52,509 nucleotides of DNA from Bacteroidales bacterium (GCA_020859755.1 JAJBVP010000290.1:1-52509); one strand, 5' to 3'; shown: positions 1 to 52,509, numbered from the stretch's first letter. Notes: generated by a model not told the origin, from the letters alone. Numbers and translations: made by a program.

Positions 1-127
1 GAAGTTTACTATTCGCCTGATGGCAGCCCATAGAAGTTTACTATTCGCCTGATGGCAGCCCATAGAAGTTTACTATTCGCCTGATGGTAGTCCATAGAAG
101 TTTACAATTCGCCTGATGGCAGCCATA
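1..127. repeat. Spacer-less tandem repeat with a 32-bp unit, GAAGTTTACTATTCGCCTGATGGCAGCCCATA. There are four copies plus a 7-nt partial fifth copy at 128-134. The array may continue beyond the window start.
   Basis: Read directly. Copies lie at 1-32, 33-64, 65-96 (2 substitutions) and 97-127 (1 substitution, 1-nt deletion). There is no intervening unique sequence. Confidence 0.9.
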
Positions 128-183
128 GAAGTTTCCCTCTCAAAACTTGTAATTACTACAAACTTCTATCTACTCGTTAGTGG

Positions 184-912
184 TTAGTAGGGGTGACCGG
201 TGAAGTATTGGCGGATTAGATCCATGAAGGCTTGCACCTCCTCGTTGTCGCGGTCCCAGCCAAGGTCGGCGTAGAAGTATTCCTCGGCCTCGGATAGGGA
301 GCGCATGGCCTCGACGAGGTTGATGGCGTCGCCGAGGTCGGCGTCGCTATTGCCGAATAGCTCGCGGCGGAAACGGAACCGGTCGTTGAGGGTCAATTTC
401 AGCTTAGCTGAGGTGGATTTTTCTTGCTCCTCCTCTTCCACTTCTTCAAGCTCCTCAAGATCTTCCTCTTCAGGCTCTTCTTCCTCAAGGGGCTCTCCTA
501 TTTCCTCTTCATCTTTCGCTATATCGCTGTAACGCGGTAACGCTGAATCGCCTTGAGGGGACAAGGGGCGGGAAATCTTAGGCTTTTCGGTGATCTCGGG
601 ATTTTCGCGAATCTCGGGATTTTCGCGAATCTCTGGATTTTCGCGAATCTCGGGATTTTCGGGATTTTCGGGATTTTCGGGAATCTCGGGGCATGAAGCT
701 TCATCAGGCTCGGAAGTCCTCGCTTCGGGGGCTTGGGGGCCGACGGTTTCGTCGATTTCGGGGAGGTTGTCGACGATGTTGAGCAGGCGCTCGCGCAGGG
801 AGGCGATGATATTGGCGTTGCTCTCGGGGCCGCGCTCGCGGGCGAGGAGTACCAGGCCCTCGGCTGCGAGGAGCTCGTTGAAGATTTGCTGGGTTGAAAG
901 CATCGTTGTCAT
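184..912 (-). CDS. Hypothetical acidic protein with a PENPEN/PEIREN tandem-repeat tract, a poly-Glu tract and a structured C-terminal domain (LNDRFRFRRELFGN...).
   Basis: The ORF track gives 184..1002. I trimmed it to the ATG at 912 (MTTMLSTQQIF...) because the upstream 30 codons overlap the terminator hairpin of the neighbouring gene. No family was recognised. Confidence 0.6.
   Translation of the reverse strand: MTTMLSTQQIFNELLAAEGLVLLARERGPESNANIIASLRERLLNIVDNLPEIDETVGPQAPEARTSEPDEASCPEIPENPENPENPEIRENPEIRENPEIRENPEITEKPKISRPLSPQGDSALPRYSDIAKDEEEIGEPLEEEEPEEEDLEELEEVEEEEQEKSTSAKLKLTLNDRFRFRRELFGNSDADLGDAINLVEAMRSLSEAEEYFYADLGWDRDNEEVQAFMDLIRQYFTGHPY
593..691. repeat. In-frame 18-bp tandem repeat (ATCTCGGGATTTTCGCGA x3) followed by 9-bp GGGATTTTC repeats. 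It encodes PEIREN/PEN repeats on the minus strand.
   Basis: Read directly in the DNA. It matches the PENPENPENPEIRENPEIRENPEIREN stretch in the translation. Confidence 0.9.
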
Positions 913-976
913 GGCGGGATAGATATATTGCGGCACAAACTTACGAAAAATCCGCGGGACAGGCAAGGGGAGAACG

Positions 977-1006
977 AAAAATGCCACCCCGGAGGGTGGC
1001 ATTTTC
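977..1006 (-). terminator. Rho-independent terminator of the LRR surface-protein gene.
   Basis: Perfect 9-bp stem ATGCCACCC / GGGTGGCAT (981-989 / 994-1002) with a 4-nt loop. On the minus strand a TTTTT run follows. It sits 50 nt after the stop at 1055. Confidence 0.8.
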
Positions 1007-1054
1007 TATTCTATGCGCGGGCGAGGGCGCCCACGCTCCTTGTTGGATGATGGG

Positions 1055-4000
1055 TTACTTCACTGCCATCTTGATTACTTGCTTGGCGCCGTCGGCGAAG
1101 ATAGCTTCAACGACGTACACGCCAGCGCCATCGATGGTGGTGAGCTCGTCGGCAACAACAGCGTTGCAGATCACGAGTTGACCGTTGGCGTTGTAAACGT
1201 TAACCTTGGCGTTCTCGGTGCAAGCGAAGGCGTTGCCAGCAACGTTGATGCGGTCGTAAGCGGCCTTCTCGTTGATGTTGGTGTTGATGATGCCCTCTTT
1301 TCCGTCGTTAGGCTTGGTAGAGCCAGCAAAGTTAACGGGAACCACGCCGTAGCCCTCAACGCCCTCAACCACGAGCTCAACCTCGGGGTTCTCCTCGCCG
1401 AGCTTGATACGCTTGATACCGGTGACGTGGCGGGGGTTGGTAGCGTCATAGTCCTCAGCCCACTTGTAGTGGCCTTGGGCCTCATTGGCTACGTTCTCGA
1501 TATCGGAAGCCGAAGGAGCGCGGTAGCACCAGTACATGTACTCGCCGTTCTCGTCGATGGAGAGCTGTGAGATGCCCACGTGCTCGTTGGTGGAGGAGCC
1601 TTCCCAGAAAACGGGAGCGCCGTCGATCAACTGACGAGGAACATCGGTGATGTCGCTAGCCTTTTCGCTCATAAGGTCGCTGATGTTGTAGCGGTAGAGG
1701 CCACCAAGCACTTGGGTGTCCTTGCCGTTGTTGGCGGTCTCGATGTAGATGTAGAGGTGACCGTTCTTCTCGTCGATGTTGAAGGTGGTCATGATGGTGC
1801 CGTTGGAGGAGAAGATCTTGGGATAACCGGGGTCGGGACCAGCAGCGGAAGAGTTGCCGATGTGCTTCTCCTTGAACAGGAAGATACCCTCGCCGTTGTA
1901 CTTGAACGCGAACCAGTAGAGGGGCTCGGGGTTGCCCTCGTCGTCCTGATCCTGGGTGATGGCGAAACCAGCCTTGATACAGCCGTAAACCCAAGGATTG
2001 CCGTAGTAGTACATCCAGTTGTTCTCAAACCAAGAGGGATAATCCTGGGGCAGCGAGATGGCGTCGGCAGCGATCTTGCGTGCGCACACGTTACGGTCGT
2101 TGACATAGAGGGTGTCGCCGTAGATGTAGATGCCGAAGGGATCCTTGTAGGCGTTGCCGCCAGCGTTGTCGAGCACGGTAGCCTGGAATACGTTGCCACC
2201 GATCTTGGAGATGTAGAAGAGCACGCCGTCACCGTCGGTGGAGCCGGTAGCCGAGTACACGAACTTCTGGCCAGCCGATGCGCCGTAGATGCGGTGGCTG
2301 AACTGAGCCAATTGGAAGGTGTGGGGCAGACCTCCTACGTCGTAGCTGTCGAATTGGCCGTCGGCATAGTAGCAGTAGAGGTCACCGTCGGTGCCAGCAT
2401 AGTAGAGGCCGTCGGGCATACCCATGTCCTCACCACCAACGGCGAGGTTCTCGTCGCCCTTGATGGTAAGATATTGCCAGCCAGCGGCGTTCTTGTAGGT
2501 GTCAACCAGGGCAGTGGGCACGGTAGCGCTCATCACGGTCTCCTCGGTGAAGACGCCCGAAGCCATAGCGGCGGGATAGGTGGCACCAACAATGAGGTTC
2601 AAGCCGTTGCAACCGGCGAAGCAGTCGGCCTCGAGGATGGCGAGGATCGAGCCAAGGTTGAGGTCCTTAAGGGCGGTACAGCCGTTGAAAGCGTCCTGAC
2701 GAACGATCACGATGTCCTGCAGGGAGGTGTAGGAGGTAAGAGCGGTGCAACCTTTCACAACGCCGGTGGGGCACTCGCTGCTGTCAACGGTAACGTCAAG
2801 GAGGTTGGCGTTGTTGGCAAGCACGTAGCGGCCGATTGTGCCGTTAAGCGAGTAAGAGGTGATGCCGGTGTTGGACAGCGAGTAGTCGCCGTAGGTGAGG
2901 CAGTTGGGGATGTTGATCTCGGCCAGCTTGGTAGCCTTGCAGAAAGCGTAAGCGTCGAGCTCAACCACGTTGTTGTCGGTGTAGGATGTGGCAGTGGCAG
3001 CGACCGGGTAGCTAAGGAGAAGGAGGCCGTCCTTGGTTACAAGGGCACCACCGTCGGATACCTTATAGTTCTCGTTGGCAGCGTCAACAGTGAATTTCTG
3101 AAGCTTGGTGTTGTTGTAGAAGCAAGATGAGCCGATCGAGGTAACCGAAGCGGGGATGTTGTAAACGGTAGCCTTGTTGCTCTGGAAAGCTTTGTCGCCA
3201 AGGGTCTTCAGGGCTGAGGGGAAGGTTACCTCGCCGCCGATGGAGCAAGCCTGGAAGGCCTGGGCACCGATGGAGGTAAGGGTCTCGGGGAAGTTGATAG
3301 AGGTGATGGCGGCTTTGTAGAATGCCATTGCACCAATCGAGGTGGTGGCGTTGCCGAGGGTAACCGAAGCGAGCGACGAGCAGTTGTAGAATGTCGAAGC
3401 GTTGATTGTGGTTACGCCATCGGGGATCACGATGGAGGTGATGCCGGTGTTGTAGAAAGCCTGCGAGCCAATCGAGGTCACGGTCGAGGGAACGTTAACC
3501 GAGGTAAGGCCGGTACAGTTCTGGAACATGTACTGGGGGATGGAGGTGAGGCCCTCGGCGAACACCACGTTCTTCAACGATTTAATGTTGGCGAACGGCT
3601 GATCGGCCAAATTGGTCGACTCCAGGTCGAGGGGACGGTTGATGGTCACGTTCTCCAGGGTAAGGTTGTTGAGCGTGGAGGTGCCCCACATTGTGTTGGT
3701 GACGGAAAGGGTCTCGGTGCTGGCGGCGAAGGTGAGATCCTTGAGCGCATAGCAGTCGAGGAAGGTGTTGGAGTTGATCTTGCTTACACCAGCGGGGATT
3801 TCAATGGCCTCAAGAGCGGAGTCGCCCGACATAGCGTCGGAGGAAAGCGTGGTAAGGCCAGCGGGAAGCACGAGGGACTTCAATCCGGTCATGCCACCAA
3901 GAGCAGTACGGCCGATCGAGGTGATGGAGGTGGCGCCGAGGTCAAGACCGGTGACGGTGGTGACATTCTTGAAAGCCGAGTTGTTGAGCTTGGCAACGGT

Positions 4001-4231
4001 GTAAGTGTTGCCGGAGTCGTCCTGCACGGTGGCGGGAATCACATAGTCGCCCTCGTAGGTAACGCCGGAAGCGGGTTTCTGGATCTCCACGGTCTCGCCG
4101 TCGGTGCTCTTGTAGGTGATACCTCCAGTGGTGAAGGTAGTCGTAGCAGCGTTCACGAGCAAACCGGAGATACCCAGCATGGTCACTAAGGTCGCGCGAC
4201 GTAACGCGCGGTTTTGCAATTGTGTAAACAT
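1055..4231 (-). CDS. BspA-type leucine-rich-repeat cell-surface protein with a signal peptide and a T9SS C-terminal sorting domain.
   Basis: The N-terminus is hydrophobic. There are many LRR_5-like repeats (..L.SV.IP.SVTSIG..AF..C..L). The C-terminus, VNVYNANGQLV...GVYVVEAIFADGAKQVIKMAVK, looks like a type A Por secretion tail. Confidence 0.85.
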   Translation of the reverse strand: MFTQLQNRALRRATLVTMLGISGLLVNAATTTFTTGGITYKSTDGETVEIQKPASGVTYEGDYVIPATVQDDSGNTYTVAKLNNSAFKNVTTVTGLDLGATSITSIGRTALGGMTGLKSLVLPAGLTTLSSDAMSGDSALEAIEIPAGVSKINSNTFLDCYALKDLTFAASTETLSVTNTMWGTSTLNNLTLENVTINRPLDLESTNLADQPFANIKSLKNVVFAEGLTSIPQYMFQNCTGLTSVNVPSTVTSIGSQAFYNTGITSIVIPDGVTTINASTFYNCSSLASVTLGNATTSIGAMAFYKAAITSINFPETLTSIGAQAFQACSIGGEVTFPSALKTLGDKAFQSNKATVYNIPASVTSIGSSCFYNNTKLQKFTVDAANENYKVSDGGALVTKDGLLLLSYPVAATATSYTDNNVVELDAYAFCKATKLAEINIPNCLTYGDYSLSNTGITSYSLNGTIGRYVLANNANLLDVTVDSSECPTGVVKGCTALTSYTSLQDIVIVRQDAFNGCTALKDLNLGSILAILEADCFAGCNGLNLIVGATYPAAMASGVFTEETVMSATVPTALVDTYKNAAGWQYLTIKGDENLAVGGEDMGMPDGLYYAGTDGDLYCYYADGQFDSYDVGGLPHTFQLAQFSHRIYGASAGQKFVYSATGSTDGDGVLFYISKIGGNVFQATVLDNAGGNAYKDPFGIYIYGDTLYVNDRNVCARKIAADAISLPQDYPSWFENNWMYYYGNPWVYGCIKAGFAITQDQDDEGNPEPLYWFAFKYNGEGIFLFKEKHIGNSSAAGPDPGYPKIFSSNGTIMTTFNIDEKNGHLYIYIETANNGKDTQVLGGLYRYNISDLMSEKASDITDVPRQLIDGAPVFWEGSSTNEHVGISQLSIDENGEYMYWCYRAPSASDIENVANEAQGHYKWAEDYDATNPRHVTGIKRIKLGEENPEVELVVEGVEGYGVVPVNFAGSTKPNDGKEGIINTNINEKAAYDRINVAGNAFACTENAKVNVYNANGQLVICNAVVADELTTIDGAGVYVVEAIFADGAKQVIKMAVK

Positions 4232-4382
4232 GTTTCGATATTGATTATTAGATTGGTGAATTGTCAGTCGTTGGCCCTGTTGATGATAATCACAGGCAGT
4301 AAGTCACTTTTAGTTAGGTCTTTACTTAAGGGTTACTATGTAGATTTAGGTTACTCCGGTCATTAGGCCGGCATATTCGTGA

Positions 4383-4390
4383 CAAAAGTA
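4383..4390 (-). promoter_or_regulatory. Candidate Bacteroidetes -7 promoter box (TACTTTTG on the minus strand) for the LRR gene.
   Basis: CAAAAGTA on the plus strand is the reverse complement of the TAnnTTTG consensus. It lies about 150 nt upstream of the ATG at 4231. Confidence 0.35.
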
Positions 4391-4505
4391 GCGAATTATT
4401 TTGGAACTACAATTTTTTCAACGAAGAATTTATACTGAATAATATCTAATGATTATTAAAATATGTGAAATGACGGATATTTTTGGCGGGGTAAAGGGAA
4501 TTGGT

Positions 4506-4513
4506 TAATTTTG
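4506..4513 (+). promoter_or_regulatory. Candidate -7 promoter box TAATTTTG for the glycosyltransferase / lipid-kinase operon.
   Basis: Exact TAnnTTTG match 6 nt upstream of the ATG at 4520, so any leader would be very short. Confidence 0.5.
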
Positions 4514-4519
4514 CATTTA

Positions 4520-6436
4520 ATGGTAACAGTAGTAATTCCGGCATATAACGAGGAGAAATGGCTGGCGCAGGCTGTCCAGAGCGTCATCGCGCAGACGTTG
4601 AAGAGCTGGGAGCTGATCATTGTGGATGATGGCTCAACCGACCGTACAGGAGCCATCGCCGATCAATTAGCGCGGGAGGACCAGCGAATCAAGGCAGCGC
4701 ACACCCGCAACCGTGGCACCCTGCTGGCCCGCTCCCGTGGCGTGCGCGAGGCCACAACGGAGCGTATCACCTTCCTCGACGCCGACGACACGCTTGAGCC
4801 TGACGCCCTTGAGTGGCTCTTGCAGCACGACGAGGGGACGGTGTCGGTGGTCGAGGGGGGAGTGTGGCGTTGCACTCCCATCGGTCACTACTCCTTGCGC
4901 GGCGACTTCTCGGGCTTGTTGACAATCGAAGAATTTATAGACGGGTTGCTCATGGGCGACTTCGTTCCCACGATGTGCGCCAAGCTGTTCCGACGCCAGG
5001 ACCTCCTGGGCATGGAGCGACTGGTCGACCCCGAGATCAACATCAACGAAGACTTGCTGATGCTCGTGGGCTCGCTCAACATCAACGGGCAGATTTACAT
5101 CAACAAGGGACAACACATATATAATTATAATTACCGGCATAATCGCCCCGCTCGCGCGGGCTTGATGAACTTCCGCGGATGGGTGAAACTGGTGGAGGGG
5201 ATGCGACCGCTGGTCAACGACTCAGAGGCGTTCTTTCTTTATCGTTTACACCGACTGTACGATTGCTGCATAGCCCGTGGGGCGATGTTCTCGCGTTTCC
5301 ACCCCGAGGTGAAGCGCTTGATAGCCGACTCCAAAAAATACGCTCTCAAGCCCAAAGAGAAGCGCATTGTGTGGCTTCTTTACTCGCGAATGGCGCGCAA
5401 GCTTGCCGCCAAGCGCTCGGCGCAGGCTGTGCCGTCGACGGGTGTATACATTTCAGTGATAATGGCCACCTATAACGCTCGGCCAGCCAAATTGCGCAAG
5501 GCGATCGAATCGGTGATAAAGCAATCGTTCCACGACTGGGAATTGGTGGTCGTTGATGACGCGTCGACCGATTCCACGCCTGAATTGATACGCTCGTTCG
5601 CGGCCGTGGATCCCCGCATACGATTGATACGGGCTTCAGTCAACCACGGGCAAGGTGGCGCGCGCCTGCTGGGAATCGCCTCGGCCAAGGGGGAATATGT
5701 GACGTTTATCGACCAGGATGATCTGCTTACTCCCGATGCCTTGCGAGAACTTTGGGCTCAAGCCCACGATACCCAAAGCGACATTGTGGTGATGGGGTCG
5801 CGCAAGTTGTCGCCACGCGGAATGGTTTCGATACCCCATTTCTCCCCATCGCGATTGTTTTCCAAGGCCATATACACCACCAACGAGTTGGTGCCTCACC
5901 TTTTGCGACGCGCCGGCTTCCCTTGCACGCAATGGGGCGTCCTTTATCGCAGGGCCTTTATCGACCTCGATGAGCATCAGCCCGAAGGGGTAGGGGAGGA
6001 TTGGATCTTCAACTACCATGTGATGATGCATCCCGGGAAGGTGACCTGGATAGATTACCCGGGATACCGATGGCGCATGGGCGGCCAATCCGCGCTCCCG
6101 TATCCCGAGTTGTGGCAATGGAACCTTCAGAGCTACGAGCGGATGCTTCACCTGCTGGAACATGCGCCCGACGACCGCAAGTCGACATATCGTCTTAACC
6201 TTGACCAGGGGCTGGTGAACGATTTCCTTGACAAGGTGGCACAGGGCTTGCGCGGTAAGCGACGGCGTGGGCTCAACCGCTTTATCAAGAACGCTCTTGA
6301 CAACCCACTGCTCACCGATGCCATGAACTCCACCGGGTGCGACATAAGCTACGACCTGGCTATAGCCAAGGGTCGCGAGTGGAGCCATCGTCACCGCCTA
6401 TTTTATAATGTAATGAACATAATTAAACACCTTTGA
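4520..6436 (+). CDS. Tandem-domain family 2 glycosyltransferase (two GT2 modules in one polypeptide).
   Basis: Two copies of the GT2 signature are present: VVIPAYNEEKWLAQAVQSVIAQTLKSWELIIVDDGSTD and ISVIMATYNARPAKLRKAIESVIKQSFHDWELVVVDDASTD. Each is followed by a DxD-like motif (DADD, DQDD). The start was moved from the TTG at 4511 to the ATG at 4520. Confidence 0.9.
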   Translation: MVTVVIPAYNEEKWLAQAVQSVIAQTLKSWELIIVDDGSTDRTGAIADQLAREDQRIKAAHTRNRGTLLARSRGVREATTERITFLDADDTLEPDALEWLLQHDEGTVSVVEGGVWRCTPIGHYSLRGDFSGLLTIEEFIDGLLMGDFVPTMCAKLFRRQDLLGMERLVDPEININEDLLMLVGSLNINGQIYINKGQHIYNYNYRHNRPARAGLMNFRGWVKLVEGMRPLVNDSEAFFLYRLHRLYDCCIARGAMFSRFHPEVKRLIADSKKYALKPKEKRIVWLLYSRMARKLAAKRSAQAVPSTGVYISVIMATYNARPAKLRKAIESVIKQSFHDWELVVVDDASTDSTPELIRSFAAVDPRIRLIRASVNHGQGGARLLGIASAKGEYVTFIDQDDLLTPDALRELWAQAHDTQSDIVVMGSRKLSPRGMVSIPHFSPSRLFSKAIYTTNELVPHLLRRAGFPCTQWGVLYRRAFIDLDEHQPEGVGEDWIFNYHVMMHPGKVTWIDYPGYRWRMGGQSALPYPELWQWNLQSYERMLHLLEHAPDDRKSTYRLNLDQGLVNDFLDKVAQGLRGKRRRGLNRFIKNALDNPLLTDAMNSTGCDISYDLAIAKGREWSHRHRLFYNVMNIIKHL

Positions 6437-6440
6437 CAAC

Positions 6441-7421
6441 ATGACCGACAATCCTCGCCGACTCATGCTAATAATCAACCCCATCTCGGGCACCCACTCC
6501 AAGGAAGGGCTTGCCCAAGAGGTAACCGAGCGCGTTGGGGCGCTGGGGTATACGGTGGAAATCCACTACACCACTTGCGCGGGCGACGCCACGCGATTGG
6601 CCGGCATGGCTGTTGAAGGTAGATACGACGCGGTGCTTGCAGCGGGTGGCGACGGGACCATTAACGAGACCGCCGACGCGCTGTGCGGCACGCGGGTGCC
6701 ATTGGGCATTATCCCTTCGGGGTCGGGCAATGGTCTGGCCCGGCATTTGGGTATCCCGATCGATCCTCGCTTGGCTCTGGATGTGATCGAGGAGGAGCAT
6801 ATCATCAACTGCGACCATGGCGAGGTGAACGGCCGCAAATTCTTCTGCACGTTCGGCGTGGGCTTTGACGCTGCCGTATCGCATCGTTTCGCCCACCAGC
6901 ATCGGCGCGGCAAACTCTCCTATATCCGCTCCACCATCCAGGAATACGTGCAATACCATCCCCAGACCTACACCATCTCATCCGGGGGAAAGGTACTTAC
7001 CGAGAAAGCCTTTCTTGTGGCCGTGTGCAACGCCTCGCAATACGGCAACAACGCCTATATCGCCCCTGAAGCGTCGATTACCGACGGCCTTCTTGACATC
7101 ACCGTGGTGCACGCGGGCAACCTGGTCGACTCGGCTGTCATGGGCATCGACTTGATGACCGGCTATATCAACCGCAACACTATGATTCGCACTTTCCGCG
7201 CTCCGTCGGCTGTAATCTATCGCAACTCTCAGGGTCCGGCCCACATCGACGGCGAGCCGGTGATCATGGACGACATTATGGACGTGCGCTGCCGCCAGGG
7301 CGACCTGCGCATCTTCACCCCCACGTCCTCCTCGGTGTTCCGTCCCATTGTCACTCCACTGCGCTCTCTCTGGCTCGACTTCCGCATTGCCATCGAGCGC
7401 CTTATGTCAAGAGGTCGCTAA
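6441..7421 (+). CDS. Diacylglycerol/lipid kinase family protein (YegS/BmrU-like).
   Basis: Motifs LMLIINPISG, the AAGGDGTINE nucleotide-binding motif and GIIPSGSGNGLARHLGIP. It lies 4 nt downstream of the GT2 gene. Confidence 0.9.
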   Translation: MTDNPRRLMLIINPISGTHSKEGLAQEVTERVGALGYTVEIHYTTCAGDATRLAGMAVEGRYDAVLAAGGDGTINETADALCGTRVPLGIIPSGSGNGLARHLGIPIDPRLALDVIEEEHIINCDHGEVNGRKFFCTFGVGFDAAVSHRFAHQHRRGKLSYIRSTIQEYVQYHPQTYTISSGGKVLTEKAFLVAVCNASQYGNNAYIAPEASITDGLLDITVVHAGNLVDSAVMGIDLMTGYINRNTMIRTFRAPSAVIYRNSQGPAHIDGEPVIMDDIMDVRCRQGDLRIFTPTSSSVFRPIVTPLRSLWLDFRIAIERLMSRGR

Positions 7422-7445
7422 GTTGCATTTTCAAACAAAATTTCT

Positions 7446-7453
7446 TACTTTTG
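7446..7453 (+). promoter_or_regulatory. Candidate -7 promoter box TACTTTTG for the small-ORF/GNAT pair.
   Basis: Exact TAnnTTTG match 26 nt upstream of the ATG at 7480. Confidence 0.45.
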
Positions 7454-7479
7454 CATTGTAAATTTAAAAGCATGAAATT

Positions 7480-7641
7480 ATGGCACGCCCAATAGCAGAA
7501 ACCCCTATCTTATTTGGCGAGGACGCTCGTCGATTTGAATCTCGCATGAAGGAGAATCTAAAAGAATCCCCTGAACGCTTAGCCGAGATCCGAAAAAACT
7601 ACGAAATTGTAAGGCAATGGTTCGCGAATGGCGAGAATTAA
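7480..7641 (+). CDS. Small 53-aa ORF (MARPIAETPILFGEDARRFESRMKENLKESPERLAEIRKNYEIVRQWFANGEN). Candidate antitoxin partner of the GNAT gene.
   Basis: It is below the size cutoff of the ORF track, so I translated it by hand. It ends 6 nt before the GNAT ATG and shares the AT-rich composition of that gene. It does not resemble the usual DUF1778 antitoxin. Confidence 0.5.
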   Translation: MARPIAETPILFGEDARRFESRMKENLKESPERLAEIRKNYEIVRQWFANGEN

Positions 7642-7647
7642 CAAATC

Positions 7648-8190
7648 ATGGCACTGCAAATTCGTAGATTAAACCTTCATCAAACAATCGATTCCTTTGA
7701 TTGTGGAGACGAGGATTTAAATGATTTTTTGTTAACGGAGGCACAAGCTTATCAGCATGCGCTCCTAGCTGTTACTTATATTGTAAAGGAGGAAGATGAT
7801 TCCAGGTTACTGGGATATTACAGCCTAGCGAATGATCGAGTATCCTTAAGTGATTTTGAAAATAAAACGGAATTTAATCGATTCAGGAAACACCGTTTCG
7901 TTAATGAAAAAAGGCTGAAAAGTTATCCCGCAGTGAAGTTATGTAGGCTGGCTATATCCTCGGATTGCAAAGGGCAGCACATAGGGGGTCGTCTAATCGA
8001 TTATTTGAAATATTCTTTTTTCAACAACAACAAGACAGGGTGTAGATTTATAACAGTTGACGCCTATTCTGAGGCTTTTGGCTTTTACATTAAGAATGGA
8101 TTTGATTTCTTGAATAATGATGATGTTGAGAAGTCAACCCGTGTAATGTATTACGACTTGAATCGATTAATTACAGAGACAAGTGATTGA
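7648..8190 (+). CDS. GNAT family N-acetyltransferase of the TacT/AtaT/KacT toxin type.
   Basis: N-terminal motif FDCGDEDLNDFLLTEA, typical of GNAT toxins. An acetyl-CoA motif QHIGGRL is present, and the C-terminal part has YIKNGFDF. It is 180 aa and is preceded by a small ORF. Confidence 0.75.
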   Translation: MALQIRRLNLHQTIDSFDCGDEDLNDFLLTEAQAYQHALLAVTYIVKEEDDSRLLGYYSLANDRVSLSDFENKTEFNRFRKHRFVNEKRLKSYPAVKLCRLAISSDCKGQHIGGRLIDYLKYSFFNNNKTGCRFITVDAYSEAFGFYIKNGFDFLNNDDVEKSTRVMYYDLNRLITETSD

Positions 8191-10381
8191 TAGGGAGACA
8201 GTACAACGGATATTGGATGCCGCCGACATTGTGGAGGTGGTGAGCGATTATGTGACGCTGAAACGCTCGGGCGCCAGCTATATCGGCTTGTGCCCCTTCC
8301 ACAACGAGCGCACGCCATCGTTCTCGGTGTCGCGCGCCAAAGGCTTGTGCAAATGCTTCTCGTGTGGCAAGGGTGGCTCCCCCGTCAACTTCCTGATGGA
8401 GCTGGAGCAAATCTCCTACACCGAGGCGTTGAAACGCCTTGCCAAAAAATACAATATAGAGGTAAAAGAGCGCGAGTTGACCGACGCTGAGCGGCAACAG
8501 GCCTCGGAGCGCGAGTCGCTATTTGCCGTCAACGACTTCGCCCTCAACTACTTCGAGCACAATCTCACCGACACCGACGACGGTCGCGACATCGGTCTCA
8601 CCTACTTCCGCGAGCGTGGCATCAACGACTGGGCCATCAAGCGATTCCGCCTGGGCTACTCCCTGCCCAAGGGCGACGCGCTTTACCGCACGGCCACTGC
8701 CAAGGGATTCAACGAGAAATACCTCTTCGACACCGGCCTGTGTGCCAAGACCGAGGAGGGGCGCGTCTACGACCGTTTCCGCGGCCGTGTGATATATCCG
8801 ATTTTCACCACATCGGGCCGAGTGGTGGCATTCGGCGGCCGTATCCTGCAAGCGAAGAAAGAGGGCGTTGGCAAATACGTCAACTCGCCCGAATCGGCGA
8901 TTTACCACAAAAGCGTGGAGGTTTACGGCCTTTACCAGGCGCGACAAGCCATCGCCAAGAAGGACCGCTGCATTATGGTAGAGGGATACATGGACGTGAT
9001 CTCGATGCACCAAAGCGGCATCGAAAACGTCGTGGCCTCATCAGGCACATCGCTCACCGAGGGCCAGATTCATAAAATCAAGCTTATCACCCGCAACCTC
9101 ACCGTCATCTATGATTCCGATCCCGCTGGTATCAAGGCCTCACTGCGAGGGATCAACCTGTTGCTGGCCGCTGGAATGAACGTGAAGGTGGTGCTTTTGC
9201 CCGAGGGTGACGACCCCGACTCGTTTGCCCAACACCACTCTTCTACGGAGGTGGAGGAGTACATCGAGCGCAACTCACAGGACTTTATCGCCTTCAAGAC
9301 CGATATCCTTCTCAAAGGCGTGGTCAACGACCCCATCGCCCGCGCTGGCGTGATTACCGATGTCATTGAGTCGATAGCGTTGATTCCCGACCCGATTACC
9401 CGCAACGTCTACATCCAGGAGTGCGCAATGCGCCTTGGGATGAGTGAGAAATTGATCGTGCAACAGTGCGACAAGCTCATCACGGCGCGTCGCGACAAGG
9501 AGGCGATGAAGAAAGCCAAGGAAGATGCCGCTCGCACCCTCCAAGGAGTCGACAAGCAAGAAACCGGGACATCGACTTCCACCCAGGCACCACCGACAAA
9601 GCCTGAAGAAACTGAGCAAGACGATTCGCTCTACCTTGCCAAATATGAGCGCGCGGTGCTTCGCTACGCATTGAAGTATGGCGCCGTGGAAATAGGTGAC
9701 GAGGCATACGACCAAGAGGGCAACGCGATGTCAATCACCGTGATAGATTATATTTTAGGTGACCTTGAAGGAGACGGACTTACAATCACCACCCCCCTCT
9801 ACGCCCGCGCCATCAACATGGCATCCCAGCTCCTGCGCGACGAATGGCCCTCGGCACGCACCCGCGCCGATGAGCGCATCGACAAAGAACGGCAGCAGAT
9901 GTGGGAACAGGGCGTAGCGGCCATACGCGACTCGGGATGCTCGGTAGCCGATATCGACCGTCGCGAGAAGGAATTGAGGGCACGATGCGATGAGATGGTA
10001 AGAGGGGCTCGCGCTGTTGTCGCCCAGCATTTCATTGAGAAGCAGATGGCGTCGTGTGACGACGACGAGATTCGCCGATTGACCACCGACCTGGTAAGCG
10101 AACGCTACCAATTGTCGAAAATCCACACCAAGCACGCCCATATCGAAACCGAGGAGGAGCGCCTGTATTCGCTGGTTGAGCGCGCCGTCTACGAGTTGAA
10201 GGACGCGGTGCTCGAGTGCCAGCAGCGATCCATACGTCGCAAAATCAAGGCCGTATGCAGCCAGCCCAACTGCGACCCGAGTCAGGTATTGGCCCTGATG
10301 CAGGAAAACAAGCGCTTAACCGAGATAAAGGCCGAGTTCGCCAAATTCCTGGGCGAGCGCATCGTGGCTCCGCGCCGCTAA
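8183..10381 (+). CDS. dnaG: DNA primase.
   Basis: CHC2 zinc finger CPFHNERTPSFSVSRAKGLCKCFSCGKGG. Toprim motifs EGYMDVISMHQSG and YDSDPAG. The GTG start gives the MID... N-terminus expected for Bacteroidales DnaG and overlaps the GNAT stop by 8 nt. Confidence 0.93.
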   Translation: MIDRETVQRILDAADIVEVVSDYVTLKRSGASYIGLCPFHNERTPSFSVSRAKGLCKCFSCGKGGSPVNFLMELEQISYTEALKRLAKKYNIEVKERELTDAERQQASERESLFAVNDFALNYFEHNLTDTDDGRDIGLTYFRERGINDWAIKRFRLGYSLPKGDALYRTATAKGFNEKYLFDTGLCAKTEEGRVYDRFRGRVIYPIFTTSGRVVAFGGRILQAKKEGVGKYVNSPESAIYHKSVEVYGLYQARQAIAKKDRCIMVEGYMDVISMHQSGIENVVASSGTSLTEGQIHKIKLITRNLTVIYDSDPAGIKASLRGINLLLAAGMNVKVVLLPEGDDPDSFAQHHSSTEVEEYIERNSQDFIAFKTDILLKGVVNDPIARAGVITDVIESIALIPDPITRNVYIQECAMRLGMSEKLIVQQCDKLITARRDKEAMKKAKEDAARTLQGVDKQETGTSTSTQAPPTKPEETEQDDSLYLAKYERAVLRYALKYGAVEIGDEAYDQEGNAMSITVIDYILGDLEGDGLTITTPLYARAINMASQLLRDEWPSARTRADERIDKERQQMWEQGVAAIRDSGCSVADIDRREKELRARCDEMVRGARAVVAQHFIEKQMASCDDDEIRRLTTDLVSERYQLSKIHTKHAHIETEEERLYSLVERAVYELKDAVLECQQRSIRRKIKAVCSQPNCDPSQVLALMQENKRLTEIKAEFAKFLGERIVAPRR

Positions 10382-10467
10382 TCTCCATAAGCAATATAAA
10401 TCGTTATTGAAAGCTAATATTGGTGAAATAACTATAAAGCGGTAATCGATTATTAGGCGAAAAGTGT

Positions 10468-10475
10468 TAACTTTG
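10468..10475 (+). promoter_or_regulatory. Candidate -7 promoter box TAACTTTG upstream of rpoD.
   Basis: Exact TAnnTTTG match 52 nt upstream of the ATG at 10528. Confidence 0.45.
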
Positions 10476-10527
10476 CACGAATAATATATTATTAACAAGG
10501 TATCCCCATACATTTCATTTCTCAAGG

Positions 10528-11388
10528 ATGAGACAACTAAAGATTACCAAATCAATTACTAACCGCGAAAGCGCTTCGCTCGACAAGTATTTGCAAGAGA
10601 TCGGACGTGAGGACCTCATAACCGTAGAAGAGGAAGTTGAGCTCGCCCAACGCATCAGGCAAGGGGATCAGGCAGCTCTCGAGAAACTTACCCGCGCCAA
10701 CTTGCGATTCGTCGTGTCGGTAGCCAAGCAGTACCAGAACCAGGGCTTGTCGTTGCCCGACCTGATCAACGAGGGCAATCTCGGCTTGATCAAGGCCGCG
10801 CAGAAATTCGATGAGACCCGAGGTTTCAAATTCATATCCTACGCCGTGTGGTGGATTCGCCAGTCGATTCTGCAGGCCCTGGCCGAGCAGTCGCGTATCG
10901 TGCGTTTGCCACTCAACCAGGTAGGATCCCTCAACAAGATTTCAAAAGCCCTGTCGAAGTTTGAGCAAGAGAACGAGCGTCGCCCGTCGGCCGAGGAACT
11001 TGCCGAGGCTTTGGACGTGCCGGTGGAGAAGATTGCCGACTCGATGAAGGTGTCGGGCCGTCACATCTCGGTTGACGCTCCCTTCGTGGAGGGCGAGGAC
11101 AACTCCCTCCTCGACGTGCTCACCAACGACGACTCCCCCATGGCCGACGCCACTCTCACGCAAGAGTCGCTTTCCAAGGAGGTAGACCGCGCCCTGCGCC
11201 AGCTGCACGAGCGCGAGCGTGAGATCCTCAAGAAATTCTTCGGCATCGGTTGCCAAGAGATGACGTTGGAGGAGATTGGTGCTGAATTCGACCTCACCCG
11301 CGAGCGCGTACGCCAGATAAAGGAGAAGGCCATTCGCCGTCTCAAAGGGCAGAAAAGCCGCCTGTTGAAGACCTATCTCGGGCAATAG
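10528..11388 (+). CDS. rpoD: Primary RNA polymerase sigma factor (Bacteroidetes sigma-A type, 286 aa).
   Basis: Region 2 ([50 protein letters not shown]) and the region 4 HTH ([28 protein letters not shown]). Confidence 0.95.
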
Positions 11389-11411
11389 TCGTCCGATCCA
11401 ATACACGTAGA

Positions 11412-11445
11412 GAGTCGCGAGAAATCGCGGCTCTTTTGTTTTTGC
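11412..11445 (+). terminator. Rho-independent terminator after rpoD.
   Basis: Stem GAGTCGCG / CGCGGCTC with one G-T pair, followed by TTTTGTTTTTGCTTTTG. Confidence 0.75.
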
Positions 11446-11469
11446 TTTTGAAAGTTGGAAGAATAATTG

Positions 11470-11477
11470 TAAATTTG
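11470..11477 (+). promoter_or_regulatory. Candidate -7 promoter box TAAATTTG for the C10 peptidase gene.
   Basis: Exact TAnnTTTG match 34 nt upstream of the ATG at 11512. Confidence 0.45.
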
Positions 11478-11511
11478 CCGTGATGTTGTAAAAATATCTT
11501 ATCGACCAATC

Positions 11512-13479
11512 ATGAAAAAAATCCTTATTCTTAGTGTGATGTTGGTGTCGCTGGGAGCCTGGGGCTCGGAGTTGTCACCCAATGAGGCTCTTAAGCGAGC
11601 CCACCTTGCCAATAATCCCGCTTTAAAAAACCGTGTACAACAGGATTCGCAGCTAAGGCTCGTCAGCACATTTGAGGCGGAGGGAACACCTACCGTTTAC
11701 GCTTTCGCCGATGGGCATACAACAGTGCTGCTTTCGGCCGATGATCGCGTGGCTCCCGTCCTTGGATATTTCGACCAGCCTACTGATATGGCCACAGTGC
11801 CCGCTAATGTCGCCAAATGGCTCGAAGAATACTCGCGTCAAATCACATGGGCGCGCGCCAATCGTTCAGGGGATTTTGTGTCGATCACTCGACCGGAGCG
11901 CGACCCGATTTCGCCACTTCTTACCACTCAGTGGAGCCAGCGCGACCCCTACAACCGCCTGTGCCCGATAGATTACACCGGAGAGCGGTCGGTGACTGGA
12001 TGCGTGGCCACGGCTATGGCCCAGGTGATGAATTATCACCAATGGCCAGCTCAGGGTAAAGGGGTGATTAATTACACATGGGGGCGCTGGGATGGCTCAA
12101 GCGAGGATTTGTCGCTGGATCTATCCACCATCACCTTCGACTGGGACAACATGATCGCCACTTATCAGAACGACGACTTTACCGACGCACAAGCGCAAGC
12201 CGTGGCCGAGCTTATGCAAGCATGCGGCTATTCGGTGAATATGATATATTCTTCACAGACATCCGGAACGAGCAGCCAGAGTGTGCCCGTGGCGCTGGTG
12301 CAGAATTTCGATTACTCTAACAGCGCCCAAATCGAGGTGCGCGACCTGTATACACTGGAGCAGTGGGAAGAGATGGTGTACAACAACCTGAAAAATTACG
12401 GCCCCGTGCTTTACAGCGGCATCACTACCTACTGGGAAGGTCATGAATTCGTAGTCGACGGATACCAGGCCGACGGCTACTTCCATCTCAATTGGGGTTG
12501 GAACGGCTTATGTGACGGTTACTTCCTGCTCGACGCGCTCACCCCCGAAGTGATGGGAACCGGCGGGGCCGAAAGCGGTCAAGGATTCATCTACTACCAG
12601 GACGCCGTAATGAATCTTGCACCCTCAACCGCTTCAGGCACGACCCCCTCCGACCCCTATCTATACACCTCAACTCCCCTCTACGCATGGCTTTACGAGG
12701 GCTATGACAATGTTATAGAGCTGGGCAATGACATCTATTCGGCAGGCAACCGCGACGAGAATTACGACCTCGGTTTCCGTCTCACCTCCGGCGACAGTTC
12801 AAGTCAAGTAGTCATCGTTGAAAATGACCTGGCTTTGCCGATGGGATATTATTTATACGGTGTATGGATGTCGTTTGACGATGTCGCCCCGGGGTCCTAC
12901 TCACTTGTGCCCGTTTATCGTATAAACGGAAATACCGAGTGGCTCAACCTTCGCTTGCCAGTGTCGAGCGACCCCGATATACTCGTGGACTACGACGGGG
13001 AGAAGGTGACTCTGCATGTTGGGGAACTCACTTACGGCCAACTTCAAGTGCCAGCCCTTTCCCAAGGTGCGACAGCCGAGGTGACGCTGACCGCTACCAG
13101 CACCTACCGGGTCGACCAGGAAAGCGCATTGGCCCTGTTGCTGGCTTCGGGTGAGGACGGAAATCACACCACCCTTGTCCAAACGTTGTTTGAAATCATC
13201 AACATCCCCGCTGGTGGTTCCGGCACATGGAAATGGCAACTTGAGATCCCTGAAGACATTCAACCGGGCGAGTACTCCCTGTGGCTGTATGAGCCTACCG
13301 GAACTCCCTTCCACGGAGCTGATGTGACCATCACCCAGGGCGCGGGTGTCCAAGCCGTAAGCGTAGACGTCGACACCACCAACGTTCAGCTTTACGACCT
13401 CAACGGACGCCCCGCCACCTCCCGCTCGCGCGGCATCCTTATCTCAGGCCGCCAAAAGTTACTTCTCCCCAACCATTAA
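11512..13479 (+). CDS. Peptidase C10 (streptopain/SpeB-like) family cysteine protease with a T9SS C-terminal sorting domain.
   Basis: Signal peptide present. Motif TTQWSQRDPYNRLCP, catalytic Cys context VTGCVATAMAQVMNYHQWP, His context GHEFVVDGY..HLNWGWNG. The C-terminus is VQLYDLNGRPA...ILISGRQKLLLPNH. Confidence 0.9.
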   Translation: MKKILILSVMLVSLGAWGSELSPNEALKRAHLANNPALKNRVQQDSQLRLVSTFEAEGTPTVYAFADGHTTVLLSADDRVAPVLGYFDQPTDMATVPANVAKWLEEYSRQITWARANRSGDFVSITRPERDPISPLLTTQWSQRDPYNRLCPIDYTGERSVTGCVATAMAQVMNYHQWPAQGKGVINYTWGRWDGSSEDLSLDLSTITFDWDNMIATYQNDDFTDAQAQAVAELMQACGYSVNMIYSSQTSGTSSQSVPVALVQNFDYSNSAQIEVRDLYTLEQWEEMVYNNLKNYGPVLYSGITTYWEGHEFVVDGYQADGYFHLNWGWNGLCDGYFLLDALTPEVMGTGGAESGQGFIYYQDAVMNLAPSTASGTTPSDPYLYTSTPLYAWLYEGYDNVIELGNDIYSAGNRDENYDLGFRLTSGDSSSQVVIVENDLALPMGYYLYGVWMSFDDVAPGSYSLVPVYRINGNTEWLNLRLPVSSDPDILVDYDGEKVTLHVGELTYGQLQVPALSQGATAEVTLTATSTYRVDQESALALLLASGEDGNHTTLVQTLFEIINIPAGGSGTWKWQLEIPEDIQPGEYSLWLYEPTGTPFHGADVTITQGAGVQAVSVDVDTTNVQLYDLNGRPATSRSRGILISGRQKLLLPNH

Positions 13480-13512
13480 CCCATCGAACAAGATACGAAA
13501 CGGCTTCACCCT

Positions 13513-13552
13513 GAATCCATGTTGTCCTTCGGTCAACATGGATTCAATTTTT
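13513..13552 (+). terminator. Rho-independent terminator after the C10 peptidase gene.
   Basis: Perfect 12-bp stem GAATCCATGTTG / CAACATGGATTC followed by AATTTTT. Confidence 0.85.
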
Positions 13553-13585
13553 AGTGGAAATGAGTAGATTTTCTGCCTTTTGTTG

Positions 13586-13593
13586 TAACTTTG
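13586..13593 (+). promoter_or_regulatory. Candidate -7 promoter box TAACTTTG for the OMP gene.
   Basis: Exact TAnnTTTG match 25 nt upstream of the ATG at 13619. Confidence 0.45.
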
Positions 13594-13618
13594 TGCCCGT
13601 TTGCTGCGTCATAAGAGT

Positions 13619-15844
13619 ATGAAACCGATTCTCACATTTATGCTACTCTCGGTTGCGGCTGCTCTAACAACTTCGGCCAACGAGGCAACTGATTCAATTA
13701 CAAGCTATACCGAGGCCCAACTCGATTCATTGATTACAAGCCTTAACGAGGTGACAGTCACAGCTCAGCGTCCATTGGTCACAAAGGAGATTGATCGCAT
13801 AGGCTACGACGTGCAGGCTGACGACGAGTCGAAAACGGCTACACTAAGCGACATCTTGCGCAAGGTGCCCTTGGTGTCGGTCGACCCCGACGGAACCATC
13901 AAGGTGAAGGGATCCAGCGACTTCAAGATCTATCGCAATGGCCGGCCCAATAACTCCTATTCCAAGAACGCCAAAGAGCTGTTCAAGGCCATCCCCGCAT
14001 CGTCAATCAAGAAGATCGAGGTTATCACGGATCCCGGAGCCAGAGAAGATGCCGAGGGCACAAGTGCTATACTCAACATCGTGACGATGAGCGACTTGCA
14101 ACTGAAAGGCGTGACCGGCCAAGTGTCACTTTCGACCAACTCCAAGAGCCATTGGGCGCCCAATCCCAATTTGTACATAACCACGCAAATCAACAAGGTG
14201 ATACTGTCGGCTTACGGCGGCTGCTTTTTTCAACAGGGGGATTTCTGTAAGGATCACACAGAATCGCGATACGTTTATGATGAAACTGGCAACGTGTTGA
14301 CCGGCAAGTCCCAACGACGTTATCCTGGAGGCACAGGGTGGTTTGGCATCGACGGCAGTTATGAGCTGGATTCGCTCAATCTGTTCACGATGGAGTTCAA
14401 CGGTTACACATATAGGATTAACCAGCATTTTGACCAGCAAGTGGATTTGACCCTTGCCGACGGCACCCCCGGAATGAGCTACCGAGCACTTACCACATAT
14501 CGCCCCATAACTTATTTCGACCTTGGTGGAGGTATCAACTACCAGCGATCCACACGGCGCAAGGGAGAAACCATCACGGCGAGCTATCTCCTTGCCACCA
14601 CCCGACAGCACTCCGACGTAACCGAGGAATACAGCGACAAGGTGAACGCTTCGTTTGATTACGATTCCAAGCTATCCAACACCCGAGCCAACTTCATCGA
14701 GCATACCTTGCAACTCGATTGGGCACGACCGATAAATGCCCATAACAAATTTGACACGGGGACCAAATATATCTATCGTAACAACCACTCCTACAGCACT
14801 TACGATTACATCCCCACTGCGAGCGAATACACCAATTTCAAGCATACCACACAGGTGGGTGCAATCTATGGGGATTATCGGCTGAATGTGAAACGTTGGA
14901 ACTTCCGCGCCGGGCTGCGATTCGAGTACTCTCGCCTTAAAGGTCATAATATAGATCCCGAAGAACCCGCATTTTGCCGATCCCTGCGTGACTGGGTGCC
15001 CAACGCGTCGATCAGTGTGAATATTAACGATGAGAACACGCTGAAAATCAGCTACAACGAGCGCATCAATCGACCCGGCATAACGTATCTTAACCCTGCG
15101 GTGAATTCATCACCTGTGAGCGTGAGCCAAGGCAATCCCGACCTTGTAAGCGCCCGTTACCGCTCCATCAACTTGAATTACTCACTGATTAAGAGCAAGA
15201 TAAACATTGACCTCACCGCAGGTTATACCACTTCCACGGATGGGATAGTGTCAGTGCAACAAGCCATCAACGATGTGATGTATTCCTCCTATGCCAACGT
15301 GGGCCATAATCGCACGTTTAACACCAATCTCTACGTCCAATGGTCGCCATTTGAGAAAACCACATGGATTCTTAACGGTGGCCTTTACTATCGTTACTTT
15401 AAGAACCCTGATTATCAGTTGAGCCACGTGATGGCGCATGGATGGAACGGCTGGATTTGGACCCAAGTGCGCCAGAAACTGCCATGGAAGCTCACCGCCT
15501 CGGTGTCGTTTAACACCTGGAAGAGTGGCGCAACCTCGGCCTACTCCAGCCTGAAGAGCTATCATCCTTATTATTACTCTTTGAATCTTCAGCGCTCGTT
15601 TCTCAAAGATGATCGGCTGACGGTGACCGCAACCGCCATGAATCCATTCGGGCCCAAGGGTGAACACAACCGAGCCTACTCGTTCAACCAAGGACGCGAT
15701 GGCTACCAAGACTCGTGGAGTTCCTACTACCAAAGTTTCCAGCTGCAAGTGAGCTATCGATTCGGCTCGCTCAACGCCAGCGTGAAGAAAACAGCCTCCA
15801 CCATAAAAAACGAGGACGTTGTGGGAGCCAAAGTAGGCAAGTAA
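13619..15844 (+). CDS. Outer-membrane beta-barrel family protein (TonB-dependent-receptor-like plug plus barrel, OMP_b-brl_3 type).
   Basis: Signal peptide MKPILTFMLLSVAAALTTSA. Plug-like region VTVTAQRP...LSDILRKVPLVSVDPDGTIKVKG. The C-terminal half is long and rich in Y/N/S alternation, ending ...LQVSYRFG. The start was trimmed to the ATG at 13619. Confidence 0.85.
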   Translation: MKPILTFMLLSVAAALTTSANEATDSITSYTEAQLDSLITSLNEVTVTAQRPLVTKEIDRIGYDVQADDESKTATLSDILRKVPLVSVDPDGTIKVKGSSDFKIYRNGRPNNSYSKNAKELFKAIPASSIKKIEVITDPGAREDAEGTSAILNIVTMSDLQLKGVTGQVSLSTNSKSHWAPNPNLYITTQINKVILSAYGGCFFQQGDFCKDHTESRYVYDETGNVLTGKSQRRYPGGTGWFGIDGSYELDSLNLFTMEFNGYTYRINQHFDQQVDLTLADGTPGMSYRALTTYRPITYFDLGGGINYQRSTRRKGETITASYLLATTRQHSDVTEEYSDKVNASFDYDSKLSNTRANFIEHTLQLDWARPINAHNKFDTGTKYIYRNNHSYSTYDYIPTASEYTNFKHTTQVGAIYGDYRLNVKRWNFRAGLRFEYSRLKGHNIDPEEPAFCRSLRDWVPNASISVNINDENTLKISYNERINRPGITYLNPAVNSSPVSVSQGNPDLVSARYRSINLNYSLIKSKINIDLTAGYTTSTDGIVSVQQAINDVMYSSYANVGHNRTFNTNLYVQWSPFEKTTWILNGGLYYRYFKNPDYQLSHVMAHGWNGWIWTQVRQKLPWKLTASVSFNTWKSGATSAYSSLKSYHPYYYSLNLQRSFLKDDRLTVTATAMNPFGPKGEHNRAYSFNQGRDGYQDSWSSYYQSFQLQVSYRFGSLNASVKKTASTIKNEDVVGAKVGK

Positions 15845-15915
15845 CATCTTTCTGATATTATCCCAAAGGTATCCCAAAAGCGAGCCTCTATCGGCCGCCT
15901 CCCAACCCCCTGCCC

Positions 15916-15959
15916 ATAAAAGAAAGACTGCCTGACAACCCAATCGTTATCAAGCAGTC
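15916..15959 (-). terminator. Displaced original terminator of tRNA-Pro, now separated from the tRNA by the inserted element.
   Basis: On the minus strand the sequence runs directly from the 3'-fragment copy of the tRNA into the hairpin GACTGCTTGA / TCAGGCAGTC (one mismatch) and then TTTCTTTTAT. The orientation fits only a minus-strand transcript. Confidence 0.6.
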
Positions 15960-15986
15960 ATTGTCGGGGTGAGAAAATACGAACTT
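15960..15986. repeat. attL-type direct repeat: a 27-bp copy (24/27 identical) of the 3' end of tRNA-Pro.
   Basis: ATTGTCGGGGTGAGAAAATACGAACTT here versus ATTGTCGGGGTGAGAAGACTCGAACTT at 27848-27874. The first 16 nt are identical. Confidence 0.85.
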
Positions 15987-16100
15987 AGGGTAAAATTGAG
16001 TGTCATGTATTTAGAATTGAGATTTTAATTCATTATGGTTTAGCGAGTTGTAAAATAGGTTAGAAAAGTGAGATTTTGTGGGATGTCTTTGAATAACTCA

Positions 16101-16130
16101 AAATTTGTGCGTAAATTTGTGCGTAAATTT
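16101..16130 (+). promoter_or_regulatory. Left copy of the duplicated end module: tandem 12-mers (AAATTTGTGCGT x2). It contains a TAAATTTG -7 box (16112-16119) 19 nt upstream of the int ATG. Candidate integrase arm-type site and/or int promoter.
   Basis: The 27-nt string AATTTGTGCGTAAATTTGTGCGTAAAT at 16102-16128 is repeated exactly, in the same orientation, at 27772-27798. Confidence 0.55.
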
Positions 16131-16138
16131 TTAGGGTT

Positions 16139-17731
16139 ATGGACAAGAAGCAATATCAACTGACTTTCAGATTGGAGAAGCCCCGGAGCGTGAGCGCGAA
16201 GCGCCAGGCACGCGGCGAGGATGTGAGTGAGCAAATACTCCAGGCCGACATCACCTTCGGGCGCAAGCGTTGCCGTTACTACTCTGGCTACCGCGTCAAG
16301 GAAAGCCAATGGGATCAGGAGAAGCAGCAGATGCGACGCAACAATTTCACCAGAAAAGGCGTGAGCGCATCGGATGTTAATGCGAGGCTGGCCAAGATCA
16401 AAGTCGCCGCGGAGCAAGCGTTCTCCGAGCTCGAACATAACGGCATCGAGCCAACCCCGCAGACTGTGATTGAGGGGATTCGTCGATATCTCAGTGAGGA
16501 AAAGACCGAACGGCGTACGGTCGCCGACTGTTATATGGAGCTGATCGAGGAGCGGCGGGTGGAGCTGAAGGAGAGTCCGCAGACAGCGGTGTGGCGCTAC
16601 GGCACGTGGAAGAAGCACCTGACGATGTACAACCACTGGATCGGGTACCGCAAGGGTGCGTATTTCGAGGATGTGACCGCGGCGGTGCTTGACGGCTTCG
16701 AGCGCTATCTGGTGGGGAAGGGCCTGTCGAACTCCTACGTCGGCAAGAGTATGACCGATTTCAACACGTTCCTGAACTGGGCGGTGAAGAAAGGATACTG
16801 CACCAACCTGGCGTTCCGCGAGCGCAAGCAGCTGTTAAGCGACGGCACCAAGAACGAGGCGAGCGTCTATGCGCTATCGGAGGATGAGCTGATGGCGGTG
16901 ATCAACATCGTAACGGCGAGTGCTTCGCTGTGCCGCACCCGCGACGTGTTCGTGTTCTGCTGCTTCTCGGGACTGCGTTTCGGCGACGCGATGGGTCTGC
17001 GGTGGTCGGACATCTATGACGACGGCGTTGACCTCGTTGCTGAGAAGACGGGCCAACATATCCGCATCCCGCTCAACAACACCCTCCGGAAGATTCTCGC
17101 CCGCTACAAGGGTGTCTGCCAGGATGGTCGAGTATTCCCGAAGATCTCCAACCAGAAGTTCAACGACCAGCTGAAGAAGATCGGGCAGTTGGCGGGATTC
17201 AACAGCGAGTGGGTGAAAACCAAGAAGGTGGGGAACACGGTGGTGAAGACGCCGATGAAGAAGTGGGAATGCCTGTCATCGCATGTGGCCCGACGCACGT
17301 TCGTGTCGTACGCGCTGAGCATCGGCATCCCGCCGGAGGTGATCCGCTCCATCACCGGCCACTCCACCTCGAAGATGATGCAGACATACGTGAAACTGAG
17401 CCAGGGCGTTAAACGCGAGTTCATGGAACGGATGGATCAGAATACATCGGCAGAGGAGGACACCCGCACCAAAGAACCCTCCACGGTCTACGACTTGGTG
17501 GAATCAGATACCGACATCAAGTCCCTGGGCGACATGCTGGGTATCCCCGAGCAGAAGAAGTACCTTCGGCAGGTGGAGAAAGAGCCACTGTTGGCTGTGC
17601 TTCACCTTGCCCTCTACCTATGGAACACCAGCGGCGCTTCAGCTGCAGCTCGTTATATCGACTTGCTATCGGGGGATTGGCTCGACACTTTCTATTCCGA
17701 GATCGCTCGCACTCGCAGCTGGAAGAAGTAG
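16139..17731 (+). CDS. Tyrosine-type site-specific integrase (Bacteroides arm-binding N-terminal domain type) with a C-terminal extension of about 100 aa.
   Basis: Catalytic residue contexts FSGLRFGDAMGLRW (Arg), SSHVARRTFVSYAL (His-x-x-Arg) and ITGHSTSKMMQTYVKL (His, Tyr). It is adjacent to attL. Confidence 0.92.
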   Translation: MDKKQYQLTFRLEKPRSVSAKRQARGEDVSEQILQADITFGRKRCRYYSGYRVKESQWDQEKQQMRRNNFTRKGVSASDVNARLAKIKVAAEQAFSELEHNGIEPTPQTVIEGIRRYLSEEKTERRTVADCYMELIEERRVELKESPQTAVWRYGTWKKHLTMYNHWIGYRKGAYFEDVTAAVLDGFERYLVGKGLSNSYVGKSMTDFNTFLNWAVKKGYCTNLAFRERKQLLSDGTKNEASVYALSEDELMAVINIVTASASLCRTRDVFVFCCFSGLRFGDAMGLRWSDIYDDGVDLVAEKTGQHIRIPLNNTLRKILARYKGVCQDGRVFPKISNQKFNDQLKKIGQLAGFNSEWVKTKKVGNTVVKTPMKKWECLSSHVARRTFVSYALSIGIPPEVIRSITGHSTSKMMQTYVKLSQGVKREFMERMDQNTSAEEDTRTKEPSTVYDLVESDTDIKSLGDMLGIPEQKKYLRQVEKEPLLAVLHLALYLWNTSGASAAARYIDLLSGDWLDTFYSEIARTRSWKK

Positions 17732-17758
17732 AAGTTTCATAAATCCGTAGATTTTAGC

Positions 17759-17766
17759 TACTTTTG
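17759..17766 (+). promoter_or_regulatory. Candidate -7 promoter box TACTTTTG for the DUF1016 / LuxR gene pair.
   Basis: Exact TAnnTTTG match 16 nt upstream of the ATG at 17783. Confidence 0.4.
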
Positions 17767-17782
17767 TGGCAGATATTCTCTT

Positions 17783-19000
17783 ATGGACAAAATAGTTTCC
17801 CGCAATCCCTCGGCGTTGGGTGACTTCAATTTTGATGCCCTCACCCAATGCATCTCCACAATTCACTCCGCGTTGCAGTCGTCGGCTGCCAATGCGGTAA
17901 ACCGATTCGCCACCATCCGAAACTGGCTAATTGGCAGATACATCGTTGAATATGAGCAAAATGGCAACGACCGGGCACAGTATGGCGCAAGGCTGCTGCC
18001 TAACATAGTTGAGAAGGTGCGTATTAGAGGCATCAATACGACAATGTTGGCTCATGCTCGGAATTTTTATTTGATGTATCCTCAAGTCATTGAGGCTATT
18101 ACGCCAATTCTCCCGATGCTGTCGGGTAAATTGATAAATATACCATTTTCATTTGATTTGCTATCCTCACCCTCTGATGCAATTTTCCCGACAGCGTCGG
18201 GAAAATTTACGGAGAGTATTGAGCAACAGGCATTTGAGGCCACGGAGAGAATTTGTCCGACGCCGTCGGGCAAATTCACCACTCCAGCCACGACCTTGAT
18301 CTCCAAGCTTTCTTTCTCCCACATCGTGGAGCTTCTGTCAATTGACGACCCGCTGATACGGTTCTTCTATGAATTTGAGTGCATGCGGAATGCGTGGAGC
18401 GTGAAGGAACTCCACCGTCAGATTGTCACCAACTTGCACATACGTGTCGGCTTGAGCAAGAAGCCCGAACTGGCAATGAAAAAACTTGCAGAGATCACTG
18501 AGCAGCAGAACACGCGACTACAGATCAAGGATCCGTTAACGCTTGAATTTCTCGGACTCGACGCTGGAGAGTATGTCACCGAGAATGACTTGGAAACTGG
18601 CCTGATCTCCCATCTTCAAGAATTTATGCTCGAATTGGGCAAGGGGTTCTGTTTCGAGGCGCGCCAAAAGCGAATGATTATTGACGACCGATACTATTTC
18701 GCTGATTTGGTGTTCTATAATCGCTTGCTCCACTGCAACGTGATTCTGGAAATAAAGAACGACGAGTTCAAGCATGAGTATTTGGGGCAACTCAATGCCT
18801 ACGTCTCTTATTATCGTGAAAACGAGATGCAACCAGGCGACAACCCTCCCGTAGGCATTCTCCTCTGCACCCGCAAAGGCAAGCGAATGGTGGAATACGC
18901 CCTTGCAGGGATGGACAACAACCTGTTCGTTTCCACCTACATGTTATGCCTCCCCGACAAGAGGCAGTTGGAAAGCTTCTTGGAGAACGCCATAGATTAG
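17783..19000 (+). CDS. DUF1016 / YhcG-family PD-(D/E)xK nuclease-fold protein.
   Basis: YhcG-like N-terminal domain (VNRFATIRNWLIGRYIVEYEQNG..AQYG). LSFSHIVELL motif. C-terminal nuclease core ...YYFADLVFYNRLLHCNVILEIKNDEF. A central linker carries three PxxSGK(F/L) repeats. Confidence 0.85.
   Translation: MDKIVSRNPSALGDFNFDALTQCISTIHSALQSSAANAVNRFATIRNWLIGRYIVEYEQNGNDRAQYGARLLPNIVEKVRIRGINTTMLAHARNFYLMYPQVIEAITPILPMLSGKLINIPFSFDLLSSPSDAIFPTASGKFTESIEQQAFEATERICPTPSGKFTTPATTLISKLSFSHIVELLSIDDPLIRFFYEFECMRNAWSVKELHRQIVTNLHIRVGLSKKPELAMKKLAEITEQQNTRLQIKDPLTLEFLGLDAGEYVTENDLETGLISHLQEFMLELGKGFCFEARQKRMIIDDRYYFADLVFYNRLLHCNVILEIKNDEFKHEYLGQLNAYVSYYRENEMQPGDNPPVGILLCTRKGKRMVEYALAGMDNNLFVSTYMLCLPDKRQLESFLENAID
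18106..18276. repeat. Three in-frame 27-bp palindromic repeats inside the DUF1016 gene, at 18106-18132, 18181-18207 and 18250-18276.
   Basis: Consensus AATTyTCCCGAC-nnn-GTCGGGnAAATT. The middle copy is a perfect 12-bp-arm palindrome, AATTTTCCCGAC AGC GTCGGGAAAATT. Spacings are 75 and 69 nt, both multiples of 3. Confidence 0.85.
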
Positions 19001-19004
19001 CTAT

Positions 19005-20651
19005 ATGCGAAAACTACTATATATCACAATATTAGCACTTACCGTTGGCTTGTCAGCTTGCTCGCGATCGGCTCGGCAGAAGCAAATCCTTGTTGAGGCT
19101 GAGAGGATAGCCGCTATGTACCCCGATAGTGCGTTAGCCTTGGTAAGCGACATCGATGCCCAAGATCTCAAAGACGCTGACAATAAAGCGCTGTATGCCA
19201 CAGTAATAGCCACGGTCAATAACGTAAAAGAAAGTTCCATGGCCGGAGATTCCCTTATACGCTTTGCCTACAATTTCTATCGAGGGAATGACAAAGAGCG
19301 GTTCCTCCGAAGCGGCAATCTCTATGCGATGCATCTTTTTTGGATGGGCGAAGGAATGGCTTCTCTGGCTGTGCTCGACTCCTTGTTGGCAACTCCCAAT
19401 CTCCCCGATAGCATTGAGATTGAACTACTTCAAACCCGAACGGGGATAGGGGGATCGCTGTTTGACTGCAAGCGCAATATCTGCTACATAAAGCGTCTTC
19501 AGAAGTTGGACAATAACACTGAGGCACAGTTGGATTACAAATATCAGTTGTGCGAGAACTACCAGTTTGCTGGCCAGAGCGACTCGGCATTAACCTTGAT
19601 TGACGAATTGATTGAATATGCTAAAGTACACCAATTGGCTGAGGATCAATTCAAATTTACCTATGAGAAAGTCGGGATTCTGGAGGAGAAAGGTCGTTAT
19701 GCCGAAAGTAACGCTCTCGTGGACTATATCTGGAGTCATGCGCCCGACTACTCCTCCAATTCTTTCCTACACTATTGGAAAGCCCTTAATTATTTCAACT
19801 TGGGGGATTTCAAGAATTCACAGCATCACCTTGCGATAGCCGATAGCAGCGCCATAACCTCGACCGATATTGATCGGGATTACTACGAGAGTTTTGCCCG
19901 ACCTCTCCGGGAGTATTTGGCTTACAAGCAGTCGGGCGTGATAAAATTGACCCAACTGGCTTTTGCCAACAACCTCCAACAGCACAAATCTAACCGTATC
20001 GAGACAAACCGTCGCCAAGCGGAGCAAAATTCGCTCATGGTGGAGAATCGCGCACTTGAGCTTAAAGCCGAAAATCAGCGCAAGACCGCCATTATAATTA
20101 TTGTCATCCTTATCGCCGTCATCATCACGATAATAGCTCTATGGAATATACAAAAACGCAGACGCCGGGTAGTCGAGGCCGAGGAACGAGTTGATGCCCT
20201 CAACAAAATGGTGGAGGAACTTAAGCATCCTACCCCAACTTCTGCGCATGACGCGCTGCGCCGTGCCATGCTCCAACAACTTGGCATTATAAAAATGGTG
20301 GCCGAGACTCCAACTGAACAGAATCGCGAAATGCTGCGTAAAATTTCATCAATGGAGAACGAAGCCACTGGAGGTGCGCTCGTGAATTGGGACAACGTCT
20401 ACGAGATCGTCGACAACCTTTACTCCGATTTCTGCAAAAAGCTTCACAACCGATATGGCGGCATCCTTACTGAGAAAGAAGAACAGGTGATAGTGCTGTT
20501 TGTGGCTGGATTCTCGGCCAAAGAGATCAGCGTCATCACATCTCAATCCACAGCCTCGATCTATGTGCGCAAATCGGCGGTAAAGAAGAAGCTTGGCGTG
20601 GCCGAGAAGGAGGATGTGGTGGATTTTCTGAAACAAGAGCTGACGCGTTAA
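19005..20651 (+). CDS. Membrane-anchored one-component regulator: lipoprotein-type signal, extracytoplasmic TPR-like domain, a single TM helix and a cytoplasmic LuxR-type HTH.
   Basis: N-terminus MRKLLYITILALTVGLSACS. TM segment TAIIIIVILIAVIITIIALW followed by KRRRR. C-terminal HTH LTEKEEQVIVLFVAGFSAKEISVITSQSTASIYVRKSAVKKKLGV. Confidence 0.8.
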   Translation: MRKLLYITILALTVGLSACSRSARQKQILVEAERIAAMYPDSALALVSDIDAQDLKDADNKALYATVIATVNNVKESSMAGDSLIRFAYNFYRGNDKERFLRSGNLYAMHLFWMGEGMASLAVLDSLLATPNLPDSIEIELLQTRTGIGGSLFDCKRNICYIKRLQKLDNNTEAQLDYKYQLCENYQFAGQSDSALTLIDELIEYAKVHQLAEDQFKFTYEKVGILEEKGRYAESNALVDYIWSHAPDYSSNSFLHYWKALNYFNLGDFKNSQHHLAIADSSAITSTDIDRDYYESFARPLREYLAYKQSGVIKLTQLAFANNLQQHKSNRIETNRRQAEQNSLMVENRALELKAENQRKTAIIIIVILIAVIITIIALWNIQKRRRRVVEAEERVDALNKMVEELKHPTPTSAHDALRRAMLQQLGIIKMVAETPTEQNREMLRKISSMENEATGGALVNWDNVYEIVDNLYSDFCKKLHNRYGGILTEKEEQVIVLFVAGFSAKEISVITSQSTASIYVRKSAVKKKLGVAEKEDVVDFLKQELTR

Positions 20652-20808
20652 GGCACTTTTAGATGGGATAGAGCTGATTTTAGAATTTTATAAGAAACAA
20701 CAACTGATAATCAGCTTTTTACAATTTGAAATTTAGATTTTTAGATTTGGTGTTAAGATTGCTTTAGGCGTTACTTTGTGGTACAGAAATCAACAAAAGT
20801 ATCGCAAT

Positions 20809-22902
20809 ATGAACGCCAAAATCTTTACTCAATTCCTGGCCGTGATGCTGGCCATCATCGTCTCCTGTGAAGCAGTCGCCCAAGAGGTGTCCGACACTAT
20901 CACGGGCCAAAGCCTACATGAAGTCGTTGTCCAAGCACCTAAAGTGATCCGCAAAGCGGATATGGATGTCTACTTCCCATCCCAAAGCGCCGTCGAGTAC
21001 TCCCGAAACGGCATGCAGCTTCTCCATAACCTCATGATCCCCTCGCTCTCGGTGGTCGAAGCGATGGGCACGATAAAAGCGGGAGGGCAGTCGGTGCAAG
21101 TACGTATCAACGGTAGGGAGGCCACAATCGATCAGGTGAAGGCTCTACTGCCCCAGACCATCAAGCGGGTGGAATGGATCGACAATCCCGGACTACGTTA
21201 CCAAGGAACCAACTACGTGCTCAACTTCATCGTCGCAAACCCAACACTTGGAGGCTCCATGCAAGCCGAGGATCGTCAGGCTTTGAACACGGCTTGGGGC
21301 GATTATTTCGTTGACAGCAAGTTTAATAACGGCCGTTCTCAGTGGGATGTAGGGGCCAACTTCAAACTCACCAACAAGGTGAAATCTCACCGTGACTACA
21401 CGGAAACTTTCACCTATCCCGACGGCACATCTCTCACCCGCGATGAAACGCCCATCGGGGGACATTGCGACAATACCTATGGGCGACTGTGGGGCGCCTA
21501 CACCTACATCAAGCCTGACACCACAATATTTTATGTGGAGGCCAGCGTGGCTCCCACCTTTTCCGATGACTACTATGCCAAGGGTCGGATGTCGCTCACT
21601 GACGGCTCGGAAGACATACTTCTCTCTGACTCGCATGGCGACCATGGAACTACTCCTCGATTCTCGGCTTACCTTGAACAACATTTTCGCGGACGTCAGA
21701 CACTGGTAGTGGATTTCAACGCCACACTCTACTTCGGCAAATCGTATTCCGACTACCTGGAGCAGACGACAGCACCTCCAGTTGCCACCCTGTCAGACAT
21801 CCACACCATGATTAAAGACCGTAACCAGGCTTACGCTCTCCAAGCCAACTACATCAAGCGATGGAAACAGTCGAAGTTTACCGCAGGCGCCTCATACACA
21901 GCCAACCGTAACCGCTCGCGATACGAAAATTTGGAAGGGGAGGTGTTTCATCAGCACCAAGACAAGGTATATCTGTTCGCCGAATACCTGCAACGCATTC
22001 AGAAAGTTACCCTTACGGCGGGGCTCGGAGCGCAGTTCACCAAATTCCAGTTCAAGGAAACGGAGCAAGGGAACCATTTCTGTAACCTCCGTCCCCAAGC
22101 TTCAATCAACTACCGGCTTAACGACGACCACCAATTCCGGTTGAGTTTCCAGTCATGGCAGTCGGCTCCATCCCTGGCGCAGACCAACGTCGCTCCGCAG
22201 CAAATCGACGGATTCCAATGGAGGATTGGCAACCCGCATCTCAAAACCTCCAACTCTTACCAGCTCACCTTCCGGTACAATTTCAGTCTGCCGATTATGG
22301 AGGTATCTCTTGGCGTCCGTGCCTTCACCAGCCCCAACGCTATTACTCCAATCCTGTATTGGGCCGATGACAAGTTGATTAACTCTTATGAAAACAGTCG
22401 AGGGCTTCAAAACCTCACATTCTTCCTCTCACCGCAGGTGGTGCTTATCCCCAATTGGCTCATGGCAAGCGGCCATGTCCAGTATCGTATGGAGCGTATG
22501 CGTGGCACCGGCTACAAGTTTTACAATCACAACTGGAGCGGCAACGTGGATGTCATGCTCACCCACTGGGGTTTTGAACTGGTTGGGCAATACGTCCGCG
22601 CCCAACACCACCTTTGGGGCGAGAAAATCAGTTGGGGAGAGAACCTCACCATCCTCCAGCTCTCCTACAACTGGCGCAACTGGCAATTCGGAGCGGGAGT
22701 AATCATGCCCTTTGGCAGATACGACCAAGGAAGCAAGATGCTCAGCCCTTGGAACACCAACGAGCAGCACCTCCGTCTCGACATGAGCATGCCCTACGTC
22801 AGCGTTAGCTACCACCTCCAATGGGGACGCCAAAAACGCGGAGCCTCCAAGCTCTTCAACGCCGATGCCTCTGTCGAAAAATCCTCTGCCGCTGGCCGAT
22901 AA
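20809..22902 (+). CDS. Outer-membrane beta-barrel family protein, a paralog type of the 13619-15844 protein, carried as element cargo.
   Basis: Signal peptide MNAKIFTQFLAVMLAIIVSCEAVAQ. Plug-like VVVQAPKV...LLHNLMIPSLSVVEAMGTIKAGG. Barrel-like C-terminal part. The start was trimmed from the TTG at 20776 to the ATG at 20809. Confidence 0.8.
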   Translation: MNAKIFTQFLAVMLAIIVSCEAVAQEVSDTITGQSLHEVVVQAPKVIRKADMDVYFPSQSAVEYSRNGMQLLHNLMIPSLSVVEAMGTIKAGGQSVQVRINGREATIDQVKALLPQTIKRVEWIDNPGLRYQGTNYVLNFIVANPTLGGSMQAEDRQALNTAWGDYFVDSKFNNGRSQWDVGANFKLTNKVKSHRDYTETFTYPDGTSLTRDETPIGGHCDNTYGRLWGAYTYIKPDTTIFYVEASVAPTFSDDYYAKGRMSLTDGSEDILLSDSHGDHGTTPRFSAYLEQHFRGRQTLVVDFNATLYFGKSYSDYLEQTTAPPVATLSDIHTMIKDRNQAYALQANYIKRWKQSKFTAGASYTANRNRSRYENLEGEVFHQHQDKVYLFAEYLQRIQKVTLTAGLGAQFTKFQFKETEQGNHFCNLRPQASINYRLNDDHQFRLSFQSWQSAPSLAQTNVAPQQIDGFQWRIGNPHLKTSNSYQLTFRYNFSLPIMEVSLGVRAFTSPNAITPILYWADDKLINSYENSRGLQNLTFFLSPQVVLIPNWLMASGHVQYRMERMRGTGYKFYNHNWSGNVDVMLTHWGFELVGQYVRAQHHLWGEKISWGENLTILQLSYNWRNWQFGAGVIMPFGRYDQGSKMLSPWNTNEQHLRLDMSMPYVSVSYHLQWGRQKRGASKLFNADASVEKSSAAGR

Positions 22903-22930
22903 TACCCTTGGGGTAGCCTCAGATATCTGC

Positions 22931-23347
22931 CTACTCGTTGGGCGATTGGTAGAAAGAGGCGAGAGGTTCCTTGTGCGCCGAGCAATCCCAACCGACAGGA
23001 CGTGTCATGTAATATAGTCGTTCGATGAGACGGCGTGCGCGCTGTGGATCCTCGTTAAAATTGGAGGCTCGGCACAGGATGTCGATGTCCTGAAGGTCGA
23101 CTATCACGCAGAGACGAAGTCGTAAAATTTGAGCGATGGAACGGAGTTGATCCTGTGAAAAAGGATGTATGCCACGTTCCATTCTCTGGTAATGGGCAGG
23201 GGTGCAGCCGATGACCTTTGCGAGCATCGGCACTGTGATATGAAGCCTCTTGCGGGCTTGGATTAACGCCATTTCGACCGCGCCATAGAAGCGGCTCCAA
23301 TCGCGACGGTAGCGGTTTCGGAGATCGCTGTTGATACAGTTGTTCAT
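22931..23347 (-). CDS. XRE-family helix-turn-helix protein.
   Basis: HTH core ITVPMLAKVIGCTPAHYQRMERGIHPFSQDQLRSIAQIL. Convergent with the OMP gene. Confidence 0.7.
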   Translation of the reverse strand: MNNCINSDLRNRYRRDWSRFYGAVEMALIQARKRLHITVPMLAKVIGCTPAHYQRMERGIHPFSQDQLRSIAQILRLRLCVIVDLQDIDILCRASNFNEDPQRARRLIERLYYMTRPVGWDCSAHKEPLASFYQSPNE

Positions 23348-23619
23348 AATCGGGGGGTTACTGATAAGTGGTCTAAAAATGGGTTAGTGTCAGCTTGCTG
23401 TTACCACATGTTACGCGCAACCGGTGTGGTAAAACCTGCACTCGGAATGCATCGCAATTTCCGAGGTGCGTATTAGGCTCCCTCACCAAGGATGCGAGCG
23501 GTTCGGGCAAGCCCGACGTGTGAGCAGTCTCCATAAAATAGGTTACACTCAACGAGTGGATTATAAAAGTCAGGATCGACACGTTATCGTGGGAATTTTA
23601 TAGCTGAATAGCTCTCAGG

Positions 23620-24507
23620 TTACTGTAACGTGCAGCTGTCAACGGCTGTCCCCTTATTTGCATCCCTTGCCTTAACGTGCCATTCGTTAAGGTCGTTGTG
23701 GGATCGGTACAGAGAGTTGTGTGAGGTGGCTCTGTCTCCGAGCCATGAGGTGATTTCCGCTGTAGCTCTCTCCCCGCCCTCATCATTATCGAGGAATAAG
23801 TGAGCCTCGGCATAAGACTCCAAAACCGCACGGGCTCGAATCAGATTAGCGGTTGAGTTGAGGATAACGGCATCACTCCCCGCGCCCCACCTTTGCAGGA
23901 AAGTGAGGTAGTCGAAGAAGCCCTCAAAGACTGCGACCTTGCCTTTTTTCTTGTGCGCCCGCACAGTAATATCCTTCGGCGAGATGCTCCCCTTGAATTG
24001 CGGATTACGAATCTCGTAGCCTCCCGACTGATTCTTGAAGCCGATTGCGTAACAGGATTTTCCTCTCAGCGCATAGTCGAGTTTGACACATTCGCGACGA
24101 GCCACATCCATCTCGATGCCGCGACTGTCAAGGTAGGCTATCAGCGGCCACTTTCTTAGCGGCGACTCTCGGACTTCTTGATAAGGACTATCGCAATGAG
24201 CCTGGGGCAGAGTGGACGCACAAGGAACAGCCCCCGACTCGACGATTGCCACCAGCGCTTCTGCCACACTTTTGAGGGAGTTCAACCTCATCACAAGGTC
24301 GATGATGGAGCCGCCAATTCCAAGCCCGTGATCGTACCACAGGTTGAGATCAATTGCCACTTTGAACGAGGGTGTGCGCTTCGGATGCAGCGGGGAAAGG
24401 TACCAGACATTACCCTGACTCACTCTGGCGGGTGAATATCCCAGTCTTGCTAAAAAGTCCACGATGGACACCGACTTAGCCTCTTGGATGCTTATTCCGG
24501 TTTTCAT
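23620..24507 (-). CDS. Toprim-domain, DNA-primase-like protein (the type seen as PrmN1 in Bacteroides mobilizable elements).
   Basis: N-terminal degenerate CHC2-like region IVDFLARLGYSPARVSQGNVWYLSPLHPKRTPSFKVAIDLNLWYDHGLGIGGSIIDLV. Toprim-like VAVFEGFFDYLTF and FLDNDEGG. Confidence 0.8.
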   Translation of the reverse strand: MKTGISIQEAKSVSIVDFLARLGYSPARVSQGNVWYLSPLHPKRTPSFKVAIDLNLWYDHGLGIGGSIIDLVMRLNSLKSVAEALVAIVESGAVPCASTLPQAHCDSPYQEVRESPLRKWPLIAYLDSRGIEMDVARRECVKLDYALRGKSCYAIGFKNQSGGYEIRNPQFKGSISPKDITVRAHKKKGKVAVFEGFFDYLTFLQRWGAGSDAVILNSTANLIRARAVLESYAEAHLFLDNDEGGERATAEITSWLGDRATSHNSLYRSHNDLNEWHVKARDANKGTAVDSCTLQ

Positions 24508-24737
24508 ATATAGAATTTCATTGGATAAAAAAACGATGATTCGATGATTTTGCCAATCAAAGAGTTGTGTATTAGAGTCTTACTTCTTCATCACACCTTC
24601 ATCAAAATAGAAGCGGTGAAAGAAGAAAAAGATGACAACTCATCCATTTTATTGATTTGATGAAATATTGATGATTCTATATACCATTGAGTAATAAGTG
24701 CTTATATTCCATATTCATCAATTCATCAAAATTTAGG
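24508..24737. promoter_or_regulatory. AT-rich iteron-like cluster: at least 8 copies of TTCATCA / TGATGA(A/T), arranged in closely spaced pairs. Candidate replication origin or regulatory region.
   Basis: Pairs at 24535/24543 (GATGATT), 24587/24598 (TTCATCA), 24657/24669 (TGATGAA, TGATGAT) and 24714/24722 (TTCATCA). The cluster lies between the helicase-like and toprim genes. Confidence 0.45.
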
Positions 24738-24796
24738 TTATAGTTTCAACGAGTCCAGCAATTTTCGCGTTATCGTGAAGTAGCGGCCTTTGTCCT

Positions 24797-25936
24797 TTAC
24801 GCGGGTGTACTTGGACCCGATGGGAGGGTACTGCCGCTGGATCTTGTCGTAGGCGAGGGAGTTGGGGCATTCTCCAATCCCCAAAACTCATGAAGGATTC
24901 GTTTTACGGTGGTTTTATCGACACGCTCTCCCTCGGCGTTCAGCAGATTCACAACGTCCTTGGGTACCACCCCGATGCTGTCAATGCCCAATTCCGTCAT
25001 GATGTCGTCGAAGAGTTCGATCATGTCAGCTTCCGCGGGATTACGACACGCCCGCATGATTTTGTCAAGAGCCGGGGTGTGGATTTTGTCGGGAGCGAAC
25101 CACATTCTGCTTTCTTTCACCGTCGACATTTGGCGATGCAACAGGAAGTGGAGGAAGGCGGGGATCTCGGATTTGATTTTTTCCAGGGCGTTGGTGTCGT
25201 CACTGTCAAGAGGCTTGACTCTACGCACCCAATAACGTATCTCCTGGCGATCGATGATCAGTGGACGGTACTCGTTGTTGCTGCATAGCACAAACTTGCC
25301 GTAGAACCCCACCTCAACCCGATCCTTCCCTTTCGACTCCGACTTGAACGACAACGCCGTGCTCAGGTTTTTCAGCCGCTCCGAATCCTCTCGGCGATTC
25401 AAGGAGGTTTCATCAATGAGTATCAGCAACTTGGCCATCCAGTCGGCATTGAATCGGCTGCTGAAGTTCTCATTGGTGTTGAACGTGGCGTTCTCCTGAA
25501 AGATTGCCTTCAAAAAGTTGAGGAAGGTGGTTTTGCCCGTCCCGCGGTCAGTGGAGACAAGCAATAGAATCGGTAGTACCTGCTTGGGTTGCAGATACAG
25601 CAGCTGCATGTAGTCCAGGCCCAACTCATACTGTTCCTCGAAGATGTGGCTCAGCAGGTGTTGAATGGTGGACCAATCCCCAGGGGTGGGGACGTGGGAG
25701 ATCGGCTCATATTGGTTGTAGAAGTTTCCGCACTCTCGGCGATAGCCTATATGCGCCGGCTCGATCACGAAGTCGTCAAACTGCGGGATTCTCCTCACCT
25801 CATCCTTCGAGAAGTCCATAACGAGGATTTGCAACTTCCACGGCTTCATCACGGTGCGCTCGTTACCGTCCTCTGAGACGCGGATCAGCTTATAGTAGAC
25901 GGTGCCCACTCGGATGTAATCGTCAATGGTGTTCAT
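24797..25936 (-). CDS. Phage/plasmid primase-associated SF3-helicase-like P-loop NTPase (VirE/D5-C-terminal-like). The 3' end may be frameshifted.
   Basis: Walker A LLLVSTDRGTGKTTF and Walker B KLLILIDE. The last 25 or so residues (APTPSPTTRSSGSTLPSGPSTPA) look like out-of-frame translation. Confidence 0.8.
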   Translation of the reverse strand: MNTIDDYIRVGTVYYKLIRVSEDGNERTVMKPWKLQILVMDFSKDEVRRIPQFDDFVIEPAHIGYRRECGNFYNQYEPISHVPTPGDWSTIQHLLSHIFEEQYELGLDYMQLLYLQPKQVLPILLLVSTDRGTGKTTFLNFLKAIFQENATFNTNENFSSRFNADWMAKLLILIDETSLNRREDSERLKNLSTALSFKSESKGKDRVEVGFYGKFVLCSNNEYRPLIIDRQEIRYWVRRVKPLDSDDTNALEKIKSEIPAFLHFLLHRQMSTVKESRMWFAPDKIHTPALDKIMRACRNPAEADMIELFDDIMTELGIDSIGVVPKDVVNLLNAEGERVDKTTVKRILHEFWGLENAPTPSPTTRSSGSTLPSGPSTPA

Positions 25937-26253
25937 CGGCGGTAGGATTTCAAGTGGGCGTCTCGATTCATACCGGCCAACTCAATGGCCTTCTCCACAT
26001 CGATCACGATCTTTCGACCGATTTGGGTGATGGCGGCGTTGATGCGTCCGCTCTTTTTGATGCGGTTGGCCGTGGGTAGGCTGCAATTGAAGATCTCAGC
26101 GATTCCGGCGATGCCGTACACATATTTCTTCTCGGGATTCTGGGCCGGCACATTCACTGCCGTAGATACCGGCTGAGAGCAGCGACTGAGTTCCAGGAAC
26201 TCCTCGCCGGTCATTTGCCATATGGGCTTTTGTAAAAGGTCAGAAAGGTTCAT
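25933..26253 (-). CDS. DUF3853-like helix-turn-helix (excisionase/MerR-like) protein.
   Basis: MNLSDLLQKPIWQMTGEEFLEL... then KKYVYGIAGIAEIFNCSLPTANRIKKSGRINAAITQIGRKIVIDVEKAIEL. The start was trimmed to the ATG at 26253. There is a 4-nt overlap with the helicase-like gene. Confidence 0.7.
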   Translation of the reverse strand: MNLSDLLQKPIWQMTGEEFLELSRCSQPVSTAVNVPAQNPEKKYVYGIAGIAEIFNCSLPTANRIKKSGRINAAITQIGRKIVIDVEKAIELAGMNRDAHLKSYRR

Positions 26254-26513
26254 TGCGATTAGGGTTAAGTGCATAAAATATTTCTGGCACAAAGGTCTAA
26301 ATTTTCCCTGCAACCACTTAGGTGGAAAACACCAAAAGAATTTAAATCACTTATTCAACTTTTTATCAGAGCGTTACACCACTCAACTTCCTATGTGTTC
26401 ACGCAAGAGAACAGAAACGGTGGAGGGTAACATGGGAATCCCTTCCACAGAGGTGGTGAAATATGATACTAAAGTTGAAAATGTCGGGTGTCGAGCTCCA
26501 CCGTGGTGGACTC

Positions 26514-27626
26514 TTACCAAGGGATGGTAATGTCGGCCTGAGCAAATTCCTTCCTGATATGCTGCACAAACTCCCGATCCTCCGTAGATGCTGAGGATCC
26601 CAAACAGAATGTCGCCTTGGAATCATAGGACTTCCTCTTCAGCCCAAGCACGTTGAGAATCCGCTGAATCCATACCTTGGATCGCTCAGGAGGGAGAAAT
26701 TTCGACAAGGTGTAAATCATCAGGAATAACCTGTTGTTCTGTTCGCCCATCTTCTTCAAGGGACTCGGTGCCGTCGGATGGTTTATACCAAATATAAAGG
26801 CGTCGTCCGACACCCTCCCCAAAATCGTGCCGTTGCACACGCGACACATTATCCGGCACACTTTCTTGGGAAAGATAAGGTCGGTGGCGTTGACCCGTTT
26901 GAACAACTTTTCGTTTTCTACTGCCGTCAACTCATCAATTGGGAACAGGCGATAGGCGGAGACTTGTTCCTTGAGTTTTATAATGGCTTGAATCGCCTTC
27001 TTGAAACTGAAGGTCAGGCCTTTATTTGTTCTTTGCTCTATGTCATCGATATACTGGCCTACGCTTTCAGTCTGCTCCATGATAGCGTCAAACTGCTCAT
27101 TCGCCCCGATTCGCAGCCGCGACGCAAGTCCATGTTTGTCAATCTTCTTGTGACCGCTGAGAGTTTGCAAGGCGCACATCACCTCATATTCCACGGCTTT
27201 CTTCAGCACGTCAGCGGCCTCAGCGGCTTCCACCACTAATCTTTCTCTTTCCTCATTGGCCAGCTTGAGAGCTTTATGTTCCACCTGGAGTGCGTCTATC
27301 TTGTCAAACTCCTCCTGGTGAGCCTCATAAAGCCAAATGATTTTGTTAAACAGGGCAAGGAGCGAGGCGACTCGGCCGATGCCGTCAAAATCCTCGTTTT
27401 TCAACTCTTCCTCGATAGCTGCAGTGAAACTTTTACGCCATTGCGTTCCGGATATACCATGGACAATCGACGACAGTCGCTCCAAATCCCTATAAGTGAT
27501 TCCCACGCCCATGGCCACACTCTCAAAAAGTTCGCACACCCCTTCAAACTCACCGATGCAGCAGCTGATCGTGAGCCTGTCGTTATCGGGATATAACAGA
27601 TCCGTTCCAAGAACGTTCGTAGCCAT
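26514..27626 (-). CDS. Hypothetical 370-aa protein with a central coiled-coil-like region and a CRIMCRVCNG Cys cluster.
   Basis: Long ORF with ordinary amino-acid composition. It is the first gene inside the right end of the element. No family was recognised. Confidence 0.65.
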   Translation of the reverse strand: MATNVLGTDLLYPDNDRLTISCCIGEFEGVCELFESVAMGVGITYRDLERLSSIVHGISGTQWRKSFTAAIEEELKNEDFDGIGRVASLLALFNKIIWLYEAHQEEFDKIDALQVEHKALKLANEERERLVVEAAEAADVLKKAVEYEVMCALQTLSGHKKIDKHGLASRLRIGANEQFDAIMEQTESVGQYIDDIEQRTNKGLTFSFKKAIQAIIKLKEQVSAYRLFPIDELTAVENEKLFKRVNATDLIFPKKVCRIMCRVCNGTILGRVSDDAFIFGINHPTAPSPLKKMGEQNNRLFLMIYTLSKFLPPERSKVWIQRILNVLGLKRKSYDSKATFCLGSSASTEDREFVQHIRKEFAQADITIPW

Positions 27627-27771
27627 GGATGAGGTTAAATAGTCATAACAGGACGAATTGCCCCATCAATTCTAACACCTCATCAAGCTATTGAGTTTAT
27701 ATGATACGCCGATTTGTCCTTGACGAAACGCCCCGATATTCCCCTTTAAAAACGCCACAAGATCCCGCCCC

Positions 27772-27798
27772 AATTTGTGCGTAAATTTGTGCGTAAAT
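27772..27798 (+). promoter_or_regulatory. Right copy of the duplicated end module (AATTTGTGCGTAAATTTGTGCGTAAAT). Candidate arm-type site. It contains a TAAATTTG box facing outward towards attR.
   Basis: Exact 27-nt match to 16102-16128 in the same orientation, about 50 nt inside attR. Confidence 0.55.
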
Positions 27799-27837
27799 AA
27801 AAAGAATCGCTTGCAGATCGCTGTCCTGCAAGCGATT
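27797..27837 (-). terminator. Rho-independent terminator serving the reconstituted tRNA-Pro, supplied by the element.
   Basis: Perfect 12-bp stem AATCGCTTGCAG / CTGCAAGCGATT (27805-27816 / 27826-27837). On the minus strand CTTTTTATTT follows. Confidence 0.8.
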
Positions 27838-27847
27838 ACAATAAATA

Positions 27848-27874
27848 ATTGTCGGGGTGAGAAGACTCGAACTT
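27848..27874. repeat. attR-type direct repeat overlapping the 3' end (T-arm and acceptor) of tRNA-Pro.
   Basis: 24/27 match to 15960-15986. Confidence 0.85.
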
Positions 27875-27925
27875 CCGACCTCCACGTCCCGAACGTGGCG
27901 CGCTAACCAACTGTGCTACACCCCG
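27852..27925 (-). tRNA. tRNA-Pro (anticodon CGG), 74 nt, CCA not encoded.
   Basis: Hand-folded. Acceptor CGGGGTG / CACCCCG. Anticodon stem CCACG / CGTGG with loop TTCGGGA. T-arm GGAAG-TTCGAGT-CTTCT. Discriminator A. Confidence 0.9.
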
Positions 27926-27942
27926 AGATGGTTTTGCGGCCA

Positions 27943-27974
27943 CAAAGGTAGTGATTTTCCCTTAAACGCGCAAA
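27943..27974 (-). promoter_or_regulatory. tRNA-Pro promoter: -33 TTTG and -7 TACCTTTG on the minus strand, 20 nt apart.
   Basis: CAAAGGTA at 27943-27950 and CAAA at 27971-27974 on the plus strand. The -7 box ends 17 nt upstream of the mature tRNA 5' end. Confidence 0.6.
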
Positions 27975-27983
27975 TAAAAGTTT

Positions 27984-28038
27984 AACTACAACTACAAACT
28001 AACAACTAACAACTACAAACTAACAACTAACAACTAAC
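27984..28038. repeat. Heptanucleotide tandem repeat AACTA(A/C)(C/A), 8 units, including a perfect 21-bp duplication (27990-28010 and 28011-28031).
   Basis: Read directly. It lies between the stop of the GH3 fusion gene (28041) and the tRNA-Pro promoter. Confidence 0.9.
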
Positions 28039-28040
28039 TC

Positions 28041-30983
28041 CTACTCTTTTCCCATCGCTTTGTAGATGTAGTCGAGGATGCGGGTGCGGGGGTTGAGGCG
28101 GGAGAAGGCGGCGTTGTCGCGGGTGGGGTTGACGCGGTTGCTCAGGAAAATGTAAATTAGGTCGGTCTCGGGGTCGATCCAGAAGCAGGTGCCGGTGAAG
28201 CCGGTGTGACCGTAGAGCTTGGTCTCAAAAGCGGTGGGGGAGGTAATGTCGAAGCCTAATCCACGGCGTCCTGACTCGCTGCGTGAGGTGGTGAAATTCT
28301 TGACTGTGGCCTCGGAAAGCACGCGGTTGCCAGCGTATTGTCCTCCTTGGAGGTACATGCGGCACAAGCGCGCGAGGTCGTTGGCGGTGGAGAACAAACC
28401 TGCGTTGCCCTGTACGCCTCCCGACATGGCGGCCAATTCGTCGTGGACATATCCCCGGACGGTCTGCTTGCGTAAGTAGGGGTCGTGCTCGGTGGGGGCG
28501 ATATCGGTGACAGGGAAGTGGTCCAATGGACGGTAGACTGTGCGATACATTTCGAGAGGCTCGAAGATGTAGCGACCCACGTATTTGTCATGGCTCTCAC
28601 CGGTGACGTGTTGCTCGGCGTCGGCCAGCAGGGCGAAGTTGAGACAGGAATAGTTGTAGGAGTTGTTGGGGCGGAGCTTGGCATTGTAGATGCGTGCCAT
28701 TATGGAGTCGTAGGTGGCGGGTCCAACCCAGAAGCCTTTGGCGATCTCAATGGGGAATTGCTCGGAACGTGTGGTCGATGCTATGTCGGTGCGACGTTTG
28801 GCCGAGGCGTTGCCGTAGGAACGGTTGGCGATTTTGACGGTGTTGGTTTTGGTGGGCTTGCCGGTGATTAGCGGTCCGGTATAGGTGGCCGTGTCCATCA
28901 TCATTTGGTACATGTTGAGGGACGCGGGCATGCCGCTTTCGTGGTATAGCAGCTGGCGCACGGTGATGTTCTCCTTGTCGGTGCCACGCAGCCCCGGGAT
29001 GTATTTGGAGGCTTTCTCGTCGAGCTTGATCAGGCCTGAGTCGAAGGCTTTCATTATTCCGGGCAGGGTACCGGTGGCCTTTGAGACGGAAGCTAAGTCG
29101 TAAATGGTGGCGTCGGTGACGGGGGTGGATGATTTAAAGTCGAGGGTACCGTAATTTTTGTTGAAAATCACGTTGTCGCCTTTGGCGATAAGCACCTGGC
29201 ATCCCGGGAAGGCTTTGTTTTTGATCCCCTGAGCGACGAGGGCATCGATGCTGTCAGTGAGCCAGGGGGCTACGCCTTCCACCTCGGGGGAGGTGTAGCC
29301 GAGGCGTTTCTTTTGGATTTTCACTCCTGAGCCCAGTGGAGCTATGCCTTTGAGGTTGACTGGTAGCCGGCCAGTGACGTTGATACCTCCAAACACGGCT
29401 TGGGCGGCGTATTCACGTAGGTAGGGGGTGTCGTCACCAGCGAGCACGAGGGTAGGGGAGTTGTTGACTTGATTGGCGAATTTACCCATTTTTAGGGCCG
29501 ACATAAAGAACACGGGGATGACGTTCTTGGCCTTGGTGAACTGAGCCAGCGTCTCTCGAGACACGGCCGAATCGTCGTAAACGCCTATTACGACATATTC
29601 ATGTGCAAGTATCTTCTTTACCTTCTCGGCCGAGAATTGCGCGCCTTGGTTGTTGTAGACCGTGGCTTGGGCGTATTTGCCGCAATATTGGGTAAAGGCG
29701 TTGTCGGATGATTTGTTGCCGATGTTAACCACAGCCACGTCGCGGGTGTCGGGTATAGGGAGCAGGTCGTTGTCGTTGCGGATACATGTGATGCACGCGG
29801 CGGCGAGGCGGCGGTTGATGGCGTCGGCCTGCGGTGAGTTGATTATCTTCTCCAGGTTGGCGGTGTTGATCGACTGGGGCTTGTTCAAGCCGAGGGCGTA
29901 TTTGAATGTAAGCACCTTCTTGCAGCGTTGCTCTATCAAGGAGTTGCTGATGCGGCCGTCCTTCACGGCTTGCTCCACAGCCTTGATATCGGATATGGGG
30001 GCCTCGGAGCTGAGCAGGATATCGGCACCGGCTTGCAGGGCCACCACGCAGTTGTTACGCCCAGGAGTGTGGGCGCCTTTCATCGCCAGGGCGTCGGTGA
30101 AGACCAATCCTTCGAATCCCATCTTGTTCTTCAGGTAATCGGTGGTAATCGTTTTGGAAAGTGAGGCGGGGGTGCCAGAAGGGTCGAGCGCGGGCACGTT
30201 GAGGTGGCCCACCATCACTCCTCCCAGCCCCTCGCCCACGTAACGCTTGAACGGGGCGATGTCGTCGCTCTCCATCTGTTTCAGTGAATGGGTAACGGTG
30301 GGTAGCTCCTTGTGGGAGTCGGTGGATGTGTCGCCATGACCCGGGAAGTGCTTGGAAACCGAAAGCACGCCTCCGCTTTCCAGCCCTTGAGAGTAGGCCG
30401 AGCCCAATGCACCGACCCTTTGCGGACTCTCGCCGAACGACCGGTAGCCGATCACGGGATTGGCGGGGTTGGTGTTTACATCGAGGTCGGGAGCGAAATT
30501 GACGTGCACGCCGATGGCCTGACACTCGCGCGCCACTTCCCGTCCATAGTCGTAAAGAAGTCGCTCGTTGGCTATGGCACCCAATGCCATGTTGTAGGGG
30601 AAACGGGGAGCCTCGTCGATGCGCATGGCTAATCCCCACTCGCCGTCAAAGGTGATCATCAACGGTATTGTGGCCATGCTCTGGGCGTAAGCGGTCATGT
30701 CGGCCATGCGGGCCAGTGATGAGCGATTGAAAAGTAATCCACCCACGTGTGTGGTCTCCACTAATAGTTTCAGCTCGTTCTTCGCCTTGTCGCCGTTGGG
30801 GTTGACCATCGGCACGAATAGCTGGGCGATGCGGTCGTGCAGGCTCAAGGAGTTGTACACCGAGTCGACCCAATGGCGACAGGCCTTTTCGTCGACCTTG
30901 GTCAAAATCTTTGGTGTCACTGCCGAAGCGGGCAAGGCGGTCACCAACAAGGCGGCTATCAGAGATTTCAATGGCTTCATCAT
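28041..30983 (-). CDS. Fusion protein: N-terminal glycoside hydrolase family 3 (NagZ-like beta-N-acetylhexosaminidase) domain plus a C-terminal beta-lactamase-related serine hydrolase domain.
   Basis: Signal peptide present. GH3 motifs KHFPGHGDTSTDSH and VFTDALAMKG. Serine hydrolase motifs SVSK (S-x-x-K) and GHTGFTGT. Confidence 0.9.
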   Translation of the reverse strand: MMKPLKSLIAALLVTALPASAVTPKILTKVDEKACRHWVDSVYNSLSLHDRIAQLFVPMVNPNGDKAKNELKLLVETTHVGGLLFNRSSLARMADMTAYAQSMATIPLMITFDGEWGLAMRIDEAPRFPYNMALGAIANERLLYDYGREVARECQAIGVHVNFAPDLDVNTNPANPVIGYRSFGESPQRVGALGSAYSQGLESGGVLSVSKHFPGHGDTSTDSHKELPTVTHSLKQMESDDIAPFKRYVGEGLGGVMVGHLNVPALDPSGTPASLSKTITTDYLKNKMGFEGLVFTDALAMKGAHTPGRNNCVVALQAGADILLSSEAPISDIKAVEQAVKDGRISNSLIEQRCKKVLTFKYALGLNKPQSINTANLEKIINSPQADAINRRLAAACITCIRNDNDLLPIPDTRDVAVVNIGNKSSDNAFTQYCGKYAQATVYNNQGAQFSAEKVKKILAHEYVVIGVYDDSAVSRETLAQFTKAKNVIPVFFMSALKMGKFANQVNNSPTLVLAGDDTPYLREYAAQAVFGGINVTGRLPVNLKGIAPLGSGVKIQKKRLGYTSPEVEGVAPWLTDSIDALVAQGIKNKAFPGCQVLIAKGDNVIFNKNYGTLDFKSSTPVTDATIYDLASVSKATGTLPGIMKAFDSGLIKLDEKASKYIPGLRGTDKENITVRQLLYHESGMPASLNMYQMMMDTATYTGPLITGKPTKTNTVKIANRSYGNASAKRRTDIASTTRSEQFPIEIAKGFWVGPATYDSIMARIYNAKLRPNNSYNYSCLNFALLADAEQHVTGESHDKYVGRYIFEPLEMYRTVYRPLDHFPVTDIAPTEHDPYLRKQTVRGYVHDELAAMSGGVQGNAGLFSTANDLARLCRMYLQGGQYAGNRVLSEATVKNFTTSRSESGRRGLGFDITSPTAFETKLYGHTGFTGTCFWIDPETDLIYIFLSNRVNPTRDNAAFSRLNPRTRILDYIYKAMGKE

Positions 30984-30988
30984 TTGAT

Positions 30989-31006
30989 CGTTATAACGTT
31001 ATAACG
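30989..31006. promoter_or_regulatory. Perfect 18-bp palindrome CGTTATAACGTTATAACG directly upstream of the GH3 fusion gene. Candidate operator.
   Basis: The sequence is self-complementary and starts 6 nt from the ATG at 30983. An 8-bp palindrome GTAATTAC follows at 31007-31014. Confidence 0.35.
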
Positions 31007-31041
31007 TAATTACGTGATTACAAAATCGCAAGGGGGGGTGA

Positions 31042-32532
31042 TTACTTGATGCGGGCGGTGGCGTCGGTCTTGATGGGCTTTCCCTTGAGGTCGTGGCGCA
31101 GATAGTCGAGAAGGTCGGCCCAGAGGATTTGGTCGCTTTTGGCCTTGACGGTGGAATTTTTCAGCGGTGAGGCATAGTCGCCGCCGTTGGCCAGATAATC
31201 GATGGTGGCGAGACGGTAAATCTTGTCGGGATCGATGGGTTGGCCGGCGATATTTACCTTGGTGTCATCCTTGGTTTTACCCACTTGAATCGAGCCTTCA
31301 CGGCTGATGGCGGCCGCATTGCTCTCTGCGAGGATGGCAAGTGCCTCGGCAAGGTCGCTACCTTTTACCTCAATGACAGTGACAGAGTTGTCAAACGGGA
31401 GCATGGTCATTATCTGTCCTTCCGAGATATTTCCCTTGGGGAGGGAGCGACGAATGCCGCCACGGTTGATCAGTCCCAGGTCGATAGGCTCGGAGGTGAG
31501 TTTCTGGGCTTTGGCTACGACAAAATCGGCCAAGAAGTTGGGCAAACGGTCGCCATCGGCTTCGAGCAACACTGGTGTTGACGACACCTTCACACTCATT
31601 AGCGAGTCCACTCCGTGGCGGTAAGGCGCGATCACCTCCACCCATTCGGGCTTGATCTGGGAGTCGAGGCGCTTGTTCACTGGGATAATCTTATACTCCA
31701 CTTCGCCCGTGGCCAGGTCGATGGTGGATTGTCCCACGTACTTTCCGCTCTTGCCCACTTGTGTGACCGTAATGGTGTCACCCACGGCATTTGGGACGCG
31801 ATAAGGGATTTTGCCGTCGGCGGGGTTGATCAGGGTGTGGCTGTGTCCGCCTATAATGAGGTCGATATCCTTGCTCGACGCGGCTAAGCCAAGGTCGTCG
31901 GGCTGCCCCACCACGTCATATCCAAGATGGGTGATGGCCACAACGGCGTCGCAGCGCTCGTTGTGCTTAAGGCTCCACGCGGTGGCATTGGCCGCCTCAT
32001 AGGGATCGAGGTAGACCAAACCGTCGTAGTTGCCATCCGAGATCATTCCCTTTGGGTCGAGATTGATACCCATGAACCCCACTCGCTTACCGTCGATCTC
32101 CTCAATGGCATAAGGCACGAAGTAGGGGTCGAGCGGGGTGTTGCGCAAGTCGTAGTTGGTGGTGATCCATGTGGCTGAGTCGGTGGCGATGTTCTCGGCG
32201 AGGCGGTTGATGCCGTTGTCGAAGTCGTGGTTGCCAAGAATCGCCAGGTCGTAACCCAGCAGGTTCATCACCTTGTGCTCGGCTTCTCCCTTGTAGAGAT
32301 TGAAGAAAAGGGTGCCCTGCACGGCATCGCCAGCGTCAATAAGCCTGACGTTGGGCTCAACTGCTCGCACGCTGTCGATCAATACCTTGCGACGTAGCGC
32401 GCCGCCTTCGTCCGTGTCGGTAGGGTCAATCTGTGAATGGGTGTCGTTGGTGTGCAGCAGCACCAGTCGCTGCGCTTGGCACATCGATGAAACGGCGGCT
32501 GCCAGGATGAGGGTGATGGTTAGGGCTTTCAT
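31042..32532 (-). CDS. Bifunctional metallophosphatase / 5'-nucleotidase (UshA-like), secreted.
   Basis: Signal peptide present. Metallophosphatase motifs LLHTNDTHS, GDAVQGT, GNHDFDNG and GGHSH. A C-terminal 5'-nucleotidase domain is present. Confidence 0.9.
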   Translation of the reverse strand: MKALTITLILAAAVSSMCQAQRLVLLHTNDTHSQIDPTDTDEGGALRRKVLIDSVRAVEPNVRLIDAGDAVQGTLFFNLYKGEAEHKVMNLLGYDLAILGNHDFDNGINRLAENIATDSATWITTNYDLRNTPLDPYFVPYAIEEIDGKRVGFMGINLDPKGMISDGNYDGLVYLDPYEAANATAWSLKHNERCDAVVAITHLGYDVVGQPDDLGLAASSKDIDLIIGGHSHTLINPADGKIPYRVPNAVGDTITVTQVGKSGKYVGQSTIDLATGEVEYKIIPVNKRLDSQIKPEWVEVIAPYRHGVDSLMSVKVSSTPVLLEADGDRLPNFLADFVVAKAQKLTSEPIDLGLINRGGIRRSLPKGNISEGQIMTMLPFDNSVTVIEVKGSDLAEALAILAESNAAAISREGSIQVGKTKDDTKVNIAGQPIDPDKIYRLATIDYLANGGDYASPLKNSTVKAKSDQILWADLLDYLRHDLKGKPIKTDATARIK

Positions 32533-32595
32533 GGGCTATGAGTTTTATGTTTCCCCAAAGGTAATCAAATTTTGCGAATCATATGGGATTTTTGT

Positions 32596-32603
32596 TAATT
32601 TTG
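32596..32603 (+). promoter_or_regulatory. Candidate -7 promoter box TAATTTTG for the glycerate kinase gene.
   Basis: Exact TAnnTTTG match 8 nt upstream of the ATG at 32612. Confidence 0.45.
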
Positions 32604-32611
32604 CAGTTAAT

Positions 32612-33736
32612 ATGAAAACAACTAAACCCATCATTTGGATTTGTCCTGACAAATATCGGGGCACGCTTTCGGCCATGGAAGCGTCCACCATCATTGCCGA
32701 AGGCTTGGCTGCATGTGCCGATGGTTACGACCTGCGCTTGGCTCCTATGGCCGACGGGGGCGAGGGAACGGCAGCGTTGCTGGGTCGACTGCATGGAGCT
32801 ACTTCCCGACGGGTAGTGGCCACAGTTAATCCGTTAGGTCACGCTATAGAGGCCCAATGGTGGCTGAATCAAGTCTCAGGGGAGGGATTTATCGACTCGG
32901 CAAGCGTTATTGGGCATGAAACAGTGAACGGTCAATTGGCTCCTTGGCACAGCTCTTCCTTAGGCTTGGGAGTGGCTATTCGCAAGATACTGGACTCCGA
33001 CCCCAGGGTGAAACTCAACGTGTGCTTGGGCGGCACGGTGACAGTGGACGGTGGAGCGGGCTTGCTTCAAGGCTTAGGATGGCAACTGCTTGATCGGGCG
33101 CTCAAGGTGATTCCATCGCCTATTCTTCCAAGCCAGCTAAGGGATGTGGTTGCGGTTGAGGCGCCAAGTGACGCCGAGATGGTAGGGCAGCGTATACATG
33201 CCATCAGCGACGTGGAGGGTCCCCTGTGGTCTCGGGAGGGGATTTCCTCGCTGTCGTTTGCTCCCCAAAAAGGAGTTAAAGCTAATGAGATCAATGATTT
33301 AACCAACCAGCTACGCCATTGGGAAACCGTACTCGGAAAATGCCGAGAAAGGCTTGATATCTCGGGGGCGGGCGGAGGCACCGGCTACGCTTTACAATGG
33401 GTCGTGGGCTCTGACACATCTTTAGGAGCCGAGGAGATGATCAAGGCTTATGGAATCTTCCGTGAAGTGGTTCCGGGCATGATGGTAATCACCGGCGAAG
33501 GTTGCCTTGATGCGCAGTCGGTAGCCGGCAAGGTCGTTGGGTCGCTCTTGCGGCATTGTATGGCATCTGGCGTGGAAATCGCCATCCTCCCCGGCACCTC
33601 CACTTACGCCATACCTGAGAGAGAGGGGGTGGTGGTAATCTCCACCGATCAATTTCTTCCCGACCTACCTCTCAACCCCGATGTCGCCAGGAAACGCCTC
33701 TTCCGTGCCGCCAAGCAAGTAAAACCTTTGCGGTGA
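32612..33736 (+). CDS. Glycerate kinase.
   Basis: PDKYRGTLSAMEAS..., MADGGEGTAALL and VITGEGCLDAQSVAGKVVG match glycerate kinase family landmarks. The start was trimmed from the ORF-track 32300, which runs antisense through the neighbouring gene, to the ATG at 32612. Confidence 0.88.
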   Translation: MKTTKPIIWICPDKYRGTLSAMEASTIIAEGLAACADGYDLRLAPMADGGEGTAALLGRLHGATSRRVVATVNPLGHAIEAQWWLNQVSGEGFIDSASVIGHETVNGQLAPWHSSSLGLGVAIRKILDSDPRVKLNVCLGGTVTVDGGAGLLQGLGWQLLDRALKVIPSPILPSQLRDVVAVEAPSDAEMVGQRIHAISDVEGPLWSREGISSLSFAPQKGVKANEINDLTNQLRHWETVLGKCRERLDISGAGGGTGYALQWVVGSDTSLGAEEMIKAYGIFREVVPGMMVITGEGCLDAQSVAGKVVGSLLRHCMASGVEIAILPGTSTYAIPEREGVVVISTDQFLPDLPLNPDVARKRLFRAAKQVKPLR

Positions 33737-33777
33737 AACAGTTGAATAATAAATTTTGAGGATCCAAACTTTTGACG

Positions 33778-33785
33778 TATCTTTG
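33778..33785 (+). promoter_or_regulatory. Candidate -7 promoter box TATCTTTG of the TetR / efflux operon.
   Basis: Exact TAnnTTTG match 59 nt upstream of the ATG at 33845. Confidence 0.45.
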
Positions 33786-33790
33786 CGGTA

Positions 33791-33813
33791 AACAAATTGT
33801 TTAACAAGTTGTT
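33791..33813. promoter_or_regulatory. Two adjacent 11-bp palindromes, AACAAATTGTT and AACAAGTTGTT. Candidate TetR operator pair.
   Basis: Both are AACAA-n-TTGTT. They sit just downstream of the -7 box, where a repressor would block initiation. Confidence 0.5.
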
Positions 33814-33844
33814 TAAATGCTTTATCACATTGAAAGTCAATTGA

Positions 33845-34468
33845 ATGGACGAAGTCAACACAAAATCAACCACCGACCGTGAACAAGCCATACTCATAGC
33901 GGCAGAGCGCGAGTTCATGGAGAAAGGTATGGCTGGGGCTCGCACTACCTCGATAGCCGCGGCTGCCGGGCTTTCCCACTCGATGCTCCGCTATTATTTC
34001 CGCACAAAAGAAGCCTTGTTTGAGCGAGTATGTCGCGAAAAACTCAACGAGATGGCCGCTAAAGTATTCGCGTTGTTGCTCGACACCTCTATTCCCATCC
34101 AAGAGCGTATCCTCCTGGCCGTCAAGCGCCATTTTGAGTTTGTTAAGGTAAACTATCGCCTCCCCCTAATGTTGCTCAACGAGTACCGCCATGATCCGGC
34201 CAATTGCGACTCATGGTTCGGGGGTGTGCACGTGTTTCTGGATTCGATGAAAGCTAAACTCAATGGTGAGATTCACGACGCGGTAGCCAATGGTGTTATT
34301 GCGCCGATAGATATGGTTACCCTTTTTGTCGACATCCTTGCCCTTAATCTCACCTCCGTTGCTTTTGCCGAGCCTTCGGCTTTAATAGCTGGAGTAAAGG
34401 TTGAAGAATACCTTGACAATCGTTTGGAGGAAAACATGTTAACAATTAAAAAGCGTATCCAGCCATGA
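33845..34468 (+). CDS. TetR/AcrR family transcriptional regulator.
   Basis: N-terminal HTH REQAILIAAEREFMEKGMAGARTTSIAAAAGLSHSMLRYYFRTKEALF. Confidence 0.9.
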   Translation: MDEVNTKSTTDREQAILIAAEREFMEKGMAGARTTSIAAAAGLSHSMLRYYFRTKEALFERVCREKLNEMAAKVFALLLDTSIPIQERILLAVKRHFEFVKVNYRLPLMLLNEYRHDPANCDSWFGGVHVFLDSMKAKLNGEIHDAVANGVIAPIDMVTLFVDILALNLTSVAFAEPSALIAGVKVEEYLDNRLEENMLTIKKRIQP

Positions 34469-35745
34469 AGCCGATAATTACACTAATAGTATTCGCGGTG
34501 TGGGGGCTGCAAGCCTTTGGATTAACCCTCGGCGAGGCACGTCAACAGGCCTCCGAGCGCTATCCGCTGATGCGTGATTACCAGCTGATTGACCTCACAG
34601 AGCAGTATAATCTCAGCAACGCTCAAAAGGCATGGCTCCCACAGCCCACTCTTGGCGCACAGGGCGTGTGGCAATCAACCGTGGCCGCTTATCCCGATGT
34701 ATTGAGCGAAATGCTGGAGCAGCGTGGCCTAAACCTGCGTGGCGTAGGACATTTCCAGTACAAAGTCTCCCTTGATGTCGCCCAAACGATCTATGACGGC
34801 GGTCGCATCTCTGCCTCCAAAGACATGATCAAAGCCCAAAGCCGCGAGGATGCCATGTCCAACGAGGTTGAATTGTACACGCTGCGTGGCCGTATCGACG
34901 ACCTTTTCTTCTCCATCCTGTTGATGGAGAGGCAAAAAGCCACCCTTGAGCAAACCGACACCCTGCTCCAAGCCAATCTCAACCGGGTAAACACGCTTGT
35001 TGACAACGGCGCGGCTATGCTTTCCGACGCCGATGCCATTGCGGTAGAGCAGCTATCCACCCGTCAGCAAATCACCTCGGTATCAGCCACTATCGACGCC
35101 TACCGCAAGGTGCTGGGGTTGTATCTGGGCACCGACGGTCGGGAAACATTGGAAATCCCCTCGCCAATACTTTTGCCCCAAGACGACTCAGCGGTTAATC
35201 GCCCTGAATGGCAAGCGCTTGACGCTCGCCAATCAATATTGGACGCACAAGAACGCCAAGTGCGCGCTTCCCTTCTCCCCACCGTGGGCGCCTTTGCCCA
35301 AGGATCCTGGGGATATCCCGGAGCCAACTTCATGGAAGCGATGACCAACCGAGATCCTAAATGGGGAGCGACCATCGGATTGTCGGCATCGTGGTCGATC
35401 GGCGAGCTGTACACCCGCAAGGGCCGACTGTCGCAAATTGACGCGCAGCGCAAGCGTATTGACGTGGCCAAGGATGTGTTCCAATTCAACACCTCGCTCC
35501 AAGCCACCCAGCAGCGCGCCGACATCCAGCGGCTCATAGATATCTCCAAAGCCGATGACGAGATTGTGGCACTGCGGCAGCGGGTAAGACTCGCCTCCGA
35601 GGCTCGCTTGCGTGAGGGTATCGTAGAACCCACCGACCTGCTCCTGCGCATCATCGATGAGCGCAATGCAATAATCGCCGCTGAAAGCCATTATATAGAA
35701 TTGCTCAAAGCCCAATACTCACTGCAAAATACTTTAAACCAATGA
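34465..35745 (+). CDS. TolC-family outer-membrane efflux protein.
   Basis: Signal peptide, two-repeat coiled architecture, and typical start LTLGEARQQASERYPL. ATGA overlap with the TetR gene. Confidence 0.85.
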   Translation: MKPIITLIVFAVWGLQAFGLTLGEARQQASERYPLMRDYQLIDLTEQYNLSNAQKAWLPQPTLGAQGVWQSTVAAYPDVLSEMLEQRGLNLRGVGHFQYKVSLDVAQTIYDGGRISASKDMIKAQSREDAMSNEVELYTLRGRIDDLFFSILLMERQKATLEQTDTLLQANLNRVNTLVDNGAAMLSDADAIAVEQLSTRQQITSVSATIDAYRKVLGLYLGTDGRETLEIPSPILLPQDDSAVNRPEWQALDARQSILDAQERQVRASLLPTVGAFAQGSWGYPGANFMEAMTNRDPKWGATIGLSASWSIGELYTRKGRLSQIDAQRKRIDVAKDVFQFNTSLQATQQRADIQRLIDISKADDEIVALRQRVRLASEARLREGIVEPTDLLLRIIDERNAIIAAESHYIELLKAQYSLQNTLNQ

Positions 35746-36635
35746 AATATTACAGATTTATATACTATTGCTTTAGCCTATTACCAGTAGCTTGCTCTTC
35801 ATCAAGCGATTTCGACGCCCAAGGCACATTTCAAGCCACTGAGGTAACAGTATCCTCCGAGGCAACCGGGCGTATCCTTTGGCTCAATGTCGAGGAAGGT
35901 GACAGCGTCATCCAAGGACACGTAATCGGCCAAATTGACACAGTACAATTGACACTGCAAAGAGCCGAGCTCCTCCAGCAGCGTAAAGCCTTGATGGAAT
36001 CACTGCCCGACGTACAGAAACAGGCGCAATCCCTGCGCGAGCAGATCGCAGGAGCCACCACCGACCGCGACCGCATAGCCCGACTCCTATCCGCTGGCGC
36101 CGCTACCCAACAACAATTGGACAACCTCAACACCCAAGTCGCCTCCCTTCAGGGCCAGCTCGACGGCTTGATATCCCAGCTCTCAACAACAACGGCGTCA
36201 ACCGTGAGCAAAGCCGATGCCATCGACTCGCAATTGGCCGCAATCGACGACAAAATCGCTAAATCGGCCATCGTCGCCCCCATTTCAGGAACGGTTTTGG
36301 CAAAGTACGCCGAGCCGGGCGAAGTCGCCGCATATGGAACCCCCATATGCAAGCTGGCCGACATCTCCAACATCTACCTGCGCGCCTACTTCACCAGCGA
36401 CCAGCTCGAGCACGTGAAGATCGGACAGAAAGTGAAGGTTGTGGCCGATTATGGCGGTGGCAACACCCGCGACTACCAAGGCACCATCACCTACATCGCC
36501 ACCCAGAGCGAATTCACCCCAAAGACTATCCAAACCGCCGACTCTCGAGCCAACCTCGTCTACGCCACCAAGATTACAGTTCCCAACCCCGACCACGCCC
36601 TCAATCTTGGTCTTACCGGCAACGTAATCTTATAG
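35742..36635 (+). CDS. HlyD-family periplasmic adaptor (YbhG-like), lipoprotein.
   Basis: Lipobox LLPVAC. Lipoyl-like GRILWLNVEEGDSV. A coiled-coil segment. ISGTVLAKYAEPGEVA beta-barrel motif. Confidence 0.85.
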   Translation: MKYYRFIYYCFSLLPVACSSSSDFDAQGTFQATEVTVSSEATGRILWLNVEEGDSVIQGHVIGQIDTVQLTLQRAELLQQRKALMESLPDVQKQAQSLREQIAGATTDRDRIARLLSAGAATQQQLDNLNTQVASLQGQLDGLISQLSTTTASTVSKADAIDSQLAAIDDKIAKSAIVAPISGTVLAKYAEPGEVAAYGTPICKLADISNIYLRAYFTSDQLEHVKIGQKVKVVADYGGGNTRDYQGTITYIATQSEFTPKTIQTADSRANLVYATKITVPNPDHALNLGLTGNVIL

Positions 36636-36668
36636 CACTCTTTAACCCTTTCATTCTTTCCTCTTTAA

Positions 36669-38192
36669 ATGAATGCCATAGAGGTCGAAAATATCAGTAA
36701 AAGCTACGGATCGGTAAAGGCTCTCGACAACGTCTCCCTCTCGGTGGGGGAGAGCGAGATCGTGGGTTTGATCGGTCCCGACGGTGCCGGCAAAACCACC
36801 CTCTTCCGCATCCTCGCCACTCTCCTTCTCCCCGACTCGGGCCATGCTCTTATTGACGGCATCGACGTGGAGAAGGCGCGCAGGCAAGTGCGCTCATCCA
36901 TCGGCTACATGCCTGGACGTTTCTCCCTCTACCCCGACCTCTCAGTCAAGGAAAACATCGAATTTTACGCCTCGGTATTTGGCGTGCCCGTAAAGAAAGG
37001 GTACCAACTTATAGCCCCAGTGTACCAACAAATCGCGCCGTTCGCCAGGCGTCCCGCAGGCAAATTATCGGGTGGAATGAAGCAGAAATTAGCCCTGTGT
37101 TGCGCGTTAATCCACCGCCCCAAGGTGCTGTTGCTCGACGAACCCACAACTGGCGTGGACGTGGTGAGCCGACAAGAATTCTGGGATCTGCTCTACGACC
37201 TCCGCTCCCAGGGCATCGCTATCCTCGCCTCCACACCCTACATGGACGAAGCTCATCGCTGCCAACGCGTAGCGCTGATTTCGCAAGGTCGAATCATGGA
37301 AACCGACACTCCCGACAACCTGCTACAAAAGCACGCTTGCTCCACTGTCGAGGACGTATTCATCAAGCTGATGGATCAGAAATCGACCTCTACGGCCACC
37401 TCCGGGCATTCCTCGGGCGAGAGGCCACGGTGCCCCGCGATTTCATCGCGGGAAGCTGAGCCCCCCTCCATCACCGTCCAAGGTCTTACCAAACGTTTCG
37501 GCGACTTTACCGCCGTCGACAATATCACTTTCGACGTGGCCAAGGGCGAGATTTTCGGCTTCCTCGGTGCTAATGGAGCAGGCAAAACCACAGCCATGCG
37601 CATGTTGACCGGTCTTAGCATCCCCACTGAAGGACGCGGCACTGTGGGGGGCTACGACGTGCTCACCCAAGGAGAGGAGATCAAGCGCCATATCGGCTAC
37701 ATGAGCCAGCGTTTCTCCCTTTACGACGACCTTTCCGTGTGGGACAACATCCACTTCTTCGGTGGCATTTACGGCATGCGCCCAAAAGAAATCGACCGCA
37801 ACGGCCGACGCCTCCTGGAGGAACTACGCTTCTACGACCGTCGCCAGGAAAAAGTGGCCGACATCCCCCTTGGCTGGAAACAAAAGCTGGCATTCGCTGT
37901 CGCTATGCTCCACGACCCCTCCATCGTGTTCCTCGACGAGCCCACCGGAGGAGTCGACCCCGTCGTGCGTCGTCAATTCTGGGACTTGATTCGCTCGGCA
38001 GCCGATCGTGGCGTCACAATTTTCGTCACAACCCATTACATGGACGAGGCCGAGTTGTGCGACCGCGTGTCGATTATGGTCGACGGCAAAATCGCGGCAA
38101 TAGGAAGTCCCACGGAGTTAAAACAACAAATGCACTCCAATACCATGCAACAAGTGTTCTATCTACTGGCCAGGGAGGGGCAACGACAATGA
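36669..38192 (+). CDS. ABC transporter ATP-binding protein with two fused NBDs (YbhF-like).
   Basis: Walker A GPDGAGKTT and GANGAGKTT. Signatures LSGGMKQKL and PLGWKQKLAFA. Walker B LLLDEPT and VFLDEPT. Confidence 0.93.
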   Translation: MNAIEVENISKSYGSVKALDNVSLSVGESEIVGLIGPDGAGKTTLFRILATLLLPDSGHALIDGIDVEKARRQVRSSIGYMPGRFSLYPDLSVKENIEFYASVFGVPVKKGYQLIAPVYQQIAPFARRPAGKLSGGMKQKLALCCALIHRPKVLLLDEPTTGVDVVSRQEFWDLLYDLRSQGIAILASTPYMDEAHRCQRVALISQGRIMETDTPDNLLQKHACSTVEDVFIKLMDQKSTSTATSGHSSGERPRCPAISSREAEPPSITVQGLTKRFGDFTAVDNITFDVAKGEIFGFLGANGAGKTTAMRMLTGLSIPTEGRGTVGGYDVLTQGEEIKRHIGYMSQRFSLYDDLSVWDNIHFFGGIYGMRPKEIDRNGRRLLEELRFYDRRQEKVADIPLGWKQKLAFAVAMLHDPSIVFLDEPTGGVDPVVRRQFWDLIRSAADRGVTIFVTTHYMDEAELCDRVSIMVDGKIAAIGSPTELKQQMHSNTMQQVFYLLAREGQRQ

Positions 38193-39262
38193 CACGCCTC
38201 GGCGCAATGATTCGCAAAGAGACCCTTCACGTGCTGCGCGACCGTCGAATGCTCCTGGTGGTGCTGGCTATTCCCGTGGTGCAGATGCTCCTATTCGGTT
38301 TTGCCATATCCACCGAAGTCAACCGCGTAGACGTGGTTGTTGCCTGGCTGACCTACACCGATGCCGACCGCCAAGCAGTAGAGCGCCTTGCCGCCAACCC
38401 CTACATCAACCTTGTGGGTAGCGTGCCGATGAGCCAAGTGCACGACGCCTTACGCCGAGGCGACGCACAAGCCGCCGTGGTCTTCGGACAACATCCCGCT
38501 GATGTGCAGATACTCGTCGACGCCTCCAACCCCAACATCGCTCAATCAGCCCAGATCTACCTCCAATCGATCCTTTCCTCCCCCTCTTTTGGGGCCAATC
38601 CTCCCAGCGGTTCCGTCGCCGGGATGCCATCCACTCGCATGCTCTACAATCCCCAGCTCAAAAGCGGCTACAACTTCGTCCCTGGAATCATGGGGATGCT
38701 CTTCCTGCTCGTGTGCGCCCTGATGACCGCCGTGGCCATCGTCCGTGAAAAAGAGACGGGCACCATGGAGCTACTACTGGTGTCTCCCGCTCGGCCGTGG
38801 CAGATAATCGTGAGCAAGATGGTGCCATTCTTCGCCCTGTCGTGCGTCGACCTCGCCCTGGTGCTTCTAATAGCTCGATACGCCCTTGAGGTGCCAATGA
38901 CAGCCGGAATCTCACCGATTGTGCTGGTCACCCTCCTCTACGTGGCCCTCTCGCTCGGATTCGGGCTGCTGGTATCCACCATTTCCTCCAACCAAGTGAT
39001 GGCAATGCTCATCTGCGGAATGGTGATGATCCTGCCCGTGATTATGCTTTCGGGGCTGTTGTTTCCCATCGACAACCTTCCAGTTGTGCTTAAACAGCTC
39101 TCGGCTATCGTCCCCGCGCGCTGGTACATCTCAGCCATGCGCAAATTGATGATCCAAGGGCTTTCCTTATCCGATGTGGTCCTCGAAGTGGCCATTTTGG
39201 CCGGTACCACCCTTCTCATTTTCACTGTGGCTATGCGCAAATTTAACGACCGACTGCAATAA
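38189..39262 (+). CDS. ABC-2 type transporter permease (YbhS/YbhR-like).
   Basis: MTRLGAMIRKETLHVLRDRRMLLVVLAIPVVQMLLFGFA plus a multi-TM C-terminal half. ATGA overlap with the ATPase gene. The ORF-track start at 37739 was rejected. Confidence 0.88.
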   Translation: MTRLGAMIRKETLHVLRDRRMLLVVLAIPVVQMLLFGFAISTEVNRVDVVVAWLTYTDADRQAVERLAANPYINLVGSVPMSQVHDALRRGDAQAAVVFGQHPADVQILVDASNPNIAQSAQIYLQSILSSPSFGANPPSGSVAGMPSTRMLYNPQLKSGYNFVPGIMGMLFLLVCALMTAVAIVREKETGTMELLLVSPARPWQIIVSKMVPFFALSCVDLALVLLIARYALEVPMTAGISPIVLVTLLYVALSLGFGLLVSTISSNQVMAMLICGMVMILPVIMLSGLLFPIDNLPVVLKQLSAIVPARWYISAMRKLMIQGLSLSDVVLEVAILAGTTLLIFTVAMRKFNDRLQ

Positions 39263-40392
39263 TGACAGCACTCAAAGCAATACTCATAAAAGAGGTAAGG
39301 CAGTTGCGAGCCAATCCGTTCTTGCCTAGGCTATGCCTCATGCTTCCCCTGATGGTAATGCTGGTGTTGCCACTAGTCACCACAATGGAAGTAAAACACG
39401 TGCAAGTGGCAGTTGTCGACCACGACCACTCACAACTCACCCATCGCATCATTTCCGACATCCGCGCCAACGAATATACCACCCTCCAGGCGGTTGTCTC
39501 CACCCGCGAGCAAGCCATCAAACTGATCGAAAGCGGCCGTGCCGACGTAGTGGTTGAATTCCCCCGCGGATTCAGCAAATCCGTCGACATTGGCTCCCCC
39601 CTTGACGTAAGCGTTAATGCCAACGCCGTCAACGCCACCAAAGCCTCCCTTGGCTCCCAATACATCACCCAAATCATCACCCAAGCCACCCTTAACCACT
39701 CACAGCCTACCGTTAACAACCCCCTCGCTCCCACTGCATCTCACGGGTCCTATTCGGCTATATCCTCTACCCAGTTCCTATATAACCCCACACTCGAATA
39801 CCGCCACTTCATGATTCCCGCGCTGATGATCATGCTCTTGGTGATGATCTGTGGATTCCTCCCAGCCCTCAACATCGTGGGAGAAAAAGAACGAGGGACA
39901 ATCGAGCAAATCAACGTTTCCCCAGTCTCTCAACTCACCTTCACCCTCGGCAAACTCATCCCCTACTGGGTCATTGGAATCCTCGTCCTTACCCTGGCCA
40001 TGGTCATAGCCGGACTCGTGTGGGGATTGTGGCCACAAGGCAATTGGAGCGTCATCTACCTCGCCGCGGCCCTAATGATCGTGCTAATGTCATCCATGGC
40101 ACTGCTGATCGCCAACTTCTCCGACACCATGCAGCAAGCAATGCTCGTGATGTTCTTCTTCGTCATGGTCTTCATTCTCATGAGCGGACTCATGACTCCC
40201 GTCGAATCCATGCCCGATTGGGCCTATCGTACCACCTACGCCATCCCTCCACGCTACTTCGTGTCGATTATGCGCGCCACCTACCTACGCGGAGCCACCC
40301 TCCTCGAGCAGCTCCCACAATTGGGCGCCCTCGCGGCATTCGCCCTCGCTTTCACCGTCGCCGCTATTGCCACTTACCGAAAAAGACACTAA
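39262..40392 (+). CDS. ABC-2 type transporter permease, second copy.
   Basis: MTALKAILIKEVRQLRANPFL... plus a multi-TM C-terminal half. TAATG overlap with the preceding permease gene. Confidence 0.88.
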   Translation: MTALKAILIKEVRQLRANPFLPRLCLMLPLMVMLVLPLVTTMEVKHVQVAVVDHDHSQLTHRIISDIRANEYTTLQAVVSTREQAIKLIESGRADVVVEFPRGFSKSVDIGSPLDVSVNANAVNATKASLGSQYITQIITQATLNHSQPTVNNPLAPTASHGSYSAISSTQFLYNPTLEYRHFMIPALMIMLLVMICGFLPALNIVGEKERGTIEQINVSPVSQLTFTLGKLIPYWVIGILVLTLAMVIAGLVWGLWPQGNWSVIYLAAALMIVLMSSMALLIANFSDTMQQAMLVMFFFVMVFILMSGLMTPVESMPDWAYRTTYAIPPRYFVSIMRATYLRGATLLEQLPQLGALAAFALAFTVAAIATYRKRH

Positions 40393-40428
40393 CTTCGCGA
40401 CAAACAACAACCATCAACTCCCACCCCC

Positions 40429-40722
40429 ATGAACCACAACATGACGTCGGGCGAATTTCGAGGCCTCTTGGTCGTCATCTCACTGGTGGCCTGCGCAATC
40501 ATTGCGGTGGCCATCGTACGAGGATGCCAATCCGACAATCCACCCCTCACGATCTCCCCCGACTCAATACAAGCTGTCATCAACCGCTCCGACTCTATCT
40601 CCTCCACCAAGAAAACACGCAAAACACGCAAAGACTCCACCCGAAAATCCGTCCCCAAATCCCCCCGCAAGCCAATAAACCGAACATCCCCCCACGACCA
40701 GCCAGTCCCCGCTCTCCCTTAA
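40429..40722 (+). CDS. Hypothetical small membrane-anchored protein with a basic, low-complexity tail.
   Basis: One TM helix (LLVVISLVACAIIAVAIV) followed by a K/R/S/P-rich tail. It may be a remnant. Coding status is uncertain. Confidence 0.35.
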   Translation: MNHNMTSGEFRGLLVVISLVACAIIAVAIVRGCQSDNPPLTISPDSIQAVINRSDSISSTKKTRKTRKDSTRKSVPKSPRKPINRTSPHDQPVPALP

Positions 40723-40939
40723 CCTCTCCCACTAACCCACCTTGGTATTGAGCCTTAAACCTCCAAGGAGACATTACCTTCCGGATAGGTTAATGATTTT
40801 TAGCCAGTTTACGAGCCTAAATTTTGATTTGCCACAGGTGGTAGTGTTTTTCGTGGTTAAAATTCATTCGGCGAATGGCTACTACCCATCACCCAAAGTT
40901 AAATATAGTTAAATATGGAATCATTTCAACTATTCTCGC

Positions 40940-40947
40940 TAAATTTG
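40940..40947 (+). promoter_or_regulatory. Candidate -7 promoter box TAAATTTG for ssrA.
   Basis: Exact TAnnTTTG match 22 nt upstream of the mature tmRNA 5' end. Confidence 0.5.
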
Positions 40948-40969
40948 CATGCTTAAATCATAACATCTC

Positions 40970-41369
40970 GGGGCTGACTGGCTTTGACAGCGTGTAGAGG
41001 TGGTACGCAAGCATGCCGAGCGATGATGGCTACGCTCGTTAATCAGAGACATCACCAATTTTAAATGGCGAAAACAACTACGCTCTTGCTGCGTAACCGA
41101 AGTACAGTAGGTTAGCTTAATCGCCGCGACAGTCGTGGCGACAAGACATCACCCGGAAGTTAAACGTCCCGAGACAGTCCGATCAGGTGGTGCACGCAAA
41201 TCGGGAATAGGCCCCGCTCCGCTCCGTGGCGAGGCCGAAAAATTAGGAGATAAGCCCTGGGCACAGGCTGCCGCTCGCCTACCCGGAGACGAAAACCAAC
41301 GAGAGGATAAGCATGTAGAAACCGTATTGTTTCCACGTTTGGACGAGGGTTCAACCCCCTCCAGCTCCA
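40970..41369 (+). ncRNA. ssrA: tmRNA (transfer-messenger RNA), tag peptide GENNYALAA.
   Basis: 5' end GGGGCTGACTGGCTTTGACAGCG. Tag ORF GGC GAA AAC AAC TAC GCT CTT GCT GCG TAA at 41067-41096. 3' end TTTGGACGAGGGTTCAACCCCCTCCAGCTCCA, which pairs with the 5' acceptor. Confidence 0.97.
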
Positions 41370-41395
41370 CAATACTAAGGCGAAAGCCGACGAAA

Positions 41396-41429
41396 AATCC
41401 TGTAATTTTCTGAATTGCAGGATTTTATT
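41396..41429 (+). terminator. Rho-independent terminator after ssrA.
   Basis: 12-bp stem AATCCTGTAATT / AATTGCAGGATT with one G-T pair, followed by TTATT. Confidence 0.7.
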
Positions 41430-41560
41430 GTATACTGAACGATGAAATAAACGCAATGGAGAGAAAGCCGATTTAACCACGGCTTACACCGATAACATGG
41501 AATTTGATAGGAGAATTTTTGCGGTGAGTAGTTACCCTTAGTTGCGGGATGTGAGGTCCT

Positions 41561-41603
41561 TAAAAGGGGATGGCGCCTCGGGGGAGAGTCCCGGGGCGCC
41601 ATC
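41561..41603 (-). terminator. Rho-independent terminator of the 41680-44787 gene.
   Basis: GC-rich hairpin GATGGCGCCTCGGGG / CCCGGGGCGCCATC. On the minus strand CCCCTTTTAAGG follows. Confidence 0.7.
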
Positions 41604-41679
41604 GCTTCTATCACATCAATTAACGGGATCTAATTTTGCGAATGGTCTCTGTATGTAAAGTCAGGCTTGGGGATGGATC

Positions 41680-44600
41680 CTATTTCACGAGGATCTTGGT
41701 GGAGCTGCTGGCGGCGTCAACGGCGATGTAGATGTTGCCAGCGGCGGGATTGGCCACGCGACGGCCCTGGAGGTCGTACAGGGTGACGTTCTGGAGCTGG
41801 TCGGCCGTGATCAACATCACGCCGTCGCTTTCAGCGGTGAGGCGGATGTCGAGATACTGCGAGTCCTCGTCAACCTTCACCGTTGAGGCGTGGGTGTAAT
41901 CCTTGTAGCCCTCGGCTGTAACCGATACGGTGTACTCCAATGCGGGCTGGTAGATATCGGCGCTAAATTGGCCTTCGGCGTTGGTGATGGCCGTGTAGAT
42001 CACGTCGTCGGATTGGATGGTGACGGTGGCTCCTACCACGGGGGTGTCGTATTTGTCGGTAACGGTACCGTATACCATATTGAGGTCAATCGAGTAGTAG
42101 AACACGGTCACAGGCAGCGAGTTGGCCACGCGGGTGTACTTGCCGTAGTATTCATCCCAGCCTACAACGGCGTATGAGGCCATCGAGGTGTCGTACTGGA
42201 GATACATCGAGCGGCAACCATAGGTAGAGGTGGTGGTGCCGTTGGCTTTCCACGAGTCGCTCTCGAAGTCGAGGTTGAGCGCCAAGTCATTGCCATCGTA
42301 AACGTAACCGTCGGGGAACTCAACGGTAAGGATCTCGCGAGCTACCTTCTCCTCGTCGAGCGCCTCGGTGAGGGTCACGGCGTCGGCCAGCGTGGTCGAC
42401 TCGGTGAAGTCGAGGGGATGGTTGGAGTAGGTCTGCGATGCGTTGATGCTGGAGGAGTCGAAGGTGCCTTGGTCGGTCAGCGACATTGCCTTGATGGTGA
42501 CGCTTCCGTTGTACACCTCCTTGGCGTAGTGAGTGGGGTCGTTGTAACCCATATAGCCGATACCCACAATATTCAAGCCCGGGTTAACGCCATACTTGGC
42601 AAGGTAGGAAGCCGGGTAAACGTTCTGGGCAATCGACTTGCCATGGTAGATGTCAATGCCGGGAACCGAGGTGGTGTAGTAACTGCAGCAGGCCTGTGAG
42701 GTGGAGCCTTCGCCAACTACGATGGAGCCCATGGCCGATTCGGCTTTGACCGTGATGGTCTGAACGGGGGTGGTCAAGTCAACCACGTCGTCCTTCTTCC
42801 ACTCCATGTACACCTCGATGTCGCCGGTGGCGTGGGGAGTGTAGGTGAAGGTGTAGGTGACCGAGGAGGCGGCATCGATGTCAACGCTCTCGGCGGTGGC
42901 TACAACCTCATCGTCAATGTAGAGCACGGCTGTGTGTTCGGCAGCTTCCTGGGCGGCGCCGAGGTTGCGGACGGTCATCGAGAAGTTCATTTTGTTGTTG
43001 ACGGTGGCCGACTTGGGATAGTCGTAGGTGGAGATCAACAGGTCGTCCTCAACGTCCACGGTTCCGGGCATGAACAGGTCGTCGATGGTCACGTATTGGC
43101 CCTCAAACTTCAGCCAGTACTCTCCACCGGGGATCTCTACGGTGATAGTCTTGGGGTTGTAGTCAAGCTGGCCGTCAAGGTAAGCGGTGTTGATGAAGCT
43201 AGGCTGGTAGTAGCTCGACGTGGGGCCGTAGCAGGTCAACATCTCCCAATTCAAGCGGTCGGTAGAGTAGCTTACTGCGATACCATGGGAGTAGTAGGTG
43301 CCCTTGGCGGCGCAGAGGAACGACAGCTCGTCGTATTCACCGTCCACCTTGATCTTCGGGGTGATGAAGTAGTTGGAGGTCGACGATGAGGAGTGGCTAA
43401 GCACTTGGGAGCCGTAGTAGCTGTCGGTCTGTACCGACCAGTTGGTGCCATCCTCAAAGATCCAGGCACCCTCGGGGCGTCCACCGATCGAGTAGTTCTC
43501 GAAGTCCTCAAAGAAGCGCGAGGGATCGGGCACGGTAGCCTTGTAGCTTACGGGGATGGTGCCCATCTCCTCAACGACGAATTCAAAGTCGCCAGAAATG
43601 CTGCCACCCTCCTCAGGTGCAGTGAGGGTAACAACGATGTTCTTGGAGTAGGGCGAACTTTGCTGGGTGTAGACGGTGAAGGGGAACTCGCAGTCCACAG
43701 CGATGTTCTCGGGAGCGGCGGCTCCGTCCTTGCCCTGGATACCGGTCACAACCAGGTTGCGGCCACCACCATTTTTCAGTACGATGGTCTTGGAGGCGGT
43801 GCCACCCGATTTCACCATACCGAAGTCGATGGGCGAGGTCTTGTAGTCGCCCGAGCCGCTCGAGGGGTTGAGGTAGTAGCAGAAGGTGTAGTCGTAGAGG
43901 TTGATGTACATGCTGCCGCTGTACTTGTTGCCCGTGGCGGTCTCGTAAACCGACAGGGAGTGCTGCGTACCACCATCACATGATGCTCCCGACTCCTCAA
44001 AGATGCTCTTGTTGAACGGGAACGTGATGTTGTAGAAATAGGTGTTAGCGCCTACGGCAAACTCCGAGTCGATATAGGAGGTCTCGCCTACCTGCACGCC
44101 ACCGGCCGTGTTGTCAAACACTTGGATACCGATCTCGTTGGCGTCGTAGCTGTAGTCGCCCTTGTTTACCAGTTGCACGGTGAGGGTGACAGTGCCGTTG
44201 CCATCAGCGTCAAGGAAGGTGTTGGACGACCCCGAGTTGTAGCACGAGTTGATCACGATATTTTCGGTAAGGCTGGTGGGCACGTAGGTGAAACTGTTGA
44301 TAGCGCCACCGCTGATGAGGAAAGCGATCGGGGTTTCCTCGTCTACTGTACCCGAGAAATCGTAGTAGGTATAGGTCGAGGCGCAGTCGTCGGACGCGAT
44401 CTCGCAGATCACGCTTCCGATGGTCCACACGCCGTCACCGTCCTTGGAGGCCTTGCAGATCTTGGCGTAGCCAGCCGAGTTGTATTTCTGGAACTGGAAG
44501 GAGATGGCGCCCGAGAAGGTCATGCTGCCGGTGACGATGTAACGCTCCGAGCCTTCCGTCTGGGAAGCGTAGGTGTACATGTAGTTGGTGTTGTTGTACG

Positions 44601-44787
44601 ACGCACTGGTGGCATTATAGGTGATGGAGCCATCGCCCACATACTCCCAGTCGCCCGAGGCTGAGTACCCCACATAGGAGGTGAAGTCGAGCGTCTTTGA
44701 CGACAGCTCGGCCGCGGTTTTGGCTTGGGCGACAGGTGCCATTACGGCCGCTGCTGCCAAGCACAGATTAACAATTAACTTTTTCAT
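41680..44787 (-). CDS. Large secreted surface protein (1035 aa) with a lectin/cleaved-adhesin-like module, a carboxypeptidase-regulatory-like domain and a T9SS C-terminal sorting domain.
   Basis: Signal peptide MKKLIVNLCLAAAAVMAPVAQA. CarboxypepD_reg-like VYGTVTDKYDTPVVGATVTIQSDD...NAEGQF. C-terminus VTLYDLQGRRVANPAAGNIYIAV...KILVK. Confidence 0.85.
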   Translation of the reverse strand: MKKLIVNLCLAAAAVMAPVAQAKTAAELSSKTLDFTSYVGYSASGDWEYVGDGSITYNATSASYNNTNYMYTYASQTEGSERYIVTGSMTFSGAISFQFQKYNSAGYAKICKASKDGDGVWTIGSVICEIASDDCASTYTYYDFSGTVDEETPIAFLISGGAINSFTYVPTSLTENIVINSCYNSGSSNTFLDADGNGTVTLTVQLVNKGDYSYDANEIGIQVFDNTAGGVQVGETSYIDSEFAVGANTYFYNITFPFNKSIFEESGASCDGGTQHSLSVYETATGNKYSGSMYINLYDYTFCYYLNPSSGSGDYKTSPIDFGMVKSGGTASKTIVLKNGGGRNLVVTGIQGKDGAAAPENIAVDCEFPFTVYTQQSSPYSKNIVVTLTAPEEGGSISGDFEFVVEEMGTIPVSYKATVPDPSRFFEDFENYSIGGRPEGAWIFEDGTNWSVQTDSYYGSQVLSHSSSSTSNYFITPKIKVDGEYDELSFLCAAKGTYYSHGIAVSYSTDRLNWEMLTCYGPTSSYYQPSFINTAYLDGQLDYNPKTITVEIPGGEYWLKFEGQYVTIDDLFMPGTVDVEDDLLISTYDYPKSATVNNKMNFSMTVRNLGAAQEAAEHTAVLYIDDEVVATAESVDIDAASSVTYTFTYTPHATGDIEVYMEWKKDDVVDLTTPVQTITVKAESAMGSIVVGEGSTSQACCSYYTTSVPGIDIYHGKSIAQNVYPASYLAKYGVNPGLNIVGIGYMGYNDPTHYAKEVYNGSVTIKAMSLTDQGTFDSSSINASQTYSNHPLDFTESTTLADAVTLTEALDEEKVAREILTVEFPDGYVYDGNDLALNLDFESDSWKANGTTTSTYGCRSMYLQYDTSMASYAVVGWDEYYGKYTRVANSLPVTVFYYSIDLNMVYGTVTDKYDTPVVGATVTIQSDDVIYTAITNAEGQFSADIYQPALEYTVSVTAEGYKDYTHASTVKVDEDSQYLDIRLTAESDGVMLITADQLQNVTLYDLQGRRVANPAAGNIYIAVDAASSSTKILVK

Positions 44788-44836
44788 AAAAATTGGTTTT
44801 ATTTGGGTAAATTACAAGTGAATTTCTAGGGGATGG

Positions 44837-44910
44837 AACCACTAATGAACACTAATATTCACATTATCACTCCACTTTGTATTTGTGTTTATTCGTGTTC
44901 ATTAGTAGTT
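44837..44910. repeat. 16-bp inverted repeat (one mismatch) flanking a 42-bp segment in the intergenic region between two T9SS cargo genes.
   Basis: AACCACTAATGAACAC at 44837-44852 and GTGTTCATTAGTAGTT at 44895-44910. In addition, TTCACATTAT is directly repeated at 44859-44868 and 44910-44919. Confidence 0.8.
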
Positions 44911-44919
44911 TCACATTAT

Positions 44920-47900
44920 TTATTGGATCGCGATTTTGCGGTTGTTGATAAGATAGATTCCGGGGGCGAGCTTGGGTAGTTGCGGGAGCTTGGATCCCAG
45001 GCAACGACCATCCAGCGAGTAGATTGTATACGGCCAATCGAGTGAATCCACGCTTACGGAGCCTACCCCAGCGGGATCAGTGTCAACTACCACCGAGTTG
45101 ACCGCTGCCGACTCTCCCTCGGGGTATACCACCGTCAACTGGTAGGTGTAGACGCCGATCTCCGAGGGGCTGTCCTTGTAACTGGTTGTACCCGCGGGTA
45201 GCTCAGCCAGCAGCACTCCGTCGCGCCACAAGCGGTAGCCCGTGGGATATGTTACGCCTTGGTAATAGGTGATTTGGTCGAGCATGAAGGCGAAGTTGTT
45301 CACCGAGGTGACGTGGATGGCGAAGTACTTTGCGCCCTCAGGAAGGGTGGCTGTGTACTCAGCCCATTCGCCAGTGGTCTCCTGCTCCTCAACCAGCACT
45401 TGGAACGAGGAGATAGCGGTGTCGGTAGTGGAATAGAGCACCTCGAATGTCTCGTTGCCCCAGTTGGTGGTGAAACTCTTGGCGAAGAACGACACGGTTT
45501 GCTGCACACCTGAGAGTTCGGGCGAGATCAACCAGTCGTCGGCCGGGATGGCCACATAGTTTGTGGTGTCGTATTCGGGGTTGAACGATACCAGGCACTT
45601 GTCACCGTCGTAAGGCAGTACCGACGAGTCGACACCTACACCCTCCACGTCGTCCAATTCACCGGGTGCCCATAGCTGGAACGCCATCGGAGAATTGCCA
45701 TTCGGGATTATGGAGTTGCCATCGTCATCGTAGACGAAGTAGGTAGTGGCCTGGTCGCCGTCGTAGGTGGTCCACGGGGCGAACGAGTCGATCACCCAAG
45801 GCTCATAGCTTTCGAACGACTCCACCTGCTTGGAGGCCGACGAGGTGGGAGCGGTCCACGACAGTTGCACGTCGTACTCCTCGGTCAACTCGCCATAGAG
45901 CATTGCGCCGGTGAGCGACGAGGCGACAATCTGGATGGGGGTGGAGATGGTGTTGTCGTCGTCCACTTCATCCATGGCATACTCGATTTTGGCGGTGAGG
46001 GTGGTGCTCTCGGGGTCAATGCCGGCGATTACCACAGTGCCAGTGATGTCGGTGGCGATAAACGCCTTCAGGTCGATGTTGTCTACGGTTGTGGCCAAGC
46101 GATCGCCCACGTAGAAGTGGATCTTGGCCCCGGTGACGTCATTCAAGCCTTGGTTCTCGATCGTCACGGTGACATTAACTGATTGACCCGTGTGAATCGA
46201 CTCGGGTACGTTGATATCCATTGCGGCGATGTTGCAGTCGTGCATATCGTAGACGCGGATATTGTCGATATAGGTCTGGGCCGTGAGGTCGTCAGATGAG
46301 GTGTTGCGCACGCCCACGAGCGAGTAGTGGCAATCGGCGTATTGGGTCAGGTCGACCGCGGCTACCTGCCACTCCGTGGTGGGAGTTACCTCGCTACCGG
46401 GAACGTCGGTGTATTGGTGGAAGTCGGGGTTGACAACCACGTTGACCTTGTTTTTCGACGATCCCTTGTAATTATATACAATGTAGGGACGCTTGGCCGT
46501 GGAGATGTCCACCTTGCCCGAAAGGAGCATGGAGTTGCCACCCTCGGCCGTGGTGGTGAAGACGAACGTGCCGTCATCGTCGTAGCCGTCGGCAGTGAAG
46601 CCACCCTTGTTGCCGTCGGAATAGGTCCACCAGTAGAGGTCGCCCAAAGCGGCACCGGGGAAGGATTCCCGCAAGGGGAGGTCGTAGGCCGTTCCCATCA
46701 GGTAGGGCGCTGAGGAAACGATTGACGACTCCCCACCCGAGGATGTCTGCGAGATGCCCCAGTAGATGAATTCCTGATTGGGCTCGTAGTAATCGTCGAG
46801 GGTGAGGGTAACTTGGTTGGACTTCAAGTCGGTCATCCAAGGCTCATAGGAGTAGCGGCCGATTTTGTACACCGAGTGGGTCAGAGCGCTTTGGTCGATA
46901 TAGCCGCCGTTGACACCCTCCGAGGCCAGAGGCCACAGAAGGGTGACAGTGCCGTTGAAGTTGTCAATCAGGGCCCGTTGCAGGGCGTAATCCGTGGGCC
47001 ATTTGGGCACGTCAATACCCGTGTAGACCTCTACCGAGGCCGCATCGCCGTTGCCATGGTCGTTGCAAGCGTAGATGATATAGGTGTGCATCCCTTGGGC
47101 CATCCCTTCGTCGCTCACCGAGCAATGCTGACCGGGAGCTACGTCAACTAGAGTCTCCACAAGCATTCCGTCGCGGTAGACCTCCACCTTGGAGATGGAT
47201 TGGAGCTCATCACCGCCGAATGTAAGCATGGGGGCGTCAAATTCCACCGTTGCGGTCAAAACGCCCTTCTCGCCAGGCGTGCCAACGAGGTTGGTGGAAG
47301 CAGCGGGGGATTCGGAGGTAGCACCCGCCACCATCTGCACGCCGCCCAGGTGGAGCACAACGCCGTTAATCGGAGTAATGCAGTGGATACCCACCTTGTA
47401 GGTGTCGGTCGTGGGAGCTGTGAAGGTGCCGGTAAGCGTCTGGTAGTCGCCTTCCTCCACAGTAAGCTCCGTGGAGGGGATTATCTCGAATGTCCACGCC
47501 GAGGGGTCGCTTTCGGTGCCCATCTTCACCTCGAAGGTCTCGGGGAAGTAGTTGGTGGCGTTATAGGCAGTCATGGTGAACGTGTACTGGCGTCCCTCCT
47601 CGAGGTCAATAGCGCCCGATACGAGCCAATCGTCGTTTACGAGGTTGGTGTAAGTGGGGCACTGCACGTCGGTGCTGAAGTTCCACGTCAGACCGTCGTT
47701 GTTGGCGTCGATGATGGTCCAGGAGTTGAGGCAGCCGTCAAAACTGAGTTCGTCGTTCCAGGGGAGGTCGAGTTTGGAGCCAAGTGTGATCACGCGTGAC
47801 GCGGTTGCCACCGATTCGGCGTCGCCGTACACCTGCGTAACTTCGTAGTAGAAGGTTTTGAGGGAGGTGGTGGAGAAGGTTTCGACCAATTGAGGCTCCG

Positions 47901-49218
47901 TGAGTCCATCGAAGTGTACTCGGTCGGGATAGCGCACTACGTTCCAGGTGAGTTCACCCTCCTGAGGCACGATTGTGGAGTTGCGCAGGGCGTACACCGG
48001 GGTCCAAGTGAGCGTTACCTTGCCTGAGAAGCGGCTTACGGTAGCGTCAATAGTGACAATCGACTGCGGCTGGGGATAACCCACATAGGCCTCGGTTTCC
48101 ACCTTGGGCGAAAGGCCGTAGGCGTTGCTCAGGGTGAGTGTGAACGTGTAGTCGCCCGACGAGGTCACGGAGATGGGTGTTTCGACCGTAGAGCCAGGTG
48201 TGGTGACACCGGTGGCGATCTCCTCGTCGTTGGCGGCGATGGTCCAGTTGACAGTGCCGGTAAGGGCCTCGCCTCCATATGAAAGCGTGGGAACAGTGAA
48301 GGTGGCTGTGCCCTCATGCGAGCCTGTTTCAAAACTTACGCTAAAGTCTGTGGCCTCGGCGGGTGCTTGGTCGTCGGCCTGCGGAACGGCCACGCGCAGC
48401 ATGGTCAACTGGGTGTTGTAGGAGAAGTCGCCGCTCCAAGTGGCGTCGCCAGTGGCCGTGTCCACCGAGTAGAGGGCCGTGTGGAAGTCGTCGGAGGTAC
48501 CAAGCGAGGCTGCCCACCACAGGGTGCCGGTCTTGGGGTCAAACGCCATCGACTGCACGTAGGTGCTGGGGGTAATTCCAGTGGAACCAACGAGGGTCTG
48601 CTCGCCGGTGGATTTGTCAAACATATACAGGTCACCCTCCGAGTCGATGGCATAGGGAGTGCCCATCGGGGAGATGGAGAAGGCTATATAGCGGTGGTCG
48701 CATGTGGCGATCTTGTTACGGCTAACCAGGGTATAGTCAACGGCACCAAACTCTCGCCCTTCGCCATCGGCCGTCGAGAAGATGCCGTAGATGCGGCCCG
48801 AAGCAGGGTCGTAGCAAGCGCCCGCGGGCGAGAACAGCTCCATGTCGTAGAGCGGCACTACCGACAGCTGGGTCCACGGCTCGGTGGTGATGTCGTAGGT
48901 GTAGAGATAAATGGTGGAGTAACCCCACCCGGTTGTGTAATAGTAAATGAAGTAGAGACGCGTGTCGGTCCAGGCGCCACCCGAACTCATATCGCACGTA
49001 GCCAGCGAAGTGTTTTCGAGCGAATAGAGGTTGATGGTATCATCGCCGTTCTGGAAGTAATGCAAGCCGTAGGCTGTGGAGGATGTGTCCCAGTTGTCGG
49101 CATGAATCACCTGCGCCCAAAACGTCACGGGAGTGTCGGCGGCTTGTGCCGGAAGCATCGCTCCCAAGGCTACTGCCAACGCCCATCGACGTCCTAAGGT
49201 AAGTAAATGGTTAAACAT
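44920..49218 (-). CDS. Very large secreted surface protein (1432 aa) with repeated cleaved-adhesin / choice-of-anchor-J-like modules and a T9SS C-terminal sorting domain.
   Basis: Signal peptide present. Two DDWL(V/I)S motifs (DDWLVSGAIDLEEG..., ADDWLISPELSG...FEVLYSTTD). C-terminus YTIYSLDGRCLG...GIYLINNRKIAIQ. Confidence 0.85.
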   Translation of the reverse strand: MFNHLLTLGRRWALAVALGAMLPAQAADTPVTFWAQVIHADNWDTSSTAYGLHYFQNGDDTINLYSLENTSLATCDMSSGGAWTDTRLYFIYYYTTGWGYSTIYLYTYDITTEPWTQLSVVPLYDMELFSPAGACYDPASGRIYGIFSTADGEGREFGAVDYTLVSRNKIATCDHRYIAFSISPMGTPYAIDSEGDLYMFDKSTGEQTLVGSTGITPSTYVQSMAFDPKTGTLWWAASLGTSDDFHTALYSVDTATGDATWSGDFSYNTQLTMLRVAVPQADDQAPAEATDFSVSFETGSHEGTATFTVPTLSYGGEALTGTVNWTIAANDEEIATGVTTPGSTVETPISVTSSGDYTFTLTLSNAYGLSPKVETEAYVGYPQPQSIVTIDATVSRFSGKVTLTWTPVYALRNSTIVPQEGELTWNVVRYPDRVHFDGLTEPQLVETFSTTSLKTFYYEVTQVYGDAESVATASRVITLGSKLDLPWNDELSFDGCLNSWTIIDANNDGLTWNFSTDVQCPTYTNLVNDDWLVSGAIDLEEGRQYTFTMTAYNATNYFPETFEVKMGTESDPSAWTFEIIPSTELTVEEGDYQTLTGTFTAPTTDTYKVGIHCITPINGVVLHLGGVQMVAGATSESPAASTNLVGTPGEKGVLTATVEFDAPMLTFGGDELQSISKVEVYRDGMLVETLVDVAPGQHCSVSDEGMAQGMHTYIIYACNDHGNGDAASVEVYTGIDVPKWPTDYALQRALIDNFNGTVTLLWPLASEGVNGGYIDQSALTHSVYKIGRYSYEPWMTDLKSNQVTLTLDDYYEPNQEFIYWGISQTSSGGESSIVSSAPYLMGTAYDLPLRESFPGAALGDLYWWTYSDGNKGGFTADGYDDDGTFVFTTTAEGGNSMLLSGKVDISTAKRPYIVYNYKGSSKNKVNVVVNPDFHQYTDVPGSEVTPTTEWQVAAVDLTQYADCHYSLVGVRNTSSDDLTAQTYIDNIRVYDMHDCNIAAMDINVPESIHTGQSVNVTVTIENQGLNDVTGAKIHFYVGDRLATTVDNIDLKAFIATDITGTVVIAGIDPESTTLTAKIEYAMDEVDDDNTISTPIQIVASSLTGAMLYGELTEEYDVQLSWTAPTSSASKQVESFESYEPWVIDSFAPWTTYDGDQATTYFVYDDDGNSIIPNGNSPMAFQLWAPGELDDVEGVGVDSSVLPYDGDKCLVSFNPEYDTTNYVAIPADDWLISPELSGVQQTVSFFAKSFTTNWGNETFEVLYSTTDTAISSFQVLVEEQETTGEWAEYTATLPEGAKYFAIHVTSVNNFAFMLDQITYYQGVTYPTGYRLWRDGVLLAELPAGTTSYKDSPSEIGVYTYQLTVVYPEGESAAVNSVVVDTDPAGVGSVSVDSLDWPYTIYSLDGRCLGSKLPQLPKLAPGIYLINNRKIAIQ

Positions 49219-49255
49219 AATTGAATTAAGTACTATATTTTTAACTTGTTGTAGA

Positions 49256-52200
49256 TTAGATTTTTACTTTGCGGCCATCGCCGGTGATGTAGATGCCAGG
49301 CTTCACAACATCCTCTACCTTGCGACCCAGCAGGTCGTAGAGAGGTCCTTGCACCGCGCGGCCATCCGTATCAACCAGTTCAACACCAGTGGAGGTGTAG
49401 GAGAAGAGGAACACCTTCACCTCGTTGCTCTCAAAGGGCGTCCCCGAGGTGGCCTCGTCATCTTCAGGGGCCATCCTCGCGCTGGTGGTATCGGTGGTGG
49501 TATAAGTACCTTTTACCTTATAATATGCGTAAACCGAGTAGATGCCTTTCTCCATCAGCGCGTCGCGCTGGGCGTTGGTAAGGGTCACGCGGTGGTAGAG
49601 CGGCTGCCCGCTGCTCGTTACGCCTCCATTCACGTTGGTCCACTCGGCATCACCGTCTATGCGACAGTAAAGAGACGTTTCGTTGTCAACTACCACGTTG
49701 TAACTCTTGGTGTAGGTGACATTCAAGCCGTGCCCATACTCCCAACCATCATCCAGCTGGGTGTTCACGCTCGAGGTCAACGCGAGGTTGCAAATAAGCG
49801 AGGCATCCTTCTGGAGCACCATCCAGTCGCTGGCGTTCCACTGCTGGTAGTTGTCGGAGGCGAGGTACCACACGGGGCGGATCTGAAGGCCCGTGTAGCT
49901 GATCTCGCCCTCGTACTCCATGGGAAGGTAGCTGTAGACGCGCAAGCCGTCTTTCCATGTGACGGTAGCCGTGGCGGCGTCGGTGCCCTCGGGTGTCCAG
50001 CACACGCCATCATTGGTGGCGTGGAGGTTGCTAACGTAGCTCTGGGCCGAGGAATAGGACAGCGGATAGGTGTTGAACCATTCCTCGTCGTAGGTCTCGT
50101 TCCACCCCTCGTATTTGCCGATGACCAAGTTAGTGGCGTCGCCGTTGAAATACTTGGCGACGTTGCTGGCGGCGTCGGAGCTGATTGTGGCCTTGGCGTA
50201 ATTGTCTTTGTTGTCGTCTTGCTCGATAACGTAGCTGCGGGGCACGTTGACGTAAGAGGATGGGTCGCCCTCGACCGAACTGTACAGGCTCGACACGTTG
50301 GCAACGTTGGCCATGCCGCCTGTGCGCATCTGGTACTCTTCGACGCTCATCTGTCGGTAGTGATAGGTCTCGTCGATGGTGGTTTCCTCACCCGATTCCT
50401 CGTCAATAGTGGTAGACTGGCTGATCTTAGAGATGGTCACCTCGCCTACCTCAGTGCCGTCGCTGAGGATCACGGAGTAAACGTGGGAGTCGACCGGCAG
50501 GTAGGCGAAGGTCACCTGGGCGTTGTCCTCGTGCTCGGTGAAGGTGTCACCAAGTACATTGTCCCTATAAGAATCCTTGTTTTTAAGGTAATCGCGGCAC
50601 AGGTATCCGAAGCCGCATTTTTGGCCGGTAACTGTCGAAGACGTGAGCGACAATTTTCTTTGAATCAGCGAGGAATAGCCGTCCTTCACTGATTGGGGAG
50701 CCTCGAGCATAACTGAGGGGGCCGACCACGTGATCGCGTCGCTAGTGTACTCGGGGGCGTCATACACATATTGATACCACGTCAACCCGCTGTCGGCGTC
50801 GAGCGTTGGCGCGGAGACGGTCCACAGGATTGTGGGGTCGGTTGCGTTGGCGTAGGAGCGCTCGTATTTCAAGATGGGATATGGAACTGGGTACGGGGCG
50901 ATGCCGGCGGCTGCTCCCCCCGAATAGTCCCAACCATCTCTTCCTCCCCAGTCGATCACCGGCTGGAGGCGTAGGGCTTGACACTCGGCGCCGTCAATCT
51001 CTTTGGTGTCGCCGGTTGTCACCCATTTACAGCCGATGTTGAAGAGCTGCCAGTCGTAGTTGCGCGAAGTGGTGGTACTGGTACTTTCCACCCAAGCCAA
51101 GAACCATAGTTTTTGGCTGCCGTCGGCGAGGTCGTTGACCACGGGGTTGCCCGTGACGCGGAACAGGTCGTCGGTGAACTGCTGGCCGTCCTGGTCGGTA
51201 AGCTCGTAGTAGTATTGTAGAACGGTGCCCTGAGATCCGGCTTTCTTTCCCGCATAGGTGAAGAAACGACGATCGTAATAGATCATCGAACTGGCGACGT
51301 CGGCTGATGGGCTGAACGCACCGATCTCGGGTCGGATAACCACGGTGTTGGTAGAGCCAGCCGGACCGTAATCGGCGATGTTGTTGGCCTTGTCGTCGTC
51401 CTTGGAGAAGTATTCGGTCCAGAAGTCACCACCGTTGAGGAAGCGTGAGAAATTGCGGCTGTACTCGGCTGACGATGTGGTGACGGTCTCCGTGTCGGTG
51501 GGAAGCAACAACAGCGAGGTATTGGCTGTGGGCACTGCCCCCTTTGTGAGGGAAGAATACTGGTAATCGGTCCAGGCGAAAAGCAGCACAGGGTCGTCGG
51601 GGAAATGCTCCTTCTCGTTGGTGTCCTCCACGATGACAGGGGTGGATGTGGAGGCGTCGAAAGAGGAGCAATACACGGTGTTGTAAGGTGTTACTTCGTG
51701 AGCAACGAGGTCAATGGTAGTGTAGGTAGGGGGGAGGTAGCCTCCCGACTGATCATAGTGGTTCTGGACGTTGCTTTTGTGGCCGAGGTAGCGGAAAGTG
51801 AGTCGCGACGGGTCACCCTGCGGAAGCCAGATGCCGAAATATTTGTCGCCGGCTGAGTGGGCGATGGCGAAGATGCCGTCCAAGTCGGCCTCGTCAACCT
51901 CTTCGTCGTCACATTGGGGGCGAGTGAAGTGGGTGGCACCCCATGTGATCGGCTCATAGGCAAACCATCCGCCTTTTACACAGTCGACACTTGCATTCAC
52001 GCCGCAATGCGACACCCCAGTGTCGGAATTAGAAAAGCGCTCCGGGAAGGTCTGCTCCCCATCAAAATGGGTACCAGCGGTCTTGAGAAGGTGGGACGCG
52101 ATAGTCTTATCAACGAGATTGAACACCCACAGGTATTCGTCGGCGAAGAGGAACACCTCGTCGGTGCCGTCAGCCGTGCCGGTGTCGTAGGTCACAAGGT

Positions 52201-52507
52201 CGAAGGTCGTGGCGAAGATGTCGTTGCAACGCCGCTCCGTGCCAGTATTGTCGCCTGTGCCTGCTATGTTTGAGGGCATCTCTGTAAGATAGCCGCGCAT
52301 GAAAAAACGGCTTTCGACCGGGCACAACATCAGGGGATGCACATCCGAGGAAACCTCATCCCAGTCGATGCGCCAAGTGAAGTCGGGAGCGGTGTTGGAG
52401 GCTCGGCTGTAGTTGTCGCGGCATATGAAGACCTCAAACACGATATTGTGCTGATGCTCCACCGGCGTCGCCGTTTCGATGGTCGCGTTTTGGCGGAGGA
52501 AGCGCAC
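49256..52507 (-). CDS. Very large surface protein (more than 1083 aa) with a T9SS C-terminal sorting domain. The N-terminus lies outside the window.
   Basis: The reading frame is open to the window edge. C-terminus GPLYDLLGRKVEDVVKPGIYITGDGRKVKI. No catalytic family was recognised. Confidence 0.8.
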   Translation of the reverse strand: MRFLRQNATIETATPVEHQHNIVFEVFICRDNYSRASNTAPDFTWRIDWDEVSSDVHPLMLCPVESRFFMRGYLTEMPSNIAGTGDNTGTERRCNDIFATTFDLVTYDTGTADGTDEVFLFADEYLWVFNLVDKTIASHLLKTAGTHFDGEQTFPERFSNSDTGVSHCGVNASVDCVKGGWFAYEPITWGATHFTRPQCDDEEVDEADLDGIFAIAHSAGDKYFGIWLPQGDPSRLTFRYLGHKSNVQNHYDQSGGYLPPTYTTIDLVAHEVTPYNTVYCSSFDASTSTPVIVEDTNEKEHFPDDPVLLFAWTDYQYSSLTKGAVPTANTSLLLLPTDTETVTTSSAEYSRNFSRFLNGGDFWTEYFSKDDDKANNIADYGPAGSTNTVVIRPEIGAFSPSADVASSMIYYDRRFFTYAGKKAGSQGTVLQYYYELTDQDGQQFTDDLFRVTGNPVVNDLADGSQKLWFLAWVESTSTTTSRNYDWQLFNIGCKWVTTGDTKEIDGAECQALRLQPVIDWGGRDGWDYSGGAAAGIAPYPVPYPILKYERSYANATDPTILWTVSAPTLDADSGLTWYQYVYDAPEYTSDAITWSAPSVMLEAPQSVKDGYSSLIQRKLSLTSSTVTGQKCGFGYLCRDYLKNKDSYRDNVLGDTFTEHEDNAQVTFAYLPVDSHVYSVILSDGTEVGEVTISKISQSTTIDEESGEETTIDETYHYRQMSVEEYQMRTGGMANVANVSSLYSSVEGDPSSYVNVPRSYVIEQDDNKDNYAKATISSDAASNVAKYFNGDATNLVIGKYEGWNETYDEEWFNTYPLSYSSAQSYVSNLHATNDGVCWTPEGTDAATATVTWKDGLRVYSYLPMEYEGEISYTGLQIRPVWYLASDNYQQWNASDWMVLQKDASLICNLALTSSVNTQLDDGWEYGHGLNVTYTKSYNVVVDNETSLYCRIDGDAEWTNVNGGVTSSGQPLYHRVTLTNAQRDALMEKGIYSVYAYYKVKGTYTTTDTTSARMAPEDDEATSGTPFESNEVKVFLFSYTSTGVELVDTDGRAVQGPLYDLLGRKVEDVVKPGIYITGDGRKVKI

Positions 52508-52509
52508 GG

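Follow-up and report, generated by a model that had tools for sequence, protein, structure and literature searches.

The window analysed here, 52,509 nucleotides of DNA from a Muribaculaceae gut bacterium, carries an 11.9-kb mobile island at the 3′ end of a tRNA-Pro(CGG) gene. The island probably belongs to the NBU-like mobilizable-element lineage of the Bacteroidales and has probably lost its mobilization module, and this copy is possibly decaying. Its backbone belongs with ordinary conjugation-mobilised elements of this order. As it corresponds to the backbone of such elements minus the relaxase gene, an origin as a phage satellite is improbable.

Attachment sites and the tRNA gene

The island encodes a tyrosine integrase and is bounded by direct repeats, as expected of insertion at a specific site, here the 3′ end of a tRNA gene (Table 1). 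The two 27-bp repeats are identical at 24 of 27 positions. All three mismatches fall towards the tRNA body, which leaves a perfect core of 16 bp, ATTGTCGGGGTGAGAA. This core matches the tRNA-Pro(CGG) 3′ terminus exactly and, in its left copy, precedes the integrase gene by 163 bp; the mismatched part of the left repeat is best read as an imperfect mimic of the tRNA carried by the element. A terminator scan run on the tRNA strand recovered one terminator in the chromosome, just beyond the left junction, and another inside the island. The former is probably the original tRNA-Pro terminator, displaced by the insertion; at two loci with an unoccupied tRNA-Pro(CGG) gene a hairpin and T-run stand directly 3′ of the gene. 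[quoted passage not shown] The preliminary description had proposed a tRNA-Pro integrative element with a 24/27 repeat, an attP that rebuilds the tRNA end and an element terminator replacing the original. ARAGORN, Rfam, the repeat comparison and recovery of both terminators bear this out.

Table 1. Features of the island and its junctions, in window coordinates
Feature	Position	Strand	Evidence or remarks
Chromosomal-side hairpin and T-tract beyond left junction	15926-15959	-	Terminator scan: 14 pairs plus tail TTTCTTTTAT
Left att repeat attgtcggggtgagaaAaTAcgaactt	15960-15986		16-bp perfect core 15960-15975 plus 11 bp imperfect tRNA mimic (best reading)
Tandem 12-mer pair, left, AATTTGTGCGTA x2	16102-16125	+	14 bp upstream of integrase ATG
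Tyrosine integrase, 530 aa, arm-binding N-domain	16139-17731	+	Pfam Arm-DNA-bind_5, Phage_int_SAM_5, Phage_integrase
YhcG/DUF1016 PD-(D/E)xK nuclease (cargo)	17783-19000	+	Pfam YhcG_C 3e-52; PADLOC PDC-S02 1.5e-116
LuxR/GerE-type regulator (cargo)	19005-20651	+	Pfam GerE 2.6e-6
Outer-membrane beta-barrel protein OMP_b-brl_3 (cargo)	20776-22902	+	Pfam 1.9e-25
XRE-family HTH protein	22931-23347	-	Pfam HTH_3 3.4e-7
DnaG-like primase, CHC2 zinc finger and Toprim_2	23620-24507	-	Pfam, NCBIfam
AT-rich spacer, candidate replication origin	24508-24796		289 bp, 32% GC, TCATCA/TGATGA repeats
DUF5906/P4-type SF3 helicase	24738-25936; ORF 24797-25936	-	Pfam DUF5906 1.4e-21; NCBIfam primase_Cterm
DUF3853 protein	25933-26313	-	Pfam DUF3853 2.9e-34; weak HTH_17 match, 0.0058, below cutoff
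Orphan 370-aa protein, tRNA-proximal first gene	26514-27626	-	AF2 model: all-alpha, pLDDT 83
Tandem 12-mer pair, right, AATTTGTGCGTA x2	27772-27795	+	53 bp inside right core
Element-borne terminator now serving tRNA-Pro	27805-27837	-	Terminator scan: 13 perfect pairs plus CTTTTTATTT
Right att repeat attgtcggggtgagaaGaCTcgaactt	27848-27874		Overlaps tRNA-Pro(CGG)
tRNA-Pro(CGG), intact, integration target	27851-27925	-	ARAGORN; Rfam 60.8 bits

Integrase and arm-type repeats

The integrase gene sits at the end of the element far from the tRNA. By its domains and residues the product is a heterobivalent tyrosine integrase with an intact catalytic site (R268, K303, H382, R385, H408 and Y417 are conserved), and homologues 512-544 aa long align over 93-100% of it. 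It falls in a longer clade of about 520 aa, whose other members are the integrases of a conjugative transposon and of a prophage-like element. The tandem 12-mer pairs near the two ends lie within an identical 27-mer (right copy 27772-27798), exact copies of which occur at these two window sites only. They are probably arm-type integrase sites: both flank the core in the reconstructed attP, and in locus L176, whose integrase is 46-47% identical, a comparable tandem 12-mer precedes the integrase gene. The left pair may also act as a promoter or operator. These pairs were absent from the preliminary description.

Replication module

The backbone operon comprises the 370-aa gene, the DUF3853 gene, the SF3 helicase gene, a repeat-rich spacer and the primase gene. 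The spacer contains six TCATCA/TGATGA copies, paired 8-11 bp apart, a count reached in only 27 of 2000 shuffles, and in 34 non-redundant relatives an equivalent spacer has 5-11 copies of TCATCA or TCAACA. An iteron-like cluster had been placed 3′ of the helicase gene, and this spacer with its conserved counterparts agrees with that placement; Pfam likewise recovered the toprim primase, SF3 helicase, XRE, DUF3853 and tyrosine integrase proteins listed at the time. The helicase gene is frameshifted, a feature absent from the preliminary description. A 1-nt deletion near 24855 throws the last 42 aa, which are conserved (24738-24866), out of the frame of the ORF; read in their own frame, they align with the C-termini of 41 homologues (E 1e-5 to 8e-3). 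The same 379-aa helicase product is found in Logan run SRR15219673. The DUF3853 protein is a candidate excisionase or regulator.

Relaxase genes in related elements

Homologues of the helicase (54-60% identical) are found in 83 Bacteroidales loci, and in 77 of these a primase gene (37-44% identical product) follows directly. Of the 49 loci whose downstream sequence extends for 2.5 kb or more, 48 have a known or probable relaxase gene after the primase. It is NikA plus PF03432 in 27, Mob_Pre in 8 and a 517-aa HxDE..HxH protein in 13; the last, whose PF03432 match is weak, is no more than a probable relaxase. The helicase relatives in IMG/VR are Mob_Pre elements as well. At the position used for mobilization genes in these relatives the island has the XRE gene, and linkage of primase, XRE and barrel genes is confirmed in two Logan contigs.

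Pfam, NCBIfam and PHROGs detect neither a relaxase nor a coupling protein, a capsid or a terminase. In the whole window, tblastn with four relaxase types from the relatives finds no relaxase remnant, and the HxDE..HxH motif occurs in no frame. Absence of these genes had been claimed from the start, with the corollary that any mobility would need a helper; both points are upheld, as no transfer or packaging gene is detectable. The profile and fold search of the ORFs for relaxase or capsid, proposed as a check, was negative, and the sole ORF of unknown function is predicted to be all-alpha. This ORF, the 370-aa gene, has no match in Pfam, NCBIfam, PHROGs or PADLOC. Searches of PDB and BFVD (viral structures) with its AF2 model gave no matching fold, and the model appears unlike relaxase folds. 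Just 9 relatives exist among 1.84 billion representatives, and the gene is nearly exclusive to the island and three related loci. Two of these (L084 and L085) have the order tRNA-Ser, 368-aa homologue, DUF3853 directly after it, DUF3987, primase, NikA and a 161-aa fragment that is homologous to relaxase N-termini and has no Pfam match of its own. The third (L179) has a 392-aa gene, VapE/DUF5906, NikA and a relaxase. All three known relatives lie in NikA/relaxase elements, two of the three adjoining tRNA-Ser.

Relation to NBU-type elements and proposed life cycle

The island resembles NBU1/NBU2-type elements (also Tn4555 and cLV25) in its tyrosine integrase, insertion into a tRNA 3′ end, size (10-13 kb with cargo genes) and backbone primase gene, which in NBU1 encodes PrmN1; its helicase and primase also have homologues in Bacteroidales elements that carry a relaxase. 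NBU1 resides in tRNA-Leu, NBU2 in tRNA-Ser and Tn6031 in tRNA-Pro (PMC5704250). In contrast to the NBU type, the island has no relaxase or recognisable oriT, its integrase is of the longer clade, and its tRNA-proximal 370-aa gene is near-unique.

In the lineage to which the island probably belongs, the integrase would excise a circle with DUF3853 acting as directionality factor, and helicase and primase would fire at the spacer repeats so that the circle is not lost. In the relatives, the element's own relaxase would nick the circle and a conjugative transposon would move it. In this copy the XRE gene would occupy the relaxase position, abutting the cargo block of nuclease, regulator and barrel, and the helicase would lack its conserved C-terminus. 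An element so altered would be stranded and decaying, or moved only by a foreign relaxase on an unrecognised oriT. The loss of the relaxase is deduced from comparison rather than observed, and an ancestor devoid of the gene is possible since identity to even the nearest relatives is only 41-64%.

Decay or fixation is suggested by the helicase frameshift, the restriction to one accession series at 100% identity and the unbranched attL. Identical copies of the element are seen only in runs of that series (SRR152196xx), that is in one population, at one site and always integrated. In six runs the contigs pass through attL unbranched, which is weak evidence because the short Logan contigs drop low-frequency variants. 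Against long inactivity stand the intact integrase, att core and arm repeats with identical arm pairs, and the frameshift costs only about 42 residues. Also against the reading of a relaxase-less NBU-like derivative, neither an oriT nor a helper element, an empty site or a circular junction turned up, results that show neither mobility nor immobility.

Other interpretations

The island could instead be a functional mobilizable island of the MGI/iOriT kind, with an oriT kept for the relaxase of a co-resident element and transfer by conjugation, but this is unlikely. Such islands (e.g., MGIVflInd1) also have an integrase and att sites and no relaxase, and both Proteobacteria and Firmicutes contain relaxase-less IMEs that imitate the oriT of a helper (PMC5704250; PMC11389934). 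Because the relaxase is absent, transfer of either depends on a helper. The recombination apparatus here is intact and the lineage is otherwise conjugation-mobilised, which is consistent with this possibility. However, in MGI/iOriT islands an oriT imitating that of the helper has been demonstrated and a primase-helicase module is usually absent, whereas the element has such a module and no identifiable oriT. Regions upstream of the relatives' NikA genes give only 11-18-nt, chance-level matches in it, although oriT sequences are short and diverse and one could escape such a similarity search. No helper is visible in the window, and the confinement of identical copies to one population and site argues against this reading.

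A phage satellite (PICI- or PICMI-like), in which a helper phage would induce excision, the circle would be amplified by the helicase-primase-ori module and helper capsids would take it up via an unrecognised pac or cos site, is decidedly improbable. With SaPI/PICI elements the island shares an integrase, HTH regulators, a primase and initiator helicase, a repeat-type origin beside the helicase gene and a size of 10-15 kb (here 11.9 kb) devoid of structural genes; the pri-rep-ori module of SaPIs has the same layout. The lack of transfer genes and the candidate defence gene among the cargo would also fit, and minimal satellites lacking capsid-remodelling genes provide a precedent (PMC10803314). 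However, the island has just three of the five PICI core components (definition in PMC10085698). It has an integrase and a primase-replicase module with ori-like repeats. A PICI regulation module (AlpA, MerR or Stl type) typically diverges from the replication operon; here the XRE and DUF3853/HTH_17-like proteins are encoded in the same direction as the replication genes. A divergent repressor/activator switch is lacking, the backbone genes all reading one way. Neither a small terminase or other packaging-redirection gene nor a capsid morphogenesis gene was found by Pfam or PHROGs. The replication genes are related to those of conjugation-mobilised elements, relatives with the same backbone carry relaxases, and those of the helicase in IMG/VR are the Mob_Pre elements noted above. 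IMG/VR contains no relative of the 370-aa gene, and at the DNA level the element matches no phage. Over 99.9% of known PICIs come from Proteobacteria or Firmicutes, and none is described in the host phylum in the PICI survey (PMC10085698). The preliminary description had considered the island closer to PICIs or satellites than to NBU/Tn4555; the relaxase-bearing relatives of the backbone and of the 370-aa gene, and the incomplete set of PICI components, do not support this.

The likeness to phage P4 is confined to a P4-family SF3 helicase domain beside short repeated motifs. The C-terminal domain of P4 alpha binds the ori repeats; the C-terminal segment of the island helicase is frameshifted in this copy. 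Primase and helicase are moreover encoded by separate genes in the island, and sid, psu and delta are missing.

That the repeat is a chance match and the genes are ordinary chromosomal neighbours is very unlikely: no empty site was found in the related species compared (no conspecific genome lacking the element is among them) and synteny with the closest species ends at the stop of a GH3 gene rather than at the att site, but the core links the tRNA 3′ end to the integrase region, identical 27-nt arm repeats lie just inside both ends, the terminators are duplicated, G+C of the cargo region is 0.47 against about 0.55, and L084 and L085 show the same gene order beside tRNA-Ser.

Cargo genes

The YhcG/DUF1016 nuclease is, by its profile matches, a candidate anti-phage defence gene. 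The LuxR/GerE-type regulator has a weak DUF6377-like region (8.5e-4, below the curated cutoff). These two genes, the outer-membrane barrel gene and the 370-aa orphan were missed in the preliminary description. The barrel encoded by the element is only about 21-27% identical to that of the flanking barrel gene (13601-15844).

Relaxases of the related islands

The element, which combines recombination sites and an integrase with a replication module homologous to that of many other loci, is a relaxase-less form of an already known type of Bacteroidales mobilizable island. Its helicase has relatives with 54-60% identity at 83 loci drawn from gut metagenomes and IMG/VR, and in 77 of these a primase is the next gene. 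At the 49 loci that have at least 2.5 kb of sequence after the primase, the genes that follow encode NikA and a relaxase (27 loci), Mob_Pre (eight loci) or a 517-aa protein that carries an HxDE..HxH motif and matches PF03432 weakly, below threshold (E 0.058; 13 loci, comprising the related contig L118, at 12558-14111, and 12 further loci). The motif and the weak match suggest that the 517-aa protein is probably a relaxase clade missed by Pfam. One locus of the 49 (L137) has no relaxase gene at this position; its downstream part looks chimeric, and it was rejected as a relaxase-less relative. Two loci filed as viral in IMG/VR (L086 and L087) encode an integrase, the helicase, the primase and a Mob_Pre relaxase, with no phage structural gene among the ORFs scanned, and look like mobilizable elements rather than phages.

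The gene organization of these relatives is that of the NBU-type mobilizable elements, whose insertion sites are tRNA-Leu, tRNA-Ser or tRNA-Pro genes and which conjugative transposons mobilize (PMC5704250). The element of the window is thus a relaxase-less member of that lineage. The preliminary description had likened it to phage-inducible chromosomal islands or satellites more than to NBU/Tn4555-type elements. Its boundaries and the absence of relaxase and packaging genes hold, but the satellite reading does not follow from them: a relaxase is normally part of this backbone, so an element is not a satellite by virtue of lacking transfer genes. The interpretation given in that description is partly supported, and as regards the element the outcome is mostly a correction.

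The element has no near DNA match that would identify it as a plasmid or phage, and the proteins of the plasmid collection that match it come from Bacteroides records. A 15.9-kb Bacteroides finegoldii record labelled as a circular plasmid (L178, NZ_OY725957.1, 'plasmid 55') encodes an integrase, DUF6043, a DUF5906 helicase and a mannose-1-phosphate guanylyltransferase; the plasmid label seems doubtful and the record looks like a mislabelled contig.

Gene content and the 370-aa protein

The genes first listed for the element were correctly assigned, but three cargo genes and the 370-aa orphan had been left out (see table). Two related loci (L091 and L141) carry, close to their edge, homologues of the YhcG/DUF1016 nuclease that are 66-74% identical to it.

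Features of the element and its ends in the window
Feature	Coordinates	Strand	Remarks
Terminator, left	15959..15926	tRNA strand	terminator scan; directly abuts left repeat
27-bp repeat, left copy	15960-15986		24/27 identical to right copy
Tandem 12-mer pair	16102-16125		AATTTGTGCGTA-AATTTGTGCGTA
Integrase	16139-17731	+	Arm-DNA-bind_5 domain present
YhcG/DUF1016 nuclease	17783-19000	+	PADLOC defence candidate PDC-S02, 1.5e-116; adjoins integrase
LuxR-type regulator	19005-20651	+	
Outer-membrane barrel	20776-22902	+	
XRE	22931-23347	-	
Doubtful 69-aa ORF	23373-23582	-	
CHC2/Toprim primase	23620-24507	-	
289-bp spacer	24508-24796	.	
DUF5906 SF3 helicase	24797-25936	-	
DUF3853	25933-26313	-	weak HTH_17 match
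370-aa orphan	26514-27626	-	
Tandem 12-mer pair	27772-27795		AATTTGTGCGTA-AATTTGTGCGTA, same orientation
Terminator, right	27837..27805	tRNA strand	terminator scan; inside element, perfect 13-bp hairpin
27-bp repeat, right copy	27848-27874		
tRNA-Pro(CGG)	27851-27925	-	ARAGORN + Rfam

The initial finding of no transfer or packaging genes stands. No element ORF matches relaxase, coupling protein, capsid or terminase families in Pfam, NCBIfam or PHROGs. Relaxases and relaxase fragments of four kinds, taken from the relatives, detect no relaxase remnant in the element by tblastn, and the HxDE..HxH motif is absent from every frame. The sole unassigned gene large enough for a relaxase is the 370-aa ORF, which has nine relatives among 1.84 billion representatives. 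Its AlphaFold model (pLDDT 83) is entirely helical, whereas known HUH-type relaxase folds have a central beta-sheet, so that the protein does not resemble a relaxase. The model matches no solved or viral structure, fold searches return coiled-coil noise only, and a hidden relaxase was rejected on these grounds. An assignment to DUF6043 was likewise rejected (hhalign probability of 1.6% against a DUF6043 protein).

The closest relative of the orphan (64% identity) is present on two MAG contigs, where the gene order is tRNA-Ser(CGA), the 368-aa homologue, DUF3853, a DUF3987 helicase, primase, a 144-aa gene, a NikA-like gene and a 161-aa gene. The 161-aa product has no Pfam match of its own and can be aligned with the N-terminal portion of PF03432 relaxase ORFs from other loci. 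A 41% relative precedes a VapE/DUF5906 primase-helicase, NikA and a PF03432 relaxase. Ten stretches of a 4783-aa protein (P0004) match the orphan, the best one at residues 36-110, indicating that its N-terminal helical unit is a repeat module elsewhere.

Ends of the element and the integrase

The boundaries first proposed are borne out, and strengthened, by the tRNA, the 24/27 repeat, both terminators and the paired 12-mers at both ends. The three mismatches of the repeat all lie on the tRNA-body side, and the first 16 bp (ATTGTCGGGGTGAGAA) are without mismatch. This layout is expected if strand exchange takes place inside the 16-bp core; the left copy would then be the element's imperfect T-arm mimic and the right copy the genuine tRNA sequence. 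The T-loop of the left copy would be TTCGTAT, which lacks the conserved A58. An unoccupied tRNA-Pro(CGG) in each of two other Bacteroidales contigs (L118 and L032) is followed immediately 3′ by a hairpin and T-run, and the displaced left hairpin thus has the layout of a native terminator. The predicted attB junction is ...ccaatcgttatcaagcagtc + ATTGTCGGGGTGAGAA + gactcgaacttccgacc... and the predicted attP junction ...acaataaata + ATTGTCGGGGTGAGAA + aatacgaacttagggtaaaa...

The integrase gene lies at the end of the element far from the tRNA, a position that had not been stated. The ORF is full length compared with homologues of 512-544 aa and retains R268, K303, H382, R385, H408 and Y417. The relatives of the integrase serve one conjugative transposon and one prophage-like element and are, as a guide to element type, uninformative. 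The 12-mer pairs, overlooked in the preliminary description, are identical to each other and lie just inside the element ends, one 14 bp ahead of the integrase ATG and the other 53 bp inside the right core, and the exact 12-mer has no other site in the window. After circularization of the element the core would have one pair on either side, by analogy with the arm-type sites of arm-binding integrases, and they are likely candidates for integrase arm sites. In an element whose integrase is 46-47% identical (L176), the corresponding position ahead of the integrase is occupied by AAATTTGTATGT as a tandem pair, with one further copy. The 12-mers also contain TAAATTTG, a promoter-like box fitting the Bacteroides -7 promoter consensus (TAnnTTTG), and they may act as a promoter or operator instead of, or besides, arm sites.

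The repeat-rich spacer

The spacer between primase and helicase has 32% G+C and contains six TCATCA/TGATGA words in both orientations, in pairs 8-11 bp apart, a count reached by 27 of 2000 shuffles. An AT-rich spacer is found at the same position in all 34 non-redundant relatives, with 5-11 copies each of a word that varies by lineage, TCATCA or TCAACA. That the position is kept while the word differs between lineages argues for a protein-binding array, and since the spacer adjoins an SF3 initiator-type helicase, a replication origin is its most likely role. The iteron-like cluster noted earlier is therefore real, but as a trait shared across the family of relaxase-bearing elements it is no hallmark of satellites. 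Helicase, spacer and primase together look like a working replication origin shared by a large family of Bacteroidales mobilizable elements, kin of the so-called non-replicating Bacteroides units.

State of this copy and its mobility

In the proposed mechanism, Int would excise a circle at the 16-bp core with DUF3853, which has a weak HTH_17 match, as the putative directionality factor, and helicase and primase would act on the spacer repeats. The relatives would be transferred by their own relaxase through the mating pore of a helper.

Among three readings of the present copy, a stranded or decaying derivative ranks first. Loss of one nucleotide from a C-run near 24855 has put the last 42 conserved residues of the helicase (...GRFYTVT...SL) in another frame (24738-24866); translated in that frame, they align with 41 homologues at the C-terminus (E 1e-5 to 8e-3). 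The 379-aa helicase product is likewise called in an independent Logan assembly. All Logan contigs with element genes come from one accession series (SRR152196xx) and are 100% identical to the window. Six integrase-bearing contigs run across the left junction into the chromosomal flank without a branch and carry no attP junction, and no second location of the element is seen among the Logan contigs. Transfer by a foreign relaxase acting on an unrecognised oriT ranks second. A satellite ranks third: three of the five PICI core components are present (PMC10085698), but there is no positive phage link. It is very improbable that a mobilizable-element backbone has here turned into a helper-phage-dependent satellite by swapping its relaxase for a regulator and keeping the helicase-primase-iteron replicon, with the 370-aa coiled-coil protein or the XRE/DUF3853 pair interfering with a Muribaculaceae phage. 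If true, this would be the first Bacteroidota satellite lineage described in the parts of the literature surveyed, and would show directly how an element can pass from conjugative to viral hitch-hiking. A copy that lacks the relaxase but keeps its recombination sites intact offers a natural case for studying the frequency of stranding or helper switching among mobilizable islands of gut Bacteroidota.

No exact copy of the 31-mer predicted for the empty junction occurs in the metagenome collection. The window derives from a Muribaculaceae genome. Its flanking GH3/beta-lactamase gene finds its best matches, with 93-94% protein identity, in MAGs of Muribaculaceae or Bacteroidales, among them the representatives of the two closest species (L003 and L004). 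In these two, no tRNA-Pro follows the gene, and they are therefore unusable as empty sites; synteny ends exactly at the gene stop (28041), which places the tRNA and all sequence to its left in a different arrangement. Exact protein matches to the flanking genes are confined to short Logan contigs from the same population, and contig breaks at 27876-27879 fall within the tRNA body, ahead of the repeat, and are thus uninformative on occupancy. Between the GH3 stop and the 5′ side of the tRNA-Pro lie two copies of a 21-nt tandem repeat, AACTACAAACTAACAACTAAC (27990-28037). Elsewhere in the window (40970-41372) there is an ordinary tmRNA gene with the tag peptide GENNYALAA.
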